DNA of 64,000 nt from a virus. Its lineage: Duplodnaviria > Caudoviricetes. Numbering within the stretch: the first letter of the stretch is position 1; every line of letters starts with the position of its first letter. The notes beneath the pieces are model-generated. The model saw nothing but the letters and a program-made list of their open reading frames with translations. It was not told the DNA's origin and did no database searches. Position numbers and translations under genes: made by a program. Shown here in pieces: positions 1-64,000 of this stretch. The DNA lies in the IMG/VR virus record IMGVR_UViG_3300020471_000006, positions 96,001 to 160,000 of that record, one strand, 5' to 3'.

Positions 1-1
1 T

Positions 2-223
2 GACCCAGTTGTTCAGGCAGCAATGAAATCAATCCTCGCTCGCATGACTGAAGAGCATGACAGAGCATCCGCAGGAATCGCACCTCACACAGTTGAGGTT
101 TCACCAGTCAACTTTTTACAGGATGTATTGGATGACTTAGGCGACCCTCAACTCAGAGACCGTGAGCGTGAGGAGTATTTTAGGAACGGTTGGGGCGACA
201 GTCGCAACGGTTGCTACTACTAA
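2..223 (+). CDS. Hypothetical phage protein, probably 5'-truncated by the window edge
   Basis: Frame is open from position 2 (DPVVQAAMKSIL...) to TAA at 221-223 and is followed by a terminator. Confidence 0.6.
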   Translation, partial: DPVVQAAMKSILARMTEEHDRASAGIAPHTVEVSPVNFLQDVLDDLGDPQLRDREREEYFRNGWGDSRNGCYY

Positions 224-234
224 CAGTCTAGCAC

Positions 235-261
235 ACCCTGTCCCTGAGACAGGGTTTTTTT
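235..261 (+). terminator. Rho-independent terminator
   Basis: ACCCTGTC-cctga-GACAGGGT perfect 8-bp stem followed by a T run. Confidence 0.85.
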
Positions 262-337
262 GTGATCCCCCGACCGATGGGGTCGCCGAGCGAAAAACGT
301 GGAACCTTTGTAACCTACAAACGTTTCCCAGAGCGTG

Positions 338-344
338 ATAAATA
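338..344 (+). promoter_or_regulatory. T4-like late promoter (ATAAATA variant)
   Basis: gATAAATA downstream of the terminator and upstream of the ATG at 422. Confidence 0.55.
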
Positions 345-421
345 TAATTACGAAATTCATATTTCAAAACCTTGATTTTGAAAAAAATTTTCCAGCAAAA
401 AATTCGCCGAAAAAGTTTATC

Positions 422-607
422 ATGGCATATAGAGAGTTAAGTAAAGCAGAAAAGGTTGCGAGGTGGTTTAACCAACGAAGAATCGGAACTGCTATGCTGC
501 ATAAGAAAAGTATCCGATGGTTCCAAAAGAAAACTGGGTTATCGAATTACCAAATACAGTGGTTAAGTTTCGCTGAGGGTGTTATACTAGCAATAATCAT
601 ACTTTAA
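422..607 (+). CDS. Small hypothetical protein with hydrophobic C-terminus (possible membrane anchor)
   Basis: MAYRELSK...WLSFAEGVILAIIIL. ATG 422 preferred over GTG 335 because the late promoter lies inside the longer version. Confidence 0.65.
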   Translation: MAYRELSKAEKVARWFNQRRIGTAMLHKKSIRWFQKKTGLSNYQIQWLSFAEGVILAIIIL

Positions 608-610
608 AAA

Positions 611-844
611 ATGGCAGAAGTTACTACAAGTGAGATTCTAATGCAGATGATGCAACTGCAAAATAGAGTCAATGATGTCGAAAGACAACTAGATCGCCGT
701 TTGACACTTTTAGAGAAACGATTCGAACAATTCGAATTAGACTCAAGGTTCAAACAGGATCCTATAAATGACCCCCTTGCAGACTTGCCAGGTATGTCAG
801 GTGGTAAACCAGTGTCAAGTTTCGGCAAAGGAATGGGATTATGA
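611..844 (+). CDS. Hypothetical coiled-coil protein
   Basis: Heptad-like QLQNRVNDVERQLDRRLTLLEKRF; 3 nt after the previous stop; ATGA overlap with the next gene. Confidence 0.7.
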   Translation: MAEVTTSEILMQMMQLQNRVNDVERQLDRRLTLLEKRFEQFELDSRFKQDPINDPLADLPGMSGGKPVSSFGKGMGL

Positions 845-1113
845 CCAAAGAACAATTAAACTACTATGAAAAGGCGTTAGCAGATTTCGACCACTTTTGT
901 GATGAATTTGAAAACGCAGCAAACCGAAGATTTCAGGGGATAGATGATGACAGCAGACAACCACTCACTAACGAACAGATACAACGAGCAACTCCAGACG
1001 CTGTACAAGAGATTGAACAGCTTGGAGGAGAGGGTGAAGAATTTAGAACACCCTCAATTGATGTACAAGCCACCGCACTCGGAGGAATACTTGACGTTAG
1101 CGAAGACTCTTGA
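841..1113 (+). CDS. Hypothetical acidic protein
   Basis: ATGA translational coupling to the upstream ORF; protein-like composition. Confidence 0.65.
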   Translation: MTKEQLNYYEKALADFDHFCDEFENAANRRFQGIDDDSRQPLTNEQIQRATPDAVQEIEQLGGEGEEFRTPSIDVQATALGGILDVSEDS

Positions 1114-1162
1114 TGACATATATGAGAAGATTGATATTTTAGGACGCTATACAGGTGGATGA
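944..1162 (+). CDS. Hypothetical protein overlapping 841-1113 in the +1 frame
   Basis: SD-like CAGGGGA upstream; coiled-coil-like QLQTLYKRLNSLEERVKNLE; 3' end overlaps the next small ORF start. Confidence 0.55.
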   Translation: MMTADNHSLTNRYNEQLQTLYKRLNSLEERVKNLEHPQLMYKPPHSEEYLTLAKTLDDIYEKIDILGRYTGG

Positions 1163-1292
1163 AGAAACTTATAAAGAGATCATGTTAATTCATGACATTA
1201 TATCGATAAACACTCTACATCTTTCTATGGGTAAGTTTATCGATAGTGTACAGATAGCATTGGAGAATAAAGATGCCAGCAGCAGCGACTAA
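1155..1292 (+). CDS. Small hypothetical protein (45 aa, not in ORF track)
   Basis: GTG-DEETYKEIMLIHDIISINTLHLSMGKFIDSVQIALENKDASSSD-TAA fills the gap between 1162 and the PAAR gene. Confidence 0.45.
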   Translation: MDEETYKEIMLIHDIISINTLHLSMGKFIDSVQIALENKDASSSD

Positions 1293-1578
1293 AGGAAGTG
1301 AAGTAACTACTGGACATGGGTGTGATGCAACCACCACTATCGATGGTGGTGAGTCTTCTGTGCAGATTGGTGGTCAGGACGCTGCTGTCGTAGGTTCGAA
1401 CCTGACTACACATAATGCACCAGCAGGTGATAAGTGTTTGCCACATGCTACGAAAGTAACAGAAGGATCCTCAAGTGTCGAGGTGAATGGGAAAGCACTA
1501 GCAAGAGTTGGTGATGGTATATCATGCAGTGATGGTGGCGAGATCAGTTCAGGTAATACCAGTGTTATTGCAGGATAG
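1273..1578 (+). CDS. gp5.4: PAAR-repeat baseplate spike tip protein (T4 gp5.4-like)
   Basis: MPAAA...GHGC...HNAP...CLPH...EGSSSVEVNGKALARVGD..SC pattern with metal-binding His/Cys typical of PAAR proteins. Confidence 0.85.
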   Translation: MPAAATKGSEVTTGHGCDATTTIDGGESSVQIGGQDAAVVGSNLTTHNAPAGDKCLPHATKVTEGSSSVEVNGKALARVGDGISCSDGGEISSGNTSVIAG

Positions 1579-1596
1579 AGAATCTTGTGATATAAT
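1568..1596 (+). promoter_or_regulatory. Sigma70-type (early-like) promoter
   Basis: TTGCAG (1568-1573), 17-nt spacer, extended -10 TGa-TATAAT (1591-1596), 21 nt upstream of ATG 1618. Confidence 0.6.
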
Positions 1597-1617
1597 GGTG
1601 ATAGTTTATTTCAGTTT

Positions 1618-1767
1618 ATGGCAATCCGTAAATCAATTAGTGGGAACCTCGTTACGATTGAGGCAAAACCTAAAAAGACTCGTCAAGGGTCTGGTCAGCA
1701 TACTAAGTATTCTGCTTCTAGTAGAAACAGGGCTAAGAAACGTTATAGAGGACAGGGTAGAATATAA
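1618..1767 (+). CDS. Small very basic protein (49 aa, not in ORF track)
   Basis: MAIRKSISGNLVTIEAKPKKTRQGSGQHTKYSASSRNRAKKRYRGQGRI; directly behind the promoter; TAATG coupling to the next ORF. Confidence 0.7.
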   Translation: MAIRKSISGNLVTIEAKPKKTRQGSGQHTKYSASSRNRAKKRYRGQGRI

Positions 1768-1916
1768 TGAGTGAAGAATTTACTCGCATTGCTAATTCGC
1801 TTGAACGAATTGCGACTGCATTAGAGCATCTACATATCGAGAAAATCGATCATGCACATATAGATGACATTGGTGAGATACATGGAGATGTAATAACTCA
1901 TCCAAAACAGTTCTGA
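1767..1916 (+). CDS. Small His/Asp-rich protein (49 aa, not in ORF track)
   Basis: MSEEFTRIANSLERIATALEHLHIEKIDHAHIDDIGEIHGDVITHPKQF; start overlaps the upstream stop (TAATG). Confidence 0.65.
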   Translation: MSEEFTRIANSLERIATALEHLHIEKIDHAHIDDIGEIHGDVITHPKQF

Positions 1917-1961
1917 CCCGAACGCCGACCCCCCTATCGCCGAATCTCCGAGTGAGACATT

Positions 1962-2258
1962 ATGACATATAAAGCATTACCGAAATTCCTACATGTAAAA
2001 GATAGTCCTATAGCAGGTCAAGGTCTTTTTGCATTGGAAGATATTCCAGATGATGTTTATCTGGGTATATCCCACGTAGTAGTGGATGATACGATTATGA
2101 GGACACCTTTGGGTGGATTTGTAAATCATTCATATGAACCTAATTGTGCTAAAGACTTCGAGACTGAGGAGTGGGGGCAAATATATCATATGAGGACTAT
2201 TAGAGCTATTAAGAAGGGAGAAGAGTTATTTTTGAATTATACGTTTTATAGCGTCTAA
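1962..2258 (+). CDS. SET-domain protein (putative protein lysine methyltransferase)
   Basis: SET motifs IAGQGLFA (GxG), FVNHSYEPN (NHSxxPN) and GEELFLNY (EELxxxY). Confidence 0.85.
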   Translation: MTYKALPKFLHVKDSPIAGQGLFALEDIPDDVYLGISHVVVDDTIMRTPLGGFVNHSYEPNCAKDFETEEWGQIYHMRTIRAIKKGEELFLNYTFYSV

Positions 2259-2261
2259 ATA
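2255..2261 (+). promoter_or_regulatory. T4-like late promoter variant (CTAAATA)
   Basis: TAAATA core 24 nt upstream of the gp25 start. Confidence 0.5.
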
Positions 2262-2285
2262 AGTAGGAATATTCTTTCTACTTGT

Positions 2286-2681
2286 GTGGCGAAGTTAACG
2301 CAGTCCTTCAAGGATATATCTTTAGCTTTTAAAAAGCACCCTGTAACTGACGATGTAGTAGTTACAAAGGATAGTGCTGCGATTAAGCAGTCTATAACGA
2401 CATTATTATTAACCGACAGAGGCGAAAGACTGTTTCAACCCGATTTGGGTAGCAGTCTTCGCCGTTTTTTGTTTGAACCGCTAGATTATGCTACAGCAGG
2501 ACTGATAACAACATCAATTAGGCAATGTCTTGGTAGATTTGAACCAAGAATTAGGGTCAGTGCTTGTAGAGCAATACCTAATGATGTCGAAAATGGATTT
2601 GATGTTGAATTAACTTATAAAATTATTGGAACTACAATTCCACCAGTCACAGTAGACTTCTTTCTAGCTAGAACGAGATAA
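2286..2681 (+). CDS. gp25: Baseplate wedge subunit gp25
   Basis: SFKDISLAF...AIKQSI..LLLT..GERLFQPDLGS...LFEP...RFEPRI motif; position before gp6. Confidence 0.93.
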   Translation: MAKLTQSFKDISLAFKKHPVTDDVVVTKDSAAIKQSITTLLLTDRGERLFQPDLGSSLRRFLFEPLDYATAGLITTSIRQCLGRFEPRIRVSACRAIPNDVENGFDVELTYKIIGTTIPPVTVDFFLARTR

Positions 2682-4486
2682 TGCCATACACCCAGTTAAA
2701 CAATTTAGACTTTGTTGATATAAAAACTGCACTCAAAGATTACATGAGGGCAGAGACAGATTTTACTGATTATGATTTTGAAGGATCTGCACTAAGTCAA
2801 CTACTAGACGTACTTGCCTATAATACGTACTATACAGCGTTCAATACCAATATGGTAGTGAATGAACTGTTCTTGGATTCTGCGTCTCTGAGGGACAATG
2901 TGGTGTCTCTGGCGAAACAGTTAGGTTATACTCCCAAGTCAATTACTGCTGCAAAGTCTAATCTTAGTTTTAATGTCAACATTCCTAATAATGCACCTGA
3001 TTCTGTTACTTTGAAAAAGGGTAGTGGATTTTTAACAAATTTAGATGAGACTAGTTATCAATTTGTTGCTACAAAGGACTATAGAGCAGAGGTAGCAAAT
3101 AACGTTGCTGTGTTTGAAGATGTTGAATTAGTAGAGGGTACTCTTCTTAATACTATAACAACATATAATAGTGCTGTTAAGGGTCAGAGATTTTTAATTG
3201 AAAACTCTAATGTAGATATCAATACACTCACTATTAGAATATTTGATAATAGTAATAGCAGTGTTTCTACTGAGTTTAAGAAAGCAGACAATATTTTAGA
3301 TCCAACTATCGATAGTAATTCTAAAATTTACTTTGTGAATGAGATTGAAGATGAGAACTATGAAGTAATATTTGGTGACGGTATTCTAGGTCATAAACTT
3401 GAGAATGGTAATATCATTGAAATGTCTTATGTGATCACTCATGGCAAAGATGTCAATGGTGCTAAGGCATTTACATTTGGTGGTGTATTGACAGACGGTA
3501 CTATCAACATCAATGTTCCGTATAGTGTAAAGAACATAACTACATTACAAAAAGCATATGGTGGTGAAGATATAGAGAGTATCTCTAAAATCAAGTATCT
3601 TGCTCCTAAATTCTTCTCTTCTCAGAACAGAGCAGTGACTAGTTCTGACTATGAGGTTATTGCACGTAATGTATACCCTGCTATCAGTGATATTATTGTG
3701 TTTGGTGGTGAAGATCAAGTACCACCTGACTTTGGTAAGGTGTTTCTCTCAATTAAACCATCTGATGCTTCATTCCTATCTGCTTACACAAAGAAACAGA
3801 TACAGGATGACTTGAAGAAGTATTCTGTGGGATCTGTGAGACCTGTATTGGTGGATCCATCTATTCTATATGTCGAAATGGATTCGAAAATCAATTTCGA
3901 TGGTACGCTAACAGAATTACTTCCGCAACAAATAGCATCTAATGCTGCTAAGGCGATACTTGAATATTTGAAGACTTCTCAGACTGAAAAGTTCAATGGT
4001 AAGTTCAGATATTCGAAATTTATTAGTGTCATTGACGAATCAGATAGAGCAATCAAATCTAACCTAACCTCAATCACACTAAGGAAAGATTTCTATGCAC
4101 AGTTGAATTCATCTTCCTTCTATGAGATATGTTATCAGAATGCATTCGAGATTGAATGTGATGAACCAGTTGTATCATCTACAGGTTTCATAACACTAGA
4201 ATACCCAAACTATACCACGTATCTAGAGGATAGATCTGGCAAAATAGTCCTATATAGACTAGATTCAGTAACAGGCGAAAAAATTGTCTTAAATGACTCT
4301 TTGGGTGACATTAATTATGATCATGGTGAGATTGTATTGTATGATTTGACAATCATTCAAGGAAGTTTTTCAGATAATCGTATTGAACTGCGTGTAAAAC
4401 CTGCATCTAATGATGTCACTGTACTTAGAGAAGTATATCTTGACGTAGATGTAGCAAATAGTAAATTTACAGCGATTAAAGAGTAG
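2681..4486 (+). CDS. gp6: Baseplate wedge subunit gp6
   Basis: LDFVDIK..L...FTDYDFEGSALSQLLDVLAYNTYY...LDSASLRDNVVSLAKQLGYTP; FGDGILG; QNRAVTSSDY. Confidence 0.95.
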   Translation: MPYTQLNNLDFVDIKTALKDYMRAETDFTDYDFEGSALSQLLDVLAYNTYYTAFNTNMVVNELFLDSASLRDNVVSLAKQLGYTPKSITAAKSNLSFNVNIPNNAPDSVTLKKGSGFLTNLDETSYQFVATKDYRAEVANNVAVFEDVELVEGTLLNTITTYNSAVKGQRFLIENSNVDINTLTIRIFDNSNSSVSTEFKKADNILDPTIDSNSKIYFVNEIEDENYEVIFGDGILGHKLENGNIIEMSYVITHGKDVNGAKAFTFGGVLTDGTININVPYSVKNITTLQKAYGGEDIESISKIKYLAPKFFSSQNRAVTSSDYEVIARNVYPAISDIIVFGGEDQVPPDFGKVFLSIKPSDASFLSAYTKKQIQDDLKKYSVGSVRPVLVDPSILYVEMDSKINFDGTLTELLPQQIASNAAKAILEYLKTSQTEKFNGKFRYSKFISVIDESDRAIKSNLTSITLRKDFYAQLNSSSFYEICYQNAFEIECDEPVVSSTGFITLEYPNYTTYLEDRSGKIVLYRLDSVTGEKIVLNDSLGDINYDHGEIVLYDLTIIQGSFSDNRIELRVKPASNDVTVLREVYLDVDVANSKFTAIKE

Positions 4487-7400
4487 TGCAACAGACTGCG
4501 AAGAAAACCTCACTATTAATAGAAAATCAACTCGCTGGTTTTATCGGTGAGGAGTATGAGCTGTTTGGTAAGTTCATACAAAAGTACTATGAACAGTTAG
4601 AGTTACAAGGACAACCATTAGATATTGCGAATCATCTCGCAACATATCGTGATATCGATTTTTATGAGAAGAGTATCCTTAAACAGAGTGTACCATTAAC
4701 CCAGTTCGCACAAGCAACGGATGTGTCACTAACTGTGGGGGACACCAGTGCATTCCCTGATAGTGGTTATTTGCACGTTGATGATGAGATATGTTTCTAT
4801 AAGTCTAAATCAGCTACACAGTTCCTAGAGGTCAGTAGAGGAGTCTCAGGGAACACTGAGTTGGGAGATCTCTATAAGGAGTCTACATTCGTCACTACTA
4901 ATGCAGCAGATCATCAAATTTCTGCAAAAGTACATAATATAAGCAATCTTTTTCTCTTTGCTCTAGTAAAGAGTTTTGAATCTCAGTATTTGCCTGATTT
5001 TCCAACTGCGTTTCTTAATGATACTGTTGATCAACGTAATTTGATCAAAAATATTGCAGATTTTTACAAATCTAAGGGTACTGCTCAATCAATCAAGTTT
5101 CTCTTCAAATGCTTGGTTAAAAATGATCCAGAACCTGAAGTAAAATATCCTAGAGAACAGACTCTTAAGTCATCTGAGTCTACTTGGATAAAAAATTATT
5201 CTCTTAAGGCAAAACTCCTTTCTGGTACTCCAGAGTCATTTATTGGAAAACGCATCGTCCAAAACGTAGACGGGGCCTACGCTTCGGCGGTTATAGATAA
5301 TGTACTTTTCAATGGAACGTTTGATGGTGAGGATTTGTATGAATTGATCCTTGCTGAGGAAACAGTTAACGGAACGTTCTCATTATCATCAAAGACTACT
5401 CTTACTACTGATATAGATTATCAGAGCACTTCCGTTGATGTATTCTCTACATTGGGGTGGAGTGACAAAGGAAAGTTCACTATTGGCAATGAAACCTTCA
5501 CTTTTGATGAAAAGACTATAGATCAGTTCGTAATTAAGACTAGATCCGCATCTTCCTCACATTATGTTGGTGACTTAGTATATGACGCTGCGGAAGTTAC
5601 TGTTGGTACGGACTCTGTATTGATTCTTGGAGTATTATACAATGCTTCTCCTACACACCCAAGTCCATATGCTAATGTTGGAGAGAAACTTGAGATATCT
5701 GATCCTGGTTTTGTTAATACTGACGTAAAGATTTTTGATTCATCTAATAATATCAGATGGGATCTAACTTCTATAAAAGCAATCTTTGAAGATGGTGATG
5801 ATTACTACATTGCGTCACCAAACAATCAGTTGCGTATTCTTCCTAAAGAACCTACGTTAACTACTGAAATCTATAAAACCAACAATAAAGATATTGGTAT
5901 CTTCCTTGATGGTAGTATTGTTATGGGTGCAAGGCACACTGATAGTATACTCAATGGTGCAATTCAAAAAGTTGATGTTGTTACTAGAGGTAGCGGATAC
6001 GCTAAAGAACCATTTGTTCTTATAAACGACTCTCCTACCCTTGCAAGGGCAAAGTTAGCAGGTCAGGTAGTCGAATCAGTTATTATTGATACACCAATGC
6101 TGTACACCTCTACACCCACTGTAGAGATCACTTCTGGTAGAGGTGCAGTAGTTACTCCAATTATAACCAATGGTGCTATCACCAGTATTGTGGTAACGGA
6201 TCCAGGTGAATATTACTCATCTCCACCTGTGGTTAGAATTTTAGATTTAGCAGGTAAGGGAAGATTTGCGGAATACACAACTGAAGTGTCTAATGATGGT
6301 GAATTAACCGCATGTAACATAGTAACTGCTGGTAGTGGTTATAGTGCTGGTAATATACGTGTTGATATTATTGCTGTCGGATCTGGTGCTACTGGAACTG
6401 CTTCTATACGTTCTTGGACTAAAGACAGATATAATTTAACTGGTACGGATCCTGTACCTGCTGCATACAGAGCAAATGATACTGGAGCGTCCCATTCGCC
6501 TCTCTTAGGGTACGCATATGATGGCAACCCCATTTATGGTGCTTATGGATACGGTGATCCTCTAGACGCTTCTAGTGCTGTTACACTGATGACTAGTAGT
6601 TACTCTTTACGCTCTGCTAGAAGTCAAGGTCCATCAAAATCAACATATCCTCTAGGTACATTCTTCGAAGATTATGAATATACTCATAAGAGAGGAACTC
6701 TAGATCAAAATAATGGTAGGTTCTGTTTGACACCTGAGTATCCTAATGGTGTGTATGCGTATTTTGTTACTGTTGATGGTTCTACTCCAGTATTCCCATA
6801 TATCTTAGGTGAGAATTATTATGGAGTACCTAGAGATTCAAATTACAATCAATCATTAACTCATAATGATGTACCAAAGTCATCAACTAGGTTGAGAACT
6901 ACTGGTATTGCTAAGAATGGAGATAAAACAACTTTAATAGTTGATGAGATCAATACTGGTAGTATCTCTAGTGTAGAGGTTGTATCTAGTACCTCAACAT
7001 TCTCAGTTGGGTCTACAGTTGAGATTAATAATGAAGGTACAGGTGGTCATGGTGTTACTGCTGAGGTTTCTTCTGTAAAAGGAAAGGCAGTAGAATCTAT
7101 TGAGTCACAAGAGACTCAAGGATTATTGATCAATCTATCCAATACAGCATATCTCTTTGATGGAGATACTATAACACAAACAAATACTGGTTCTACTGGT
7201 AAGATTGTTGGTAATGTCTTTAGTGGTAGTACATTTACTCTTAGAGATGTAAATGGTGTATTTACATCTACAGATCAATTATATTCTAATACTCAAGTTA
7301 TAACTTTAATACTTGATGAAAATTCATCTTATACCAAAGGAGCAAATCTAGCATACACAGATGGTGTTGCTACTACTATTGCTATTGGAGAAGTATTAGA

Positions 7401-10400
7401 GAGTACTGCAAGTAAGAATACAGTTAAGGTTAAAGTAACAACTGGTGATTTTGTTGTTACTGATGACTATTTCATTAGAAGTAGTAATTTGATTGATAGT
7501 GTTGGTTCTAAACTTCTTAGTACCAATTCATTGAGTGCTGGACTTAACATATTCACTATTAATGACCATATAGCATTATTGAAAACTAATGGTAGTCATG
7601 GTGTTGGTATTGGTGATGATATTGAAATTGATATTAACCCTGATGATAGTGTCACCACAACTACACAGTATGTTAGAAGTAGAATATATCAGGAAGTCAC
7701 TTTTGTATCACCAGCAGTATCTACAACATTAAATGATTCTGGTATAGGAAGAATAACCATTCTTAATGGTGGTGAGGATTATACAGATAACTTTGCTACT
7801 CCTGACAACTATCGCAATATTGCTTTGAAAGGTGGTTCTGGTAGTGGAGCAACAGCAGACTTTCAGGTTGATCCTTCAGGTAGTGTTGTTTCAGTTATTG
7901 TTAAGAATAAAGGAACTGGATATAAGAAATCTGATATATTAACTGTTGGTGATGCTGATCTAGCAAAAACTGATCTGACTACACCTGCACTACAGGTTGA
8001 AGTTGATCATATTGGATTAGGAGTAACTAACACTATTGTTAATTTTGCTAGTAACATTGGATTTACAAAAGGTGATTACATTAAAATCGATGATGAGATT
8101 CTACTCTTACAAGAGAAGAATGTTGCAAATCAAGAATTCACTGTACAGAGAGGACAAAAAGGAACCAAAGCAGTAGACCACTATAATGGTGCTACAATCA
8201 CTTTAGATGTTCCAGGATATACTCTCAACAAAGGTTATAAGATTGGTGAAGCAGCTGGAGATCCAGTTATACAGTCATATGATCCTGTTACACAGAAAGC
8301 ACAAGTTGTTTGGGATTATGATGACACATTATCCACAATTATTCCTGTTTCGTTGAGTACTGTATTCTATGATACAAGTGAAGATAAGAGACTTGTGCGT
8401 GTAAGTACAAAGGGTGATCCAATTGAAGTATTTGAGTTTTCCACAGACCAAATAAATTTCTCCAGAAATCCTATACTAAACATTAAGAAATTCTATAGTT
8501 ACAAGTTTGATGTATCTCACTCTTCAATGAGTGACAGAGAATTTGATATATCTCCTAGTATCAATTATAACATTAATACTCCAGAGAAACTTGATTCTAA
8601 CAATATAGTCGATCTTAAATTAGGATTTGGTGCTAGAGTCGCTACAAACACCTATAGTACAAAAGTACCATTAAGTTATTCCAAGTATTATTATTTTGAT
8701 AGAAATGGTGGTACATCTAGTGAGACTGGTTATTTGAATGTGGTTGACGATCCACTTCAAGGTATCAAGAAAGCATTATATGTAACAAATGATACAGTTG
8801 TATATGACACTGGTGTGACAGCACCACATGACGGTTCTGGAACTGTCACATATACATCTATGTCTAAGTTCTCTGTTGGTGCTATTGACAAGATCAATGT
8901 TATCAACGTTGGTGGAGAATATAAGAAATTACCTTTAGTAGTTGGTGTTACTCCAACTGAAACGCTGAGATCCACTGCTATCACTGAGGTTTACAATGGT
9001 TCTATTAGTGGTGTAACTATAGTCAATGCTGGATCAAATTATTCTAAACCAAAAGTAATTGTTGAAGGTAATGCAGTTCTTACTCCAGTAGTGAACAATG
9101 GATCACTTACTGGTATTATTATAACAGATGCTGGATCTGATTATACTGTTGCACCAGAAGTAACTATTGTAGAATCTGACATTAGAGTATATCTTTCTAG
9201 TGTTGATATTGGTATTCCTAGAAATATACGCATCATTAACAATGGTGGTGCTTATCATAATGATACTACATTAGATTCTACTATTAGATCAAATTATATA
9301 CTTAAGGTATCTGATTTTACTACATTTAGAATTGGTGAAACTATAGTTCAAGGAGATACTGCTAGAGCAACAGTTACTGCATGGAGAGATGGATCAAATA
9401 TACTTTCTGTTAAAGATGTAACTGGTCTCTTTAGAGAAGGTTTAGAGATTAAAGGTCTTGCTAAAGGGAATACTGCAAAACTAGAAAGTATTTCATATAC
9501 TGAGTTTACACCAAATATCAAAACGTATTTTGATAATCTTGGATCATATAGTGATGATCAGGGTATTGTTAGTTCATCTAATCAAAAGATCACTGACACA
9601 TATTATTATCAGGACTATTCATACGTTGTTAAATCAAGGACTTCAATTGATATCTGGAGAGATTTAATAAAGAAAACTACTCACCCTGCTGGATTCCAGT
9701 TATTTGGTGAAGTACTTATTGAATCTGATGCACAGGCTAGCATGTCACCTATCACATCTAGTGATAGATCAAGTAGGATTCAATTATGGGATCCAAATAA
9801 AAATAAGATTACTGTTGTTAGCACTAAGAAGCAAATAACCGTTAATATTATTAAGACAGAACAACTTAAGGTTGAGCAGGGATTAGGTTCTGTATCACGT
9901 GATACATTCTCTACTGAAGAGATCAGAGCTAAGCAACTATTCCTTAATGCAGACTTTACTGGTGGATTTACTGATAAGGGTAATCTTGAAGGTCAGACAA
10001 CATTCGTTCTAGTAGACGTAAATGGTAATTCTGTATCTCCATATAATGCACAAGCATTGACTATAACTCTTGATGGTGTTATGCAAGAACCTGGTTCAGC
10101 ATATGCTGTCAATGGTAGTAACATTACATTCTCTTCACCTCCATTAGGTCCAAGAAACCAACTTGGTCAGGATATACCACAGGTTAAATTCTATTGTAGA
10201 TGGTTTGAATTTAAGACTGATGCATTGAATGCTAGGTATCTTAAGAAACTAAGAAATATCTATCAGAGATCTGGTACTTGGATTGATGCTGCTAACCAGT
10301 TATCAATGAATAGAGCATATATTCAGTCAGAGACATTAGGTTTCATTAAGGCAGAATATCCAGATCTATCATGGGGTACATTAGGTCCAACATGCCATAG

Positions 10401-13047
10401 AGATATTGGTCTCATAGTAGACTCATTTGAGCATGATTTGAGATTCGGTGGTAACTCTAAAACAATTGGTGGTGGTGAAGCATACTACAATAATGATCTT
10501 TTAGATTTTATTACAGGTGAGATTGAACCTACTATCAAAGCATTTGAGAAAGCAAAAGACCTTGCTGTTAAAGCAATGAGGAATACTTTGACTGCTGGCG
10601 AATATACATCATTAGATCCATATATAAATCTCAATATTCGTACAGGTAGTCCTTTTACTCCTAAGTGTGCAGATGTAGAGTCTGCTTTAGATTCTTTATA
10701 TGAGAATCTTAAACAAACTATCGTAACAGGTCCAGGAACTGCTACAAAGTCTCTTCCTGACTATGTTAACAACGAGAACAAGATATTTGATTTGTATTAT
10801 GATGATGGTGAAGAAGTAGTTACTGATGTCAATGAGAATTTAATAGTTTCAATAGGTGGTATTGTACAACATGACAGTAACTATTCTATCGATAGAACTA
10901 CTACACCAAATAAGATTGTATTTACTGGAGCACCTGTTTGGCAACAGCAAGAGAATACTAAGACTGTCCAAGAACCATTAGCAGTAGATAATATTGCTTT
11001 ACATGGTATTGGTAACTATATCAGATGTGAAATAGAAACTTCTGGTATATTGGATGGATCTGCTGGTCCTTTCTTAATACTTGATAGTGTTACTAAAGAG
11101 GTTAAGAAGATTGATGATGCAGATTATGCATATGTTTTTGTAGATGGTGTATTACAAAGAGACACTGATTCATATAGTATCAATGGTCCTGCTATCAGGT
11201 TTACTAGAAAGATAAATCGAGATCGTAAGGTGGAGATTATAGTTCTTTATGGTAGAGATGCACAACAGACAGTTACATTACATGATTTTGAACCAGGTAC
11301 TTATTTTAATAGATTGTCATTAAGAATCAATGATTCTAATAGTTTGAATGATTTCAGAGATCTAAGGAGTTGGTTTAATACCAAATATGATTTCAATAGA
11401 TTTGCATATCAAAAGGTTGGTACTGTCAAACATATGATTGGTGAAATCAAGAAGATAGAGATTGATACTGTTACATCATGTATATTAACTATTGCTGGTA
11501 ACAATCCTGTATTTAATGGCAATGAACCAATATATTTCTCTAGTGATTATATCAATTTCTCTGATGAGTTCTCTATATCTCTCTATGGTATTTTAGAATA
11601 TCAGAAAGATGAGTATGGTAGTCATAGAATGCAAAGAAATGCATCTCAGTGGTTATATGATAGTACAAAAGCAGATGATACATTCTACAAATCTCATAAT
11701 TTGATATCTCGTCTTAATAAGGGTGATGTCATAAAGATAGATGGAGAAGATTCTTGGAGAGATATTCAAGGATTACCAAGATATGTAAATCCAAAGAATT
11801 ACAATCCTGGTGCTGAAATATCTTCTAAGTTCTTTGGTTCTGTAACAACTACTAATTACAGTGGTGATACTAGAGGTGTAGGTTTAAGTGTTACTTGCAC
11901 TATTGATAATGGTAAAGTTGTAAGTTTGGAATGGAATAAGAAGAATCTCAAATTATATTATGATGAAGGTATATTAGAACCAACTACTGCGTATGGTTAT
12001 GATAGTACACCTGTACTACACTTCATTCCTGAAGATGGTAATGGTGGTGGAGCACATGCTGAGGTAATAGTCAGCAAAGGTCAGATTATTGATATCAAAC
12101 TTATACATTCTGGATCTGGATATACTAATGCACCAAAGGTTAGTGTTGCCAGAAAGTATAAGATCATCAAGAGACCTGATAGAAAGATCGACAGTATGGT
12201 TGATCTTATCTTCTCTACTGCGGTATTAAAATCATCACCTGTTACAGTTACTACTTCGATAGACACATTTAAGGGTGTTGAGATCATTGGTGATACTGGT
12301 ATTATCGGTGGTGGATCTGGTAGTATTGGTCTTGTTACCAATAAACCTGTTGTAGTTTCTACAATACAGAAAGTTGCTGATCTCAGTGGTAATGTATTAA
12401 CTAAGGAACTCATTATATCATGGCCTACTTCAGTCACATCTGCCCTTATGGGAACATCAATTGAGATTGAAATAGAAAGAAGTAGAGTAATACGTTCAAG
12501 CATCACTCTTGATATTGACGTTAAAAAAGAAATCGTGAAATATATCGAAACTGGTGCAGTCGATACATATAAATCATACTTTAACACTTATGGTTCCGCA
12601 ATTTTAGGACCAACACCTGAGACATTTAATCGTGTTACTTATAACACAGGAGATGTACTTTCAACAGGTGGTAGACCAGTTTCCGAGTATACTGTGGAAG
12701 AGGTTTCTATGTGGGGAATCACTATTGAAGAGATTGAAAACTCAAAAGATACTTTATGGGTAGGTAATGTCAAATGGAATTTTGTTAATCCATCCATTAA
12801 CTACTATATAAGTCAGTTGAACACTGCTGACTTACCAGATGAAGCAGGTGCAGGTTATCTTGCATCTGGTGCTATTGTTTACGCAAATACTTCTAATTTT
12901 GCAGCAACAGGAACTATCCTAGTTGGACGTGAGCAGATAACATATACAGGTAAGTTGAGTGATCGTTTTACAGGATGTACTAGAGGCGTAAATGGTACTC
13001 CTATCGAGGAACATCTCGTGGGACAGTACATCAGGAATGCCCTATAA
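4486..13047 (+). CDS. gp7: Baseplate wedge initiator gp7-like (2853 aa, many inserted modules)
   Basis: Between gp6 and gp8; N-terminal FIQKYYEQLE and LIKNIADFYKSKGT; SSNQKITDTYYYQDYSYVVKS...HPAG; YHYH-type module. Confidence 0.85.
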   Translation: MQQTAKKTSLLIENQLAGFIGEEYELFGKFIQKYYEQLELQGQPLDIANHLATYRDIDFYEKSILKQSVPLTQFAQATDVSLTVGDTSAFPDSGYLHVDDEICFYKSKSATQFLEVSRGVSGNTELGDLYKESTFVTTNAADHQISAKVHNISNLFLFALVKSFESQYLPDFPTAFLNDTVDQRNLIKNIADFYKSKGTAQSIKFLFKCLVKNDPEPEVKYPREQTLKSSESTWIKNYSLKAKLLSGTPESFIGKRIVQNVDGAYASAVIDNVLFNGTFDGEDLYELILAEETVNGTFSLSSKTTLTTDIDYQSTSVDVFSTLGWSDKGKFTIGNETFTFDEKTIDQFVIKTRSASSSHYVGDLVYDAAEVTVGTDSVLILGVLYNASPTHPSPYANVGEKLEISDPGFVNTDVKIFDSSNNIRWDLTSIKAIFEDGDDYYIASPNNQLRILPKEPTLTTEIYKTNNKDIGIFLDGSIVMGARHTDSILNGAIQKVDVVTRGSGYAKEPFVLINDSPTLARAKLAGQVVESVIIDTPMLYTSTPTVEITSGRGAVVTPIITNGAITSIVVTDPGEYYSSPPVVRILDLAGKGRFAEYTTEVSNDGELTACNIVTAGSGYSAGNIRVDIIAVGSGATGTASIRSWTKDRYNLTGTDPVPAAYRANDTGASHSPLLGYAYDGNPIYGAYGYGDPLDASSAVTLMTSSYSLRSARSQGPSKSTYPLGTFFEDYEYTHKRGTLDQNNGRFCLTPEYPNGVYAYFVTVDGSTPVFPYILGENYYGVPRDSNYNQSLTHNDVPKSSTRLRTTGIAKNGDKTTLIVDEINTGSISSVEVVSSTSTFSVGSTVEINNEGTGGHGVTAEVSSVKGKAVESIESQETQGLLINLSNTAYLFDGDTITQTNTGSTGKIVGNVFSGSTFTLRDVNGVFTSTDQLYSNTQVITLILDENSSYTKGANLAYTDGVATTIAIGEVLESTASKNTVKVKVTTGDFVVTDDYFIRSSNLIDSVGSKLLSTNSLSAGLNIFTINDHIALLKTNGSHGVGIGDDIEIDINPDDSVTTTTQYVRSRIYQEVTFVSPAVSTTLNDSGIGRITILNGGEDYTDNFATPDNYRNIALKGGSGSGATADFQVDPSGSVVSVIVKNKGTGYKKSDILTVGDADLAKTDLTTPALQVEVDHIGLGVTNTIVNFASNIGFTKGDYIKIDDEILLLQEKNVANQEFTVQRGQKGTKAVDHYNGATITLDVPGYTLNKGYKIGEAAGDPVIQSYDPVTQKAQVVWDYDDTLSTIIPVSLSTVFYDTSEDKRLVRVSTKGDPIEVFEFSTDQINFSRNPILNIKKFYSYKFDVSHSSMSDREFDISPSINYNINTPEKLDSNNIVDLKLGFGARVATNTYSTKVPLSYSKYYYFDRNGGTSSETGYLNVVDDPLQGIKKALYVTNDTVVYDTGVTAPHDGSGTVTYTSMSKFSVGAIDKINVINVGGEYKKLPLVVGVTPTETLRSTAITEVYNGSISGVTIVNAGSNYSKPKVIVEGNAVLTPVVNNGSLTGIIITDAGSDYTVAPEVTIVESDIRVYLSSVDIGIPRNIRIINNGGAYHNDTTLDSTIRSNYILKVSDFTTFRIGETIVQGDTARATVTAWRDGSNILSVKDVTGLFREGLEIKGLAKGNTAKLESISYTEFTPNIKTYFDNLGSYSDDQGIVSSSNQKITDTYYYQDYSYVVKSRTSIDIWRDLIKKTTHPAGFQLFGEVLIESDAQASMSPITSSDRSSRIQLWDPNKNKITVVSTKKQITVNIIKTEQLKVEQGLGSVSRDTFSTEEIRAKQLFLNADFTGGFTDKGNLEGQTTFVLVDVNGNSVSPYNAQALTITLDGVMQEPGSAYAVNGSNITFSSPPLGPRNQLGQDIPQVKFYCRWFEFKTDALNARYLKKLRNIYQRSGTWIDAANQLSMNRAYIQSETLGFIKAEYPDLSWGTLGPTCHRDIGLIVDSFEHDLRFGGNSKTIGGGEAYYNNDLLDFITGEIEPTIKAFEKAKDLAVKAMRNTLTAGEYTSLDPYINLNIRTGSPFTPKCADVESALDSLYENLKQTIVTGPGTATKSLPDYVNNENKIFDLYYDDGEEVVTDVNENLIVSIGGIVQHDSNYSIDRTTTPNKIVFTGAPVWQQQENTKTVQEPLAVDNIALHGIGNYIRCEIETSGILDGSAGPFLILDSVTKEVKKIDDADYAYVFVDGVLQRDTDSYSINGPAIRFTRKINRDRKVEIIVLYGRDAQQTVTLHDFEPGTYFNRLSLRINDSNSLNDFRDLRSWFNTKYDFNRFAYQKVGTVKHMIGEIKKIEIDTVTSCILTIAGNNPVFNGNEPIYFSSDYINFSDEFSISLYGILEYQKDEYGSHRMQRNASQWLYDSTKADDTFYKSHNLISRLNKGDVIKIDGEDSWRDIQGLPRYVNPKNYNPGAEISSKFFGSVTTTNYSGDTRGVGLSVTCTIDNGKVVSLEWNKKNLKLYYDEGILEPTTAYGYDSTPVLHFIPEDGNGGGAHAEVIVSKGQIIDIKLIHSGSGYTNAPKVSVARKYKIIKRPDRKIDSMVDLIFSTAVLKSSPVTVTTSIDTFKGVEIIGDTGIIGGGSGSIGLVTNKPVVVSTIQKVADLSGNVLTKELIISWPTSVTSALMGTSIEIEIERSRVIRSSITLDIDVKKEIVKYIETGAVDTYKSYFNTYGSAILGPTPETFNRVTYNTGDVLSTGGRPVSEYTVEEVSMWGITIEEIENSKDTLWVGNVKWNFVNPSINYYISQLNTADLPDEAGAGYLASGAIVYANTSNFAATGTILVGREQITYTGKLSDRFTGCTRGVNGTPIEEHLVGQYIRNAL

Positions 13048-13060
13048 ATAAATATAAATA
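13043..13060 (+). promoter_or_regulatory. Two tandem consensus T4 late promoters
   Basis: TATAAATA at 13043-13050 and 13053-13060, upstream of gp8. Confidence 0.85.
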
Positions 13061-13101
13061 ACTCGGATTTAGTCTTAATTTAACATTTAGAGACCAGTGC
13101 T

Positions 13102-14862
13102 ATGGCAGCTATTATTTCAGAAAAATTTAGGATCTTCAATGCGAAGCAATTCCTAGAGTCATTGAGCGAAGGTGCAAACGATGCAGATGCAGCTCGAACT
13201 AGAATGTATTTCTTCGTTGGAAGATCTGCAAAATGGGATGCTTACGTTGAAGTATTCAATGTAGACGGTACATTCGCAGCAGGTGAAACTGTTTCGGGTG
13301 GTGGATGGTCAGCAACAGTTGCTGAGGTTAATGAGAATAGTATTCTGGTTAACAACGTTCTTCCTACTGCTACAACTACACCGTCATTTGGAACTACCAT
13401 CACTGGTGGTACTTCAAGTGCTACTGCTAAGTCTGGAGTTTATAGGTATGCTACTGAAGAAGCACCTCCTGCTCCAATTGATAACTATTCCGAGAAACTA
13501 GCAATTTATAATGAACTGATTGCTGCCAAGCGTATTACAGGACCATTTGCACGTCTAGTTGTTCCACGTTATAACTGGAACCTTTCACTAAATCCAAAGT
13601 TTGACATGTACCGTCCATCATACGCACCTACTCCAGGTGGCGGTGGTGCAGTTGGTAAGTCATCTGCTACTGGTCAAACTAGTCTCTCTGATGGTAAGTT
13701 CTATGTAATGAACTCTTCCTACGAAGTCTTTAAGTGTCTTTATAATGGCGAGAATCCTGCTAATCCAACAGGACAGAACGCTACTTATGAGCCTAAGTCA
13801 CAACCTGCTAGTGGACAAGGTGCATTTGCTTCTGGTATCTACACAGAACCTTCTGGTACTGCTGGATATGTTTGGAAGCATATGTTTACCCTTCCTACAG
13901 CAGATGTTTTATCATTCCTATCAACAGACTTCATGCCTATTGTTGAGGCAACTGAAGCAAGTAGGGTGACTGTAATTGGACAGGCAGTTGATGGTGGTGT
14001 ACACGTACCAGTTGTTCAAGATGCTGGTGCTGCTCTTCCTGCTACTGCAACACTTTATACTCCTGTATATGGTGATGGGTCAGGTGCTATTGTTAAGTTC
14101 GCTACAGACGGTTCTGGAACCATCACTACTGCTGAAATGGAAGCTGTAGGTAGTGGATATACTTATGGATCAACAATTCTAGAAACTGGTAAGGTATTTA
14201 CTGATGCAGGTCTTACATCTGCTGCTAGTGCATTCACTGGAGTTGCTTCCATAGAGGTTGTTATTTCTCCAACAGGAGGACATGGTTCTGACGCAGAGAA
14301 TGAGTTATTCTCTAAGCGTGTCATGACAAATGTACGTTTGACATATGATGAGGGTAGTGGAGACTTCCCTGTTGATAATGACTTCCGTAGAATTGGAATT
14401 ATTCAAGATCCATATGATTTCGGAACAACTAATTTTGCTTCTGCTTCAACATTACGTGGTACAGCTGTACTAAAGGTTAATGGAGCAACAGCAGATTATA
14501 CTGTAGATGAAGATATCTTCCAGTCAGTTACTGGTGGAACAGCATATGGTAAAGTTGTTTCTTGGGATGGTACTACAGGAGTACTTAAGTATTATCAATC
14601 ACCAGAGTTACATAGTGACACTGGAGTTGTTAGAGCATTCGAATCGAATGCAGCAAATGCCGTTGTAGGTCAATCATCCACAGCTAGTGGAAATATAGAT
14701 ACTGGTGCTAATGGAACCGTGTCTGACATTGGATTTACAGGCGGTCTTGCATCTCCCGAAATCGCTGCAAACTCTGGCGAAATCGTATACATAGAGAACA
14801 GAAGACAAATTACTAGAGCTGCTGACCAAATTGAGGACATCAAACTAGTAATCGAATTCTAA
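13102..14862 (+). CDS. gp8: Baseplate wedge subunit gp8
   Basis: MAAIISEKFRIFNA..., VPRYNW, DGKFYVMNSSYEVFKCLYN, GYVWKHMF, NSGEIVYIENRRQITRAADQIEDIKLVIEF. Confidence 0.92.
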   Translation: MAAIISEKFRIFNAKQFLESLSEGANDADAARTRMYFFVGRSAKWDAYVEVFNVDGTFAAGETVSGGGWSATVAEVNENSILVNNVLPTATTTPSFGTTITGGTSSATAKSGVYRYATEEAPPAPIDNYSEKLAIYNELIAAKRITGPFARLVVPRYNWNLSLNPKFDMYRPSYAPTPGGGGAVGKSSATGQTSLSDGKFYVMNSSYEVFKCLYNGENPANPTGQNATYEPKSQPASGQGAFASGIYTEPSGTAGYVWKHMFTLPTADVLSFLSTDFMPIVEATEASRVTVIGQAVDGGVHVPVVQDAGAALPATATLYTPVYGDGSGAIVKFATDGSGTITTAEMEAVGSGYTYGSTILETGKVFTDAGLTSAASAFTGVASIEVVISPTGGHGSDAENELFSKRVMTNVRLTYDEGSGDFPVDNDFRRIGIIQDPYDFGTTNFASASTLRGTAVLKVNGATADYTVDEDIFQSVTGGTAYGKVVSWDGTTGVLKYYQSPELHSDTGVVRAFESNAANAVVGQSSTASGNIDTGANGTVSDIGFTGGLASPEIAANSGEIVYIENRRQITRAADQIEDIKLVIEF

Positions 14863-14892
14863 TTTACCCACCGTTATTAGAGACTGGTTGCA

Positions 14893-17800
14893 ATGCCTCA
14901 AAAGACGAATCTTAATGTCGCACCATATTACGACGATTTTGACACTGACAAAAACTTTTACAAAGTACTCTTTCGCCCTGGATATTCTATCCAAGCGAGA
15001 GAGTTAACGCAGCTTCAGTCATTACTGCAAAATCAAATTGAGCAGTTCGGTAAGTATGCTTTTAAACAGGGTGAATTAGTCATTCCTGGTGAAATTGGTT
15101 TTAATAACAAATTACATTTTGTTAAACTATCTTCGGTATCTGAGATACCTACAAACCAAGATGGTCAGATAGTTTATAAGAAATATGATGTATCACAATT
15201 AATAAATCGTCAGGTTAAAGGATTAACTTCTGGAGTTATTGCAACTATCCTTCAATCTGCTACTGCAACAGAAACTGCTGCTGATGTATTATATGTTACA
15301 TATACTAACAGTGGTGATGCAGGTAATGAGGAAACATTCCGTCAAGGTGAGACCCTAGAGGTTGTAGACGGTGTTAATACACCACTTATGGTGGTTGGAA
15401 CCGATGGAAGCGTACTTCCTACTAGTATTTCTATTACTGATCCTGACACAGGTACATCGTCGTCATTAGAGAGTCCTGCAATGGGATATGCTTCTGCTGT
15501 TAAAGTAGAAGAAGGTATTTACTTTGTTAATGGTTATTTTGTAAGGAACGATGCACAGTTATTGGTCATCGACAAATATTATGATTCTCCATCTGCTAAA
15601 GTTGGATTTAAAATCAATGAGAGTATTGTAACTCCTGAAGAAGATGCAAGTCTATATGACAATTCAATAGGATCTTCAAATTATTCTGCGCCTGGAGCAC
15701 ATAGGTTAAGTATCAAGTTGAGTCTCGTTGTATACTCATTAGACGAGAAGACAGATAAGAATTTTATAAAACTACTCCAAATAAAGAATGGTGTAGTACA
15801 AACACAAGTAACACAAACTGATTATAACCTATTAGAACAGACTCTTGCACGTAGAACTTATGATGAGTCTGGTGATTATGTTGTTGACAACTTCTCTCTT
15901 GATGTAAGGGAGTATTATCAGAAGAATGGTAATCTTGGTATCTATGGAAAGGATGAAGAGGGTCTAGTAAATGGTTTATCTGAATCTGATGCTGGTAAGA
16001 AGTTAGTTGCTAGTGTTGGTCCAGGTAAGGCATATATTAAGGGTTATGAGATTGTCAATAAAGAGACCAAATATATTGACGTTGATAAAGCACGTGAAAC
16101 TCTAAACAGAGAAGATATACGTCTTAAAACTAAAGGTCTACCAACCTATAGAATTACTAATAACTACAGTTCGATACCAGTAAACTCAGAAGGATCTGAA
16201 CTTACATCATACCCTAATGTATATCTGTCTGCTGCATTTAATGACGGATCTATTGGTATGAATAATACTGAGATGGATACTGATCCTAAGCAGACTATTA
16301 ATAGGAGAGGTTCTTTCTTTGATATTAATCAAGGTATTAAGACTATCTACATTGAAGTTGATAATAACTATGCAACACGTGTAGCAGGTCTTACTGGTGC
16401 TAACTTTAGAACTACTGCTGATGGTATTCCAACTCTTTGGTATATTCAATCACGTGGAACTACTATTATAGCAAATAGTTTTGATGTTCTATCTTATTCT
16501 AAAGTTCCTAGAATAGAAGCAAACCCAGATGATACAGTTACATTCCTAGAGATAACTGTAACTGCACAGAAAGATCTTCTAGATGATTTCCTTATTGAAT
16601 ATGATGAGACTGATGCTAATAAGTACAGGTTTATCTACATCAATGAGAATGATGCTGAGACACCTGGTTCTGTTCCTTTTGGTAAGATTGTTGATTACAA
16701 CGACACAATTACTCCAGTCATAGGTATAGCAAAACCTAGTAACTATACTCTATTGGAGAGAGGTGCTGGATTCAATTCTGATACTGATATTGTTGTATCT
16801 AAAGGAAGACTATCAAATGGTGATGCAACATATAATAGTACATTTGGACTATCTTACTTTGATCCAAACTTCTTCACTAAGATACAATTAGATGATAAGA
16901 TTTCAATTGCTGGTAGTTTTAGTCCAGGACAATATGTTAGAGGTCTTACTAGTGGTGCTTATGGTGTCATAGAAGGAACATCTACAGGATCATATACTTC
17001 AAATAAAACCCTTATGGTTAAAGGTTTATTTGGTGTATTTAAGAGTGGTGAAGTTATTGCTGATGAAAGTGGTAACACATTGAGGATCGCTAAAGATAAT
17101 ACCATATCACATTTTGTTGTTAACAGTAGGGGAGCAAATCATTCACTTGATGCTACTATTAGAGTTGATGGTGTTGAGTATGATAACTCCAAAATAAAGG
17201 TTGATGTTAGTGGTGACCAGTTAGTATGGAGAGTTTCTATTGTTAATAGAGATGCTGCTTTAGTTGAATACTCACAACCACCATTAGTTGAAATTGTTGA
17301 TACTGGTGCTACCAGTCAAGCAGTTGTAACTCCAATATTGGTAAGGAATGCTGTTACAACATATACCCCACAGAATGTTAAGTCATTCTACTCTCAATTT
17401 GGATCTGGTAATAATAATACATTCACAGCAGATATTGAGATTAATAAAGAGAAGTATTCTGAGGTTGTTTCAGTAACTGATTTTACTTTCAGTGGAAACA
17501 AAGGAAGAAAGTATATTGAGTGTACAGGATTTGGTGGAGATGCAACAACATTTGTTATTCATGGAGATTTGGTTCAGTTTACAGATGATACTGGAAATCT
17601 TGTAAGAGGTGTTGTACAACAATCTACTAAACCTGCTGGTGTATATAAATCAAGGATCTACTTAGATAGATCATTACCTAATGGTGTTACTAATGCTAGT
17701 GTTGTTAGAGTAAGACCATCTATTGAGAACTTCAATCAAGGAACTTTACTTTATAAGACTGGTTCTAATCAGATAAGTTCTATTGTTGCATCTCCTGATG

Positions 17801-20800
17801 ATTCCAAGATTACCTACTATCTCAGAAGAGATTTTATATCTACTGGTTCTGGTGGTTCTGGTGCTATTACTTTTGCTGCTCAACTCCCATTTGGAACTCA
17901 AAGATTTGTATCATTTAGTGAAAGCAACTTCTTAATTACAATACTTGATCCAGGAGATGCTCCTGATGTTGCTGCTGGTGACATAGTTTATATTACTTCA
18001 GATCAAGTTGAGATAAAGGCATCTACTGATGCTGCTAGTGGTTTGACATCTGGTAGTGTTAAGTTGAATCTACCTGCAAACTATTTTGGATCTACATCAT
18101 ATACAACATATCCAACACTTAAGTTAACTGCTACTCTTGAAGTTACTAAAGCAAAACCAAGACTTAAGACAGCAAACTTAAACAAGAGAATCATTGTTGA
18201 AGCTCTTGGAGATAAAATTATACCTTTCAGAGGTAGAGACTATGATACAGAGTCTTTAGATGTATACAGTTATGCTGATGCATTTAACTTGAGGTATGTT
18301 TATGAAGGATCTACTTCAACACCTCCTGTAGTTGATAAAGCAGGTAACTTAGTTACTGGTACTGATGTTACTAATAGGTTTACATTTGACGATGGTCAAA
18401 GAGACACAATATATGATATCTCTAGACTTGTCATTAAACCAGGTTTTGAAGCACCAGTAGGTCAACTAGTAATTGCTTTTGATTACTTTGATCATACTTC
18501 TGGTGATTTCATTACTGTTGATTCATATTTACATGAAGCAGGTGTTGGTTCTGAAGAGATTCCATCATTTAACTCACCTGTACTTGGTAAGATATCACTT
18601 AAGGATGTTCTAGACTTTAGACCTAAAGTAGATAACAATGCAATCATAGGTGGATATCAGAATACATCATTGTTGTCTGCACCTAATGCTAGATCATTCA
18701 CTGGAACTGGTGGTATTGTTTCTAGTACTCCTGCTCCTGATGTTGGATTAGAATATACATTCTCATTTACACAGACACAATATCTTGATAGGATTGATGG
18801 ATTGTTCTTGAATAAGAAAGGTCAATTCATTATTAAACAAGGTAATTCATCACTTAATCCATCTAAACCAGATGTTATTAGTGATGCTATTGCATTATAT
18901 TATATGTACATCCCTGCTTTTACAGAGACAGGTAAGGATGTAAGGATTACTCCAGTCGATAACCGTCGTTACACAATGCGTGACATTGGTAAGTTGGAGA
19001 AACGTATCGAGAGACTAGAATATTACACAACGTTAAGCATTCTTGAGCAACAAGCACTGAATATGCAGATCACTGATTCTGCTGGTGTCAATCGCTTTAA
19101 GAGTGGTTTCATTGTGGACAATTTTGAGACTCATAGGATTGGATCCTTAAAGTCATTAGATTATAAGTGTTCTATTGATACACAACAATCTGTATTGCGT
19201 TCACAGGCAAAAGAAGATTCTATTGATCTAGTTGAAGTTAATACTAGAGATGATCAGAGATCTGTTTCTGGATATCAGAAGTCTAGTGATGTAGTTACTC
19301 TACCATATCACGAATTAGAATTACTAGGAAACAACTTTGCTACTAAGACAGTTAATCCTAACCCATTTGTTGTTCTTCAGTATGTTGGTGATTCCTTTAT
19401 TGGTCCTAATGTAGATTCTTGGTATGACAGTAGTGTTGAACCTTTGGTAACAGATAACAACACTAATCTATATTCTATTTTCCTTGCTAAGGAAAACTTA
19501 AAAGAAGCATTCTCAAGTCTTTATAATTCATATAAAGTTAATTGGTTAGGTGCTAACCAAGCATTCTATAATATTGGATCATTTGCTGAAGTTAACTCTA
19601 GTATTGCAGATTCTAATGTTGCTACTGCTAGTGTAGGTACATCTTCAAATATTAGTCCACAAAACAATGAAGTTGGTAAGGGACTAGTAACTAAGGGTGT
19701 AGGATCAAATGTTGTTGCTACATCATTATCATACTTTGCTAGAAGTATTCCTGTTAAATTTAAAATTAATAGACTAAAACCAAATACAAGGGTTTATGTC
19801 TTTATGGAAGGTAGAGATATTGCTAGATGGGTAAATCCTGACCTTAAGTATACTGGTATTGCTGGTAACTCATTATCAGCATTTAATGGTGCTATTACTA
19901 CAGATAATAATGGTAATGCTAGTGGTGTTATCCTTATTCCTGCTGGTAATCCACCTAGAGAGAATGCTGTATGGTCTGGTAGTGTTGATACTGTATCATA
20001 TGATACAGATGCTGATGAATTAAGGTTCAGCACAGGTGTTAAGACAATCAGATTTACATCTAGTTCAACTGATGCTGAAACAGAGTCTGTAGAGACATTC
20101 GCTGAAGTAAAATTCTATGCTACTGGTATAGTACCTGAGAATCCTTCTTCTATTATATCTACAAGACCTGCATTCTTTAAAGCAAATGAAGGTACACAGA
20201 TTGTAGGAAGCAATACACAGAATCCTATAAGACCAAATCCATTCGCTCAAACATTCTTGGTTGATGGGTTTGAAGGTGGTGTATTTGTAACAAGTCTAGA
20301 TCTATTCTTTAATAAGAAGAGTGATAATATTCCATTGAGAGTTTATCTAACTGATGTTGTTAGTGGAAAGCCAGGTAAGAACATTATTCCTGGTACTCAA
20401 AAGGTATTGACACCAGAGACATTCTTAAAAGTAGTCGCAAGTGATACACTTACGATCACTAAAGGTGAGAACGTAACTGGATCTAAATCAAATGCCTCTG
20501 GTCCTATCAGTAAGGTAATTGATAAGAATAATATTGAGATTGTTGCTAGTACAACAGGTTTATATACACTCACGAATGATCAGGTGTATACACTTGTCTT
20601 GGATAATAACAACGGTAAGAACTTTGTACAAGATGAACTATTAAACGTTACATCTATTACACAAAATAATAATGCTAACAATACAGAATTTACATTAACT
20701 ATTGCTAAGGATTCTGGTCGTGTAACTGAATTGAATGTTGTCAATACAGGTAGTGGATATGATTCTGCTATTATCACTATTGAAAGTCCACAACTTCCTG

Positions 20801-22998
20801 GTGGTGGTAATGCTACTGCTACAGTTAGAGTTTCACAGGGTCTTGTATATGATGCAGAGATGACACTTTCTGGTTCTGGTTATACTGAACCACCATCTAT
20901 TGTTCTTAGAGGAACAGGATCTGGTAATGCTGGTGCTGTAATCGAATCTCAAATTACTATTGATACACCAGCAGTTAGAATGGGTGTTGCTATTGATGTA
21001 GAAGGAGAAACACAATCTATAACTCCTACTAAGTTTGAATTTGATTTCCCTGTATATCTTGAGAACGATACTGAATATGCTCTTGCTATTGAGACAGACT
21101 CAGTTGATTATGAATTATGGTCTTCTCAATTAGGTGGAGTTGAAATTGCTACTAGTCAAATTGTTACAACTCAACCATCTTTGGGATCTCTATTCAGATC
21201 ACAGAACACAGGTGATTGGACTGAAGATATATTTGAAGATGTTAAGTTTGTATTGAATCGTGCAGAGTTTGATATTAGCAGAACTGCAAGTTTACTACTT
21301 TCCAATGCTGATCTAGGATTTGAACCACTTGATCATCATCCTATTGAAACTAATGCAGAAGCGAATACTACTGCTACATCAACACTATTCAAGAATAACA
21401 ATTATGTTGTTAAGGTTAATCATAGAGACAATGGTTTTGATGTTGATAAGTCATGGGTTTACTTCAAGAATGCAGTTGATGTTGGTGGTGTAACTGCTTC
21501 CTCACTAAACAGTAATCTTTATAAGGTTTCTAATACTGGTGTTGATTACTATAACATCACTGGAGCTAGTAGGGCATCTGGTAATTCCTTTGGTGGTGGT
21601 ACAAATGTACTAGCGACATACAATAGAAAGTTTGAAAAGGTATTTGCTTCTGTATCGAGTTTAACTTTCAGTCAAACTAAGATTGATAGTTTTGTTAAGA
21701 CTACAAATATTGCACCAATAGATGATAATGTTGGAACCTTTGTATCATACTCACAAACTGATTATGAGAAGACTTTCTTAAATGAAGACTTCTATTTCAT
21801 TAATCAGAAGATTGTTGCTTCTAAGATTAATGAAACTGCTAATGGTATTGACAATTCATTACTCTATAAACTTGATCTATCAAGTACTGTCACTCATCTT
21901 TCACCAGTTATTGATCTTTCAAGAGCATCTGTCAAGACTATTACTAATCGTATTGAATCTGCTACAGGTTCAGAGGATCGTTATGGTAGAAGGAATCAAA
22001 TTGTAACTTTCTTGCCTGTGTATTCATTCACTGCTTCTGGTCTACAAGGTGCTGAAATAATCAATGATAGTCAAACTATTGTTGGTGTTACATCTAAAGC
22101 AGAAGGAACTATTGTCAAGGTTGATGGTAGTACTGTGTTTGTTAAAATAACAACTGTTAATACATTTGTTGCTGGAGAAGTATTAACATTTAGTAGTGAT
22201 ACTTTTGCTGGTGATATTAAAGTTGGAACAGGTGGTCTTAATAAGTTTGAGTTTGATATACCAAATACTACTACACCTCCAACATATGTAACTGCAAGGA
22301 ACCCATCAGTTCCAGCTCAAACATATGACAATAAGATTTCTGGTAAGATAGTATTGTGGAATACTAAGTCTGGTGAATTAACTACTGTTAATGATAAGCA
22401 ACCAATTAATAATGATTATACTGGAAGACTTATTGATAGTAGTAGTTTTGATAGAAATGCTAATGTAGATGATCAGTTAAATGATATCTTTAGAGTTGGT
22501 GATTTGATTTCATATCCAAATCAACCAGTAGATGAAGCAAGTTTCATTGAAATCTCTCATGTATCATATTCTGATGGTATTGACTTTATTTCTGAGTTAC
22601 AGTCTAAGAATAGTTCTGGAATTTCTAAATATGTCACTAAAGAGATTTCTATTGAAAATCCAGCTACATCTATTGATGTAAAACTTACTGCTAATGTAAC
22701 TGATACTAAGAATTTACAGATACTTTATAAACTCAAGAAGTCTTCCTCACAGGAAAACTTTGAAGATATTGAATGGATTTATTTCAATACTTCAGGTGAA
22801 CCTGATGTTGATACTATTGCTTCTTCTGAAAATTCTATTAGTGGTATTACAGAGAAACAATCATCATATCAAGAACTATCTTACAGCATAGAAAATCTAC
22901 CTGAATTTTCTTCTTATGCAATTAAGATTGTTATGAAATCTAATAATCCTGCATTCGTTCCTAAGATTCAAGATATGAGGGCAGTAGCATCTTATTGA
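14893..22998 (+). CDS. Large virion structural protein (DUF4815/VrlC-like, 2701 aa)
   Basis: Characteristic start MPQKTNLNVAPYYDDFD..KNFYKVLFRPG..IQARELTQLQS; APGAHRL; RRTYDESGDY; FKSGFIVDNF. Confidence 0.85.
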   Translation: MPQKTNLNVAPYYDDFDTDKNFYKVLFRPGYSIQARELTQLQSLLQNQIEQFGKYAFKQGELVIPGEIGFNNKLHFVKLSSVSEIPTNQDGQIVYKKYDVSQLINRQVKGLTSGVIATILQSATATETAADVLYVTYTNSGDAGNEETFRQGETLEVVDGVNTPLMVVGTDGSVLPTSISITDPDTGTSSSLESPAMGYASAVKVEEGIYFVNGYFVRNDAQLLVIDKYYDSPSAKVGFKINESIVTPEEDASLYDNSIGSSNYSAPGAHRLSIKLSLVVYSLDEKTDKNFIKLLQIKNGVVQTQVTQTDYNLLEQTLARRTYDESGDYVVDNFSLDVREYYQKNGNLGIYGKDEEGLVNGLSESDAGKKLVASVGPGKAYIKGYEIVNKETKYIDVDKARETLNREDIRLKTKGLPTYRITNNYSSIPVNSEGSELTSYPNVYLSAAFNDGSIGMNNTEMDTDPKQTINRRGSFFDINQGIKTIYIEVDNNYATRVAGLTGANFRTTADGIPTLWYIQSRGTTIIANSFDVLSYSKVPRIEANPDDTVTFLEITVTAQKDLLDDFLIEYDETDANKYRFIYINENDAETPGSVPFGKIVDYNDTITPVIGIAKPSNYTLLERGAGFNSDTDIVVSKGRLSNGDATYNSTFGLSYFDPNFFTKIQLDDKISIAGSFSPGQYVRGLTSGAYGVIEGTSTGSYTSNKTLMVKGLFGVFKSGEVIADESGNTLRIAKDNTISHFVVNSRGANHSLDATIRVDGVEYDNSKIKVDVSGDQLVWRVSIVNRDAALVEYSQPPLVEIVDTGATSQAVVTPILVRNAVTTYTPQNVKSFYSQFGSGNNNTFTADIEINKEKYSEVVSVTDFTFSGNKGRKYIECTGFGGDATTFVIHGDLVQFTDDTGNLVRGVVQQSTKPAGVYKSRIYLDRSLPNGVTNASVVRVRPSIENFNQGTLLYKTGSNQISSIVASPDDSKITYYLRRDFISTGSGGSGAITFAAQLPFGTQRFVSFSESNFLITILDPGDAPDVAAGDIVYITSDQVEIKASTDAASGLTSGSVKLNLPANYFGSTSYTTYPTLKLTATLEVTKAKPRLKTANLNKRIIVEALGDKIIPFRGRDYDTESLDVYSYADAFNLRYVYEGSTSTPPVVDKAGNLVTGTDVTNRFTFDDGQRDTIYDISRLVIKPGFEAPVGQLVIAFDYFDHTSGDFITVDSYLHEAGVGSEEIPSFNSPVLGKISLKDVLDFRPKVDNNAIIGGYQNTSLLSAPNARSFTGTGGIVSSTPAPDVGLEYTFSFTQTQYLDRIDGLFLNKKGQFIIKQGNSSLNPSKPDVISDAIALYYMYIPAFTETGKDVRITPVDNRRYTMRDIGKLEKRIERLEYYTTLSILEQQALNMQITDSAGVNRFKSGFIVDNFETHRIGSLKSLDYKCSIDTQQSVLRSQAKEDSIDLVEVNTRDDQRSVSGYQKSSDVVTLPYHELELLGNNFATKTVNPNPFVVLQYVGDSFIGPNVDSWYDSSVEPLVTDNNTNLYSIFLAKENLKEAFSSLYNSYKVNWLGANQAFYNIGSFAEVNSSIADSNVATASVGTSSNISPQNNEVGKGLVTKGVGSNVVATSLSYFARSIPVKFKINRLKPNTRVYVFMEGRDIARWVNPDLKYTGIAGNSLSAFNGAITTDNNGNASGVILIPAGNPPRENAVWSGSVDTVSYDTDADELRFSTGVKTIRFTSSSTDAETESVETFAEVKFYATGIVPENPSSIISTRPAFFKANEGTQIVGSNTQNPIRPNPFAQTFLVDGFEGGVFVTSLDLFFNKKSDNIPLRVYLTDVVSGKPGKNIIPGTQKVLTPETFLKVVASDTLTITKGENVTGSKSNASGPISKVIDKNNIEIVASTTGLYTLTNDQVYTLVLDNNNGKNFVQDELLNVTSITQNNNANNTEFTLTIAKDSGRVTELNVVNTGSGYDSAIITIESPQLPGGGNATATVRVSQGLVYDAEMTLSGSGYTEPPSIVLRGTGSGNAGAVIESQITIDTPAVRMGVAIDVEGETQSITPTKFEFDFPVYLENDTEYALAIETDSVDYELWSSQLGGVEIATSQIVTTQPSLGSLFRSQNTGDWTEDIFEDVKFVLNRAEFDISRTASLLLSNADLGFEPLDHHPIETNAEANTTATSTLFKNNNYVVKVNHRDNGFDVDKSWVYFKNAVDVGGVTASSLNSNLYKVSNTGVDYYNITGASRASGNSFGGGTNVLATYNRKFEKVFASVSSLTFSQTKIDSFVKTTNIAPIDDNVGTFVSYSQTDYEKTFLNEDFYFINQKIVASKINETANGIDNSLLYKLDLSSTVTHLSPVIDLSRASVKTITNRIESATGSEDRYGRRNQIVTFLPVYSFTASGLQGAEIINDSQTIVGVTSKAEGTIVKVDGSTVFVKITTVNTFVAGEVLTFSSDTFAGDIKVGTGGLNKFEFDIPNTTTPPTYVTARNPSVPAQTYDNKISGKIVLWNTKSGELTTVNDKQPINNDYTGRLIDSSSFDRNANVDDQLNDIFRVGDLISYPNQPVDEASFIEISHVSYSDGIDFISELQSKNSSGISKYVTKEISIENPATSIDVKLTANVTDTKNLQILYKLKKSSSQENFEDIEWIYFNTSGEPDVDTIASSENSISGITEKQSSYQELSYSIENLPEFSSYAIKIVMKSNNPAFVPKIQDMRAVASY

Positions 22999-22999
22999 T

Positions 23000-23218
23000 A
23001 TGAATCATTTGAAAGTTGAGAATGAAGACCATCTATATCGTGATGTAAATACAGGTGCAATAATAAATACTGACAGGTCTTCCTTCGCCAAATATAAAGC
23101 ATCCAGAAACAAGTACCGTAATATGGAGCATGAATTGGACTATGTTAAAAGTGAACTACATGAACTCAAGACCCTCTTAAAACAATTGATAAAGTCCGAT
23201 GGCAGCCATAGTAGTTAA
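23000..23218 (+). CDS. Small hypothetical protein typical of this position in T4-like marine phages
   Basis: LKVENEDHLYRDVNTGAIINTD followed by a coiled-coil; contains ATAAATA at 23063-23069 that could drive the downstream fibre gene. Confidence 0.8.
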   Translation: MNHLKVENEDHLYRDVNTGAIINTDRSSFAKYKASRNKYRNMEHELDYVKSELHELKTLLKQLIKSDGSHSS

Positions 23219-26200
23219 TAAGACTGATACCTTTGAAGTTCAAAGGCAGAAGATAAACCAGATAGGGTCTGAGTTTGATACGTTTGTGACGAATCAGACG
23301 ACTCTGAACTCTACCTTCATCGAACTGACTGATATATCAGTTACCAAACTGAATGCAGGTACTGCTAACTTAACTTATGATAATACTACTGGTGTACTGA
23401 CATATACTCCACCAGATTTATCAAACTTTATAACATCAATTGGTGATGCTATTCAGGATGCAGACTTCACTACTGCTGGTCTGATGAAGACTGATGGTGC
23501 TGGAAATTATAGTGTAGTAACAGATAACTCTTCTAATTGGATTGCTTTAACAGATCTTTCTGTTACTCAACTTGCAGCAGGTAACAACGGACTTTCATAT
23601 GATAATACAACTGGTGTATTAACATTCACACCACAAGATGTATCTGGATTCTTGTCATTAACAGGTATTTCTGTCAATACTCTTACTGCTGCTTCTGGTG
23701 GAGCATTATCTTATAGCAATACCACTGGTGTATTCTCATATACTCCACCAGATCTATCTGGTTATCTAACATCATTACCAACTCATAGTATTGATGATCA
23801 TGATGATGTTGACACAACTGGAGTAGCAGACGGCAAAATTCTTAAATATGATGCTTCAGCATCTTCATTTGTCATTGCTGATGATGGTGGTGGTACTATC
23901 CCAGATCTTCAAGATGTTTGTGATCAAGATCCAGTAACTACGACAGATATAACAGCAAAAGATTTAATATGTGCTGATGCTGGACTGTTCCAAATTGGAA
24001 CATCACAATATGCAACAATTGGATATAGTAATCTCGGAAAGATTATATATCAAGGTAACAACAGTGGTTTTGATGTAATATCAACCAGTCTTAATTGGAT
24101 TTCTGGATCTACTACAGTAGCTGAATTGTCATCTACTGGATTGAATATTATTGGTACTGTCACTTCTGATGGATCAACTACTGATGGTGATGCTACATTT
24201 AAGGGTGGTACTGCTGATCTTGTTTGGGATAAATCAGATAATTGTCTGTACTTCTATGGTGGTACTACCATAAAAGATGCTAGTGGTGATAAAGGAACAT
24301 TAGGACAGGTATTAGGTGCTAATGGAGCTGCTGGTCTTGATTGGTTAGATTTTGACTTAGATAATCTTGCCAATGTTAATATTACATCTCTACAAGATAC
24401 ACAAACTATTAAATGGGATGCTGCTACTAATAAGTGGGTAAATGCTTCTAGTGCAGGTGGTTCAGGAGGGGAAGGTATTTCATTATCAGATATTTCTGTA
24501 GGTGCTAATGGTGCTGCTACTGGTGGTGGATCACTTTCATATAATGATATAACTGGTGTATTTACATTTAGTCCAGCAGTTGTAGGTAACTTTATTCAAT
24601 TGACAGATATTTCTGTTGGTGCAGAAGGTGCTGCGGCTGGAGATGGTGGTATATCCTATGATGATAGTACAGGTGTACTAACATACTCACCTCCAGATCT
24701 ATCTGGTTATCTAACTGGATATACTGAGACAGCAGATCTTCAGGATGTTACATCCAATGGAGCAACAACGAATGTTGCAACAACTATCTTTACTGGTGGT
24801 ACTGGTGCTGCTCGTTTAGATGTACAAAATGCTGGAGGTTATGCTATCAGTTTAAATGCTGCTTCTGGTGTTGGAATTAATACTGCTGATGGTGTTGGAC
24901 TTTATATTGGTAATATTTCCACTAATGTATGGAGAGCAAAGATTGAAGGATCTACTGGTGATATAACTGGTAACAAATTTGTTAAGACAAGCGGAACATC
25001 ATCACAATTCTTAAAGGCAGATGGTTCTGTTGATAGTAGTACATATCTAACTTCAATAGACATTAGTTCTGAGAACCTCAACGATCTTGCTGACGTTAAT
25101 GCTGGAACCCCTACTGATGGACACGTATTGAAATGGGATGCTGGTACATCTAAATGGATTGCTGCTGCTGACCAAACAGCAACAGGTGGTTCTGGTATAT
25201 CATTAACAGATCTTTCTGTAACCACTAACACAGCAGGTACAGCAGCGTTATCTTACAACACTTCAAATGGTGTGTTCTCATACACTCCTCCTGATCTTTC
25301 TGCTGTAAGTACAGACCTAACAGCATTCTCTGTTGGTTCTAATGCTACTGCTTCAGGTGGTGGTGGACTTGCATACAACAACACAAATGGTGTATTCACA
25401 TATACTCCTCCAGATCTTAGTAGTTACGTAACTGGTCTCTCTATGGGAGAACTTGATGATGTAACTATAACAGGATCACCAGCACTGAATTCAGTATTGA
25501 AATGGAGTGGTACAGCTTGGGTAAATGGAACTGTTGCATCAGGTGGTCTTGATCATGTTGTAGAAGATACTTCTCCACAGTTAGGTGGTAATTTAGATTG
25601 TCAAAGTGCAAATGTAGATTTCTATACTGGTGGTGCTTGTTTCGGTGGAGACAGTGGATCATATGCACCTAGATTGTATATTAGTCATACTACAACATCT
25701 GGTGGTACATCATTTATAGATGATGCTAGTGCTAATGGTTTAAACATCCTATATGGAAGTGGTTCTTTTGGTAAGATCGTATTTAAAAATAGAACAGGAA
25801 GTACTCAATTAACCATTAATGATGCTAATGGTGTCAAAGTTGCATCAAAACTAGACTTGTCTAGTTCTACTATCCATGATGGTACTAACACAGGTACATC
25901 TGGTCAGGTTCTAACTTCTACAGCAACAGGGGTAGCATGGTCAACTGGTCTAACATTAAGTTCACTTTCTGTAGGTAGTGAAGGAACAGCATCTGGTGAT
26001 GGTTCTATTTCATATAATAATACAAACGGTGTATTCACATATACTCCACCAGATTTAAGTGATTTCTTAGATAGTACTTCTGCTCTTGCAGATCTATCTG
26101 ATGTTGTTATTACTGGTTCCCCTCAGTCTGGTCAGGTAATCAAATGGGATAATGCTACTAGTAAGTGGACTAACCAAGCAGATGCAGCAGGTGGAGCAGT

Positions 26201-27644
26201 AGCTGCTGGTTTGGATACACAGGTACAATTTAATGATGGTGGGAATCTTGCAGGTGATTCTGCACTTACGTGGAGTAAATCAAGTGATATATTAACACTT
26301 GATGGTCAACTCAATATTCCATTTGATAGTACCACTACTGGTACTAACCCTGCTATTAAGATTGGAGCTGGTGGTGACTGGGAGGCATTCCATAATGGAT
26401 CTTCTACTTGTCTAAGGAACCAATTTGGAACCTATGCTGTACAGAACGCTGCTGATGGAGGAGAATTACATCTTCAAGCATATGGCAACATAAAGATGTC
26501 ACACATGGCTGGAGTAAATTATGTCTTCTGTAATGAACTTGCTGGTGTTGATTTATTCCATAATGGAACGTGGAAATTAAAAACACATGCCGATGGCATA
26601 GAGATTAATGGTGTAATATTAGATGCTCAAGGTGATAAGGGTAGTTCTGGTCAGGTACTTTCTAGTACTGGTACTTCATTAAATTGGGTTACTCCATCTA
26701 CTAATTTAAGTAATTCTGTTCTTGGAGATCTTCAAGATGTAACTATTGCAGGATCACCTTCATCTAATCAATTCTTAAGATACAATGGTTCTACTTGGAC
26801 TAATGAAACAGTTACTATTGGTACTGGTACTGTTACTCAGGTTACAGGTGGCACAGGATTGAGTGGTACTGTAACAACTACAGGATCATTAAGTCTATCT
26901 TCCAGTGGAGTTTCGTCAGGAACATATGCAACACCATCGTCAATAACTGTTGATACCTATGGTAGAATCACCAGTATTACAGGTGGATCTGGTGGTAGTG
27001 GTTCAGCAGGTGTATACAGAGTCCATCAATCTTCATCATCTGGTACACTGGCTATTAACAGTAATGCTAATGGTTGGTTAGTTATTGTTGTTGGAGGAGG
27101 TGGAGGAGCAGGTGTTGCTCTAGGAACTTCAACTCAAGGTGTTGCTACTGGTGGTGGCGGTGGTGGCGGTGCAGTCATGTGGTTCTATAGTAAAGCAGAA
27201 ATGGGTACTGGATCAATGAGTTGGACTATCGGTTCTGCTGGATCTAGTCCTGCATCTGGTATAAGTAATGGTGGTAATGGAGGTGGTAGCACCTTCAGTA
27301 CAGGGTCAGGAGGAACTGGTCCTTCCCTATCTGCTCAAGGTGGTAATGGTAGTATCTTCCATGGAATAAGCACTGTCTGTGGTGATGGTGGTGGTCCAGG
27401 TAATGGTACTTGGGTTACATATGATGGTGACACTACTTGTGTTATGCGTGGTATGGATGGATCCAATGGTCACGCTGTAGAGGGCAGCAGCACTTGTAAA
27501 GGTGGAAGACCTGGATTCCCAGTATCTCCTGCATCAGGTGGTTCTAACTGGGGTCGTGGTGCTGCTGGTGCTGCTAGTAACAATACTAACTGGGCTCAGG
27601 GTGGCACTGCCATAGAAGGTATATGTACAATTTACGAATTCTAA
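23199..27644 (+). CDS. Tail fibre protein (1481 aa) with modular repeats and Gly-rich C-terminal tip
   Basis: DTFEVQRQKIN anchor-like N-terminus; repeated SYDNTTGVLTYTPPDLS and DL.DV...GQVLKWD units; followed by a chaperone gene. Confidence 0.85.
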   Translation: MAAIVVNKTDTFEVQRQKINQIGSEFDTFVTNQTTLNSTFIELTDISVTKLNAGTANLTYDNTTGVLTYTPPDLSNFITSIGDAIQDADFTTAGLMKTDGAGNYSVVTDNSSNWIALTDLSVTQLAAGNNGLSYDNTTGVLTFTPQDVSGFLSLTGISVNTLTAASGGALSYSNTTGVFSYTPPDLSGYLTSLPTHSIDDHDDVDTTGVADGKILKYDASASSFVIADDGGGTIPDLQDVCDQDPVTTTDITAKDLICADAGLFQIGTSQYATIGYSNLGKIIYQGNNSGFDVISTSLNWISGSTTVAELSSTGLNIIGTVTSDGSTTDGDATFKGGTADLVWDKSDNCLYFYGGTTIKDASGDKGTLGQVLGANGAAGLDWLDFDLDNLANVNITSLQDTQTIKWDAATNKWVNASSAGGSGGEGISLSDISVGANGAATGGGSLSYNDITGVFTFSPAVVGNFIQLTDISVGAEGAAAGDGGISYDDSTGVLTYSPPDLSGYLTGYTETADLQDVTSNGATTNVATTIFTGGTGAARLDVQNAGGYAISLNAASGVGINTADGVGLYIGNISTNVWRAKIEGSTGDITGNKFVKTSGTSSQFLKADGSVDSSTYLTSIDISSENLNDLADVNAGTPTDGHVLKWDAGTSKWIAAADQTATGGSGISLTDLSVTTNTAGTAALSYNTSNGVFSYTPPDLSAVSTDLTAFSVGSNATASGGGGLAYNNTNGVFTYTPPDLSSYVTGLSMGELDDVTITGSPALNSVLKWSGTAWVNGTVASGGLDHVVEDTSPQLGGNLDCQSANVDFYTGGACFGGDSGSYAPRLYISHTTTSGGTSFIDDASANGLNILYGSGSFGKIVFKNRTGSTQLTINDANGVKVASKLDLSSSTIHDGTNTGTSGQVLTSTATGVAWSTGLTLSSLSVGSEGTASGDGSISYNNTNGVFTYTPPDLSDFLDSTSALADLSDVVITGSPQSGQVIKWDNATSKWTNQADAAGGAVAAGLDTQVQFNDGGNLAGDSALTWSKSSDILTLDGQLNIPFDSTTTGTNPAIKIGAGGDWEAFHNGSSTCLRNQFGTYAVQNAADGGELHLQAYGNIKMSHMAGVNYVFCNELAGVDLFHNGTWKLKTHADGIEINGVILDAQGDKGSSGQVLSSTGTSLNWVTPSTNLSNSVLGDLQDVTIAGSPSSNQFLRYNGSTWTNETVTIGTGTVTQVTGGTGLSGTVTTTGSLSLSSSGVSSGTYATPSSITVDTYGRITSITGGSGGSGSAGVYRVHQSSSSGTLAINSNANGWLVIVVGGGGGAGVALGTSTQGVATGGGGGGGAVMWFYSKAEMGTGSMSWTIGSAGSSPASGISNGGNGGGSTFSTGSGGTGPSLSAQGGNGSIFHGISTVCGDGGGPGNGTWVTYDGDTTCVMRGMDGSNGHAVEGSSTCKGGRPGFPVSPASGGSNWGRGAAGAASNNTNWAQGGTAIEGICTIYEF
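23319..26066 (+). repeat. Eight dispersed copies of a ~38-aa fibre repeat, with DNA-level direct repeats
   Basis: LTD(I/L)SV...LSY.NT.GV(L/F)TYTPPDLS x8; exact 23-nt repeat CCAGATCTATCTGGTTATCTAAC at 23748 and 24693; exact 20-nt repeat GGTGTATTCACATATACTCC at 25389 and 26028. Confidence 0.85.
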
Positions 27645-27645
27645 A

Positions 27646-28059
27646 ATGATTAACGATTTAACAGATCCTAATGCAAAACGATATGCATTAATTGAAGGTG
27701 GGAAGGTAGTCAATATTGTCAAAGCACCTGTTGACTGGCCTGCTCCTGCTGGTCAAACTAAAGTAGAGGTGGAACAACATGCCCTTGTCGATATTGGTGA
27801 TGAGCATGATGGTACTAGTTTCACAACTCAAAAATTAGTTAGAGTTCTAACTGATGAAGAAAAGTTTGAAAATCTAAGAGCAGAAAGAAATGCATTGTTG
27901 AACACAACTGATTGGACACAACAAGGTGATGTGCCAGATGCAATTAAAACTAAGTGGCAAACATATAGACAGGAATTGAGAGATCTTCCTGCCAATACTG
28001 ATATATCAACTACTACTACTGGACTTACTGACGTTGCATGGCCCACAAAGCCAACATAA
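27646..28059 (+). CDS. Tail fibre assembly chaperone
   Basis: LRAERNALLNTTDWTQ..DVP....KWQTYRQELRDLP...WPTKP signature, directly after the fibre gene. Confidence 0.85.
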   Translation: MINDLTDPNAKRYALIEGGKVVNIVKAPVDWPAPAGQTKVEVEQHALVDIGDEHDGTSFTTQKLVRVLTDEEKFENLRAERNALLNTTDWTQQGDVPDAIKTKWQTYRQELRDLPANTDISTTTTGLTDVAWPTKPT

Positions 28060-28062
28060 ATA
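28056..28062 (+). promoter_or_regulatory. Late promoter variant (ATAAATA)
   Basis: Overlaps the chaperone stop, 18 nt upstream of ATG 28081. Confidence 0.6.
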
Positions 28063-28080
28063 ATATTTTAATGATTTGTT

Positions 28081-28296
28081 ATGGAAGCAAGTAAAATAAG
28101 ATCTGAACTCACAAGACAATTAGGTGAGACAGAGACTAAAATCACCACACAGGAAAAGAGTCTTACTGAACTGAAAGAATATAGAATCAAAATTATTGGT
28201 GGGTTGGAAACACTAGATCTTCTGGAATCTCCTGATCCAGATGAACTTGCGGCTAATGGTGGAAAACTACCACCACCAGCAAAGAAGACTAAATAA
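28081..28296 (+). CDS. Hypothetical coiled-coil protein
   Basis: 71-aa ORF flanked by late-promoter motifs (second CTAAATA at 28289-28295). Confidence 0.75.
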   Translation: MEASKIRSELTRQLGETETKITTQEKSLTELKEYRIKIIGGLETLDLLESPDPDELAANGGKLPPPAKKTK

Positions 28297-28314
28297 AAGA
28301 AATTCTAGAGTCTA

Positions 28315-28650
28315 ATGGCAGCGATACCTGTAAATATAGTCGTTGACCGTCATGCTAACTATGACGTGACTTTCTTTATTACTAATAAAGATGGTACGCC
28401 ACTCAACATGACAGGATATACTGGTGAAGCAGCTTTTAAAACAAGCTACACTAGTTCTACTAGCGTGTCTGTACCTTTGGTATTTGTCAATCGAACTGCT
28501 GGTGAGATTGGCATATCTATGAATAGTACAGAAACAGGTGCTTTAGACCGTAGAAGATATGTTTATGATATTCTCTTGACTGCTCCAACAGGATACAAGA
28601 CAAGAGTTATTGAAGGATTAGTAGAAGTTAATCCTGGAGTATCATCCTGA
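28315..28650 (+). CDS. Virion structural protein (BppU-N-like beta-sandwich)
   Basis: PLNMTGYTGEA...GEIGISMNSTETGAL..RRYVYDILLT.P.G.KTRVIEGLVEVNPGVS pattern. Confidence 0.7.
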   Translation: MAAIPVNIVVDRHANYDVTFFITNKDGTPLNMTGYTGEAAFKTSYTSSTSVSVPLVFVNRTAGEIGISMNSTETGALDRRRYVYDILLTAPTGYKTRVIEGLVEVNPGVSS

Positions 28651-29369
28651 TGGCAGAGTATACCGTTAGAGTTGGATCTCAGCAACATAGTGTTGCTCTG
28701 AGAGAGAACCCTGCGTACAACTTGGATGTTAATTATCAAATTCCAACCAAGTCTACACAGTATACAAACCTAATACTTGATGATATATCTGGTGGATTTG
28801 ATGGTGTAGAAGATCAATTCAGTCTTTCTGTTAATGGATCTCCTTATACACCAATAGATGAACAACAATTGTTGATCTCTATTAATGATGTAGTTCTTAA
28901 ACCAAATACAGACTACATTGTTTCTAATGATCAGATTGTTTTTACTACTCCACCTACTGCTGGTCAAAAATTTTCTGGTGTTGCCTTAGTTACTACGGCA
29001 GATTTAACCAGAACTTTGAATTTTGTTATTGATGCTGGATCATTCCCAATGGCAATTGGACCAAAGGGTGATATGGCAATAGATGTTACTGGTACTATCG
29101 AGTCTTGGATTCTAGTAGCAGACATCGCAGGTAATATTGAAATAGATATATTGAAGTGTGCTTATGATGATTATCCTAACTTCACTTCGATAACAGGAAC
29201 AGAAACACCAAAATTAGGTATTCTAAATACCAGTACAGAAATAAAGGCGAAGGATGATAATCTTTCGACTTGGAACACCACAGTTAATGCTGGAGACATT
29301 TTTAGATTCAATGTAAACCATGTCCTGAACATAAGTAAGGCTAGTGTTGCATTGAGGATAAAATTATAA
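28650..29369 (+). CDS. Virion structural protein
   Basis: LDDISGGFDG...QLLISINDVVLKPNTDY.....IVFTTPP module also present in gp7; coupled by TGATG. Confidence 0.75.
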   Translation: MAEYTVRVGSQQHSVALRENPAYNLDVNYQIPTKSTQYTNLILDDISGGFDGVEDQFSLSVNGSPYTPIDEQQLLISINDVVLKPNTDYIVSNDQIVFTTPPTAGQKFSGVALVTTADLTRTLNFVIDAGSFPMAIGPKGDMAIDVTGTIESWILVADIAGNIEIDILKCAYDDYPNFTSITGTETPKLGILNTSTEIKAKDDNLSTWNTTVNAGDIFRFNVNHVLNISKASVALRIKL

Positions 29370-29389
29370 ATAATTGGTGGTTATAAATA
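29365..29389 (+). promoter_or_regulatory. Two consensus T4 late promoters
   Basis: TATAAATA at 29365-29372 and 29382-29389. Confidence 0.85.
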
Positions 29390-29426
29390 ATCATACATAG
29401 CAACGTAATTAGGACAGAGGAAAACA

Positions 29427-30815
29427 ATGGCACTCTTAGTCACCGACAACGGCGAAATTGATTCTCTAAGGAATCTGCTGAATTATTCACAGAATATCCC
29501 TAGGAACCTTATTCTTAAGTTGTTCACTACAGATACATATCCTGCTGAGAGTGATACTCCCTCTCAAACAAGATATTTCGAACCATATACCGATAACAAT
29601 ACTAACGGTTACGGTTCAGGACCTACTACAGGTTATCCTGGAATCATTAACAATAGAACTGATCAGGATTATGCACAGCAATATGGTATCTTACTGAACG
29701 GTAACCGTTGGGGAATCGAGACTGAACCAACTGCTGTTACAACAACTAATGGTGATGGTACATCTGGAACATACCTAGTTACGGTTGCTTCTAACACAGG
29801 TATTAAAAAGGGTGACTATGTTACTGGTGGATCTGTCGGCACTGGTGCATATGTTGTTGACATTGATGGTACTACACTTAACCTAAGTGTTAAGAACACT
29901 GGTAACTTCACTGCACAACCATTGAGTTTTGGTAGAGGTAGAACAACTGCTTCTTATCCTGAGCAAACATTCACCTTTGATGGTCCTGCTGGTAACGTAT
30001 ACGGTTATTTCCTCTCACGTGCTAACAACATGCCTACAACCATTCATGGTGTGGCTGATGCTGGTACTGCTGCTGCTGGAACACAGATTTCTAAGTCTGG
30101 TGTAAGGGGAACTATCGGTAACAACTATATTACTCTTGCTGCTGTTGCTGCAACTACTGCTTCTACTGGTACTGCTGGTGAGTTCGAAGTTGTTGTTACA
30201 TCTACAACTGGAATTGCTGTTAATCAGCGTGTTACAGGAACTAACGTTGCTCAGGGAGCACGTGTTACTGGAATCGTTGGTACTACAGTTTATCTAAGTA
30301 AGGCAAACGGTGGTGCTGTTAGTGGCGACTTGGTATTCCAAGCAAACGTTGCTGAGGATCTTGCTCTTGGAATGAGAGTTTCTCAGACAACTACACCTAA
30401 CGGTATCGATGCTGCTACAGTTATTACTGGTATCGACTACGAAACAGACGATGCAGATGGAACAGTAACTGTATTCCTCAATAACGTTCTTATTGAGAAC
30501 ATTCAGACTTCTAACGGTAATGACGTTGTTAAGTTTGACTTCAGTAAAGTAACTGCTACAGGTCATGGTCTAGAACCAGGCGACGCAGTTTATATCGATC
30601 AGGGAACAGGTAACACCACAACTACTGCTGGTACTTACATTGTATTTGAGACACCTGATGCAAACACCTTCACGACTACTAAAGCACTTGATGGTACAGG
30701 TTCTGTGACACTCTATGATGCGATATTCTTCGCTGAAAGGTTCACAAATGGTCCTTACGCTATTCAAAACGCTGGTGACCAGATCAAAGTAACTCTGAAC
30801 GTCAGCCTAGACTGA
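29427..30815 (+). CDS. Virion structural protein (probably highly expressed)
   Basis: Own double late promoter, SD GAGG and downstream terminator; Thr/Gly-rich; YPEQTFTF...VYGYF and AERFTNGPYAIQNAGDQIKVT motifs. Confidence 0.8.
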   Translation: MALLVTDNGEIDSLRNLLNYSQNIPRNLILKLFTTDTYPAESDTPSQTRYFEPYTDNNTNGYGSGPTTGYPGIINNRTDQDYAQQYGILLNGNRWGIETEPTAVTTTNGDGTSGTYLVTVASNTGIKKGDYVTGGSVGTGAYVVDIDGTTLNLSVKNTGNFTAQPLSFGRGRTTASYPEQTFTFDGPAGNVYGYFLSRANNMPTTIHGVADAGTAAAGTQISKSGVRGTIGNNYITLAAVAATTASTGTAGEFEVVVTSTTGIAVNQRVTGTNVAQGARVTGIVGTTVYLSKANGGAVSGDLVFQANVAEDLALGMRVSQTTTPNGIDAATVITGIDYETDDADGTVTVFLNNVLIENIQTSNGNDVVKFDFSKVTATGHGLEPGDAVYIDQGTGNTTTTAGTYIVFETPDANTFTTTKALDGTGSVTLYDAIFFAERFTNGPYAIQNAGDQIKVTLNVSLD

Positions 30816-30845
30816 TTAATTCAATTGATTTCATTATTATGTGTG

Positions 30846-30873
30846 AGGGGATTCAGTACTGGATCCCCTTTTT
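30846..30873 (+). terminator. Rho-independent terminator
   Basis: AGGGGATTCA-gtac-TGGATCCCCT stem (one G-U pair) followed by a T run. Confidence 0.8.
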
Positions 30874-30890
30874 ATTTTAGTGGAGGGTAA

Positions 30891-33800
30891 ATGGCAACGC
30901 ACATCTATACAACTGGTATAGACGGACCTTATGGGTCTAGTTTTGCGTTGCGTATTTTTAGTGGCGAGAGACATTCATATTCATGGAATCCTTCATGTGT
31001 TGAGGAGTTTATACAACTCGACTACGGTTTAAATTCATTAGCATTAACACCCACAACCATCATAGATGGTGGATCTATCAACGACGTAGAAGCTGTCGAA
31101 GTAGATGATTGGGGTAGAATAATTTACACAGATACTGTCCGACCTTACGGTTTTGTTAGACCGAAGACTGCTACAACGTGGACAGTTCTACATGCATGGG
31201 TTGGTACAGGTACTGTCTTTGAGATGGTCGGTAGTTACTATCGTCTGTCTGCTCCTTGGATCGTTCAAGGTACGGTACGAGTATCAGGTAGTGCGGTTAC
31301 ACACTGGGTTCCAGACCTCGAATTCGACGGGCTGTTTGGGATCCAGTCCCTCACAACGGAAGCTTTCTCTAAGAAAGAATCTGGTGAAGGTGAACTGTAC
31401 AAGCTTGGTGCTGGTGCAGTTACTAGAAGTATTTCAATTGAGTCCAAAGGACTATTCAGATTCAAGAGTAACGCAGGGGTTTCCTTTAGACCTAACTGGG
31501 TGGGATCAGGTACAGCCCAGATTTCTGGAGAAGTCTCAGGTATTAAGCGTACATTTGGATTTGAGGGTTCAGGTACTCTACCTAATATTAGTAGCGAAGA
31601 TAACAGAAGAACATACGCATATAATAATTCTGCTGTTGTTCCATTCGAATATGAGGACTACGGAACGATTCCGATACAGTCCTATCAAATCATTACTACA
31701 AACCAAGTACTGTCAGGTGTAAGTACTGGTTCTGTAGTACAAATTAATCCTACAATAACTGCAACTGTAGATCCTAGTGGATATCAGATTGCACCTCATT
31801 CGGGTACGTTTACAAACTCGATTGAACATGCTCCAGTGTCTGTTGGTAAGACAACCAACCTTGACTGGGGTCTTCTTAGTATCACTGGTACTCTATATCC
31901 ATACGGTCTCGGTCAAGTCAAGGGTACTGCTAAAGTTAACTTTGTACCTAATTGGATTGGTACTGGTGAAGTTAAAGTATTTGGTAAAGGTAGAGGAAGA
32001 ACCAAACCGAAATGGATTGGATTCGTCAGGAATCTTGTTACTGGTACTCTTGCAGAGAGAACTACTGTCACTGAGATTGGATCTGGTGTACTATTCAACT
32101 TCTCTAGAGCAGACGAGGCATTTACCTTTACCTATGAAGGTTCTGGTAATCTATACAAAATTGGTGGTGGTGAAGAAAGTGTCACTACAGACTACGTTGG
32201 TACTGGTACTCTCGCTCAACTTCAATCTAACGTTAAGGTCAACTTCGTACCTAACTGGAGAGGTTCTGGTGTTGTTGATGTCACAGGTGAAGTCTCCAAC
32301 GTTAAGAGATCATTTGGTGAGCAACCATTTGGTGTCATTCCAGTCTTCACTGGAGATGCATATGCTGAGAGAGTTACTTGGGATTACAACGATAGTTCTA
32401 TCTTACCATTTGGTTATGAAGACTTCGGTCCATTACCAGGAACTGCTACTGTCGAGGAGATCAATACAAATACGATCCTCTCAGGTACATCTACAGGATC
32501 TGTTGTAAGAATCAATGTTGGTGTTGTTGCGGTAGTAGATCCAGACTACACAATCTCACTTGTATCTAACTTCACACCAGGTGCAACCTTTGATTATGGT
32601 CTGGTTTCTGAAGGGTTCAATGGACCTATTGATTGGGGATATATTGCCCAGACAATCTGGAATTATCCTTTTGGTGGTTTCCAATATACCAGCAATACAC
32701 ATACATCACAAACCAAAGGATTTGTTGCAGAGAAGACATTCGATGCATCGATCAAGATTCGTTCTGCAACGTGGGTACGTATTAACCCACAGTGGGAAGG
32801 ATTTATTCCGATTGATGTTACTGGTGCTGCTACTTACAGTGTTACTAGACCATACACAGGTGAAGGTCGTGCATTCAGTATTGTATACGCTGAAGCTTCA
32901 CGTGTATTTGATTACGTTGGTGAAGGTCAGATCTACAAGATTGGTGGTGCAGTTGAATCTGTATCCTTCAACCCAGATGAGAAACAGGCTCTATTCCCAA
33001 TCAGGGGTGTTGCTGACGTTAGATTCGCACCTAACTGGAATGCCTTTGGTACTCTATGGGCATCTTATGGAACAGCAGAACCTGTACTTAGATCCTTTGC
33101 TTATGAAGGCACAGGTGTTCTACCTACTCTTGTTGGTACAGAGAATAGAAGAACTTACTCTTACAATGATTCTTCTGAGAATCTATATCAGTACAGAGAT
33201 TATGCAAGTCTACCTGGTGTCGGTACTATCACCGAGATCACACCAAGTCAGAGTATCTCTGGTACATCACCAACTTCTATTATCAGAATTGGTCTCAATG
33301 GTGTTGTTGCAAACATACCTCTTGGTCAGACATACGAGATCGATCCTTGGCTCACCACTGGAGCAACAACAGTCCACGACTGTGGATTTATCACCGATCC
33401 TGGTGCAACGGTAAGAGAGGATTATGGATTCACATCCACAATCAGTTCTATCAGAACAAAAGTTTCCGAATACCCATTTGGAAAACTTGTCAGTTTTGTT
33501 TCTCTATCAGCACCTTCACAGACCAAGATCTTCATATCGGATCCGATTCCTTGGGAACATGCGATCAAGATTCGTTCCGATGCAGCAGTTCGTGTACCAC
33601 CTCAGTGGGTTACCAACGATCCAACACTTTGGACTTGGAGTGGTGCAGCAGAATGTACAGTATCTGTTCCTCCAACAACACCACCATTATTCAAGTTTGC
33701 TGGTGGTTACACAGATCTCAAGTTCATCACAGCAGAAGAAGGTTCTGCTCATATGGAACTATCTGGTACTTGTCAAGAGGCAGTTGTATCAGACAACTAC

Positions 33801-36344
33801 AGATTCGTTACTATCGACGTTTCTGGAAACGCAGCAGAGAACTTCAGTCTCCACTTCCATGGATCTGGAAATCTATATTCTATTGGTCGCAGTGCAGAAG
33901 CGATTACAATCGACATACCTGCATTCCAAGCAGATCTTACATTTGGTGGATTCGGAAGTCAGAGATTTACTGTTGCAGAACAGTTTACTGTCGATATCGA
34001 TCTTTCTGGTACTGCAATCGAAAGACAGACAGACGATTGGGTTGGTCAATCTCATACAGAGATATTCAACGTTTCTGTTGTACCACTTATTACGAAGCAT
34101 TGGACTGGCGAAGGTCGGATCTTCAACTTCAGTGGTGCAGTCGAAGCGGTTACATTCAACCCACTCGAACTTGGAGCACTATTCGACTTTACAGGTCGTC
34201 TCGACGAGAGTCGTGCAATTGCTATTGCTGGTCTGGTTCACACAGAAGTACGTGGAACAGCAAGTCCTGCAAAACTTACATTCGCAGAGCAACTATTTGG
34301 TCGTACAGAAGTATACGGTCAAGCAGATCTTCTCAGGACACACGCTTACACAGGCGATGGTCAGGTCTTCTCTGTTGGTGGTGCAGCAGAATCTATTACT
34401 CTCAAACTTCCAGAGTTTACAGCAGACGCAGTTCTCAAGGGTGCTGTCAAACAGAGCTTCACCTTTGGTGGTATTATTGGATCTGGTGTCTTCACAGTCT
34501 TTGGAGAGATTGCAGATCCACTACTTACATTCGCAGAACAACCACTCGGAGACATCTACGTCAGTGGTATTGCAGATGTTGTCAACGTCGATATTCACTT
34601 TGGTGTTGGTGGACTGTTCTCTATTGGTGCAGCAGACGAAGCAATCACAGTCAAGATACCTGCATTCACAGCAGATATCCAGTTTGGTACAGAGTTTGCA
34701 GATATTCGTGCCACATACAGAGAGATTGGTCAAGCAGAAATTCTCTTCAGTGGAGAAGTTTCAGAACCAATCCTCACATTTGCAGAGCAACCAAGAATCG
34801 AAGTCGATATATTTGGTGCTTCTACATCTTCCAGATCCCACGTATGGGTTGGCGAAGGTCGTATATTTGCTATCAGTGGTGCAGCAGAGAGTGTCACATT
34901 TGTCTTGCCAGAATTCCAGGCAGACATGGTGTTCAAAGGGTTTGGTTCATTCAAACAAACCTTCAGCGAAAGATTCACAATCGAATCCAAACTGTCTGGT
35001 GCAGCAAGTATCAAGTACATTCCAAACTGGATTGGTTCTGGTACTGCAACAGTCGATGTTACATCTACATTCTCTCGTACCAAAATCTTTATTGGAGAAG
35101 GACGCATCTTCAATATCAGTGGTGCATCCGAAAGTGTTACCTTCAATCCAGAAGAGAGACAGTTACTATTCTCTATTGGTGGCACAAGGGCAACAGAAAA
35201 TGTTGTATGGAGTCCAGACGAAGTACCAGTATTCGTCGATATTACTGGAAAGGCATTCGAGAGATTCACACCAAACAATATTGGTTCTGGTACTATCTAC
35301 GTCGATGTCGATACATCCGAACGTATTACAAAGGACTTTGTTGGAGAAGGACGTATCTTCAACATCAGTGGTGCTTCAGAGAGTTTCACTGTCAACCCAG
35401 ACGAGACTACTGCACTATTCTCTATTGGTGGTGTTTCAAGTCAGGTTGTTGTCAGAAGAGAGATTGTATTTGGTACACTCTTTGCATTCTCTGGTGCTTC
35501 AGAAAGTGTTGGAGTCGCACCACTTGCAGACGGTCTCTTTACATTCAAGGGTCGTGCAGAGGAAGCAACAACATACGCAGAAGTTGGATTCGGAGATCTA
35601 TTCAACTTTGTTAGCAGTATTGAGCGTCGCACATTTGACTGGACTTCTCAAATCGATCTTGGTGTTTCTGGTATTGCAGACGAGAAACATACAGAAGCAT
35701 ACTCAGGATTTGGAAATCTATACAACTTCTCTGGTGCAGCAGAGACAATTACATTCTCTCCAGAACTTTATGGAGTTGTACATGTATTTGGTGTTGCCGA
35801 TACTCCAAGAACAAGAGTTACAGTTGGAACTGGATCATTCTTCACATGGAACAATGCATCCGAATCCAGAACAATTGCAGTCGAGAATGTTGCAATCTTC
35901 GACTTCTTGGGTGTTGCAAGACAGGCAGTTGTCAGAAACATTGTTACAGATGTCACTGTCGAGGTCAGAGGATCAGGTGCAGAATCCTTTACAAGGAAAG
36001 GATATGTTGGAGAAGGTTCCGCACAATTCTCTGGAGAATCTACTTCCAGTATCACAAGGATCGAAGAGGGTACAGGAAGAATCGATGTCTTCGAAGAGGA
36101 CAATATTCCTCTTATCGTCAAGACATTTACTGGTTCAGGTCGCATACCTTCTGTCTCAAATGCAGGAGTCCTCCGTACCTTCAGTTACGATGGACATTGC
36201 CCAATTGAGATTGATATTACAACCAAGGTTATTGCACCTTATCAGAGATTTGTATCTGAAGGTGGAGTTATTCTACATGTTGGTGATGCTGAGACAAGAC
36301 GCATACAAGTTGCACCACCAAGATCTTATGGATGGATCATATAA
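30891..36344 (+). CDS. Large repeat-rich virion structural protein (1817 aa)
   Basis: SD GGAGG; many W.G.G...V.G and GEGRIFNISGASES.TFNP / FAEQP repeats; late gene context. Confidence 0.85.
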   Translation: MATHIYTTGIDGPYGSSFALRIFSGERHSYSWNPSCVEEFIQLDYGLNSLALTPTTIIDGGSINDVEAVEVDDWGRIIYTDTVRPYGFVRPKTATTWTVLHAWVGTGTVFEMVGSYYRLSAPWIVQGTVRVSGSAVTHWVPDLEFDGLFGIQSLTTEAFSKKESGEGELYKLGAGAVTRSISIESKGLFRFKSNAGVSFRPNWVGSGTAQISGEVSGIKRTFGFEGSGTLPNISSEDNRRTYAYNNSAVVPFEYEDYGTIPIQSYQIITTNQVLSGVSTGSVVQINPTITATVDPSGYQIAPHSGTFTNSIEHAPVSVGKTTNLDWGLLSITGTLYPYGLGQVKGTAKVNFVPNWIGTGEVKVFGKGRGRTKPKWIGFVRNLVTGTLAERTTVTEIGSGVLFNFSRADEAFTFTYEGSGNLYKIGGGEESVTTDYVGTGTLAQLQSNVKVNFVPNWRGSGVVDVTGEVSNVKRSFGEQPFGVIPVFTGDAYAERVTWDYNDSSILPFGYEDFGPLPGTATVEEINTNTILSGTSTGSVVRINVGVVAVVDPDYTISLVSNFTPGATFDYGLVSEGFNGPIDWGYIAQTIWNYPFGGFQYTSNTHTSQTKGFVAEKTFDASIKIRSATWVRINPQWEGFIPIDVTGAATYSVTRPYTGEGRAFSIVYAEASRVFDYVGEGQIYKIGGAVESVSFNPDEKQALFPIRGVADVRFAPNWNAFGTLWASYGTAEPVLRSFAYEGTGVLPTLVGTENRRTYSYNDSSENLYQYRDYASLPGVGTITEITPSQSISGTSPTSIIRIGLNGVVANIPLGQTYEIDPWLTTGATTVHDCGFITDPGATVREDYGFTSTISSIRTKVSEYPFGKLVSFVSLSAPSQTKIFISDPIPWEHAIKIRSDAAVRVPPQWVTNDPTLWTWSGAAECTVSVPPTTPPLFKFAGGYTDLKFITAEEGSAHMELSGTCQEAVVSDNYRFVTIDVSGNAAENFSLHFHGSGNLYSIGRSAEAITIDIPAFQADLTFGGFGSQRFTVAEQFTVDIDLSGTAIERQTDDWVGQSHTEIFNVSVVPLITKHWTGEGRIFNFSGAVEAVTFNPLELGALFDFTGRLDESRAIAIAGLVHTEVRGTASPAKLTFAEQLFGRTEVYGQADLLRTHAYTGDGQVFSVGGAAESITLKLPEFTADAVLKGAVKQSFTFGGIIGSGVFTVFGEIADPLLTFAEQPLGDIYVSGIADVVNVDIHFGVGGLFSIGAADEAITVKIPAFTADIQFGTEFADIRATYREIGQAEILFSGEVSEPILTFAEQPRIEVDIFGASTSSRSHVWVGEGRIFAISGAAESVTFVLPEFQADMVFKGFGSFKQTFSERFTIESKLSGAASIKYIPNWIGSGTATVDVTSTFSRTKIFIGEGRIFNISGASESVTFNPEERQLLFSIGGTRATENVVWSPDEVPVFVDITGKAFERFTPNNIGSGTIYVDVDTSERITKDFVGEGRIFNISGASESFTVNPDETTALFSIGGVSSQVVVRREIVFGTLFAFSGASESVGVAPLADGLFTFKGRAEEATTYAEVGFGDLFNFVSSIERRTFDWTSQIDLGVSGIADEKHTEAYSGFGNLYNFSGAAETITFSPELYGVVHVFGVADTPRTRVTVGTGSFFTWNNASESRTIAVENVAIFDFLGVARQAVVRNIVTDVTVEVRGSGAESFTRKGYVGEGSAQFSGESTSSITRIEEGTGRIDVFEEDNIPLIVKTFTGSGRIPSVSNAGVLRTFSYDGHCPIEIDITTKVIAPYQRFVSEGGVILHVGDAETRRIQVAPPRSYGWII
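33415..35611 (+). other. Region with all three + strand reading frames open (stop-triplet desert)
   Basis: Main frame plus ORFs 33347-35614 (+2) and 33424-36360 (+1) overlap; no TAA/TAG/TGA between 33415 and 35611. Confidence 0.9.
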
Positions 36345-36345
36345 G

Positions 36346-36363
36346 ATAAATATAACATAAATA
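36346..36363 (+). promoter_or_regulatory. Two late promoter variants (ATAAATA x2)
   Basis: ATAAATA at 36346-36352 and 36357-36363, upstream of ATG 36387. Confidence 0.65.
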
Positions 36364-36386
36364 TACTTGGTATCGAATAATCACTG

Positions 36387-36848
36387 ATGACAACTCAGGT
36401 TCAATTCCGAAGAGGTACTACAGCTGAGCATGCTCTCTTCACTGGGGCGCAGGGTGAACTGACGATTGATACTGACAAGAACATGGCCGTCATTCATGAC
36501 GGAACCACTACTGGTGGATTTGACGTTTTTAGGGCTAGATGGGAATATATCAATTCAAATCAAACTCTTGGAACAAGCCTTCGTTATTTGGTGGACTCTT
36601 CAAATGGTCCAATATCGTTAACCCTTCCGCTTTACAATAATCAATTAGTTCCCAAATCTGGGGATGTAATAGAGTTTATTGACGTAAAGTTTAGTTGGGA
36701 TATAAATAATGTTACTCTGACGGACCCTATCGGACGACAATTCCAGAATACATTTGGAGTTATATCATCACCTCTGGTGTTTGATGTCAAAGGAGCAAGT
36801 GTCCAACTTATTTGGGAAGGAGTTTACTGGAGGGTAATAGTCCAATGA
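36387..36848 (+). CDS. Virion/tail protein with Mtd-N-like N-terminus and gp9/10-like beta domain
   Basis: QVQFRRGTTAEH..FTGAQGELTIDTDK...IHDG.T.GG, then YLVDSSNGPISLTLP...GDVIEFID. Confidence 0.75.
   Translation: MTTQVQFRRGTTAEHALFTGAQGELTIDTDKNMAVIHDGTTTGGFDVFRARWEYINSNQTLGTSLRYLVDSSNGPISLTLPLYNNQLVPKSGDVIEFIDVKFSWDINNVTLTDPIGRQFQNTFGVISSPLVFDVKGASVQLIWEGVYWRVIVQ
36701..36708 (+). promoter_or_regulatory. Gene-internal consensus late promoter
   Basis: TATAAATA inside 36387-36848, about 140 nt upstream of the next gene. Confidence 0.5.
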
Positions 36849-37252
36849 CGATGTACATCAGCGATAGTTTTAGAGGCGGTGGCACTAGCTCAGGCGGTGG
36901 CGGCGGTACAGGCTTTGCTAGTAACAACTACGATCTTGGTAACGATTTTACTATCCACGCCTTAAGCAGAGATGCAGATGGCATGCTCAACTATACCAAA
37001 ATAAGAAGTATTGATGATGATGTAGTAACTTTCCATCGTAAAGATGGAACTCCATACCTAGATATTGCAACTGGTATGACTGATTATGTAGAAGAGACTA
37101 CAGAAGAAAAGTCATATACTAATCATCCACAAGATGAATATCAGCAGTATAGATTTGATAGTAGAAAAGTAACCTACTTTATAGATGATGACGGATATTT
37201 CAATGTTCGTTTTAATGAATCTTACGATTATACAACCGAGGGACCTAAGTAA
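36845..37252 (+). CDS. Hypothetical virion-region protein with Gly linker
   Basis: ATGA overlap gives start 36845 (MTMYISDSFRGGGTSSGGGGG...) rather than 36812. Confidence 0.75.
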   Translation: MTMYISDSFRGGGTSSGGGGGTGFASNNYDLGNDFTIHALSRDADGMLNYTKIRSIDDDVVTFHRKDGTPYLDIATGMTDYVEETTEEKSYTNHPQDEYQQYRFDSRKVTYFIDDDGYFNVRFNESYDYTTEGPK

Positions 37253-37263
37253 AGGAAAAACAA

Positions 37264-40200
37264 ATGGCAGATTTTAGACTTGGCAGACTAAAATTTAACT
37301 GGAGAGGTGACTGGGCGGCTGGAACCGCTTATGTCATTGATGACATTGTTAAATTTGGTGCTAACACTTACGTAGCTATCGCTAACCACACATCGGTTTC
37401 GAGTGCTGCACAATGGTATGCAACTGATGCAGGTAGTTGGCAACTTCATACAGAGGGTATCTACAATACAGGTGATTGGGCTGCAGCTACTTTCTATAAG
37501 TTAAACGATATCGCAAAATACGGTAACGTACTTTATAGAACTACTACACCACACTTATCTACTAGTACTTTTGACAGTGCTAAGTTTGCTGCCTACTTAG
37601 ACGGTCTTAAGTTCGAAGATACTTGGGATTCAGCAACTGAATATCAAAAAGGTGATATCGTAACATATGGTGGTTATTCATATGTTGCTTTAACAACTAG
37701 TATTGCTATTCAACCAAATAACGGTATTGGTAACCAGTGGGATATCCTAACAACTGGTTTCAAAGTTGTTGGTAACTGGGATTCTACTACAACATACAAA
37801 CCAGGCGACGTTGTACTCTTAGGTGGTAACTCATACGTTTCTAAGACAACAAACATTAATAAGTCTCCTGATACAAACACTTCTGATTGGGACTTCGTTG
37901 TTGGTGGATTTACATGGAAGGGAACTTGGGATGTAGGTACTGTCTACTATCCAGGTGATGCTGTTAACAGAAATAGTAACTCCTATATTTGTGTAGCTCA
38001 GTCAACAGGTAATGCACCTGAAACAGATACTCTTGGTACATATTGGAATTCACTTGCTGAAGGAGCGTCTGCCAACGTTCTAACAACATCTGGTGATATT
38101 CTTTATCAAGCTGGAGCTGGTCCTGCTAGATTAGCAATTGGAACTGAGAATAAAGTTCTTACTGTTGATGCTTCTGGTTATCCATCATGGAAAGAGAGTC
38201 ACGTTACACACAAAGTTTACTACGTTACTCCAGAAGGTAAAGATACCAATCCAGGTAACAGTATTACAACAGCATGGAGAACAGTTCGTCACGCTGTAGA
38301 TAATGTAACTGGTCCTGCAACAATTTACGTTAAAGCAGGTACATATAACGAAATCCTTCCAATGAGGGTTCCTGAAGGTGTAGGTATCGTTGGTGATAAC
38401 CTAAGAACCTCAAGGATTCAAGCAAGAGCTGGTGAACCTTCAAGTGTTGTTAAACTTTCACTTGCACAAGTACCTGATGCTCAGTATAGAGTTCTTGGTT
38501 CTACTATCACATCTGGTGATGGAGCAAAGACTGGTGAAGTTATTGATGTTAGAGGAGGAGGTGGAGAGATCTATGTCCAAACTGATGGATTTGAAAATAA
38601 CAAAACTGCTGACGCATACAACCTATTAACATCTAACACACAGTTCCTTGTTAAGGAAACTCTTGCACAAGCTGCTAACGGTGGTGTTGCTATTACTAGC
38701 CCTCCAGGAGGAGATGCTTCTGTATTCGAAAGTAAACTTGCTGGTTTGGTTCAGGATATCACTGCTAACTTAGGTTATGGTGGTAACGACCGTGTTTATG
38801 ACACAGTTGATGATTGGATTACTACTAACTATTGGAATGGTAACGAAGCAGAAGTTGTTTCTATCTTAGCATACTTGATTCCTCTTGCAAAAGATGTTAT
38901 CAATAACACAACAATTACTGTTATTGGTACTCATGGATTAGGTCAGGTTAAGAACGATACTATTACAGACATTAGTACTGTAAGTGGAAACGCAACTTGT
39001 GTTGTTCAGGATGCTGCTATTACAACATTAGTTGGAGTTGCAACAACTGGATTGGGTTCAGGACTTGGAAGTGTTACTAGAGATGCTAACCAAAACCTCT
39101 GGACAGTTTCAGACACATATGAAGCAGGTGCTACAGATATCGGTATTACTAGTGTAACACCTATCAACAACGAAAACTTAACTATGTGGATGCTAGGAAG
39201 CACCACTATGCTTAAGGACATGGTTATGGACGGAATGGTTGGATTCGTTCCTTCAAATTCTGATCCTAAAGATCTTAACACTGCTACAATCCAAGGTGTT
39301 TATGTACGTCTAGATCCTAACTCACCAATTAAGAGATCACCTTATGTCTCTAACTGTTCTTGCTTCGGTGCAACAGGTATTGGTGCTGTTATTGACGGTG
39401 ATGTTCACGCTAAGTGGGATAATACTGCAAACTTTACACCAACTGATGCTACATACAATCCTTCTACTGGAGATTTAGATCTTGAACTTGGTGCTGGTCA
39501 TGGATTGACTTCTGGATCAAGTATTACATTAGCACAAGCATCTATTACATTTACTTGTACTAAGAACGGTAATGCATCTAACCATGCATATCCTCGTGTT
39601 ACTGACCCTGCGTTTGGTAAGGAACTTGTAATTACAAGTCATAGTGATACAAACATTGTAGTTAATGTTGGTGTTGCTGCTCCTGCTGATCAGTATGGAC
39701 ATACATTTGTAAGTGCTGCTACTAACGCTGTTGTATTTGATAACAGATCAAACAAAACAATGGTGTTTGACTCTTGGACACAAATCCACGAAGATGGTGG
39801 AGTTGGTTTCTGGTGTACAAACAAGGCTGGTGCTGAGATTGTATCTTGCTTTACTTACTACTGTCACATCTCATACTCTTCTACTAGAGGTGGAAGAATC
39901 AGATCTCTTGCTGGTAACTCATCATGGGGAACATACGGTATTGTATCTTCTGGATTCGATACTAATGAAACAACTCTTGATGGTACTATCGATGGTCTAT
40001 CTCTTGAATATGATGAAGCAACAATCGTTGCTGGAGCACAGGATTCAATTTGGTTGAATGAAGAAAGAGTTGTTGGATTAACATCTGGTGCTGTTGGAGA
40101 AATTATCTCTGTACAGGCTGGTGTATCTAAGATACTCTTCAGACCATTTAAAGGAAACTTTGTACAAGGTGAAACTATAGATGGTCAAACTTCTGGAGTA

Positions 40201-41358
40201 CAAGGTTCTCTACTTAGCAACGCTGACTACTTGGGTGGACAAAACGGATTCGTTCTTGCCTTAACTGGTAGAACATCTGCTCCTGTTCCAGGTGGTTCAG
40301 TTGAATTTGTTACTGGTGCTGGTGGTGCTGGAGAAGAACCATTCACATTTGTTATCGCTAACTCATCATACACTGCTCCTACTGGAAGAGGTAACTTAAC
40401 TGTTACTAGAGGACTGCTAGGTAGTTCTGCTGCTATACATCAAGGTTTGGAATTAATTACCAGATACCAGTATGGTGGTGCTAGTAACTTGAGTTCTGCT
40501 GTTAACAATACAACAGAAACTACAATTTATGTTAACTCCATTTCAGGATTCTCAATTGGAGCATACTGTATTGTAGACGATGAAATGATGGCAATTACTT
40601 CATTCCCAACAGCAACATCTCTTGAAGTTACTCGTGGACAAGAAGGTACAAATGCTGCTACTCACACATCAGGTACTTCAGTACGTGCTATCGAAATTAA
40701 GTCTGTTGATCAAACAGATACTTTAAGAGATCTCACTGCTGCCAGTACTGTTATTCGCATTACTGATGCTTCTGGATTCAACAATAATGATTACATAAAA
40801 ATCAATAGTGAATTCATGCAGATTACAAATGCACAAACAGATACAACTGGTACTGCATTAGTTGTTCTTGCTGCTGAGAAACCCACAAGAACATTTGACG
40901 GACAAAACTACAAGATCAGATATGGTTATAGTCAAGTTCGTCTAACTGGTCATGACTTCCTAGACTTAGGTACAGGAAACAAACTTCAAACTAACTGGCC
41001 TGGAGATCCATTAGTGGATCCAGCACCAGGTAATGAAGTTACTGAGGACTTCCCAGGACGTGTATTCTTTGTATCAACAGACCAAGATGGTAACTTCACT
41101 GTTGGACGTTACTTCAAGGTCAACCAGGCAACTGGTTCAACTACATTGAACGCATCATCCTTTGACCTATCTGGTCTATCATCCTTGAGATTGGGTTCTA
41201 TTGGTGCTCAGTTGGGTGAAAGTATCACAGAATTCTCTTCTGATGTTACACTTTCTGCTAACTCAAACCAAAAAGTTCCTACACAACGTGCTGTTAAGAC
41301 ATACATTGACGACAACCGCACAACTAAAGGATACGTCTTCTGGGCAGGGTCAGTTTGA
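37264..41358 (+). CDS. Tail fibre/spike-like protein with carbohydrate-binding-type repeats and a probable beta-helix region
   Basis: MADFRLGRLKFNWRGDW...Y..DDIV.(F/Y)GG..Y repeats; YYVTPEGKDTNPG....AWRT and IYVKAGTYNE.LP..VP....IVGDNLR pattern seen at pectin-lyase-fold starts. Confidence 0.8.
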   Translation: MADFRLGRLKFNWRGDWAAGTAYVIDDIVKFGANTYVAIANHTSVSSAAQWYATDAGSWQLHTEGIYNTGDWAAATFYKLNDIAKYGNVLYRTTTPHLSTSTFDSAKFAAYLDGLKFEDTWDSATEYQKGDIVTYGGYSYVALTTSIAIQPNNGIGNQWDILTTGFKVVGNWDSTTTYKPGDVVLLGGNSYVSKTTNINKSPDTNTSDWDFVVGGFTWKGTWDVGTVYYPGDAVNRNSNSYICVAQSTGNAPETDTLGTYWNSLAEGASANVLTTSGDILYQAGAGPARLAIGTENKVLTVDASGYPSWKESHVTHKVYYVTPEGKDTNPGNSITTAWRTVRHAVDNVTGPATIYVKAGTYNEILPMRVPEGVGIVGDNLRTSRIQARAGEPSSVVKLSLAQVPDAQYRVLGSTITSGDGAKTGEVIDVRGGGGEIYVQTDGFENNKTADAYNLLTSNTQFLVKETLAQAANGGVAITSPPGGDASVFESKLAGLVQDITANLGYGGNDRVYDTVDDWITTNYWNGNEAEVVSILAYLIPLAKDVINNTTITVIGTHGLGQVKNDTITDISTVSGNATCVVQDAAITTLVGVATTGLGSGLGSVTRDANQNLWTVSDTYEAGATDIGITSVTPINNENLTMWMLGSTTMLKDMVMDGMVGFVPSNSDPKDLNTATIQGVYVRLDPNSPIKRSPYVSNCSCFGATGIGAVIDGDVHAKWDNTANFTPTDATYNPSTGDLDLELGAGHGLTSGSSITLAQASITFTCTKNGNASNHAYPRVTDPAFGKELVITSHSDTNIVVNVGVAAPADQYGHTFVSAATNAVVFDNRSNKTMVFDSWTQIHEDGGVGFWCTNKAGAEIVSCFTYYCHISYSSTRGGRIRSLAGNSSWGTYGIVSSGFDTNETTLDGTIDGLSLEYDEATIVAGAQDSIWLNEERVVGLTSGAVGEIISVQAGVSKILFRPFKGNFVQGETIDGQTSGVQGSLLSNADYLGGQNGFVLALTGRTSAPVPGGSVEFVTGAGGAGEEPFTFVIANSSYTAPTGRGNLTVTRGLLGSSAAIHQGLELITRYQYGGASNLSSAVNNTTETTIYVNSISGFSIGAYCIVDDEMMAITSFPTATSLEVTRGQEGTNAATHTSGTSVRAIEIKSVDQTDTLRDLTAASTVIRITDASGFNNNDYIKINSEFMQITNAQTDTTGTALVVLAAEKPTRTFDGQNYKIRYGYSQVRLTGHDFLDLGTGNKLQTNWPGDPLVDPAPGNEVTEDFPGRVFFVSTDQDGNFTVGRYFKVNQATGSTTLNASSFDLSGLSSLRLGSIGAQLGESITEFSSDVTLSANSNQKVPTQRAVKTYIDDNRTTKGYVFWAGSV

Positions 41359-41368
41359 TCCCCCACTT

Positions 41369-41376
41369 TATAAATA
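41369..41376 (+). promoter_or_regulatory. Consensus T4 late promoter
   Basis: TATAAATA 38 nt upstream of ATG 41415. Confidence 0.85.
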
Positions 41377-41414
41377 TCAAATAAACCACTATCGTCTACA
41401 CGGAGAATAGGTAA

Positions 41415-41738
41415 ATGGCATCTGGAATATTGGGGACTCAACAATCCCTAGCCGCAAATACATTAACAACAGTATATACAGTACCTGCGAGTACAGTAGC
41501 ATACTGTAACTTCAACATTGTCAACACTAATGCAACCCCAGTTGATGTAAGAGTAGCTATTGCAGCTGCTGATACACCATCTGCTGCTGAGTATGTTGAG
41601 TACAATGCTGAGATCGGAGGATACGGAGTTCTAGAAAGAACTGGATTCGCTATGCAAACAGGTAAGAAACTTGTTGCCTTCTCAGACACAACTGGCGTGA
41701 GTATCTCTGCCTATGGTGTTGAAGAATCAACTTCCTAA
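41415..41738 (+). CDS. Small virion structural protein
   Basis: TVYTVPA...NIVN...VRVAI...YVEYN...LERTG...SISAYGVEE; SD GGAG; late promoter. Confidence 0.8.
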   Translation: MASGILGTQQSLAANTLTTVYTVPASTVAYCNFNIVNTNATPVDVRVAIAAADTPSAAEYVEYNAEIGGYGVLERTGFAMQTGKKLVAFSDTTGVSISAYGVEESTS

Positions 41739-41741
41739 TTA

Positions 41742-41748
41742 ATAAATA
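41742..41748 (+). promoter_or_regulatory. Late promoter variant (ATAAATA)
   Basis: Intergenic, 24 nt upstream of ATG 41773. Confidence 0.65.
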
Positions 41749-41772
41749 GATTTACAAGGAGATTTTAGAACA

Positions 41773-42096
41773 ATGGGACGCAACCTCACACCTGCATCTG
41801 ACACAAGAGAAACCGTAGCAGTTACTTCAGCACATTCTATATTGGCTGGACAAATTTTGCTACTTGATACTACTAGTGCTGCATTCACAGTAACTTTACC
41901 TGCTAATGGTAAATTAGGAGACAGAATCAATTTAATTGATGCTGCTGGTAACTGTGATGTTAACAAAGTAACAGTATCCAGAAATGGACACAAGATCGCT
42001 AACTTGGCTGAAGATCTTGATTTCGATTTGAAGAACGCTTCACTTGAGCTCATTTATACAGGTTCAGCCTACGGATGGTCAATTCTATCCAACTAA
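41773..42096 (+). CDS. Small virion protein (gp9/10-like beta domain)
   Basis: LLDTTSAAFTVTLPA...GDRINLIDAAG....KVTVSRNGHKI....EDL...LIYTGSAYGW. Confidence 0.75.
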   Translation: MGRNLTPASDTRETVAVTSAHSILAGQILLLDTTSAAFTVTLPANGKLGDRINLIDAAGNCDVNKVTVSRNGHKIANLAEDLDFDLKNASLELIYTGSAYGWSILSN

Positions 42097-42114
42097 TTCA
42101 ACTAAGGTAGTAAA

Positions 42115-43041
42115 ATGTCGAGTTTACGAGATCTATTAGATGTACCTGAAGCAGATGTAGTCCCTATACAAACGTATATGGGCGGTGGTCAGCATCAGAT
42201 ATATTATAGAGGAAATATGTGTTGGCAGTTTGAGAGTTCGTATAACTACGACTGGCAACGTATAAGATGGTGCGTCCCTAACAGCTGCATCTGTAGGGTT
42301 AAGTTTGAAATCTGGGGTGGCGGTGGAGGCGGCTCTGGTACATGTTGCTGCTCTATTGCTTGGCCTGGTCACTCTGGTCAGTACAGTGCTTGTACTGTTT
42401 GTGCTGCTGTACAAAGTGTCTCCCAGTTAGACGGTTGTTGTTATGATATATGTGTCGCCAATGGTACGTGTAGATACCCTTCTGGCGGTGGTTTTGATGG
42501 TTGCAAATCCTATATTAGTGGTCCAGGATTAAGCGACTTCTGTGCATGTGGTGGTTGTCATGGTCATCAGTGTTGTCACTGGATTGATTCCTACTTTGCT
42601 TGTAGAACCAGAATAACAGATACTGGTAAATCTTGTTCTAGAAGTCAAAGCGAACACTATACAATTAATAGTAGTGATTGCATGGATCAGTGTGAAAAGT
42701 ATGGTAAGTGGTATTGGAACGGTCTTACTCCTTATATTCATTATGATTGCAACCCTGGTTGTGGTAACTATTGCATGAAGAAAGACTACCATCCATATCC
42801 TGCTATGTACGGTGCTCGTTATGGAGTTGTTAATGGTTACAGAAAGCATACTATGGCAACTTGTGGTAGAACTGAAACACTATGGTTGACAGGTAACAAC
42901 GGTGGACTCTCAGGAGACTGCTGGAGAAACGGTCCTCCTGGTTCTGGTGGTGTATCTGCTCAGGTGTTTGGTGGTGGTTGCTGCTGTTCTTCTGAGGGTG
43001 CTCATGGACTCGTAAGAATCACTCTATACTGTAAAACATAA
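42115..43041 (+). CDS. Cys/Gly-rich putative receptor-binding or tail-tip protein 1
   Basis: FEIWGGGGGGSGTCCC; 32 Cys in 308 aa; C-terminal GGGCCC...GLVRIT. Confidence 0.75.
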   Translation: MSSLRDLLDVPEADVVPIQTYMGGGQHQIYYRGNMCWQFESSYNYDWQRIRWCVPNSCICRVKFEIWGGGGGGSGTCCCSIAWPGHSGQYSACTVCAAVQSVSQLDGCCYDICVANGTCRYPSGGGFDGCKSYISGPGLSDFCACGGCHGHQCCHWIDSYFACRTRITDTGKSCSRSQSEHYTINSSDCMDQCEKYGKWYWNGLTPYIHYDCNPGCGNYCMKKDYHPYPAMYGARYGVVNGYRKHTMATCGRTETLWLTGNNGGLSGDCWRNGPPGSGGVSAQVFGGGCCCSSEGAHGLVRITLYCKT

Positions 43042-43051
43042 GGAAAGGCAA

Positions 43052-43990
43052 ATGAATTTACGAGAACTATTAGGAAGAGAATTTGCTTCGACAATACAAG
43101 AAACAGTTGCAGCAAATACTGCACTAGAAAGGAACCACGAAGGTAGAGTATTCTTATTCCATCCTTATTGTAACGAAGGTAACTGTGAAAGTAGTTACAG
43201 AGGTTACTGTCTTCAGTATTGGTGTGTTCCTTGTGGTACTACTCAAGCAACTTTCGAGTTGTGGGGTGGAGGCGGTTCAGGCGGTGGTGCTTGCTGCTGT
43301 CAACAAGGTATGCCTGGTGGTGCTGGAGGATACGTAAGAAAGACTCTTGAGTATCCACAGATACAAGGTGGTTGGTGTTATTCACTCTGTGTTGCATCAC
43401 CTAACTGCTGCTCAAGATGCTGCTGTGGTATTAGAGGATGTAAAACATGGGTTAGTGGTTGTAACTTAAACAACCTCTGTGCTGATGGTGGACTTCCTGG
43501 TAAGACATGTTGCTGGGCTTTCTGGAACTCAACATATAGATGCCAAGATAAAGTTTCTTGGGGTGGATGTGGAGGATGGAGACTTCACGAAGATGGAGCA
43601 TGCTCCTACGGTGGAGATGAGATGATTAAGGGAAGACCTGGTGCTTTCATCACTCACTGTAATGATAATAACTGTTGGACAAAAGGATTGATGCCTTATC
43701 CTGCTGGTCTTATCAATCAAAAAGGTGGATGGTTAACACAAAACTATCAAGGTAATGCATGTATACATCAATACATGTATTGCTCAGGTACGACTCCTTG
43801 GGCGTACAACATTAACTGTAACGGTGGTCCAGGACTTCCTGGAACTGGTGCTCCTTCTGCTACTGCGTGTGGTGGTGGATGCTGTTACGGATGGCGTGGT
43901 GGCGGTGGATTCATTAGAATCACATACTGCTCATGCTGGTTACAGACAAGTTCACAGAACGAAGACTGTGCTTGGTACTACTTTAACTAA
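43052..43990 (+). CDS. Cys/Gly-rich putative receptor-binding or tail-tip protein 2
   Basis: FELWGGGGSGGGACCC; 34 Cys in 312 aa; PYPAG; GGGCC...GFIRIT. Confidence 0.75.
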   Translation: MNLRELLGREFASTIQETVAANTALERNHEGRVFLFHPYCNEGNCESSYRGYCLQYWCVPCGTTQATFELWGGGGSGGGACCCQQGMPGGAGGYVRKTLEYPQIQGGWCYSLCVASPNCCSRCCCGIRGCKTWVSGCNLNNLCADGGLPGKTCCWAFWNSTYRCQDKVSWGGCGGWRLHEDGACSYGGDEMIKGRPGAFITHCNDNNCWTKGLMPYPAGLINQKGGWLTQNYQGNACIHQYMYCSGTTPWAYNINCNGGPGLPGTGAPSATACGGGCCYGWRGGGGFIRITYCSCWLQTSSQNEDCAWYYFN

Positions 43991-43993
43991 ATA
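43987..43993 (+). promoter_or_regulatory. Late promoter variant (CTAAATA)
   Basis: Overlaps the stop of 43052-43990, 20 nt upstream of ATG 44014. Confidence 0.5.
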
Positions 43994-44013
43994 AGAGGAC
44001 AGAGGCACTATAG

Positions 44014-44919
44014 ATGGCTAATACAAATTTACGAGATCTATTAGGATTCGTTACATCAGATTCATTGGAGGGACTATCAGCACCCGATGCTACCACAAAA
44101 CTAGCAAGACTACCGTCTGCTGGTTATTGTGTACAGTATATTCACGGTGCTTGTGGTTCAACTTGTAGTGAACATTCCACCAATTACAACTACTATAGGT
44201 ATCCACTCTGGTGTATTCCTACTGGAGTCTGTGATGTTATCTTCGAAATCTGGGGTGCTGGAGGCGGTGGAGGATCATCCTGCTGCTGTTCTAGGGGCAT
44301 GCCTTCTGGTTCTGGTGCATATGCGTGGAAACGTATTACAGGTGCTGCGTCATCTCTTCAAGGATGTTCATATGATATTCATGTAGGTAGACCTGGTTGT
44401 GGTAGAACTGGATCACAGTGTGGTAATCAAGGTGGTACTAGTTACATCACTGGTTATGGTTTGAGTAACTTCTGTGCTAGAGGTGGACATGGAGGATGCT
44501 CATGCTGCTTCCTATGCTGCTGCACATGGAATGCTCAATCAATGGGTAGTTGCCCTTATGGTTGCTGTGCAACTTATCACGGTGCAGACGGTGGAGCATA
44601 CGGTGTTCCTGGTGCTGCTTACGTATTCTGTTACAATAACCATTGCTGGAACAAACAACACGTTCCTTATCCTGCTGGATTAGTTAATGGTAAAGGTGGT
44701 TGGATGACTGCTGTTACTTGTGAAAACAGTGGATGTGGACATTGCATGCTACATTGGGCATCTGCTCAGTTAGGATGGGGTGGATCATTCTCTGATCACA
44801 ACTATGTACCTGGTGTTGGTGGACCTTCTGGTTGGACTTGCAGTGGTGGTTGTTGTCGTGGAGAGAACGGTACTGCTGGTATGATCCGTATCAACTTCAA
44901 GTACGACGAAAACTTGTAA
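44014..44919 (+). CDS. Cys/Gly-rich putative receptor-binding or tail-tip protein 3
   Basis: FEIWGAGGGGGSSCCC; 29 Cys in 301 aa; PYPAG; SGGCC...GMIRIN. Confidence 0.75.
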   Translation: MANTNLRDLLGFVTSDSLEGLSAPDATTKLARLPSAGYCVQYIHGACGSTCSEHSTNYNYYRYPLWCIPTGVCDVIFEIWGAGGGGGSSCCCSRGMPSGSGAYAWKRITGAASSLQGCSYDIHVGRPGCGRTGSQCGNQGGTSYITGYGLSNFCARGGHGGCSCCFLCCCTWNAQSMGSCPYGCCATYHGADGGAYGVPGAAYVFCYNNHCWNKQHVPYPAGLVNGKGGWMTAVTCENSGCGHCMLHWASAQLGWGGSFSDHNYVPGVGGPSGWTCSGGCCRGENGTAGMIRINFKYDENL

Positions 44920-44923
44920 ATAA

Positions 44924-44931
44924 TATAAATA
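44924..44931 (+). promoter_or_regulatory. Consensus T4 late promoter
   Basis: TATAAATA 24 nt upstream of ATG 44956. Confidence 0.85.
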
Positions 44932-44955
44932 GGAAAGTATAGGTAATCAAAGGTT

Positions 44956-45810
44956 ATGGCTTTTACAAAAACATTCACATATAAAGTACCAGATGATTAT
45001 TTGGCACAAACTGATTCTTTAGGAAAGACTGCTGAATGGACATATGATGGTCCAAGATGGTTGTTCGTTTTCGTTGATAAGGAAACTAACAAATGGATTC
45101 CTTCACAGTCATGTATCGGATTGAATAGAGAGCCAACATCTGGTGACATCGAGCATGCAAATGTACGTGCTGGTATAGATGAAATCGCAGTCCAGATTGA
45201 CATGGCTTCTCCTACTGACGAAGAAGCAATCATTGGTTCTATCCTCTTCCCTAAAGATACTGGTAAAGCATCTGGTTATCCACAAAAGGATTACAAGATT
45301 TCTGGAGACGATACAGTATATTACTCACGTCCAGAACCAATCTCTCCTGACCATGCCTATGCAGCTGATGAGATCGAGTATGATCCAGCAGCAGGTGCTT
45401 GGAAGTCTCCTCTTCCTTGGTTCAAGCCTTGGATTTCAATGGAACAGCATAAAGCAGCAAGAGATACTCTAGTTGCAGATGCTCAAGCAAACCTAGACGC
45501 AGAAGCAACTGAGAATGGTGGTCAGGGTAACCTTACTGACCAGCAAAGAGCTGCTCTTACAGCATTTATTGGCGAATTAAACGGTATCTATACAAAGTTC
45601 CCTGCTGCTGATGGTTGGGGACCACACATGATTCCATTCCCTGATGATCCTCGTACTCCTTGGATTGATGGATATGACTATCGTGTTACAGACTACGAAG
45701 AGTTGATTGATGCTGCAACAGGATTAACTAAGTCTTCTGATGTTCCTGCTGCTGATGTTGTTGAAGATGTACAACAACAAACACTTAGAGACGGCACAAA
45801 AGCTGATTAA
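44956..45810 (+). CDS. Hypothetical tail-associated protein (possible assembly chaperone)
   Basis: Follows the three Cys-rich paralogues; acidic; ends in a ...ELNGIYTKFP...IPFP.DP segment reminiscent of fibre chaperone termini. Confidence 0.6.
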   Translation: MAFTKTFTYKVPDDYLAQTDSLGKTAEWTYDGPRWLFVFVDKETNKWIPSQSCIGLNREPTSGDIEHANVRAGIDEIAVQIDMASPTDEEAIIGSILFPKDTGKASGYPQKDYKISGDDTVYYSRPEPISPDHAYAADEIEYDPAAGAWKSPLPWFKPWISMEQHKAARDTLVADAQANLDAEATENGGQGNLTDQQRAALTAFIGELNGIYTKFPAADGWGPHMIPFPDDPRTPWIDGYDYRVTDYEELIDAATGLTKSSDVPAADVVEDVQQQTLRDGTKAD

Positions 45811-45829
45811 AAAGTTCGAGATGGATCGG

Positions 45830-45857
45830 AAGGACGGAGTAAAATCCGTCCTTTTTT
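45830..45857 (+). terminator. Rho-independent terminator
   Basis: AAGGACGGA-gtaaaa-TCCGTCCTT perfect 9-bp stem followed by TTTT. Confidence 0.9.
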
Positions 45858-45862
45858 ATGCG

Positions 45863-45870
45863 TATAAATA
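45863..45870 (+). promoter_or_regulatory. Consensus T4 late promoter heading the enzyme cluster
   Basis: TATAAATA right after the terminator and 48 nt upstream of the GT9 start. Confidence 0.85.
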
Positions 45871-45918
45871 GTAGCGAAGTTGAATAAATCCTTCTATATC
45901 ATTCTATATTAAAATATT

Positions 45919-47100
45919 ATGAGACCCAAATCGTTTTTTATTAACGGTGGAGCTGGACGTGTACTATGCTCTATCCCTGCATTTGAAAAATATGCGGAAG
46001 ACCATCCAGACGAAGACTTTGTAATAGTCTGCGAAGGTGGTACAGATTTCTATAAAGGTCATCCTATTCTACACAGGAAATGCTACGATCACTGGCATAA
46101 AGATCTTTTCGAAGACAAGATTAAACACACAGATATAGTTACACCAGAACCATATAGAATCTGGCATTACTATAATCAAAAATGCAATCTCTCTCAAGCA
46201 TTTGACATTGAGATTAATGGTTTAAAAGAACCAAGAGAACTTCCTGCACCAACAATCAAACTTTCCAGAGAAGAAGAAACAACTGGAATATTTGTTGTAG
46301 AAGAGGTTCGTCAAAGAACTAAGAAAAAGAAAACCGTAGTCTTCCAACCTTTTGGTAGAGGAGTTCAGACTGCTGGTAATATTATTATGGATACTTCTGG
46401 TAGAAGTTTCGAGTTTAATAATGTTGTTAGTATCATTAAGAAGTTGCAGAAAAAATATTCTGTTATTCTTCTATCAGAATTAACAATTGATTTTGAGAAA
46501 GAAGGGATGACTGATACTGTATCTCATCCTGTCAACAGACCATTGAGAGAACTTGCTGGTGCTATTAAAGCAGCAGATTTATTCATTGGATGTGATTCTG
46601 TTGGGCAACATATTGCTAAAGCATTTGGTAAACCAGCAGTTGTAGTTGTTGGGTCTACATTCAAAGAAAATATCAGTTACCCAGATGACAAGAAGTTTAG
46701 TGTTCTTGATATGGGTGAAGGTATGAGAGTATACGATCCTATTCGTATTACTATTGATGAGTATACTAACAGAGTCAATGATCGTATTATGGCGATGAAT
46801 GATAAGGTTGAAGCTGTTATCATGCAAGAGGTTGATAAACTGATGAAGAAGTATTATAAAGCTTCTGATAAAGTTATCAGACTTCCTGATGAGATGCAGC
46901 AGCAAGTAGATTATACTTTACAGATGGAAGAGGACATGAAGAAGCAAATGGCTTCTGGAAAACAACCAACTGTTCCAACAGGTATGATGAAACAATCCAA
47001 CAATCCAAATTTGATTCCAGCATTGATGGCAGATACTAAAGACATTAAACCACTAAGCAAAGTTCCTTCTGGATTTGCTGACTTAGCGAAAGGTAAATAA
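45919..47100 (+). CDS. GT9-like glycosyltransferase (ADP-heptose heptosyltransferase-like)
   Basis: GGAGRV at N-terminus; VVFQPFG; LRELAGAIKAADLFIGCDSVGQHIAKAFGKPAVVVVGST matches the GT9 C-terminal signature. Confidence 0.8.
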   Translation: MRPKSFFINGGAGRVLCSIPAFEKYAEDHPDEDFVIVCEGGTDFYKGHPILHRKCYDHWHKDLFEDKIKHTDIVTPEPYRIWHYYNQKCNLSQAFDIEINGLKEPRELPAPTIKLSREEETTGIFVVEEVRQRTKKKKTVVFQPFGRGVQTAGNIIMDTSGRSFEFNNVVSIIKKLQKKYSVILLSELTIDFEKEGMTDTVSHPVNRPLRELAGAIKAADLFIGCDSVGQHIAKAFGKPAVVVVGSTFKENISYPDDKKFSVLDMGEGMRVYDPIRITIDEYTNRVNDRIMAMNDKVEAVIMQEVDKLMKKYYKASDKVIRLPDEMQQQVDYTLQMEEDMKKQMASGKQPTVPTGMMKQSNNPNLIPALMADTKDIKPLSKVPSGFADLAKGK

Positions 47101-47101
47101 T

Positions 47102-48802
47102 ATGATTATTTTATGTGTTGCACGTGGTCACAACGGTAGTACCACACTAATGGTAGACGGTGAGATAGTCTTCTATCTCGAAGAAGAGAGGCTTAGTAGA
47201 TTTAAGTATGATGGATCTCCTATGCTAGGTATACTTAAAGCATTTGAGTATGTTGATCATATTGATCATCTAGTTGTATGTCATACACATAGATCTGGTC
47301 CTAATTTAGATTGGACTGGTGAGCATATGTATGAGGGATTTGTAAGAAAGATTGCTAGAAAGAAATGGGAATTTGAAACAACTTATATTGATTTGAATCA
47401 CCATGAGATGCATGCTGCATGCGGTTTCTATAATTCTGGATTTGAATCTGCTGCATGTGTTATTGCAGATGGTGCTGGAAGTTTCTTAAATATGCAAGAA
47501 GTTCCAGATACTTTGTATGAATTTGAAACCATCTTCCATGCAGAGTATCCAGAAGAGTTTGAATCTGTATGGAAACATATCGGAACTAAAGCTGCTATTG
47601 GTTTCCATGAACCAGAACCTAATACATTCATTACTGAGTATCCTGGTCATACTAAAATGTATGAAGCAGTAACACAGTACTGTGGATTCCCTGCTATTGA
47701 AGCAGGTAAACTTATGGGTCTTGCACCATATGGTAAACCTAATGATGAACTACCATCATTCTTTAATGGAGAATGGGGTAATAGAGATTTGATTGTTCCA
47801 ACATATCCTAATGCTGCTACTATTAATGAAAGTAGATTCCAAATACTTAAAGATGATCGTAAACAGCATCAACAAGGTGAAGGTGAAAGAATAGATCATA
47901 CAGATGTACAGAAGGATATGGCATATAAGATTCAGGAAGAAACTTCTGAACGTATGTGTCAATTGATTGAGAAAGCAGTTGAGTTAACTGGTGAAAAGAA
48001 CATTGTAGTCTGTGGTGGTTATGGTCTCAACTGTGTAGCAAACTATAAGTACTGGGATCGTTTCCCTGATCTAAACATCTATTGTGAACCTATCTCACAT
48101 GATGGTGGTACATCTATCGGTGGAGCACTTTATAAGTTACATCAACTTACTGATAATGAAGAACCTAGAAAGCAAGCATCTGTTTATTATGGTCCTCAGT
48201 ATGATCCTACTACTTATGAAGATGCTATTGCTGGACGTGATGTAACAGATACTGATTATGATTCAGTTGCTGCACTCATTCGTGGAGGTAATATTGTTAC
48301 TATCTTCCAAGGAAGATCAGAAGGTGGTCCTCGTGCTTTAGGTAATAGATCTATTCTCTTTGATCCTACTGTTAAAGATGGTAAGGATATTGTTAATGGT
48401 GTTAAGCACAGAGAATGGTTCAGACCATTTGCATGTTCTATTAAGAAGGAACACGTTCATGAGTGGTTTGATTTGAAAGGAAGAGATGAAACACCACACA
48501 TGATGTATGCTGTAGAGTGTCTTGAAGGTGTTGAGGAGAAGATTCCGTCAGTAATTCATGTTGATGGAACTTGTCGTATACAAACTGTAACTGAGGAACA
48601 AAATGAACATTACTATAAACTCATTAATGCTTTCCATAAAATTACAGATGTACCTATACTCTTTAACACTAGTTTCAATCTTGGAGGCGAACCTCTTGTT
48701 GAAACTATCCATGATGCGTTAGAGACATTAGATAATAGTGAGATCGAGTACATGTATCTCCCAGAAATTCAAAAGCTAGTTAAGGTTCCTAACCGTGACT
48801 GA
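47102..48802 (+). CDS. O-carbamoyltransferase (NodU/CmcH/TobZ family) 1
   Basis: EEERLSR.K, HHEMHA, DGAG, GKLMGLAPYG, GGYGLNC, GRSEGGPRALGNRSIL, KHREWFRPFA, HVDGTCRIQTV, NTSFN. Confidence 0.93.
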   Translation: MIILCVARGHNGSTTLMVDGEIVFYLEEERLSRFKYDGSPMLGILKAFEYVDHIDHLVVCHTHRSGPNLDWTGEHMYEGFVRKIARKKWEFETTYIDLNHHEMHAACGFYNSGFESAACVIADGAGSFLNMQEVPDTLYEFETIFHAEYPEEFESVWKHIGTKAAIGFHEPEPNTFITEYPGHTKMYEAVTQYCGFPAIEAGKLMGLAPYGKPNDELPSFFNGEWGNRDLIVPTYPNAATINESRFQILKDDRKQHQQGEGERIDHTDVQKDMAYKIQEETSERMCQLIEKAVELTGEKNIVVCGGYGLNCVANYKYWDRFPDLNIYCEPISHDGGTSIGGALYKLHQLTDNEEPRKQASVYYGPQYDPTTYEDAIAGRDVTDTDYDSVAALIRGGNIVTIFQGRSEGGPRALGNRSILFDPTVKDGKDIVNGVKHREWFRPFACSIKKEHVHEWFDLKGRDETPHMMYAVECLEGVEEKIPSVIHVDGTCRIQTVTEEQNEHYYKLINAFHKITDVPILFNTSFNLGGEPLVETIHDALETLDNSEIEYMYLPEIQKLVKVPNRD

Positions 48803-49436
48803 TCATTTTGAAGATATCTTAGTTATTGATGATGTAATCAGTCCAAGATATCAGGAGCATCTTAGACAATCCGTTATGGATTCTAAGTTCCCATGGTACT
48901 TCAATCGTGATATAACAGCACCTTTGTGGTATTGGGAACAGAATAAACTTAATGATTCTAAATTAGAAGTTGAGGATGCTCTATTTACTGGGTTTATGCA
49001 CATCCTTTGGGGGAGAGAGGGTAAGGAATCTGAGTCGTATGATATCTTCGTTCCTCTCTTGTACTCGATGGAAGAAAAGATCAATATGACTATCAAGGAT
49101 CTTGTTCAATTAAGATTGGGTCTCTTTACATTGAACAAGAACAAACACCCTCATCATGTTCCACATGTTGATTATCAGGGTGATGGGTTGAAGTACACAG
49201 CAATCTATTACCTGAATGATAGTGATGGAGATACACATTTCTTTAATGAATTTTTAGATCCTAGTATCAAAAGGTTCATTAATGGGTATGACCCCAGTCT
49301 CTTTACCGTTGCTAAAACTGTTAAACCTAAATCAGGTAGATTAGTTTTATTTGATGGTCGAAGATATCATGCCTCTCGCTATCCAGAGAGCACAACAGAA
49401 CGTATTGTATTGAATATAAATTTTAACCCTGTTTAA
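48795..49436 (+). CDS. 2OG-Fe(II) oxygenase superfamily protein
   Basis: PHVD (HxD), AIYYLNDSDGDT.FF, KSGRLVLFDGRRYHAS (distal His), RIVLNINF. Confidence 0.8.
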   Translation: MTDHFEDILVIDDVISPRYQEHLRQSVMDSKFPWYFNRDITAPLWYWEQNKLNDSKLEVEDALFTGFMHILWGREGKESESYDIFVPLLYSMEEKINMTIKDLVQLRLGLFTLNKNKHPHHVPHVDYQGDGLKYTAIYYLNDSDGDTHFFNEFLDPSIKRFINGYDPSLFTVAKTVKPKSGRLVLFDGRRYHASRYPESTTERIVLNINFNPV

Positions 49437-49438
49437 TT

Positions 49439-51148
49439 ATGTGGATACTTGGTGTTAATAGATCTCATGATGCTGCTATTTGTCTCATGAAAGACAATGA
49501 TGTAGTGCTGTCCATACAGGAAGAGAGATTAACACATGTCAAATATGACAGAGAAGTATTCAATGCTCTGGATAAAGTAGCTGAAATTACTAAAGAAATT
49601 GACTTATGTGCTTATACACATTTGTACAATACTAAATGTGATTTTGGACCTTACTTTAAATACATTAAACGTATAGGGATTAAAGTCAAGAGGTATGTAG
49701 AAGCAAAGGATTATCACCATTCTCTACATGCCTCTTGTGCGTACTATAATTCAGGATTTGATAAAGCAGGTATACTTGTAATAGATGGTGCTGGTGCTGA
49801 CCATGAGTGGGGTAAGGAGAATGAAAGTATATTCTATTTTGATCAAAATCCCAATGCAGTAACATGCCTAAGTCAAAAGATTATTGGGTATTCAAATCAA
49901 AAGGTTGAAGGAGCACCACCATTTGTACATCCTACAAAAAATATTGGTGCTGGATTTGTTTACTCTGGTATCACAGAATATCTGGGATGGGATAGTTTAG
50001 AGTGTGGTAAAACTATGGGTCTTTCATCATATGGAGAACCCAATGATAGAATAAAACAAATGATATCTGAGGATGGTGGAAATGAAAATATATTTACCTT
50101 AACAGATTTCAATGAACATAAGAATGTGAATACTGTTGTTCGTCCTTATGATTACATAGCATATTCTAAGGATGAAGATGATAAGTTCCAAAGACATGCA
50201 GATCTAGCATATAGATTACAAAAAGATTTTGAAGAGTATGTGTATCAAAGAATTATGGATACACATAGATTAAGTGGATGTAATGATATCATCTTTACTG
50301 GTGGATGTGCTTTGAATTGTGTTGGTAACTATAGAATACTACAAAGATTACCAGAACATATTAATCTATATGTTGAACCTATGTCTAGTGACTGTGGTAC
50401 TGCTATGGGAGCAGCATATATTACTTACGCAAGGGAATGCCCTAAGCAGTATAGACGTAAAAGAATAAGACCATTATCACATCTTTATTTTGGTCAACCT
50501 ATTAAGTATGATTATGAATTAAAAGATAATGAATTTAAGGTATGTGAGGTTACACCTCAGAGGGTTGCTGAACTTATTAGTGACGGTAATGTAGTTGCTA
50601 TCTGTCAAGGTAGATCTGAGAATGGTCCTCGTGCTTTAGGTAATCGTTCTATACTATATGATCCCCGTGCTGTAGACGGGAAAGATATTGTTAATAAAGT
50701 AAAGAAGAGAGAACATTGGAGACCGTTTGCTGGCACAGTACTTGCTGATCATGCACATGAATGGTTTGATATGGATAGGTTGCATGAATCACCACATATG
50801 ATGTATGCTGTAAATGTACTAAAATCAATGATAGAGAAGATACCATGTATCACTCATGTCGATGGTACATGTAGAATTCAAACTCTAACAAAAGATCAGA
50901 ATCCAAACTACTATAAATTAATAGAGGCATTCTATGAATTAACAGGTGTGCCGATATTATTCAACACATCTTTTAATTTGGCTGGTGATACTATAGTGGA
51001 AACTATAGATGATGCTTTACTTACTATGAGAGAAAGTGAAATCTGTTATCTTTACTTACCTGAGAAAGCAGAACTACTATTCATACCTGATGCATCAGAA
51101 CCATCTATCAAAAGATTATCATACAAAGATTGTAATTCACTACTATGA
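49439..51148 (+). CDS. O-carbamoyltransferase (NodU/CmcH/TobZ family) 2
   Basis: SHDAAI, QEERL, HHSLHA, DGAG, GKTMGLSSYG, GGCALNC, GRSENGPRALGNRSIL, KKREHWRPFA, HVDGTCRIQT, NTSFN. Confidence 0.93.
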   Translation: MWILGVNRSHDAAICLMKDNDVVLSIQEERLTHVKYDREVFNALDKVAEITKEIDLCAYTHLYNTKCDFGPYFKYIKRIGIKVKRYVEAKDYHHSLHASCAYYNSGFDKAGILVIDGAGADHEWGKENESIFYFDQNPNAVTCLSQKIIGYSNQKVEGAPPFVHPTKNIGAGFVYSGITEYLGWDSLECGKTMGLSSYGEPNDRIKQMISEDGGNENIFTLTDFNEHKNVNTVVRPYDYIAYSKDEDDKFQRHADLAYRLQKDFEEYVYQRIMDTHRLSGCNDIIFTGGCALNCVGNYRILQRLPEHINLYVEPMSSDCGTAMGAAYITYARECPKQYRRKRIRPLSHLYFGQPIKYDYELKDNEFKVCEVTPQRVAELISDGNVVAICQGRSENGPRALGNRSILYDPRAVDGKDIVNKVKKREHWRPFAGTVLADHAHEWFDMDRLHESPHMMYAVNVLKSMIEKIPCITHVDGTCRIQTLTKDQNPNYYKLIEAFYELTGVPILFNTSFNLAGDTIVETIDDALLTMRESEICYLYLPEKAELLFIPDASEPSIKRLSYKDCNSLL

Positions 51149-51783
51149 ACTTAACAGATTTAATATTCGAGAAAAAAGACTTCCTTCCTAAAGATGATTG
51201 TGAGTCATGGATTGATTGGTTTTGGTTGAACCAACAATATCATGATAAGGGGGATTCTGGAAATGAACAAAAACATAAGAAAGCTATACAAGTAGATCCT
51301 ATTGTTGGTGGAGATTTCTGGTGTCAAATTGCTATAGAAACTGATAGAGCTATCAATGCAATGTATGAATGGGGTGCAAAAGATAAACTTCTTTGGAGAG
51401 CACCTTTAGTTTCTTATGATCATTCTATGAGATGCTACCCAAAAAAAGATGGGTGGTTTAAAGATCATATTGATCTATCTCCAACAGATCCATTACTATT
51501 GTCAAGAGTATATGCTATGATAATATATCTTGATGATGTTGAAGAAGGTGGTGAAACAGAGTTTTCATTTTTAGATTATAAAGTTAAACCAGAACAAGGA
51601 AAACTTTTAATGTTCCCTTGTAATCAGATGTATCCATATAGAGAAAACAAACCAATGAGTGGTCCAAAGCATATTGTCACTGCTTTCTTTTGTTCTGATC
51701 TACCTGCTCCACATTATGTAAATAGTCAGCATCCTAATCAACAACATCATAACTTATATTCAAAACACATGGGAATCAAATGA
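51145..51783 (+). CDS. Prolyl-4-hydroxylase-like 2OG-Fe(II) oxygenase with atypical distal ligand
   Basis: FKDHID, IIYLDDVEEGGETEF, KPEQGKLLMFP; expected distal His reads Tyr (YPYRE). Confidence 0.75.
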   Translation: MNLTDLIFEKKDFLPKDDCESWIDWFWLNQQYHDKGDSGNEQKHKKAIQVDPIVGGDFWCQIAIETDRAINAMYEWGAKDKLLWRAPLVSYDHSMRCYPKKDGWFKDHIDLSPTDPLLLSRVYAMIIYLDDVEEGGETEFSFLDYKVKPEQGKLLMFPCNQMYPYRENKPMSGPKHIVTAFFCSDLPAPHYVNSQHPNQQHHNLYSKHMGIK

Positions 51784-52175
51784 TTATTTGGGTTAATGGT
51801 TGCTTTGATGTTCTCCATAGAGGACATTTCGAATTGCTAAATTATGCTAGGTCTTTAGGATCTATGCTTATAGTGGGTATCGATACTGACCGAAAGGTCA
51901 GAGCAGACAAAGGACCAGATAGACCCATCTATCCATTAGAGGATAGGAAGTATCAATTAAGTTCTTTGAAAGCAGTGGACGTAATCCATACGTTTGATTC
52001 AAGACAAGAGCTTGAAGAATTGATAAAAATCATAAACCCTGATATACTAGTGGTAGGTTCTGATTGGAAAAACGGAGACGTAGTAGGACGTGAGTATGCA
52101 AAGAGAGTTGAGTTCTTCGATAGGATCGGAGAATATTCCACAACAAAAACAATACAAGGTCATCGTTATAGGTGA
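51780..52175 (+). CDS. rfaE2: Heptose-1-phosphate adenylyltransferase (HldE/RfaE domain II, cytidyltransferase-like)
   Basis: NGCFDVLHRGH (HxGH), LIVGIDTD..V...KG..RPI, KGSDW-like VGSDW, YSTT. Confidence 0.85.
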   Translation: MIIWVNGCFDVLHRGHFELLNYARSLGSMLIVGIDTDRKVRADKGPDRPIYPLEDRKYQLSSLKAVDVIHTFDSRQELEELIKIINPDILVVGSDWKNGDVVGREYAKRVEFFDRIGEYSTTKTIQGHRYR

Positions 52176-52929
52176 GACTTGTATAGACAAATACGTTTAT
52201 GGCAGGTGTACAAGGTTAAGTCCTGAAGCACCTGTACCAGTAATGGAATACATTCGTACTGAAACAGCAGACGGAATGGCAAGTAATGTAAGACAAAACC
52301 TCTTGTCATTTGGTGTGGATGTATATTTGATGACCAATGAATTAAAACCAGTCAAGACTAGATTTGTAGATGAAAGATCTAATCAACAACTGATGAGATT
52401 GGATGAGAATGATGAGGTTGCTGACTATGGATGGGAGTTACCAACTGGTGATACTTATCCTACTGGTACACCACATACAGAACCTATTGGTGAACCATTT
52501 GATGCCATGATCATATCTGATTATGACAAAGGATTTTTATCAGAAGAAAAGATCTTTGAATTGGTAGAAGCATTCAATGGTCCTGTATTCATAGACAGTA
52601 AGAAAAGTAAACTACCTAAGAAAGGATGCTTCATCAAGATCAATGATTTAGAAAACTCTAAGTTAAAAGGTATATACAGAAATAAGATTGTTACTAAAGG
52701 TTCTGCTGGTGCTGAGTATAAAGGAAAGATATATCCAGGTGAAGCAGTTCCTTGTTTTGATGTAGCAGGTGCAGGAGATACATTCCTTTGTGCTTTGGTT
52801 TACTTTTACTTAGAGTATGGTAAAATAGAAAAAGCAATTCCTTATGCTAATAAGGCTGCTGCTATAGCAGTTCAAAATCATGGTACATACGTTCTTTCTG
52901 GAGATGATATAGATGATATACGTAGTTGA
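52090..52929 (+). CDS. rfaE1: Heptose-7-phosphate kinase (HldE/RfaE domain I, PfkB family); start uncertain
   Basis: VIGETCIDKYVYG...RLSPEAPVPV, ISDYDKG, FIDSK, DVAGAGDTF anion-hole motif. Confidence 0.85.
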   Translation: MSMQRELSSSIGSENIPQQKQYKVIVIGETCIDKYVYGRCTRLSPEAPVPVMEYIRTETADGMASNVRQNLLSFGVDVYLMTNELKPVKTRFVDERSNQQLMRLDENDEVADYGWELPTGDTYPTGTPHTEPIGEPFDAMIISDYDKGFLSEEKIFELVEAFNGPVFIDSKKSKLPKKGCFIKINDLENSKLKGIYRNKIVTKGSAGAEYKGKIYPGEAVPCFDVAGAGDTFLCALVYFYLEYGKIEKAIPYANKAAAIAVQNHGTYVLSGDDIDDIRS

Positions 52930-53233
52930 TATAGATGGTACTATAAGTAATTGTCCTACAGGACAATACGAAAAATCCGAACCAATGATGGATCGGATAG
53001 AGAAGTTAAATAAAATATACGACGAAGGTAACAGTATTATTTTTTATACTGCCAGAGGTATGGGTAGATTTGAAGGTGATGGGATTAAAGCACATGAAGC
53101 ATTCTATGATCTAACCTTCAATCAACTCAAGTCATGGGGGTGTAAGTTTGATGAGTTACACATGGGTAAATTTCATGCACATTATTTCATAGATGATAAA
53201 GGAGTGAATTCAGATGATTTCTTCAATACTTGA
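52913..53233 (+). CDS. HAD-superfamily phosphatase (capsule-biosynthesis phosphatase-like)
   Basis: VVDIDGTI (DxDGT), FYTARG, GK....YFIDDK. Confidence 0.8.
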   Translation: MIYVVDIDGTISNCPTGQYEKSEPMMDRIEKLNKIYDEGNSIIFYTARGMGRFEGDGIKAHEAFYDLTFNQLKSWGCKFDELHMGKFHAHYFIDDKGVNSDDFFNT

Positions 53234-53762
53234 ACCCGAAGATCTTCTTGATCCGTTTACTGTTGATTGGATCAATAAAGAACTTTATGAATATCCTGTA
53301 TCATATGGACACAGAGCTTGTGATGATGGAGATGATTTTTTCGGAAGAATATTCTTTTGGGGTGAATGGCGTGAACAGTTCCATCAGAAGAACCTACCAG
53401 CCAGTGTAGATTACTTAACTAATTTTGTAGCCACATGGTTACCATCTGCAACTAATAAAGAATTTGTAGATCTAAGAAGAATTGTATTGAATGCTGCATG
53501 TCCTAATCAACGTGGAGGTGTGCATTGGGATTCTAATGACCCATCAGTCTGGACTGTGCTATACTATATTACTGATAGTTCTGGTGATACCAACATATAC
53601 GATGGAGATTTTGAAGAAGGTGTTGAGGCAAGAAACCTTGTCCACACATGTAAATACAAGCAAGGAAAGTTTGTTGCTTTTCCTTCTACCTATATTCATA
53701 ATGCGGAGGCCCCAGAATCAGGATGGAGAATGAGTTTAGCGTGGGGTATTCAACTCCGATGA
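53214..53762 (+). CDS. 2OG-Fe(II) oxygenase superfamily protein
   Basis: GVHWD (HxD), TVLYYI, GKFVAFPSTYIHNA, WRMSLA. Confidence 0.8.
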   Translation: MISSILEPEDLLDPFTVDWINKELYEYPVSYGHRACDDGDDFFGRIFFWGEWREQFHQKNLPASVDYLTNFVATWLPSATNKEFVDLRRIVLNAACPNQRGGVHWDSNDPSVWTVLYYITDSSGDTNIYDGDFEEGVEARNLVHTCKYKQGKFVAFPSTYIHNAEAPESGWRMSLAWGIQLR

Positions 53763-54100
53763 AGATTGTACAGAAAGGTTGGGGATATGAGAAGTGGATC
53801 TGCAATTCTGAAAAGTATTGTGGGAAGCTTCTATTCTTTAATGCAGGTAAGAAGTGTTCATACCATTATCACAAGATTAAAGATGAAACATTCTATGTTC
53901 AGAGTGGTGAACTAAAGATGACCTATGGTTATAGAGATGATTTTATTGATGCAGACACAATCATATTAAAACCAGGAGATAAGTTTTACATACCTCCTGG
54001 TCTTAGACATATGATGGAAGGCATCACAGACGTAGAACTATTCGAATTTTCTACAGAGCATTTTGAGGAGGACTCGTACCGTGTTCTAAGGGGTGATTAA
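53759..54100 (+). CDS. Cupin-fold sugar isomerase-like protein
   Basis: ATGA-coupled start at 53759; KGWGYEKW, CSYHYHKIKDETFYVQSG, IPPGLRH cupin motifs. Confidence 0.8.
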   Translation: MKIVQKGWGYEKWICNSEKYCGKLLFFNAGKKCSYHYHKIKDETFYVQSGELKMTYGYRDDFIDADTIILKPGDKFYIPPGLRHMMEGITDVELFEFSTEHFEEDSYRVLRGD

Positions 54101-54875
54101 TATAGTCCTCTACATTTGTAAATTCATACTTATTAGCCCAGAACATATCTGCACAGGTATAGAATTGATATTTTCCTTGTAAGTGTACAGGGAAATCTAT
54201 CTCTTCTATCTGTGCATTATATTTGTCTGCAATTATTTCAGCAATATCTCTGAAGGAATGTGGGTGTCCTGTACCAAGATCATATACTCCTGATTCCAAT
54301 TGGTTGTTCAGAACTAAGTCAACAACATCACCAACGTATATAAAGTCTCTAACCATCTTCTCAGAGTTCTTAAAGATTTTAATTTTACCTGTCATCTTTG
54401 CTTCCTCAGTAAATTTACTGATAGGACTGCGTTGGTTTCCTTTATGCTCTTCACCTTCTCCATATACATTGAAGAATCTGAATCCTTGAATATTTTCAAA
54501 TAGATCTATATTGTCTTGTACCCAGTAGTCTACTTGAACTTTTGATATAGCATAGTAATTCAAAGGATTGATATTACCTGCTGAGTTTCCATAGACAGAT
54601 GCAGACGAGGCATACTTAACTGGTATACCTAGTTCTATTGCTTTCTTAAATAGTCTTATTGAAAACTCAGTATTGTAAATTGTGATCTTTCCAATATCAG
54701 TTTCTGTTGTACTTGATATTGCTCCCATGTGAATGATTTCATCGATATCATCCCAGACAGGTAGGTTGTCTAGTAACTGAAAAGCGTTTCCCATTTCAAA
54801 CCCGATGAATTTTCCATCAAGTTGATCGGCAAACTTCTTTCCGATGAACCCATTGCATCCTGTAAGAATTTTCAT
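54051..54875 (-). CDS. hldD: ADP-L-glycero-D-manno-heptose 6-epimerase (extended SDR)
   Basis: TGCNGFIG, HMGAISSTTE, YASSASVYG, PLNYYAISK (YxxxK), RFFNVYG..E.HKG, RDFIYV.DV, GKYQFYTCAD. Confidence 0.9.
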   Translation of the reverse strand: MKILTGCNGFIGKKFADQLDGKFIGFEMGNAFQLLDNLPVWDDIDEIIHMGAISSTTETDIGKITIYNTEFSIRLFKKAIELGIPVKYASSASVYGNSAGNINPLNYYAISKVQVDYWVQDNIDLFENIQGFRFFNVYGEGEEHKGNQRSPISKFTEEAKMTGKIKIFKNSEKMVRDFIYVGDVVDLVLNNQLESGVYDLGTGHPHSFRDIAEIIADKYNAQIEEIDFPVHLQGKYQFYTCADMFWANKYEFTNVEDYINHPLEHGTSPPQNAL

Positions 54876-54882
54876 ATAAATA
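54875..54882 (+). promoter_or_regulatory. Consensus T4 late promoter overlapping the hldD start codon
   Basis: TATAAATA 31 nt upstream of ATG 54914; its first T is the complement of the A of the minus-strand ATG. Confidence 0.8.
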
Positions 54883-54913
54883 ACTAACGATTGTAATATA
54901 AACCCCCAAAGTT

Positions 54914-56044
54914 ATGGCTACTTATGGTGCTCTAGCAGCTATAGTCCCACCAGTCAAGACTAGGACAGTTCTTCATGAGGCTCCAGCAGCAAAGCTGGTA
55001 GAGGCAAAAATTTCAATATCTCACCAAAGTCCATACCCAGTAAGAGTAAGGATCGGAGTTTCAAGTGGTGCGTTGTTGGCTTTCGCTCCATCGAACTACA
55101 TCCTATATGACATGGAGATTCAGTCTGGAGAGACTTATGAAACTCAAACTATGTACTATGCCAATGGGCAAAGTCTGATTGTATATAGTGATTACGAAAC
55201 TACCTCTTTCTTGGTACATGGAGAAGTTGTTGATAACCCAGTTGGTTCTGGATTCTTAAATTCTGCTCTTGTAACTACTGCTAGAACTAATACTAGTATC
55301 TACACAGTACCTACTGGTGAAGACGTAGAACTTTCGATCTTCGTTTCTAACCAGAGTCACACTCCTTCTAGATTCAGAATAGGAATCTTAGAGGATGGAC
55401 AAACAGAATTACAGACTTCAAACTACTTAAATTATAACACGAAACTATTTCCTAGAACATTCTATCAGAGAACTGACATTAAAGCAACAGGAGATCAACA
55501 GATTATTGTGTGGGCTGAGGATGCCAACATAATGAGTTTTGCTGTATATGGTAAGTTTAAGTATAACATTATTGCAACTGACTTCAGTGTTAATGGGAAC
55601 TTTACTGTTGTTGGAGACTCTGATTTACAACAAAATGTTGGTGTTGGTGGAACTCTTGACGTTACAGGAGCTGCAACTTTTCTTGATGCTGTCACTGTAG
55701 ACGGTGAACTAGGAGCCAAAAGTGGTATCAAAGGTGGTGCTGATTTAACTACTCCTACCTTTAGTGTTTCTGCTGCTGGTGCTATTGCTGGTGCTAGTGC
55801 TTCTGTTACATCTGCTCTTGCTTGTGGTACTACCTTCGGGGTTGGTGGTACTAAGTTCACAGTAGATGCAGATGGTAACACAGTTGTAGATGGAACCTTA
55901 GATGTACACAGTGGTGTTACTGCTGATCTAAGTCTTCTAAATAATAAAATAACGAATCTAGGTAGAGCTACTGCGCCAGGGGATGCAATGTCCAAGACTG
56001 CTGTAGACTCCCAAGTAACTGCATTAGCAATTGCACTTTCATAA
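54914..56044 (+). CDS. Virion structural protein with two 41415-type domains and a short-repeat stalk
   Basis: Two modules like SIYTVP...IFVSNQS...RIGI...YLNYN; then repetitive V.G.L.V.G; C-terminal ITNLG......DA. Confidence 0.7.
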   Translation: MATYGALAAIVPPVKTRTVLHEAPAAKLVEAKISISHQSPYPVRVRIGVSSGALLAFAPSNYILYDMEIQSGETYETQTMYYANGQSLIVYSDYETTSFLVHGEVVDNPVGSGFLNSALVTTARTNTSIYTVPTGEDVELSIFVSNQSHTPSRFRIGILEDGQTELQTSNYLNYNTKLFPRTFYQRTDIKATGDQQIIVWAEDANIMSFAVYGKFKYNIIATDFSVNGNFTVVGDSDLQQNVGVGGTLDVTGAATFLDAVTVDGELGAKSGIKGGADLTTPTFSVSAAGAIAGASASVTSALACGTTFGVGGTKFTVDADGNTVVDGTLDVHSGVTADLSLLNNKITNLGRATAPGDAMSKTAVDSQVTALAIALS

Positions 56045-56067
56045 AAAAGATCGAGGGAAATTAAAAA

Positions 56068-59000
56068 ATGGCTAAAAGGCAAATAAGAGACTACGTTTTC
56101 TCACCTGGTCTTTCTGGTGCTGGAACATTGAAGGTTTTGGATAAAGTCAGTCCTGACCAGATTCTGCTGATCACAAACGTTACAGCAAACGTTGTACTTT
56201 ATAACTTTGCTGATAACTCTCAACAGATAGCAGCAGCGTTCACGGAAACATCTGATGGATCTGATCCAGACTTCCCTTTCGCTAGTACGTTATCAAACGG
56301 TGTAACTACCATTACATTCCTGTTTGATACTTCAACATATTCTAATACTGATAACTTAATCATCTTTATTGAAGGTGATGAAGTTAAGATGAGACCATAC
56401 GACTTCGGTACAGACGCTATTGAACGTATGCGTTTTGCTGAGCCTCTTAGTATGCTTGATGCTGACTTTGAGTATGGTATTCAGCCAACTAAATGGCAGA
56501 CAATTGACCTAGTACGTGGATATCCATCTTCCTTCGAGTTTCCAGGTGCTGATGTTGCTGTTAGTTCAATTACAACCGATGCTTCTACAAACAGTGGTGG
56601 TATAGGTCCATCTCTTATTACAGTAGATACTGAATTGGAACATGGATTCTCTGTTGGTGATCCTGTTACACTTAAGGGTGTTAATGATGGTGTAGAGGGA
56701 TTCGCTAAGGCAGAAGGTTCATTCATTATTAGTGATGTTCCAAGTACATCTCAGTTTACTTTCTATGCAAAGGGTAAGGTAGGTCTATCACCTGCTACTA
56801 GTCTATTATCTGGATTTGTTCAGTTAAGGAAAGCAGGTTTCTATACTGGTGCTTCATTAGGAAGCCCTACTCTAGCAGTAGAATCTAATGGTGCTTCTGG
56901 TCAAATATCAACTAGAGGTAATACTGCTGCTGGTGAAAATAGAATTGGTATCAATGCTCCAGGATCACCTCCTCCAATTGGTGCTCCTCTTTCTGCAGCT
57001 GGATTACAAGCTGGTACACAGATAACTGGTTATGTGGGTTCTGATACCGCTATTAATATTACAACATCATTCACAGCACCTGTTTCTACAATCGTTCTTA
57101 ACGATACAACAGGAATTGATATTGGTGCTGCTCTAGATAACGGTTCTGGAACTACAATTTTTGTTACAAACATCGAAACAAATACTATATCTCTATCTGC
57201 ACCATATACAGCAGACAGAACTGGTAACAGTTTCATCTCTACACCAACATCACCAACTACACTTAACTTTGGTAATGGTACTGGAGCATCATTTGATATA
57301 CAAAGAACTTCTGGTGCATACACTGGTGTTGATATTAAACAGACAGTAATGTATGATAATGTTCCAGTAGATACGTATAGTGGACAAGGAACCAATGCTA
57401 CCTTTAACGTTGAAAGGGATGGTACTGCTGGTTCAGCATCTTATGCGAATGTGTTTGTATCTAACAGTGGTAGTACATACTCTGCTACAGAAACAATTGT
57501 TATCTTAGGTACTAACTTAGGTGGTGCTACACCAACTAACGACTTGACTATTACAATTGATTCTGTTGATGTTAACGGTCAAATTCAAAGTATTACTCCT
57601 AGTGGTACAGCAGCAGAAGGAACTCCTTACGCTGGAACTGGATATGCTGTTGGGGAACAAATTGTTATCTATGGTAATGTTCTTGGTGGACAGTCACCAG
57701 CTCATGACTTAAACATCTTCATTAAAACAGTTGGTGCTGCTGGTGAAATTCTTACCTTTACTCCTATTGGTCAAGGTATCTTCTCTACTCAGGAATATAA
57801 TAACGTAACTGGTGCTGCTGGATCTGGTGTTGGTATCAACTCATCATTCAGAGTTACTAGAACAGGTTCTGGTAGTAAGATAGCACAGATTGATGATGTC
57901 GAAGTTGGTGGAATAATAGAATTTGAAGATTTCTTCTCAATTCAAATAACTGATACTGCAACAAGTACAGTTGAAACATTTACTTATGATGCTGCTACTA
58001 ATGATGGTATAACAGAAGTAAGGAACGGACTTATTAATGCTATCAATGATCTTTCTACTGGTTCTGCTTTCGTAAGAGCAAGTGCTGGATCTCCTTCTCA
58101 GACTGGTCTTGCAAAAGTACAATTGACTGCTATAGTTGCTGGTCAAGCATACTCTGTAGTTGCAACTACTACTGAAGGTGGAGGTGGTACTGCTGATGAT
58201 CAAACCATTTCTCATGCAAACTTTATTCCCAATGAGAATACAACAACCACACCAACATATAGTGCTGTTATAATCAACCCTGGTTCTAGTTACCAACCTA
58301 ATGATACTGTTATCATTGATGGTGGAGTCTTAGGTGGTGAAACTGCTACTAATGACTTAACTGTTACTGTAACCAGTGTTGGTGCATCTGGTGAGATCAC
58401 TGCATTCAGTATTGGTGGTACAGCAGCAGACGGTAATGCAACATTCGAGTCACTTACTGCAAACAATATAGCATTTAATGCAACATTCCTACCTAAAATT
58501 TCTGGTGGTAACTATGCTCCTGAAATTGCTAATGGTGGTAGTGGATATCAAATTGGTTATCAATTCTTAATCGGTGGTCAAGAACTTGGTGGTGATCCAA
58601 CCATTAACGATATGACTATCACTGTCACAGACATTGATTATCTAACTGGAGAGATTACTGCTATCACTGCATCTGGTACTCCAGTATCAGGAGAGAGTAT
58701 TGCATTCTATCCATCTGTTTCTTTATCTGCTACAACTAGTGGTATTATTAATAATGGTACTAATATAACTTACTCTGCTATTGCAAGAATAAGTGCAACA
58801 TTCGCTAACAATCATGGATTGGTTCCAGGAAATACAATCCTTGCTGCTATTGATTCTACTGGTAATAACCATGATCTTGCTTCAGGACCATTCTTTATTG
58901 AAGAAGTTCCTAACTTAAACAAGTTTGTTTATACTACAAGAACTACTGGTACTATTGATACTAATACTGCTCTTACTGGTGAACTCTATACTAGACCAGA

Positions 59001-61128
59001 TTGTTTCTATACACACAGACCATTTGACGGTGGTGTGCAACTAGGAACAGGTTCACCATCACACGGTGCTCAGGCGATTCGTCAATCTAAGAAATATATC
59101 AGATACCAGTCAGGTAAAGGTATTCAGTATACTACTGGTGCTTTGTTCGCTCCTTCATATGACTTAAGATCAGTTAGTGCTGATGGTACTACTCTTGGTA
59201 GTGTTATAACTGTAGTTACTGATGACGTTGATCATGGTCTACAGGTTGGTGCTGAGATTGCTCTTAATGGTATAACAACTGCTGGATATAATGGTCATTA
59301 TATTGTTGCAAGTATCGTTAATGAAATTACATTGACTGTCTTAGCTACAGGAACACTTGCTGATACTAATGCTGAGTTTGGTCAACAACCAAGTATATCT
59401 CTGTATAAGTGGAAAGGTTCTACTGTAAGATCTGGTGCGTTCGATGATCAGAATGGTATCTTCTTCCAGTATGATGGAACAAACTTATCTGTTGGTCTAA
59501 GATCTTCTACATTCCAGATTGCTGGTACTGTAAGTGCTCAACCAGATAACAACCTTATATCAGGAACTAATACTAAGTTCACTGAACAGTTAACTACTGG
59601 TGATAGATTAGTTATTCGTGGAATGAGTCATGTTGTTACTTCTATTATAGACGATACAAATATGACAGTTAACCCTGACTACAGGGGTGCGGTTGGTGCA
59701 GTTAATACAAAGGCTGCATTGACTAAGGATATTATTATTCCACAAGCACAATGGAACATTGACAAATGTGATGGTACTGGTAAGTCAGGATACGAACTTC
59801 AGATCAATACCATGCAGATGATTGGATTCCAGTATACATGGTATGGTGCTGGATTTATTGACTGGATGTTCAGAGGTCCATCAGGTAACTTTGTGTTCGC
59901 ACACAGACTTAAGAACAACAACAGGAACAGAGAAGCATTCATGCGTTCAGGTAACTTACCTGTTAGGTATGAGGTTCTAAACGAAGGACCAAGAACTAAA
60001 TTGACAACCTCTGTTACTGATAGTTTTACTGATTATCTTCCAGTTGAAGATGTAACTCTATTCCCAGAAACAGGTGTTGTATATGTTGGTAACGAATTGA
60101 TTCGTTATTCTTCTAGGAATACAACACTTAACAGATTGGTTGGTCTTACAAGAACAGCAAACTTGAACAACTATACTGCTGGAGCAAACAGAACATACAC
60201 TGCTGGTGTAGCAGATTCTTATACTAAGAACGAGGGTGTTATCCTACTCACCACTACTGCAACACCACAGATTAACCACTGGGGTTCTGCATATCTAACA
60301 GATGGTGGCTTCGATGAAGATAGAGGATACCTCTTCAACTATCAGGAATCTGAGATTGAGATCTCAGTCACACCGTATACGGTCTTCCTAATCCGTCTAT
60401 CACCTAGTGTGTCTAACGCACTGACTGGTGACTTGGGTGAGAGAGAACTAATCAACAGAGCACAGTTGCTACTGAAGAGTGTAGAAATCACTACACAGGG
60501 TGGTAGTTCTTCTCAGGGAGTTATCGTTGAAGGAATTCTAAACCCGATTAACTATCCATCAAACCCTGTTGACATTACTTGGGGTGGTTTGAATACATCT
60601 GGTGAAGGTGGACAACCATCATTTGCTCAGATTGCATCTGGATCTAGTGCTAACTGGAGTGCTGGTGGTGCTAACATTACTGCTGTTAACCGAAATAGTA
60701 GGAACTACTGGGGTAGGTGGGTTCTTTTCAACAAGACTGACGTTCAGGGAGTTCAGGTAGGTATGCAGGCGACTGGTGGACAACTACCTGGTGGTTCTAG
60801 TGTATCAAGAATACAGAATGCTAATAGTACTCAAGTATGGATAATCTTCTCTCAGAGCACAATTCCAGGAAATGCAGGTAGTACAACATATACATTCATT
60901 GTTCCTCCATATGCTCAGCCAGGCGAACGAATCTTCTCCTTCGTGGCATCACCAGGACAAAGGGATGGTATTGACTTGACCGAACTTAAAGAGTTAACTA
61001 ATACTCCTATTGGTGGTCGAGGTACATTCCCTAATGGTCCTGACGTTCTAGCAATCAACGTTTATTGTACATCAGGTAACGCATTCAACAGCACGATCAA
61101 CCTCAGATGGGGTGAAGCACAAGCATAG
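56068..61128 (+). CDS. Large virion structural/fibre protein (1686 aa)
   Basis: SD GAGG; Thr/Gly-rich repeats (GGVLGG.T.TNDLT.TV); lectin-like RQSKKYIRYQSGKG and WYGAG...MRSGNLPVRYE segments; immediately before gp13. Confidence 0.8.
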   Translation: MAKRQIRDYVFSPGLSGAGTLKVLDKVSPDQILLITNVTANVVLYNFADNSQQIAAAFTETSDGSDPDFPFASTLSNGVTTITFLFDTSTYSNTDNLIIFIEGDEVKMRPYDFGTDAIERMRFAEPLSMLDADFEYGIQPTKWQTIDLVRGYPSSFEFPGADVAVSSITTDASTNSGGIGPSLITVDTELEHGFSVGDPVTLKGVNDGVEGFAKAEGSFIISDVPSTSQFTFYAKGKVGLSPATSLLSGFVQLRKAGFYTGASLGSPTLAVESNGASGQISTRGNTAAGENRIGINAPGSPPPIGAPLSAAGLQAGTQITGYVGSDTAINITTSFTAPVSTIVLNDTTGIDIGAALDNGSGTTIFVTNIETNTISLSAPYTADRTGNSFISTPTSPTTLNFGNGTGASFDIQRTSGAYTGVDIKQTVMYDNVPVDTYSGQGTNATFNVERDGTAGSASYANVFVSNSGSTYSATETIVILGTNLGGATPTNDLTITIDSVDVNGQIQSITPSGTAAEGTPYAGTGYAVGEQIVIYGNVLGGQSPAHDLNIFIKTVGAAGEILTFTPIGQGIFSTQEYNNVTGAAGSGVGINSSFRVTRTGSGSKIAQIDDVEVGGIIEFEDFFSIQITDTATSTVETFTYDAATNDGITEVRNGLINAINDLSTGSAFVRASAGSPSQTGLAKVQLTAIVAGQAYSVVATTTEGGGGTADDQTISHANFIPNENTTTTPTYSAVIINPGSSYQPNDTVIIDGGVLGGETATNDLTVTVTSVGASGEITAFSIGGTAADGNATFESLTANNIAFNATFLPKISGGNYAPEIANGGSGYQIGYQFLIGGQELGGDPTINDMTITVTDIDYLTGEITAITASGTPVSGESIAFYPSVSLSATTSGIINNGTNITYSAIARISATFANNHGLVPGNTILAAIDSTGNNHDLASGPFFIEEVPNLNKFVYTTRTTGTIDTNTALTGELYTRPDCFYTHRPFDGGVQLGTGSPSHGAQAIRQSKKYIRYQSGKGIQYTTGALFAPSYDLRSVSADGTTLGSVITVVTDDVDHGLQVGAEIALNGITTAGYNGHYIVASIVNEITLTVLATGTLADTNAEFGQQPSISLYKWKGSTVRSGAFDDQNGIFFQYDGTNLSVGLRSSTFQIAGTVSAQPDNNLISGTNTKFTEQLTTGDRLVIRGMSHVVTSIIDDTNMTVNPDYRGAVGAVNTKAALTKDIIIPQAQWNIDKCDGTGKSGYELQINTMQMIGFQYTWYGAGFIDWMFRGPSGNFVFAHRLKNNNRNREAFMRSGNLPVRYEVLNEGPRTKLTTSVTDSFTDYLPVEDVTLFPETGVVYVGNELIRYSSRNTTLNRLVGLTRTANLNNYTAGANRTYTAGVADSYTKNEGVILLTTTATPQINHWGSAYLTDGGFDEDRGYLFNYQESEIEISVTPYTVFLIRLSPSVSNALTGDLGERELINRAQLLLKSVEITTQGGSSSQGVIVEGILNPINYPSNPVDITWGGLNTSGEGGQPSFAQIASGSSANWSAGGANITAVNRNSRNYWGRWVLFNKTDVQGVQVGMQATGGQLPGGSSVSRIQNANSTQVWIIFSQSTIPGNAGSTTYTFIVPPYAQPGERIFSFVASPGQRDGIDLTELKELTNTPIGGRGTFPNGPDVLAINVYCTSGNAFNSTINLRWGEAQA

Positions 61129-61136
61129 GAGGTCAT

Positions 61137-61946
61137 ATGGCACAACCAGCTAGTAGAACACAATTAGCAGATTACTGCAAAAGACAATTAGGTGCTCCTG
61201 TACTTGAAATCAATGTTGATGATGATCAAGTAAGTGATGCTATCGATGACGCTCTCCAATATTACAGGGAGCGTCATTATGATGGTATGGAGTTGATGTA
61301 CCTAAAACATAAGATCACCGCAGCAGACAAAGCTAGATTTGATCTTAAATCTGAGACTATCATGACAGATGCTGATAGTACTAAGTGGGAACGATCAGAT
61401 AATTATATCAATATCCCTGAGCATGTAATGGGGATATCTAAAGTATTTGGATTAGCAAGTAATGCTATCCGTAACAACCTATTTGGTATCGAGTATCAGA
61501 TCTTCTTGAATGACCTGTATGCTTTTGGTTCTCTTGATATGCTTAACTACTTTATGGTTAAGCAGTGGTTAGAAACTATTGACATGGTTTTAAACAATGG
61601 AGCATTTGTTGAGTATAGGTTTAACCAGAGACAAGATAGATTGTATCTTGACATTGATGAATCAATGCTGACAGAAGAATTGTATCTTGTCATACAATGC
61701 TATAGAGCATTAGAACCAGATACTTTCACACAAGTTTATAATGATCCTTTCGTAAAACAATATTCTACTGCTAAGATAAAGAGGCAGTGGGGTCAGAATC
61801 TAATCAAGTTTCAAGGTGTTAACCTACCAGGTGGTGTTCAACTTAATGGTAGAGAATTGTTCAATGATGCTAACGATGAAATTGCAAGACTAATGGAAAT
61901 GTCTTCAAGCACCTATGAACTACCACCTATGGACATGATAGGATGA
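61137..61946 (+). CDS. gp13: Neck protein gp13
   Basis: RQLGAPVLEINVDDDQ, RERHYDG, QWGQNLIKFQGVNLPGGVQLNG, YELPPMDMIG. Confidence 0.95.
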   Translation: MAQPASRTQLADYCKRQLGAPVLEINVDDDQVSDAIDDALQYYRERHYDGMELMYLKHKITAADKARFDLKSETIMTDADSTKWERSDNYINIPEHVMGISKVFGLASNAIRNNLFGIEYQIFLNDLYAFGSLDMLNYFMVKQWLETIDMVLNNGAFVEYRFNQRQDRLYLDIDESMLTEELYLVIQCYRALEPDTFTQVYNDPFVKQYSTAKIKRQWGQNLIKFQGVNLPGGVQLNGRELFNDANDEIARLMEMSSSTYELPPMDMIG

Positions 61947-62824
61947 AGAGTATATATTTTCCTCAGCATGGTGGTGTTGGTAGTGAGCAGTCACTTATAC
62001 AATCACTTGTTGATGAACAAATAAAACTATTTGGAACTGACTGCTATTATCTTCCACGTAAGATGATCAAGGACACAACCCTTGATGATGTTTTGTATTC
62101 TGAGTTCAAGACTCAGTATATGATTGAGATGTTCCTCATTAATGTAGAGGGATTTGGATCACCATCAGAATTCATTAGTAAGTTTGGTCTCACAATCACA
62201 GACGAGATTAGTTTTGTTGTATCAAAGAATAGATGGAGTCAGGTATTCCAAGAGTTTGCAGATATTACAACTGTAGATGGTAGACCTAATGAAGGAGATT
62301 TGATCTACTATCCATTAACAAAAGCATTATATGAAATTAAGTATGTAGAAAGAGAAGCTCCTTTCTATCAGTTAGGTCAGACATACCTATATCAGATGAC
62401 TGCTGAAATCTATCAGATCGGTGATGATAAGTTTGATACTGGTATTCCAGATGTAGATGTAGTAGAAGAAATATATTCTACTTCTATCTCTATACAAATG
62501 GATACTGGTGGCACAGGAGAATACTCATTAAGTGAAACTGTAACTGGTTCTACATCTGGTGTTACAGGTGAGGTGGCATACTGGGATCGTTCAACCGATA
62601 TACTAACCATCATAAATAGAACAGGAAACTTCCTAACTGGTGAGACTCTTACTGGAGGTACTAGTACCACAGCAAGAGAAATCACTACCATTGACAATTT
62701 GACAATGGGTGATAGGGCAGCAGCAGATAATAGAGAAATCGAAGATGCTGCTGATGATTTAATTGATTGGGGTGAGGTAAACCCATTCGGAGAATTTGGT
62801 AATTTTACAACAGGTGACTTTTAA
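61943..62824 (+). CDS. gp14: Neck protein gp14
   Basis: EQSLIQSLVDEQIKLFG.DCYYLPR, SKFGL, RPNEGDLIY.P, FYQLG, NPFGE. Confidence 0.95.
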   Translation: MKSIYFPQHGGVGSEQSLIQSLVDEQIKLFGTDCYYLPRKMIKDTTLDDVLYSEFKTQYMIEMFLINVEGFGSPSEFISKFGLTITDEISFVVSKNRWSQVFQEFADITTVDGRPNEGDLIYYPLTKALYEIKYVEREAPFYQLGQTYLYQMTAEIYQIGDDKFDTGIPDVDVVEEIYSTSISIQMDTGGTGEYSLSETVTGSTSGVTGEVAYWDRSTDILTIINRTGNFLTGETLTGGTSTTAREITTIDNLTMGDRAAADNREIEDAADDLIDWGEVNPFGEFGNFTTGDF

Positions 62825-63639
62825 TGTTAGGACCACATTTTTATAATGAAGCAATACGGAAAACGGTTATTGGTTTCGGTACGCTTTTTAATAACATAGA
62901 AATCAGAAAGAAGGATAATGCTGGAACTGTCATAGAGTCAGAGAAAGTTCCTTTAGCATACGGTCCTAAAAATAAATTCCTTTACAGGTTAGAACAAAGT
63001 CCAGACGTAACAAAGAAGGTCGCAATTAAACTTCCACGTTTGTATTTTGAATTAACTAATGTAACATATGATAGTACTAGAAAGACTAGTGCAATCAAAA
63101 AGATTAAAGCTGCTATACCTGCTGCTGGTAGTGCAGATAATGCAAAGCAGATACAAACACAATTTGTTCCAGTACCTTATGATATGTCATTTGAACTTGG
63201 TATCATTGCCAAGTCATCTGATGATGCTTTACAAATATTAGAACAGATTCTCCCTTACTTCCAACCATCATTTAACATAAGTCTTAAGTTCATTCCTGAT
63301 ATGAATGAAACAAGAGACGTTGCATGTATTTTGAATGGTGTTGATTATGCAGATGATTGGGATGACAGCTTCCTAGAGAGAAGGAGTATAGTTTGGACTC
63401 TACAGTTTACTGTTAAGTCTTACATCTACGGTCCTTACAGCAAGGCAGATGTCATTCGTAAGGCACGTGTCATTGAAACTGTTGGTGACAAGAACGTCAG
63501 TAAGAGGAATGTTGAGAGATCTTACTCACCTAAGGCTCTAGAAGATAAGAATGCAGATGGAGTTATTGATACAGCAGATGATAATCTGGTAGTTTCCACA
63601 GACGACTTTGGATTCAATGAAGGATTTGAAATACTATGA
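62824..63639 (+). CDS. gp15: Tail sheath stabiliser / tail terminator gp15
   Basis: HFYNEAIRKTVIGFGTLFNNI, VPLAYGPK, PVPY, QILEQILPYFQP, WTLQFTVKSYIYGP. Confidence 0.95.
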   Translation: MLGPHFYNEAIRKTVIGFGTLFNNIEIRKKDNAGTVIESEKVPLAYGPKNKFLYRLEQSPDVTKKVAIKLPRLYFELTNVTYDSTRKTSAIKKIKAAIPAAGSADNAKQIQTQFVPVPYDMSFELGIIAKSSDDALQILEQILPYFQPSFNISLKFIPDMNETRDVACILNGVDYADDWDDSFLERRSIVWTLQFTVKSYIYGPYSKADVIRKARVIETVGDKNVSKRNVERSYSPKALEDKNADGVIDTADDNLVVSTDDFGFNEGFEIL

Positions 63640-64000
63640 GTAAGTTAGATAAAAATATGGAGGAGATGTTAGACATTGATGTCTCTACTACACCCGAAGG
63701 AGGTTGCACTACTAGAAAGGCAAACCTTAAAGATGTCACAGAAGATAGAGAGAAAGACTATGAGTATACTAGAGGTGAACTCTACAGTCTTATTTCTAAG
63801 GGTCAGGAGGCAGTACAAGGTGCTTTAGAGGTTGCACAGGAGTCAGGGCATCCAAGAGCATTTGAAGTTGCTACAAACGCTATGAAGCAGGTAGCAGACA
63901 TGACTGATAAACTTATGGATCTACAGAAGAAAGTTCATGACTTAGATACAGAGAAGAAAGGTCCGAAGACTGTTACAAACAATGCTATGTTTGTAGGTAG
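63636..64000 (+). CDS. gp16: Terminase small subunit gp16 (3'-truncated by the window edge)
   Basis: ATGA-coupled to gp15; DYEYTRGELYSLI.KGQEA...ALEVAQESGHPRAFEV...TNNAMFVG. Confidence 0.92.
   Translation, partial: MSKLDKNMEEMLDIDVSTTPEGGCTTRKANLKDVTEDREKDYEYTRGELYSLISKGQEAVQGALEVAQESGHPRAFEVATNAMKQVADMTDKLMDLQKKVHDLDTEKKGPKTVTNNAMFVG

Follow-up and report, generated by a model that had tools for sequence, protein, structure and literature searches.

A candidate heptose-transfer and carbamoylation module between the tail-fibre and neck genes of a marine T4-like cyanophage

What might a tailed phage build with sugar-nucleotide, glycosyltransferase and carbamoyltransferase genes placed among its virion genes, and onto which acceptor? 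The 64,000-nt stretch of DNA analysed here (the window) comes from a marine T4-like cyanophage, whose PsbA is 95% identical to Prochlorococcus PsbA. The module, at positions 45828–54875, opens with a terminator hairpin and a TATAAATA motif; its 11 genes lie close together, most of them overlapping or separated by gaps of 1–2 nt. A sequence-only reading had listed these elements, all of which we recovered at its coordinates, and had placed virion genes on both sides, in agreement with PHROG matches upstream and downstream. Its picture of a tightly spaced gene cluster holds, with one amendment: the HldD-like short-chain dehydrogenase/reductase (SDR) gene is read from the minus strand, towards the cupin gene. 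The features are as follows.

42115–44919, plus strand: three tandem Cys-rich, Gly-rich fibre-like paralogues (PHROG 4205, E 1e-61 to 1e-86)
44956–45810, plus strand: 284-aa protein (PHROG 9740, function unknown), with its own TATAAATA at 44924
45828–45858, plus strand: intrinsic-terminator-like hairpin and U run, ending the upstream fibre unit
45863–45870, plus strand: T4-type late promoter motif TATAAATA, 56 nt 5' of the transferase ATG
45919–47100, plus strand: GT-B, GT9-fold glycosyltransferase, 393 aa; by fold, a putative heptosyltransferase
47102–48802, plus strand: O-carbamoyltransferase CT1 (TobZ/NodU/CmcH type; Pfam Carbam_trans_C 200 bits, Carbam_trans_N 67 bits)
48795–49436, plus strand: 2OG-Fe(II) oxygenase Oxy1, accessory (PF13640 at 32 bits, above cut-off)
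49439–51148, plus strand: O-carbamoyltransferase CT2, accessory (the same Pfam domains at 198 and 95 bits)
51145–51783, plus strand: 2OG-Fe(II) oxygenase Oxy2, accessory, prolyl-4-hydroxylase-like (PF13640 at 37.6 bits, above cut-off)
51780–52175, plus strand: heptose-1-phosphate adenylyltransferase, HldE domain II-like (TIGR02199)
52096–52929, plus strand: heptose-7-phosphate kinase, HldE domain I-like, PfkB family (TIGR02198)
52913–53233, plus strand: small cap-less HAD phosphatase, 106 aa, with DIDGT motif (TIGR01689 capsule-biosynthesis phosphatase, E 2e-11)
53214–53762, plus strand: 2OG-Fe(II) oxygenase-like Oxy3, accessory and rarest (PF13640 at 20.6 bits, below cut-off)
53723–54100, plus strand: metal-binding cupin with a phosphomannose-isomerase (PMI)-like fold, by cupin motifs and fold
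54051–54875, minus strand: HldD-like ADP-heptose 6-epimerase, SDR (E. coli HldD, 1eq2, at 1.9e-34)
54914–61128, plus strand: tail fibre and virion structural protein, followed by the gp13 and gp14 neck genes

The terminator read ahead of the module is well supported: an 11-bp stem (45828–45855) followed by a U run folds at −16.9 kcal/mol (z = −3.8 against shuffles), and most relatives carry a similar GC hairpin plus T run ahead of the promoter motif. The window holds nine copies of TATAAATA, all on the plus strand and eight of them intergenic, just 5' of plus-strand genes. Of 51 distinct related loci, 47 carry the pattern [ACT]TAAATA at −100 to −10 relative to the start of the transferase gene, whereas the pattern occurs in 3.1% of control windows. 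Judged from these motifs, the plus-strand unit is probably expressed late. The earlier claim of late expression thus stands for the genes behind this conserved promoter but does not extend to the HldD-like gene: from 41 to 57 kb the minus strand has no late motif, the region upstream of the SDR included, and the orientation of the SDR (minus in 41/41 related loci where present) places it outside the late unit. That the epimerase gene escapes late promoter control counts against the reading that we favour below.

Comparison of related loci separates a conserved core, formed by the transferase and carbamoyltransferase plus an all-or-none block of five sugar genes, from accessory genes. CT1 lies downstream of the transferase in all 69 loci with at least 3 kb of downstream sequence. 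Among the 53 loci with at least 9 kb downstream of the transferase, the kinase, adenylyltransferase, HAD, cupin and SDR genes are all present in 34 and all absent in 19, with no partial sets. The oxygenases and CT2 fall outside this core: Oxy1 occurs in 17 of the 53 loci, close relatives only, and Oxy3 in six. Neither the S-CAM1 nor the P-SSM2 cluster has CT2. The S-CAM1 cluster has no oxygenase either, nor does the plus-strand run of P-SSM2, a phage whose minus strand carries a single oxygenase gene, adjoining the epimerase gene. Both carbamoyltransferase Pfam domains score far over cut-off in CT1 and CT2, CT1 matches the solved structures 7xb6 (5e-54) and TobZ (6e-48), and CT2 is an old paralogue of CT1 (38% identity). 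The oxygenase triad is retained in Oxy1 (H124-x-D126...H192), in Oxy2, which is barely related to Oxy1 and weakly matches solved bacterial prolyl 4-hydroxylases (E 3e-4), and in Oxy3 (H104-x-D106...H162). A single pathway that includes hydroxylation, as had been proposed, is not supported, since the oxygenases and CT2 are confined to close relatives and the oxygenases are prolyl-hydroxylase-like, not sugar-specific.

Is the transferase a heptosyltransferase? Its AlphaFold2 model (pLDDT 89.8, with a C-terminal tail disordered from about residue 359) retrieves only GT9 enzymes among the top 30 Foldseek matches in the PDB (WaaF, 3tov, TibC, WaaC; E 1e-10 to 1e-7) and only heptosyltransferases among the top 20 in Swiss-Prot. 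The original GT9 call is therefore clear at the level of fold, but the Pfam GT9 score of 20.5 bits falls under the cut-off of 22. The protein belongs to PHROG 8954 (‘unknown function’), and its family profile matches WaaF and WaaC in the donor motif only; D226 and H231 are invariant across the family. The catalytic base of WaaC is an Asp after strand 1; at the presumed equivalent position the phage transferase has no Asp, which counts against our main reading. Taken together, the model and motifs suggest a putative heptosyltransferase with a strongly diverged GT9 fold, for which ADP-heptose would be the donor.

The matches of the remaining core genes bear out an ADP-heptose-type pathway adjoining this transferase and the carbamoyltransferases. 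TIGR02199 is the best NCBIfam match of the adenylyltransferase (E 3e-33; 114.7 bits, cut-off 181.5), with glycerol-3-phosphate cytidylyltransferase lower, and the HxGH motif is present; TIGR02198 is the best match of the kinase (E 3e-37; 128.5 bits, cut-off 345), with ribokinase lower, and the PfkB motif reads DVAGAGD. Both HldE activities are thus present, as proposed, with the amendment that they are encoded by separate genes, adenylyltransferase then kinase, the reverse of the domain order in bacterial HldE. The kinase start is uncertain (GTG 52090, ATG 52096 or TTG 52108), and the two genes overlap by about 80 nt. That kinase, adenylyltransferase and transferase all score under curated family cut-offs counts against our main reading. 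The HAD protein, which matches the solved structures 1xpj and 9iqw and is mislabelled ‘phosphoheptose isomerase’ in PHROG 1238, always co-occurs with the kinase, adenylyltransferase, cupin and SDR; it is presumably a functional analogue of GmhB. The SDR has E. coli HldD (1eq2) as its best solved relative, retains the equivalents of S116, Y140, K144 and K178, and 50 nt of its gene are shared with the cupin gene's 3' end.

The cupin (113–125 aa) more likely starts at 53759, with an ATGA overlap at the Oxy3 stop, and its HxH...E...H motifs are complete. For its AlphaFold2 model (pLDDT 92), each of the top 17 Swiss-Prot Foldseek matches is the C-terminal PMI domain of ManC/RfbM/XanB/AlgA (rmsd 1.4–1.8 Å, one 2.6, over 110–115 residues at 18–28% identity), in line with sub-threshold Pfam MannoseP_isomer and TIGR01479 matches. 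Top PDB matches are the CapF cupin, D-lyxose isomerases and archaeal PMI; CapF, a nucleotide-sugar C3 epimerase domain, ties with the sugar isomerases in E-value, which counts against an isomerase role. No SIS/GmhA gene was found in the 202.5-kb phage genome. The heptose pathway is also lacking in most of the 81 picocyanobacterial genomes searched: a strong HldE-like kinase occurs in only 13, and a GmhA-like match at E ≤ 0.001 in 19 (15 of them at E < 1e-25). Because the fold is PMI-like and both the phage and most picocyanobacteria lack the usual route, the cupin probably replaces GmhA, making heptose-7-phosphate from sedoheptulose-7-phosphate.

Which molecule might receive the heptose? The upstream Cys-rich paralogues (about 10% Cys, with an additional weak tail-fibre PHROG match) are candidate acceptors or neighbours only; among 80 related loci, about 45 have PHROG 4205-type counterparts 5' of the transferase. 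Homologues of the 284-aa protein, which has no Pfam match even at E = 1, lie 5' of the transferase in most related loci, giant-phage contigs included. Downstream, a 376-aa tail-fibre protein (PHROG 11338 at 4e-95) behind a TATAAATA at 54875 is followed by a 1686-aa virion structural protein (PHROG 5838) and by genes with tblastn matches to gp13 and gp14 genes of relatives, in the same order as in S-CAM1; the module lies between fibre and neck genes in at least three cyanomyovirus genera. All transferase homologues with examined context are on phage contigs, and in unrelated phages, too, distant ones adjoin tail genes. One T4-like contig that lacks sugar genes has them directly 3' of a tail-fibre assembly gene, before gp13-15, and in Vibrio phage D505 one lies between two giant tail or structural genes. 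From this recurring context we infer that the favoured acceptor is a virion protein, likeliest a tail-fibre protein. The virion target proposed earlier is thus a candidate that comparative context alone favours; published virion proteomes are from phages without the module. Several points count against a virion-protein acceptor: the vicinity of tail genes is a common insertion site for accessory genes that do not act on the virion, and the transferase is as close to LPS heptosyltransferases as to those that modify proteins, and lacks the N-terminal part of TibC.

Drawing on the gene identities, folds, conserved synteny and promoter motif observed here, we propose a self-contained phage glycan-tailoring module that combines ADP-heptose supply, GT9-fold transfer and carbamoylation in a late unit with a virion acceptor from the tail-fibre region, a scheme to which we give about an even chance. 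Five genes would convert sedoheptulose-7-phosphate, a Calvin-cycle/pentose-phosphate intermediate, to ADP-L-glycero-beta-D-manno-heptose: the PMI-like metal cupin would turn the ketose into an aldose in place of the missing GmhA, the PfkB kinase would yield the 1,7-bisphosphate, the small HAD phosphatase would remove the 7-phosphate, the HldE-domain-II-like enzyme would add AMP, and the HldD-like epimerase, from the opposite strand, would invert C6. The GT9-fold transferase would then move the heptose onto its acceptor, and CT1, its invariant partner, may carbamoylate a hydroxyl of the heptosylated product; Pseudomonas WapO offers a precedent. CT2 and the three prolyl-hydroxylase-like oxygenases would be accessory tailoring genes gained in this phage lineage. 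The plus-strand genes would form one unit behind the T4-type late promoter, and the acceptor would be a cytoplasmic virion protein, by analogy with the GT9 autotransporter heptosyltransferases.

An unlikely, though appreciable, alternative is that carbamoyl-heptose is added to host LPS, a lipid-linked or another surface glycoconjugate, either to block superinfection or so that progeny virions do not adsorb to cell debris. GT9 enzymes classically act on LPS cores, the literature files these genes under LPS, the nearest fold matches include WaaC, WaaF and WaaQ, carbamoyl-heptose is an LPS-core feature in Pseudomonas, and in P-TIM68 and S-T4 the sugar block recurs in a different genomic context, inside multi-glycosyltransferase clusters with a membrane protein. 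Host-surface remodelling, raised by the sequence-only reading, is nevertheless weakened: marine Synechococcus LPS contains neither heptose nor Kdo and thus does not offer the canonical acceptor; none of the cluster proteins has a membrane segment; and the cluster has no flippase, ligase or polymerase. In a lytic phage, genes behind a late promoter have little time to change the surface, transferase homologues sit in tail modules even of phages without sugar genes, and a search of 81 host-family genomes found no member of the transferase family in 80. It is less probable still that the transferase–carbamoyltransferase pair is functionally separate from the heptose genes, using another donor or acting as a GT9-derived fibre assembly factor, with the heptose nucleotide serving, for example, a soluble metabolite. 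The 19 of 53 loci where the pair lacks adjacent heptose genes, the sub-threshold Pfam score and the lack of an evident N-terminal catalytic Asp would fit such a separation, as would P-TIM68, S-T4 and S-SM2, in which this transferase is missing and other glycosyltransferases, in a non-structural region, are served by the sugar block; cyanophages thus use heptose in at least one other way, which also counts against our main reading. Against it, the donor-binding motif is invariant across the family, the top fold matches are all heptosyltransferases, and independent lineages have the transferase beside the heptose block, among them a TAG=Q recoded phage in whose contig a sulfotransferase takes the carbamoyltransferase's place. 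Furthermore, three of five larger contigs with no adjacent heptose genes have a kinase-like match elsewhere in the record (one strong, two weak), and a phage whose host already contains heptose, as Vibrio does, could do without the pathway.

DNA hypermodification, also suggested earlier, would have oxygenase, transferase and carbamoyltransferase build a glycosylated, carbamoylated base. The cluster does contain oxygenases, and phage GT-B enzymes, paired with HAD/kinase and cytidylyltransferase, can put heptose on 5-hydroxymethylcytosine. We nonetheless consider it very improbable: the complete phage genome has no gene of the Tet/JBP, C5 cytosine methyltransferase, ThyA or dCMP-hydroxymethylase families, the oxygenases resemble prolyl hydroxylases and are not kept alongside the module in relatives, the transferase is of the GT9 kind and not like T4 beta-GT, and the module lies in the late structural region. 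Hardly credible at all is that the genes are non-functional ‘stuffer’ DNA recently gained from bacteria, a possibility raised by Sullivan et al. 2010 (PMC3037559), given that reading frames are intact and gene order, catalytic motifs and promoter are kept across 48–97% protein identity and several phage lineages, and that metatranscriptome-library contigs from two studies cover the genes.

How does the favoured module, with a virion acceptor, compare with known systems? Like the bacterial ADP-L-glycero-beta-D-manno-heptose pathway (GmhA, HldE, GmhB, HldD), it has HldE-like kinase and adenylyltransferase and an HldD-like epimerase, and shares the logic 7-phosphate, 1,7-bisphosphate, 1-phosphate, ADP-sugar, but the phage has a PMI-like cupin in the slot of the SIS-fold GmhA and a 106-aa capsule-type HAD instead of GmhB. 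The cupin superposes on the type II PMI domain (ManC, XanB, AlgA) with its full metal-binding motif, and the PMI reaction, 2-ketose phosphate to manno-aldose phosphate, is that of GmhA on a seven-carbon substrate; the phage protein, however, stands alone, below Pfam and NCBIfam thresholds, and its seven-carbon substrate is presumed. GT9 heptosyltransferases (WaaC, WaaF, WaaQ, TibC, Aah) provide the nearest GT-B fold and a common C-terminal nucleotide-sugar motif, yet the phage transferase is only 11–16% identical to them, below the Pfam threshold, and lacks the N-terminal part of TibC. TibC and Aah O-heptosylate adhesin proteins in the cytoplasm, a precedent for a protein acceptor. In the Pseudomonas inner core, 7-O-carbamoyl-heptose is made by WapO (PA5005) with WaaC/WaaF, so that heptosyltransferases are again teamed with a carbamoyltransferase of the NodU/CmcH type; Kdo-lipid A of LPS is the acceptor in that system, whereas the present genes sit in a phage tail module and the host LPS lacks Kdo and heptose. 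Mycobacteriophages encode glycosyltransferases that modify their own capsid and tail proteins (Freeman et al. 2023, cited in PMC12619734), also a precedent; the transferase families, sugars and hosts differ, and neither a sugar-nucleotide pathway nor carbamoylation takes part.

The cluster itself is an already known set. As the sequence-only reading noted, the literature lists such clusters in T4-like cyanophages as ‘LPS genes’, and ours corresponds to T4-GC 302-308, the cyanomyovirus ‘LPS gene’ set of Sullivan et al. 2010 (PMC3037559), with members in P-SSM2 (PSSM2_307-313), S-SSM7 (SSSM7_120-133) and S-CAM1 (SXBG_00216-00222). Published labels are ‘hypothetical protein’ for the transferase, ‘phosphoheptose isomerase’ for the HAD protein and ‘cysteine dioxygenase’ for the cupin. 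Seven core genes are common and in the same order (transferase, carbamoyltransferase, adenylyltransferase, kinase, HAD, cupin, epimerase), with the epimerase on the opposite strand in both, the same place between tail-fibre and neck genes, and transferases 50–70% identical; to this core the present phage adds CT2 and three oxygenases.

Judged by its large structural genes, its gp13/gp14 neck genes and psbA, the phage is a T4-like cyanomyovirus. The record of 202.5 kb is CheckV-complete, and the window corresponds to its bases 96001-160000. The nearest named relatives are the Synechococcus phages S-CAM1 and S-CAM3 (69% identity for the cluster's first gene). PsbA of the phage shares 95% identity with the protein of one Prochlorococcus strain, which makes Prochlorococcus the likely host. 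Nucleotide comparison (megablast) of the 9-kb stretch with named phages returned two short 74% matches only, and protein searches were therefore needed. PHROG matches identify fibre-like and virion genes on both sides of the cluster, in agreement with the sequence-only reading.

Features of the module and its flanks, by window position
37264-41358: fibre-like protein of 1364 aa that contains five CBM_5_12 modules for carbohydrate binding (Pfam E 1e-16), just 5' of the Cys-rich paralogues
42115-44919: three tandem Cys-rich paralogues, PHROG 4205 (~10% cysteine, 15-18% glycine)
44956-45810, + strand: 284-aa protein
45828-45858: hairpin followed by a U run
45863-45870, + strand: TATAAATA, T4-type late promoter motif
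45919-47100, + strand: GT9-fold transferase, first ATG of the unit
51780-52929, + strand: adenylyltransferase and kinase genes
54051-54875, - strand: HldD-like epimerase
54876-54913: the 38 nt that separate the divergently oriented epimerase and fibre genes
54914 onward, + strand: 376-aa tail fibre

The Cys-rich paralogues are kept 5' of the transferase in about 45 of the 80 related loci. The 284-aa protein that follows them has no Pfam match even at E = 1, nor does it resemble the tail-fibre assembly protein of contig L095.

The order proposed from sequence, a terminator followed by a late motif and then packed genes, was recovered. The upstream gene ends at 45810, and the hairpin has an 11-bp stem (-16.9 kcal/mol, z = -3.8). 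All nine copies of TATAAATA in the window lie on the + strand, eight of them intergenic and directly 5' of + strand genes. Of 51 distinct loci in relatives, 47 have a late-type motif ([ACT]TAAATA) 10-100 nt 5' of the transferase, compared with 3.1% of control windows; mostly it stands directly behind a GC hairpin and its T run. The + strand genes thus appear to carry a T4-type late promoter motif that is conserved in relatives. The 38-nt gap before the tail fibre also holds a + strand TATAAATA; its minus strand offers only a TACAAT-like hexamer ~16 nt before the epimerase ATG. Contigs from metatranscriptome libraries (two studies) span the module and its flanks at 90-99% identity, which shows presence in RNA libraries only, and two long ones stop at 45796 and 45983, close to the terminator, which is a weak hint at best. 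In the literature searched, neither an infection time course of P-SSM2 nor a virion proteome that includes the module turned up.

We then characterized the transferase. The GT9 call of the sequence-only reading holds for the fold and the donor site and fails for Pfam membership: PF01075 scores 20.5 bits against a cut-off of 22, in a match confined to residues 209-251. A search of 1.84 billion representative proteins yielded 429 relatives, 75 of which were aligned as the basis of an AlphaFold model (pLDDT 89.8). With this model, the top 30 Foldseek matches in the PDB were all GT9 enzymes (WaaF, Veillonella GT9, TibC, WaaC) and the top 20 in Swiss-Prot were all LPS or autotransporter heptosyltransferases (E 1e-11 to 1e-7 for both); non-GT9 fold classes began at about 1e-6 and other GT-B families were about three orders of magnitude weaker. 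A sequence search against solved structures gave no match, so the GT9 link comes from fold and family profile. Aligned with WaaF/WaaC, the profile matches at sequence level only in the nucleotide-sugar motif (D-S-x-G-Q-H in the phage family), whose D226 and H231 are invariant in the 75 sequences. The N-terminal catalytic base of WaaC we take to be Asp13, after strand 1; at that place the family sequence alignment has G-G-x-G-R and no evident counterpart Asp. Conserved E77, E119 or D158 could substitute. A matching fold and donor motif, with a Pfam score below cut-off, argue that the modelled protein is a strongly diverged GT9-fold enzyme. It is the gene neighbourhood that suggests heptose transfer from ADP-heptose.

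Two NodU/TobZ-type carbamoyltransferases had been proposed, and both are confirmed with two domains above threshold: the Kae1-like N domain scores 67 bits in CT1, the first, and 95 bits in CT2, the second, and the YrdC-like C domain 200 and 198 bits. Solved-structure matches are TobZ, GdmN and the novobiocin carbamoyltransferase (1e-43 to 1e-54). The three proposed 2OG-Fe(II) oxygenases, of a prolyl-4-hydroxylase-like type, fared unevenly against the PF13640 cut-off of 27 bits, with Oxy1 (32 bits) and Oxy2 (37.6 bits) above it and Oxy3 (20.6 bits) below; the HxD...H iron triad is found in all three alike, and solved-structure searches gave no informative relatives for Oxy1 and Oxy3. CT1 shares 38% identity with CT2, and Oxy1 can barely be aligned with Oxy2; this rules out a recent duplication of a carbamoyltransferase-oxygenase pair and points instead to old additions.

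Both HldE activities were also expected in the cluster. The best NCBIfam matches are the HldE domain models, both below cut-off, TIGR02198 for the kinase (E 3e-37; 128.5 bits, cut-off 345; PfkB motif present) and TIGR02199 for the adenylyltransferase (E 3e-33; 114.7 bits, cut-off 181.5; HxGH motif present), but they are separate genes, with the adenylyltransferase before the kinase. The two reading frames differ and overlap by ~80 nt. S-CAM1 is annotated with this overlap as well, S-SSM7 with one of only 14 nt; candidate kinase starts are GTG 52090, ATG 52096 and TTG 52108. The HAD phosphatase (106 aa, DIDGT) is kin to capsule-biosynthesis phosphatases (TIGR01689, E 2e-11) and matches no GmhB model; we infer a GmhB-analogous role for it. 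HldD was correctly named (E. coli HldD is the best solved relative, 1.9e-34) and wrongly placed in the packed unit, since the epimerase gene lies on the minus strand, convergent with the cupin gene over a 50-nt overlap. The epimerase keeps the HldD Ser, the Tyr-Lys pair and the second catalytic Lys, in blocks aligned with what we take to be S116, Y140-K144 and K178 in E. coli HldD numbering.

One step of ADP-heptose synthesis lacks its usual enzyme, as the whole 202.5-kb genome has no match to SIS-fold GmhA (PF13580); the cupin is the only core gene without an assigned role. It has full metal-binding motifs and a structure model of pLDDT 92. Its 17 best Foldseek matches in Swiss-Prot are all the C-terminal phosphomannose isomerase (PMI) domain of ManC, RfbM, XanB or AlgA (rmsd 1.4-1.8 A, one 2.6; 110-115 residues; 18-28% identity), and its best PDB matches are the CapF cupin, D-lyxose isomerases and archaeal phosphomannose isomerases. 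PMI and GmhA perform the same chemistry, from a 2-ketose phosphate to a manno-aldose phosphate, with sedoheptulose-7-P as the GmhA substrate. Because of this shared step and the PMI-domain match, we consider it likely that the modelled cupin is the missing sedoheptulose-7-P isomerase. The alternative is a CapF-like epimerase, whereas an RmlC-like epimerase is disfavoured by the full metal motif and the PMI-domain match. The true cupin start is probably 53759, in an ATGA that overlaps the stop of the preceding gene.

To place these genes in context, we compared 80 IMG/VR loci holding the transferase gene by gene. All 69 loci that extend far enough have a carbamoyltransferase after the transferase. 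The sugar genes are a set of five (kinase, adenylyltransferase, HAD phosphatase, cupin and epimerase), complete in 34 loci, wholly absent in 19 and partial in none; in all 41 loci where the epimerase is seen, its gene lies on the other strand. Oxy1, Oxy2 and CT2 are confined to the closest relatives, with Oxy3 rarer still. The seven-gene core corresponds to PSSM2_307-313 (P-SSM2), SSSM7_120-133 (S-SSM7) and SXBG_00216-00222 (S-CAM1), always between fibre and neck genes. Sullivan et al. 2010 (PMC3037559) listed part of this set as 'LPS genes' with no known product, possibly 'stuffer DNA', consistent with the earlier statement that such genes occur in T4-like cyanophages without an established product; conservation across loci contradicts the stuffer explanation.

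Sugar block and transferase also occur apart. Phages P-TIM68, S-T4 and S-SM2 carry the same five-gene block, cupin and HAD included, near hli. Its neighbours there include a membrane protein and further glycosyltransferases, but not the GT9-like gene. The block is therefore a portable sugar-supply unit, with more than one use of heptose in cyanophages; by gene context, the P-TIM68 and S-T4 clusters are read as a second, non-structural use. In P-TIM68 (159921-178652) and S-T4 (69788-88612), the block is also accompanied by a transketolase-like gene and dehydrogenases. Distant transferase homologues (26-30% identity) occur without any sugar genes: one on a T4-like contig, immediately behind a gene for tail-fibre assembly and ahead of gp13-gp15, and one between two giant tail or structural genes of a 78-kb Vibrio phage; three more lie on contigs too short for gene context. 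On the metagenomic phage contig L182 (1-7359), the homologue translates only with TAG as Gln. The gene order there is methyltransferase, 438-aa unknown, sulfotransferase, transferase, PfkB kinase, nucleotidyltransferase, cupin, HAD-like and epimerase (same strand), with the sulfotransferase in place of the carbamoyltransferase; a recoded phage would thus carry a sulfo-heptose form of the module. Together, L182 and the tail-module homologues tie the transferase to both heptose supply and tail modules. On contig L068 (9986-14212) and similarly on others of L057-L078, the transferase, a 272-aa unknown, a carbamoyltransferase and a small methyltransferase follow two paralogues of the 284-aa protein. 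These contigs measure 60-126 kb at a CheckV completeness of 18-35%, which suggests very large phages, and three of five such records have a kinase-like match elsewhere (one strong, two weak).

We next surveyed 81 genomes of the Prochlorococcus/Synechococcus family. A strong HldE-like kinase was found in 13 and any GmhA-like match in 19; the rest had neither. With most hosts lacking the pathway, a phage needing ADP-heptose in these hosts must make its own. In the genomes listed with both genes, these lie close together and look like variable islands; roughly one in six of the picocyanobacterial genomes sampled has such a co-located pair (G017, G020, G029, G044, G067 and others), and some hosts may make heptose glycans themselves. 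A search for the phage transferase family drew a blank in 80 of the 81 genomes, and the single weak match is a host gene beside a GmhA/HldE-like island. Marine Synechococcus LPS is described as free of heptose and Kdo (Snyder et al. 2009, as cited in PMC4515613).

What, then, is the acceptor? We put the chance that it is a cytoplasmic virion protein at about even. A virion acceptor is favoured over the host surface because the cluster proteins have no membrane segment, the cluster has no flippase or polymerase, the promoter is of late type, and precedents exist: GT9 enzymes are known to O-heptosylate adhesins, and virion glycosylation is documented for mycobacteriophages, as cited in PMC12619734. 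Remodelling of the host envelope draws on the analogy of GT9 with LPS synthesis and on the carbamoyl-heptose of Pseudomonas, yet it would have to operate without an acceptor, export genes or sensible timing, and we regard it as unlikely. Less probable still is that the transferase pair and the sugar genes, which are adjacent in independent lineages, have separate functions. The sequence-only reading had also raised hypermodification of DNA, for which heptose on 5hmC is a true precedent. The complete genome has no C5 methyltransferase, TET/JBP or dCMP/dUMP hydroxymethylase (the TET/JBP negative is weak, as the Tet_JBP control matched nowhere), and the transferase is GT9-like rather than DNA-type; with neither the hydroxymethylation route nor such a transferase found, we consider this explanation highly improbable.

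We tentatively propose, at somewhat under even chances, that several unrelated marine phage lineages share a modular tailoring of the virion, combining GT9-fold O-heptosylation, a partner cap and a PMI-like cupin isomerase. A phage-specific GT9-fold enzyme would O-heptosylate tail-fibre or receptor-binding proteins, and the sugar would be capped by a swappable partner: cyanophages would use a carbamoyltransferase, the TAG=Gln phage a sulfotransferase and the phages of the giant-phage contigs a methyltransferase. On this reading the hosts of cyanophages make no heptose, and these phages would have to bring the full ADP-heptose pathway, with the PMI-like cupin as an unrecognised non-orthologous sedoheptulose-7-phosphate isomerase.

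The cluster itself was already known. New are the fold-based call, from a structure model, for its 'hypothetical' first gene, the interpretation of the cupin as PMI-like, the finding that the sugar block is present whole or not at all, evidence for the absence of the pathway from most hosts, and the tail-module homologues in unrelated phages. In the ocean, picocyanobacteria and their T4-like phages rank among the most abundant pairs of host and virus, and the gene set has stood in these genomes as unexplained 'LPS genes' since 2005-2010. Should its product decorate fibres, a virus would for the first time be seen to heptosylate and carbamoylate a protein, and host range and adsorption would gain a new variable. 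A cupin that isomerises sedoheptulose-7-P would provide a non-orthologous first step for the ADP-heptose pathway, which is under study both as a target for antibiotics and because it yields ADP-heptose, a signal of innate immunity. If true, three widespread annotations could be corrected: 'hypothetical protein', 'phosphoheptose isomerase' and 'cysteine dioxygenase'.

A further comparison is with autotransporter heptosyltransferases. TibC has an N-terminal extension with an iron-binding motif and forms a dodecameric ring, whereas the phage transferase starts at the GT-B core, lacks this extension and aligns, as a model, to TibC residues 97-393 only. The TibC and Aah genes adjoin that of their own adhesin substrate. 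In several lineages the phage transferase gene adjoins genes for fibre-like proteins, which are at most candidate substrates.
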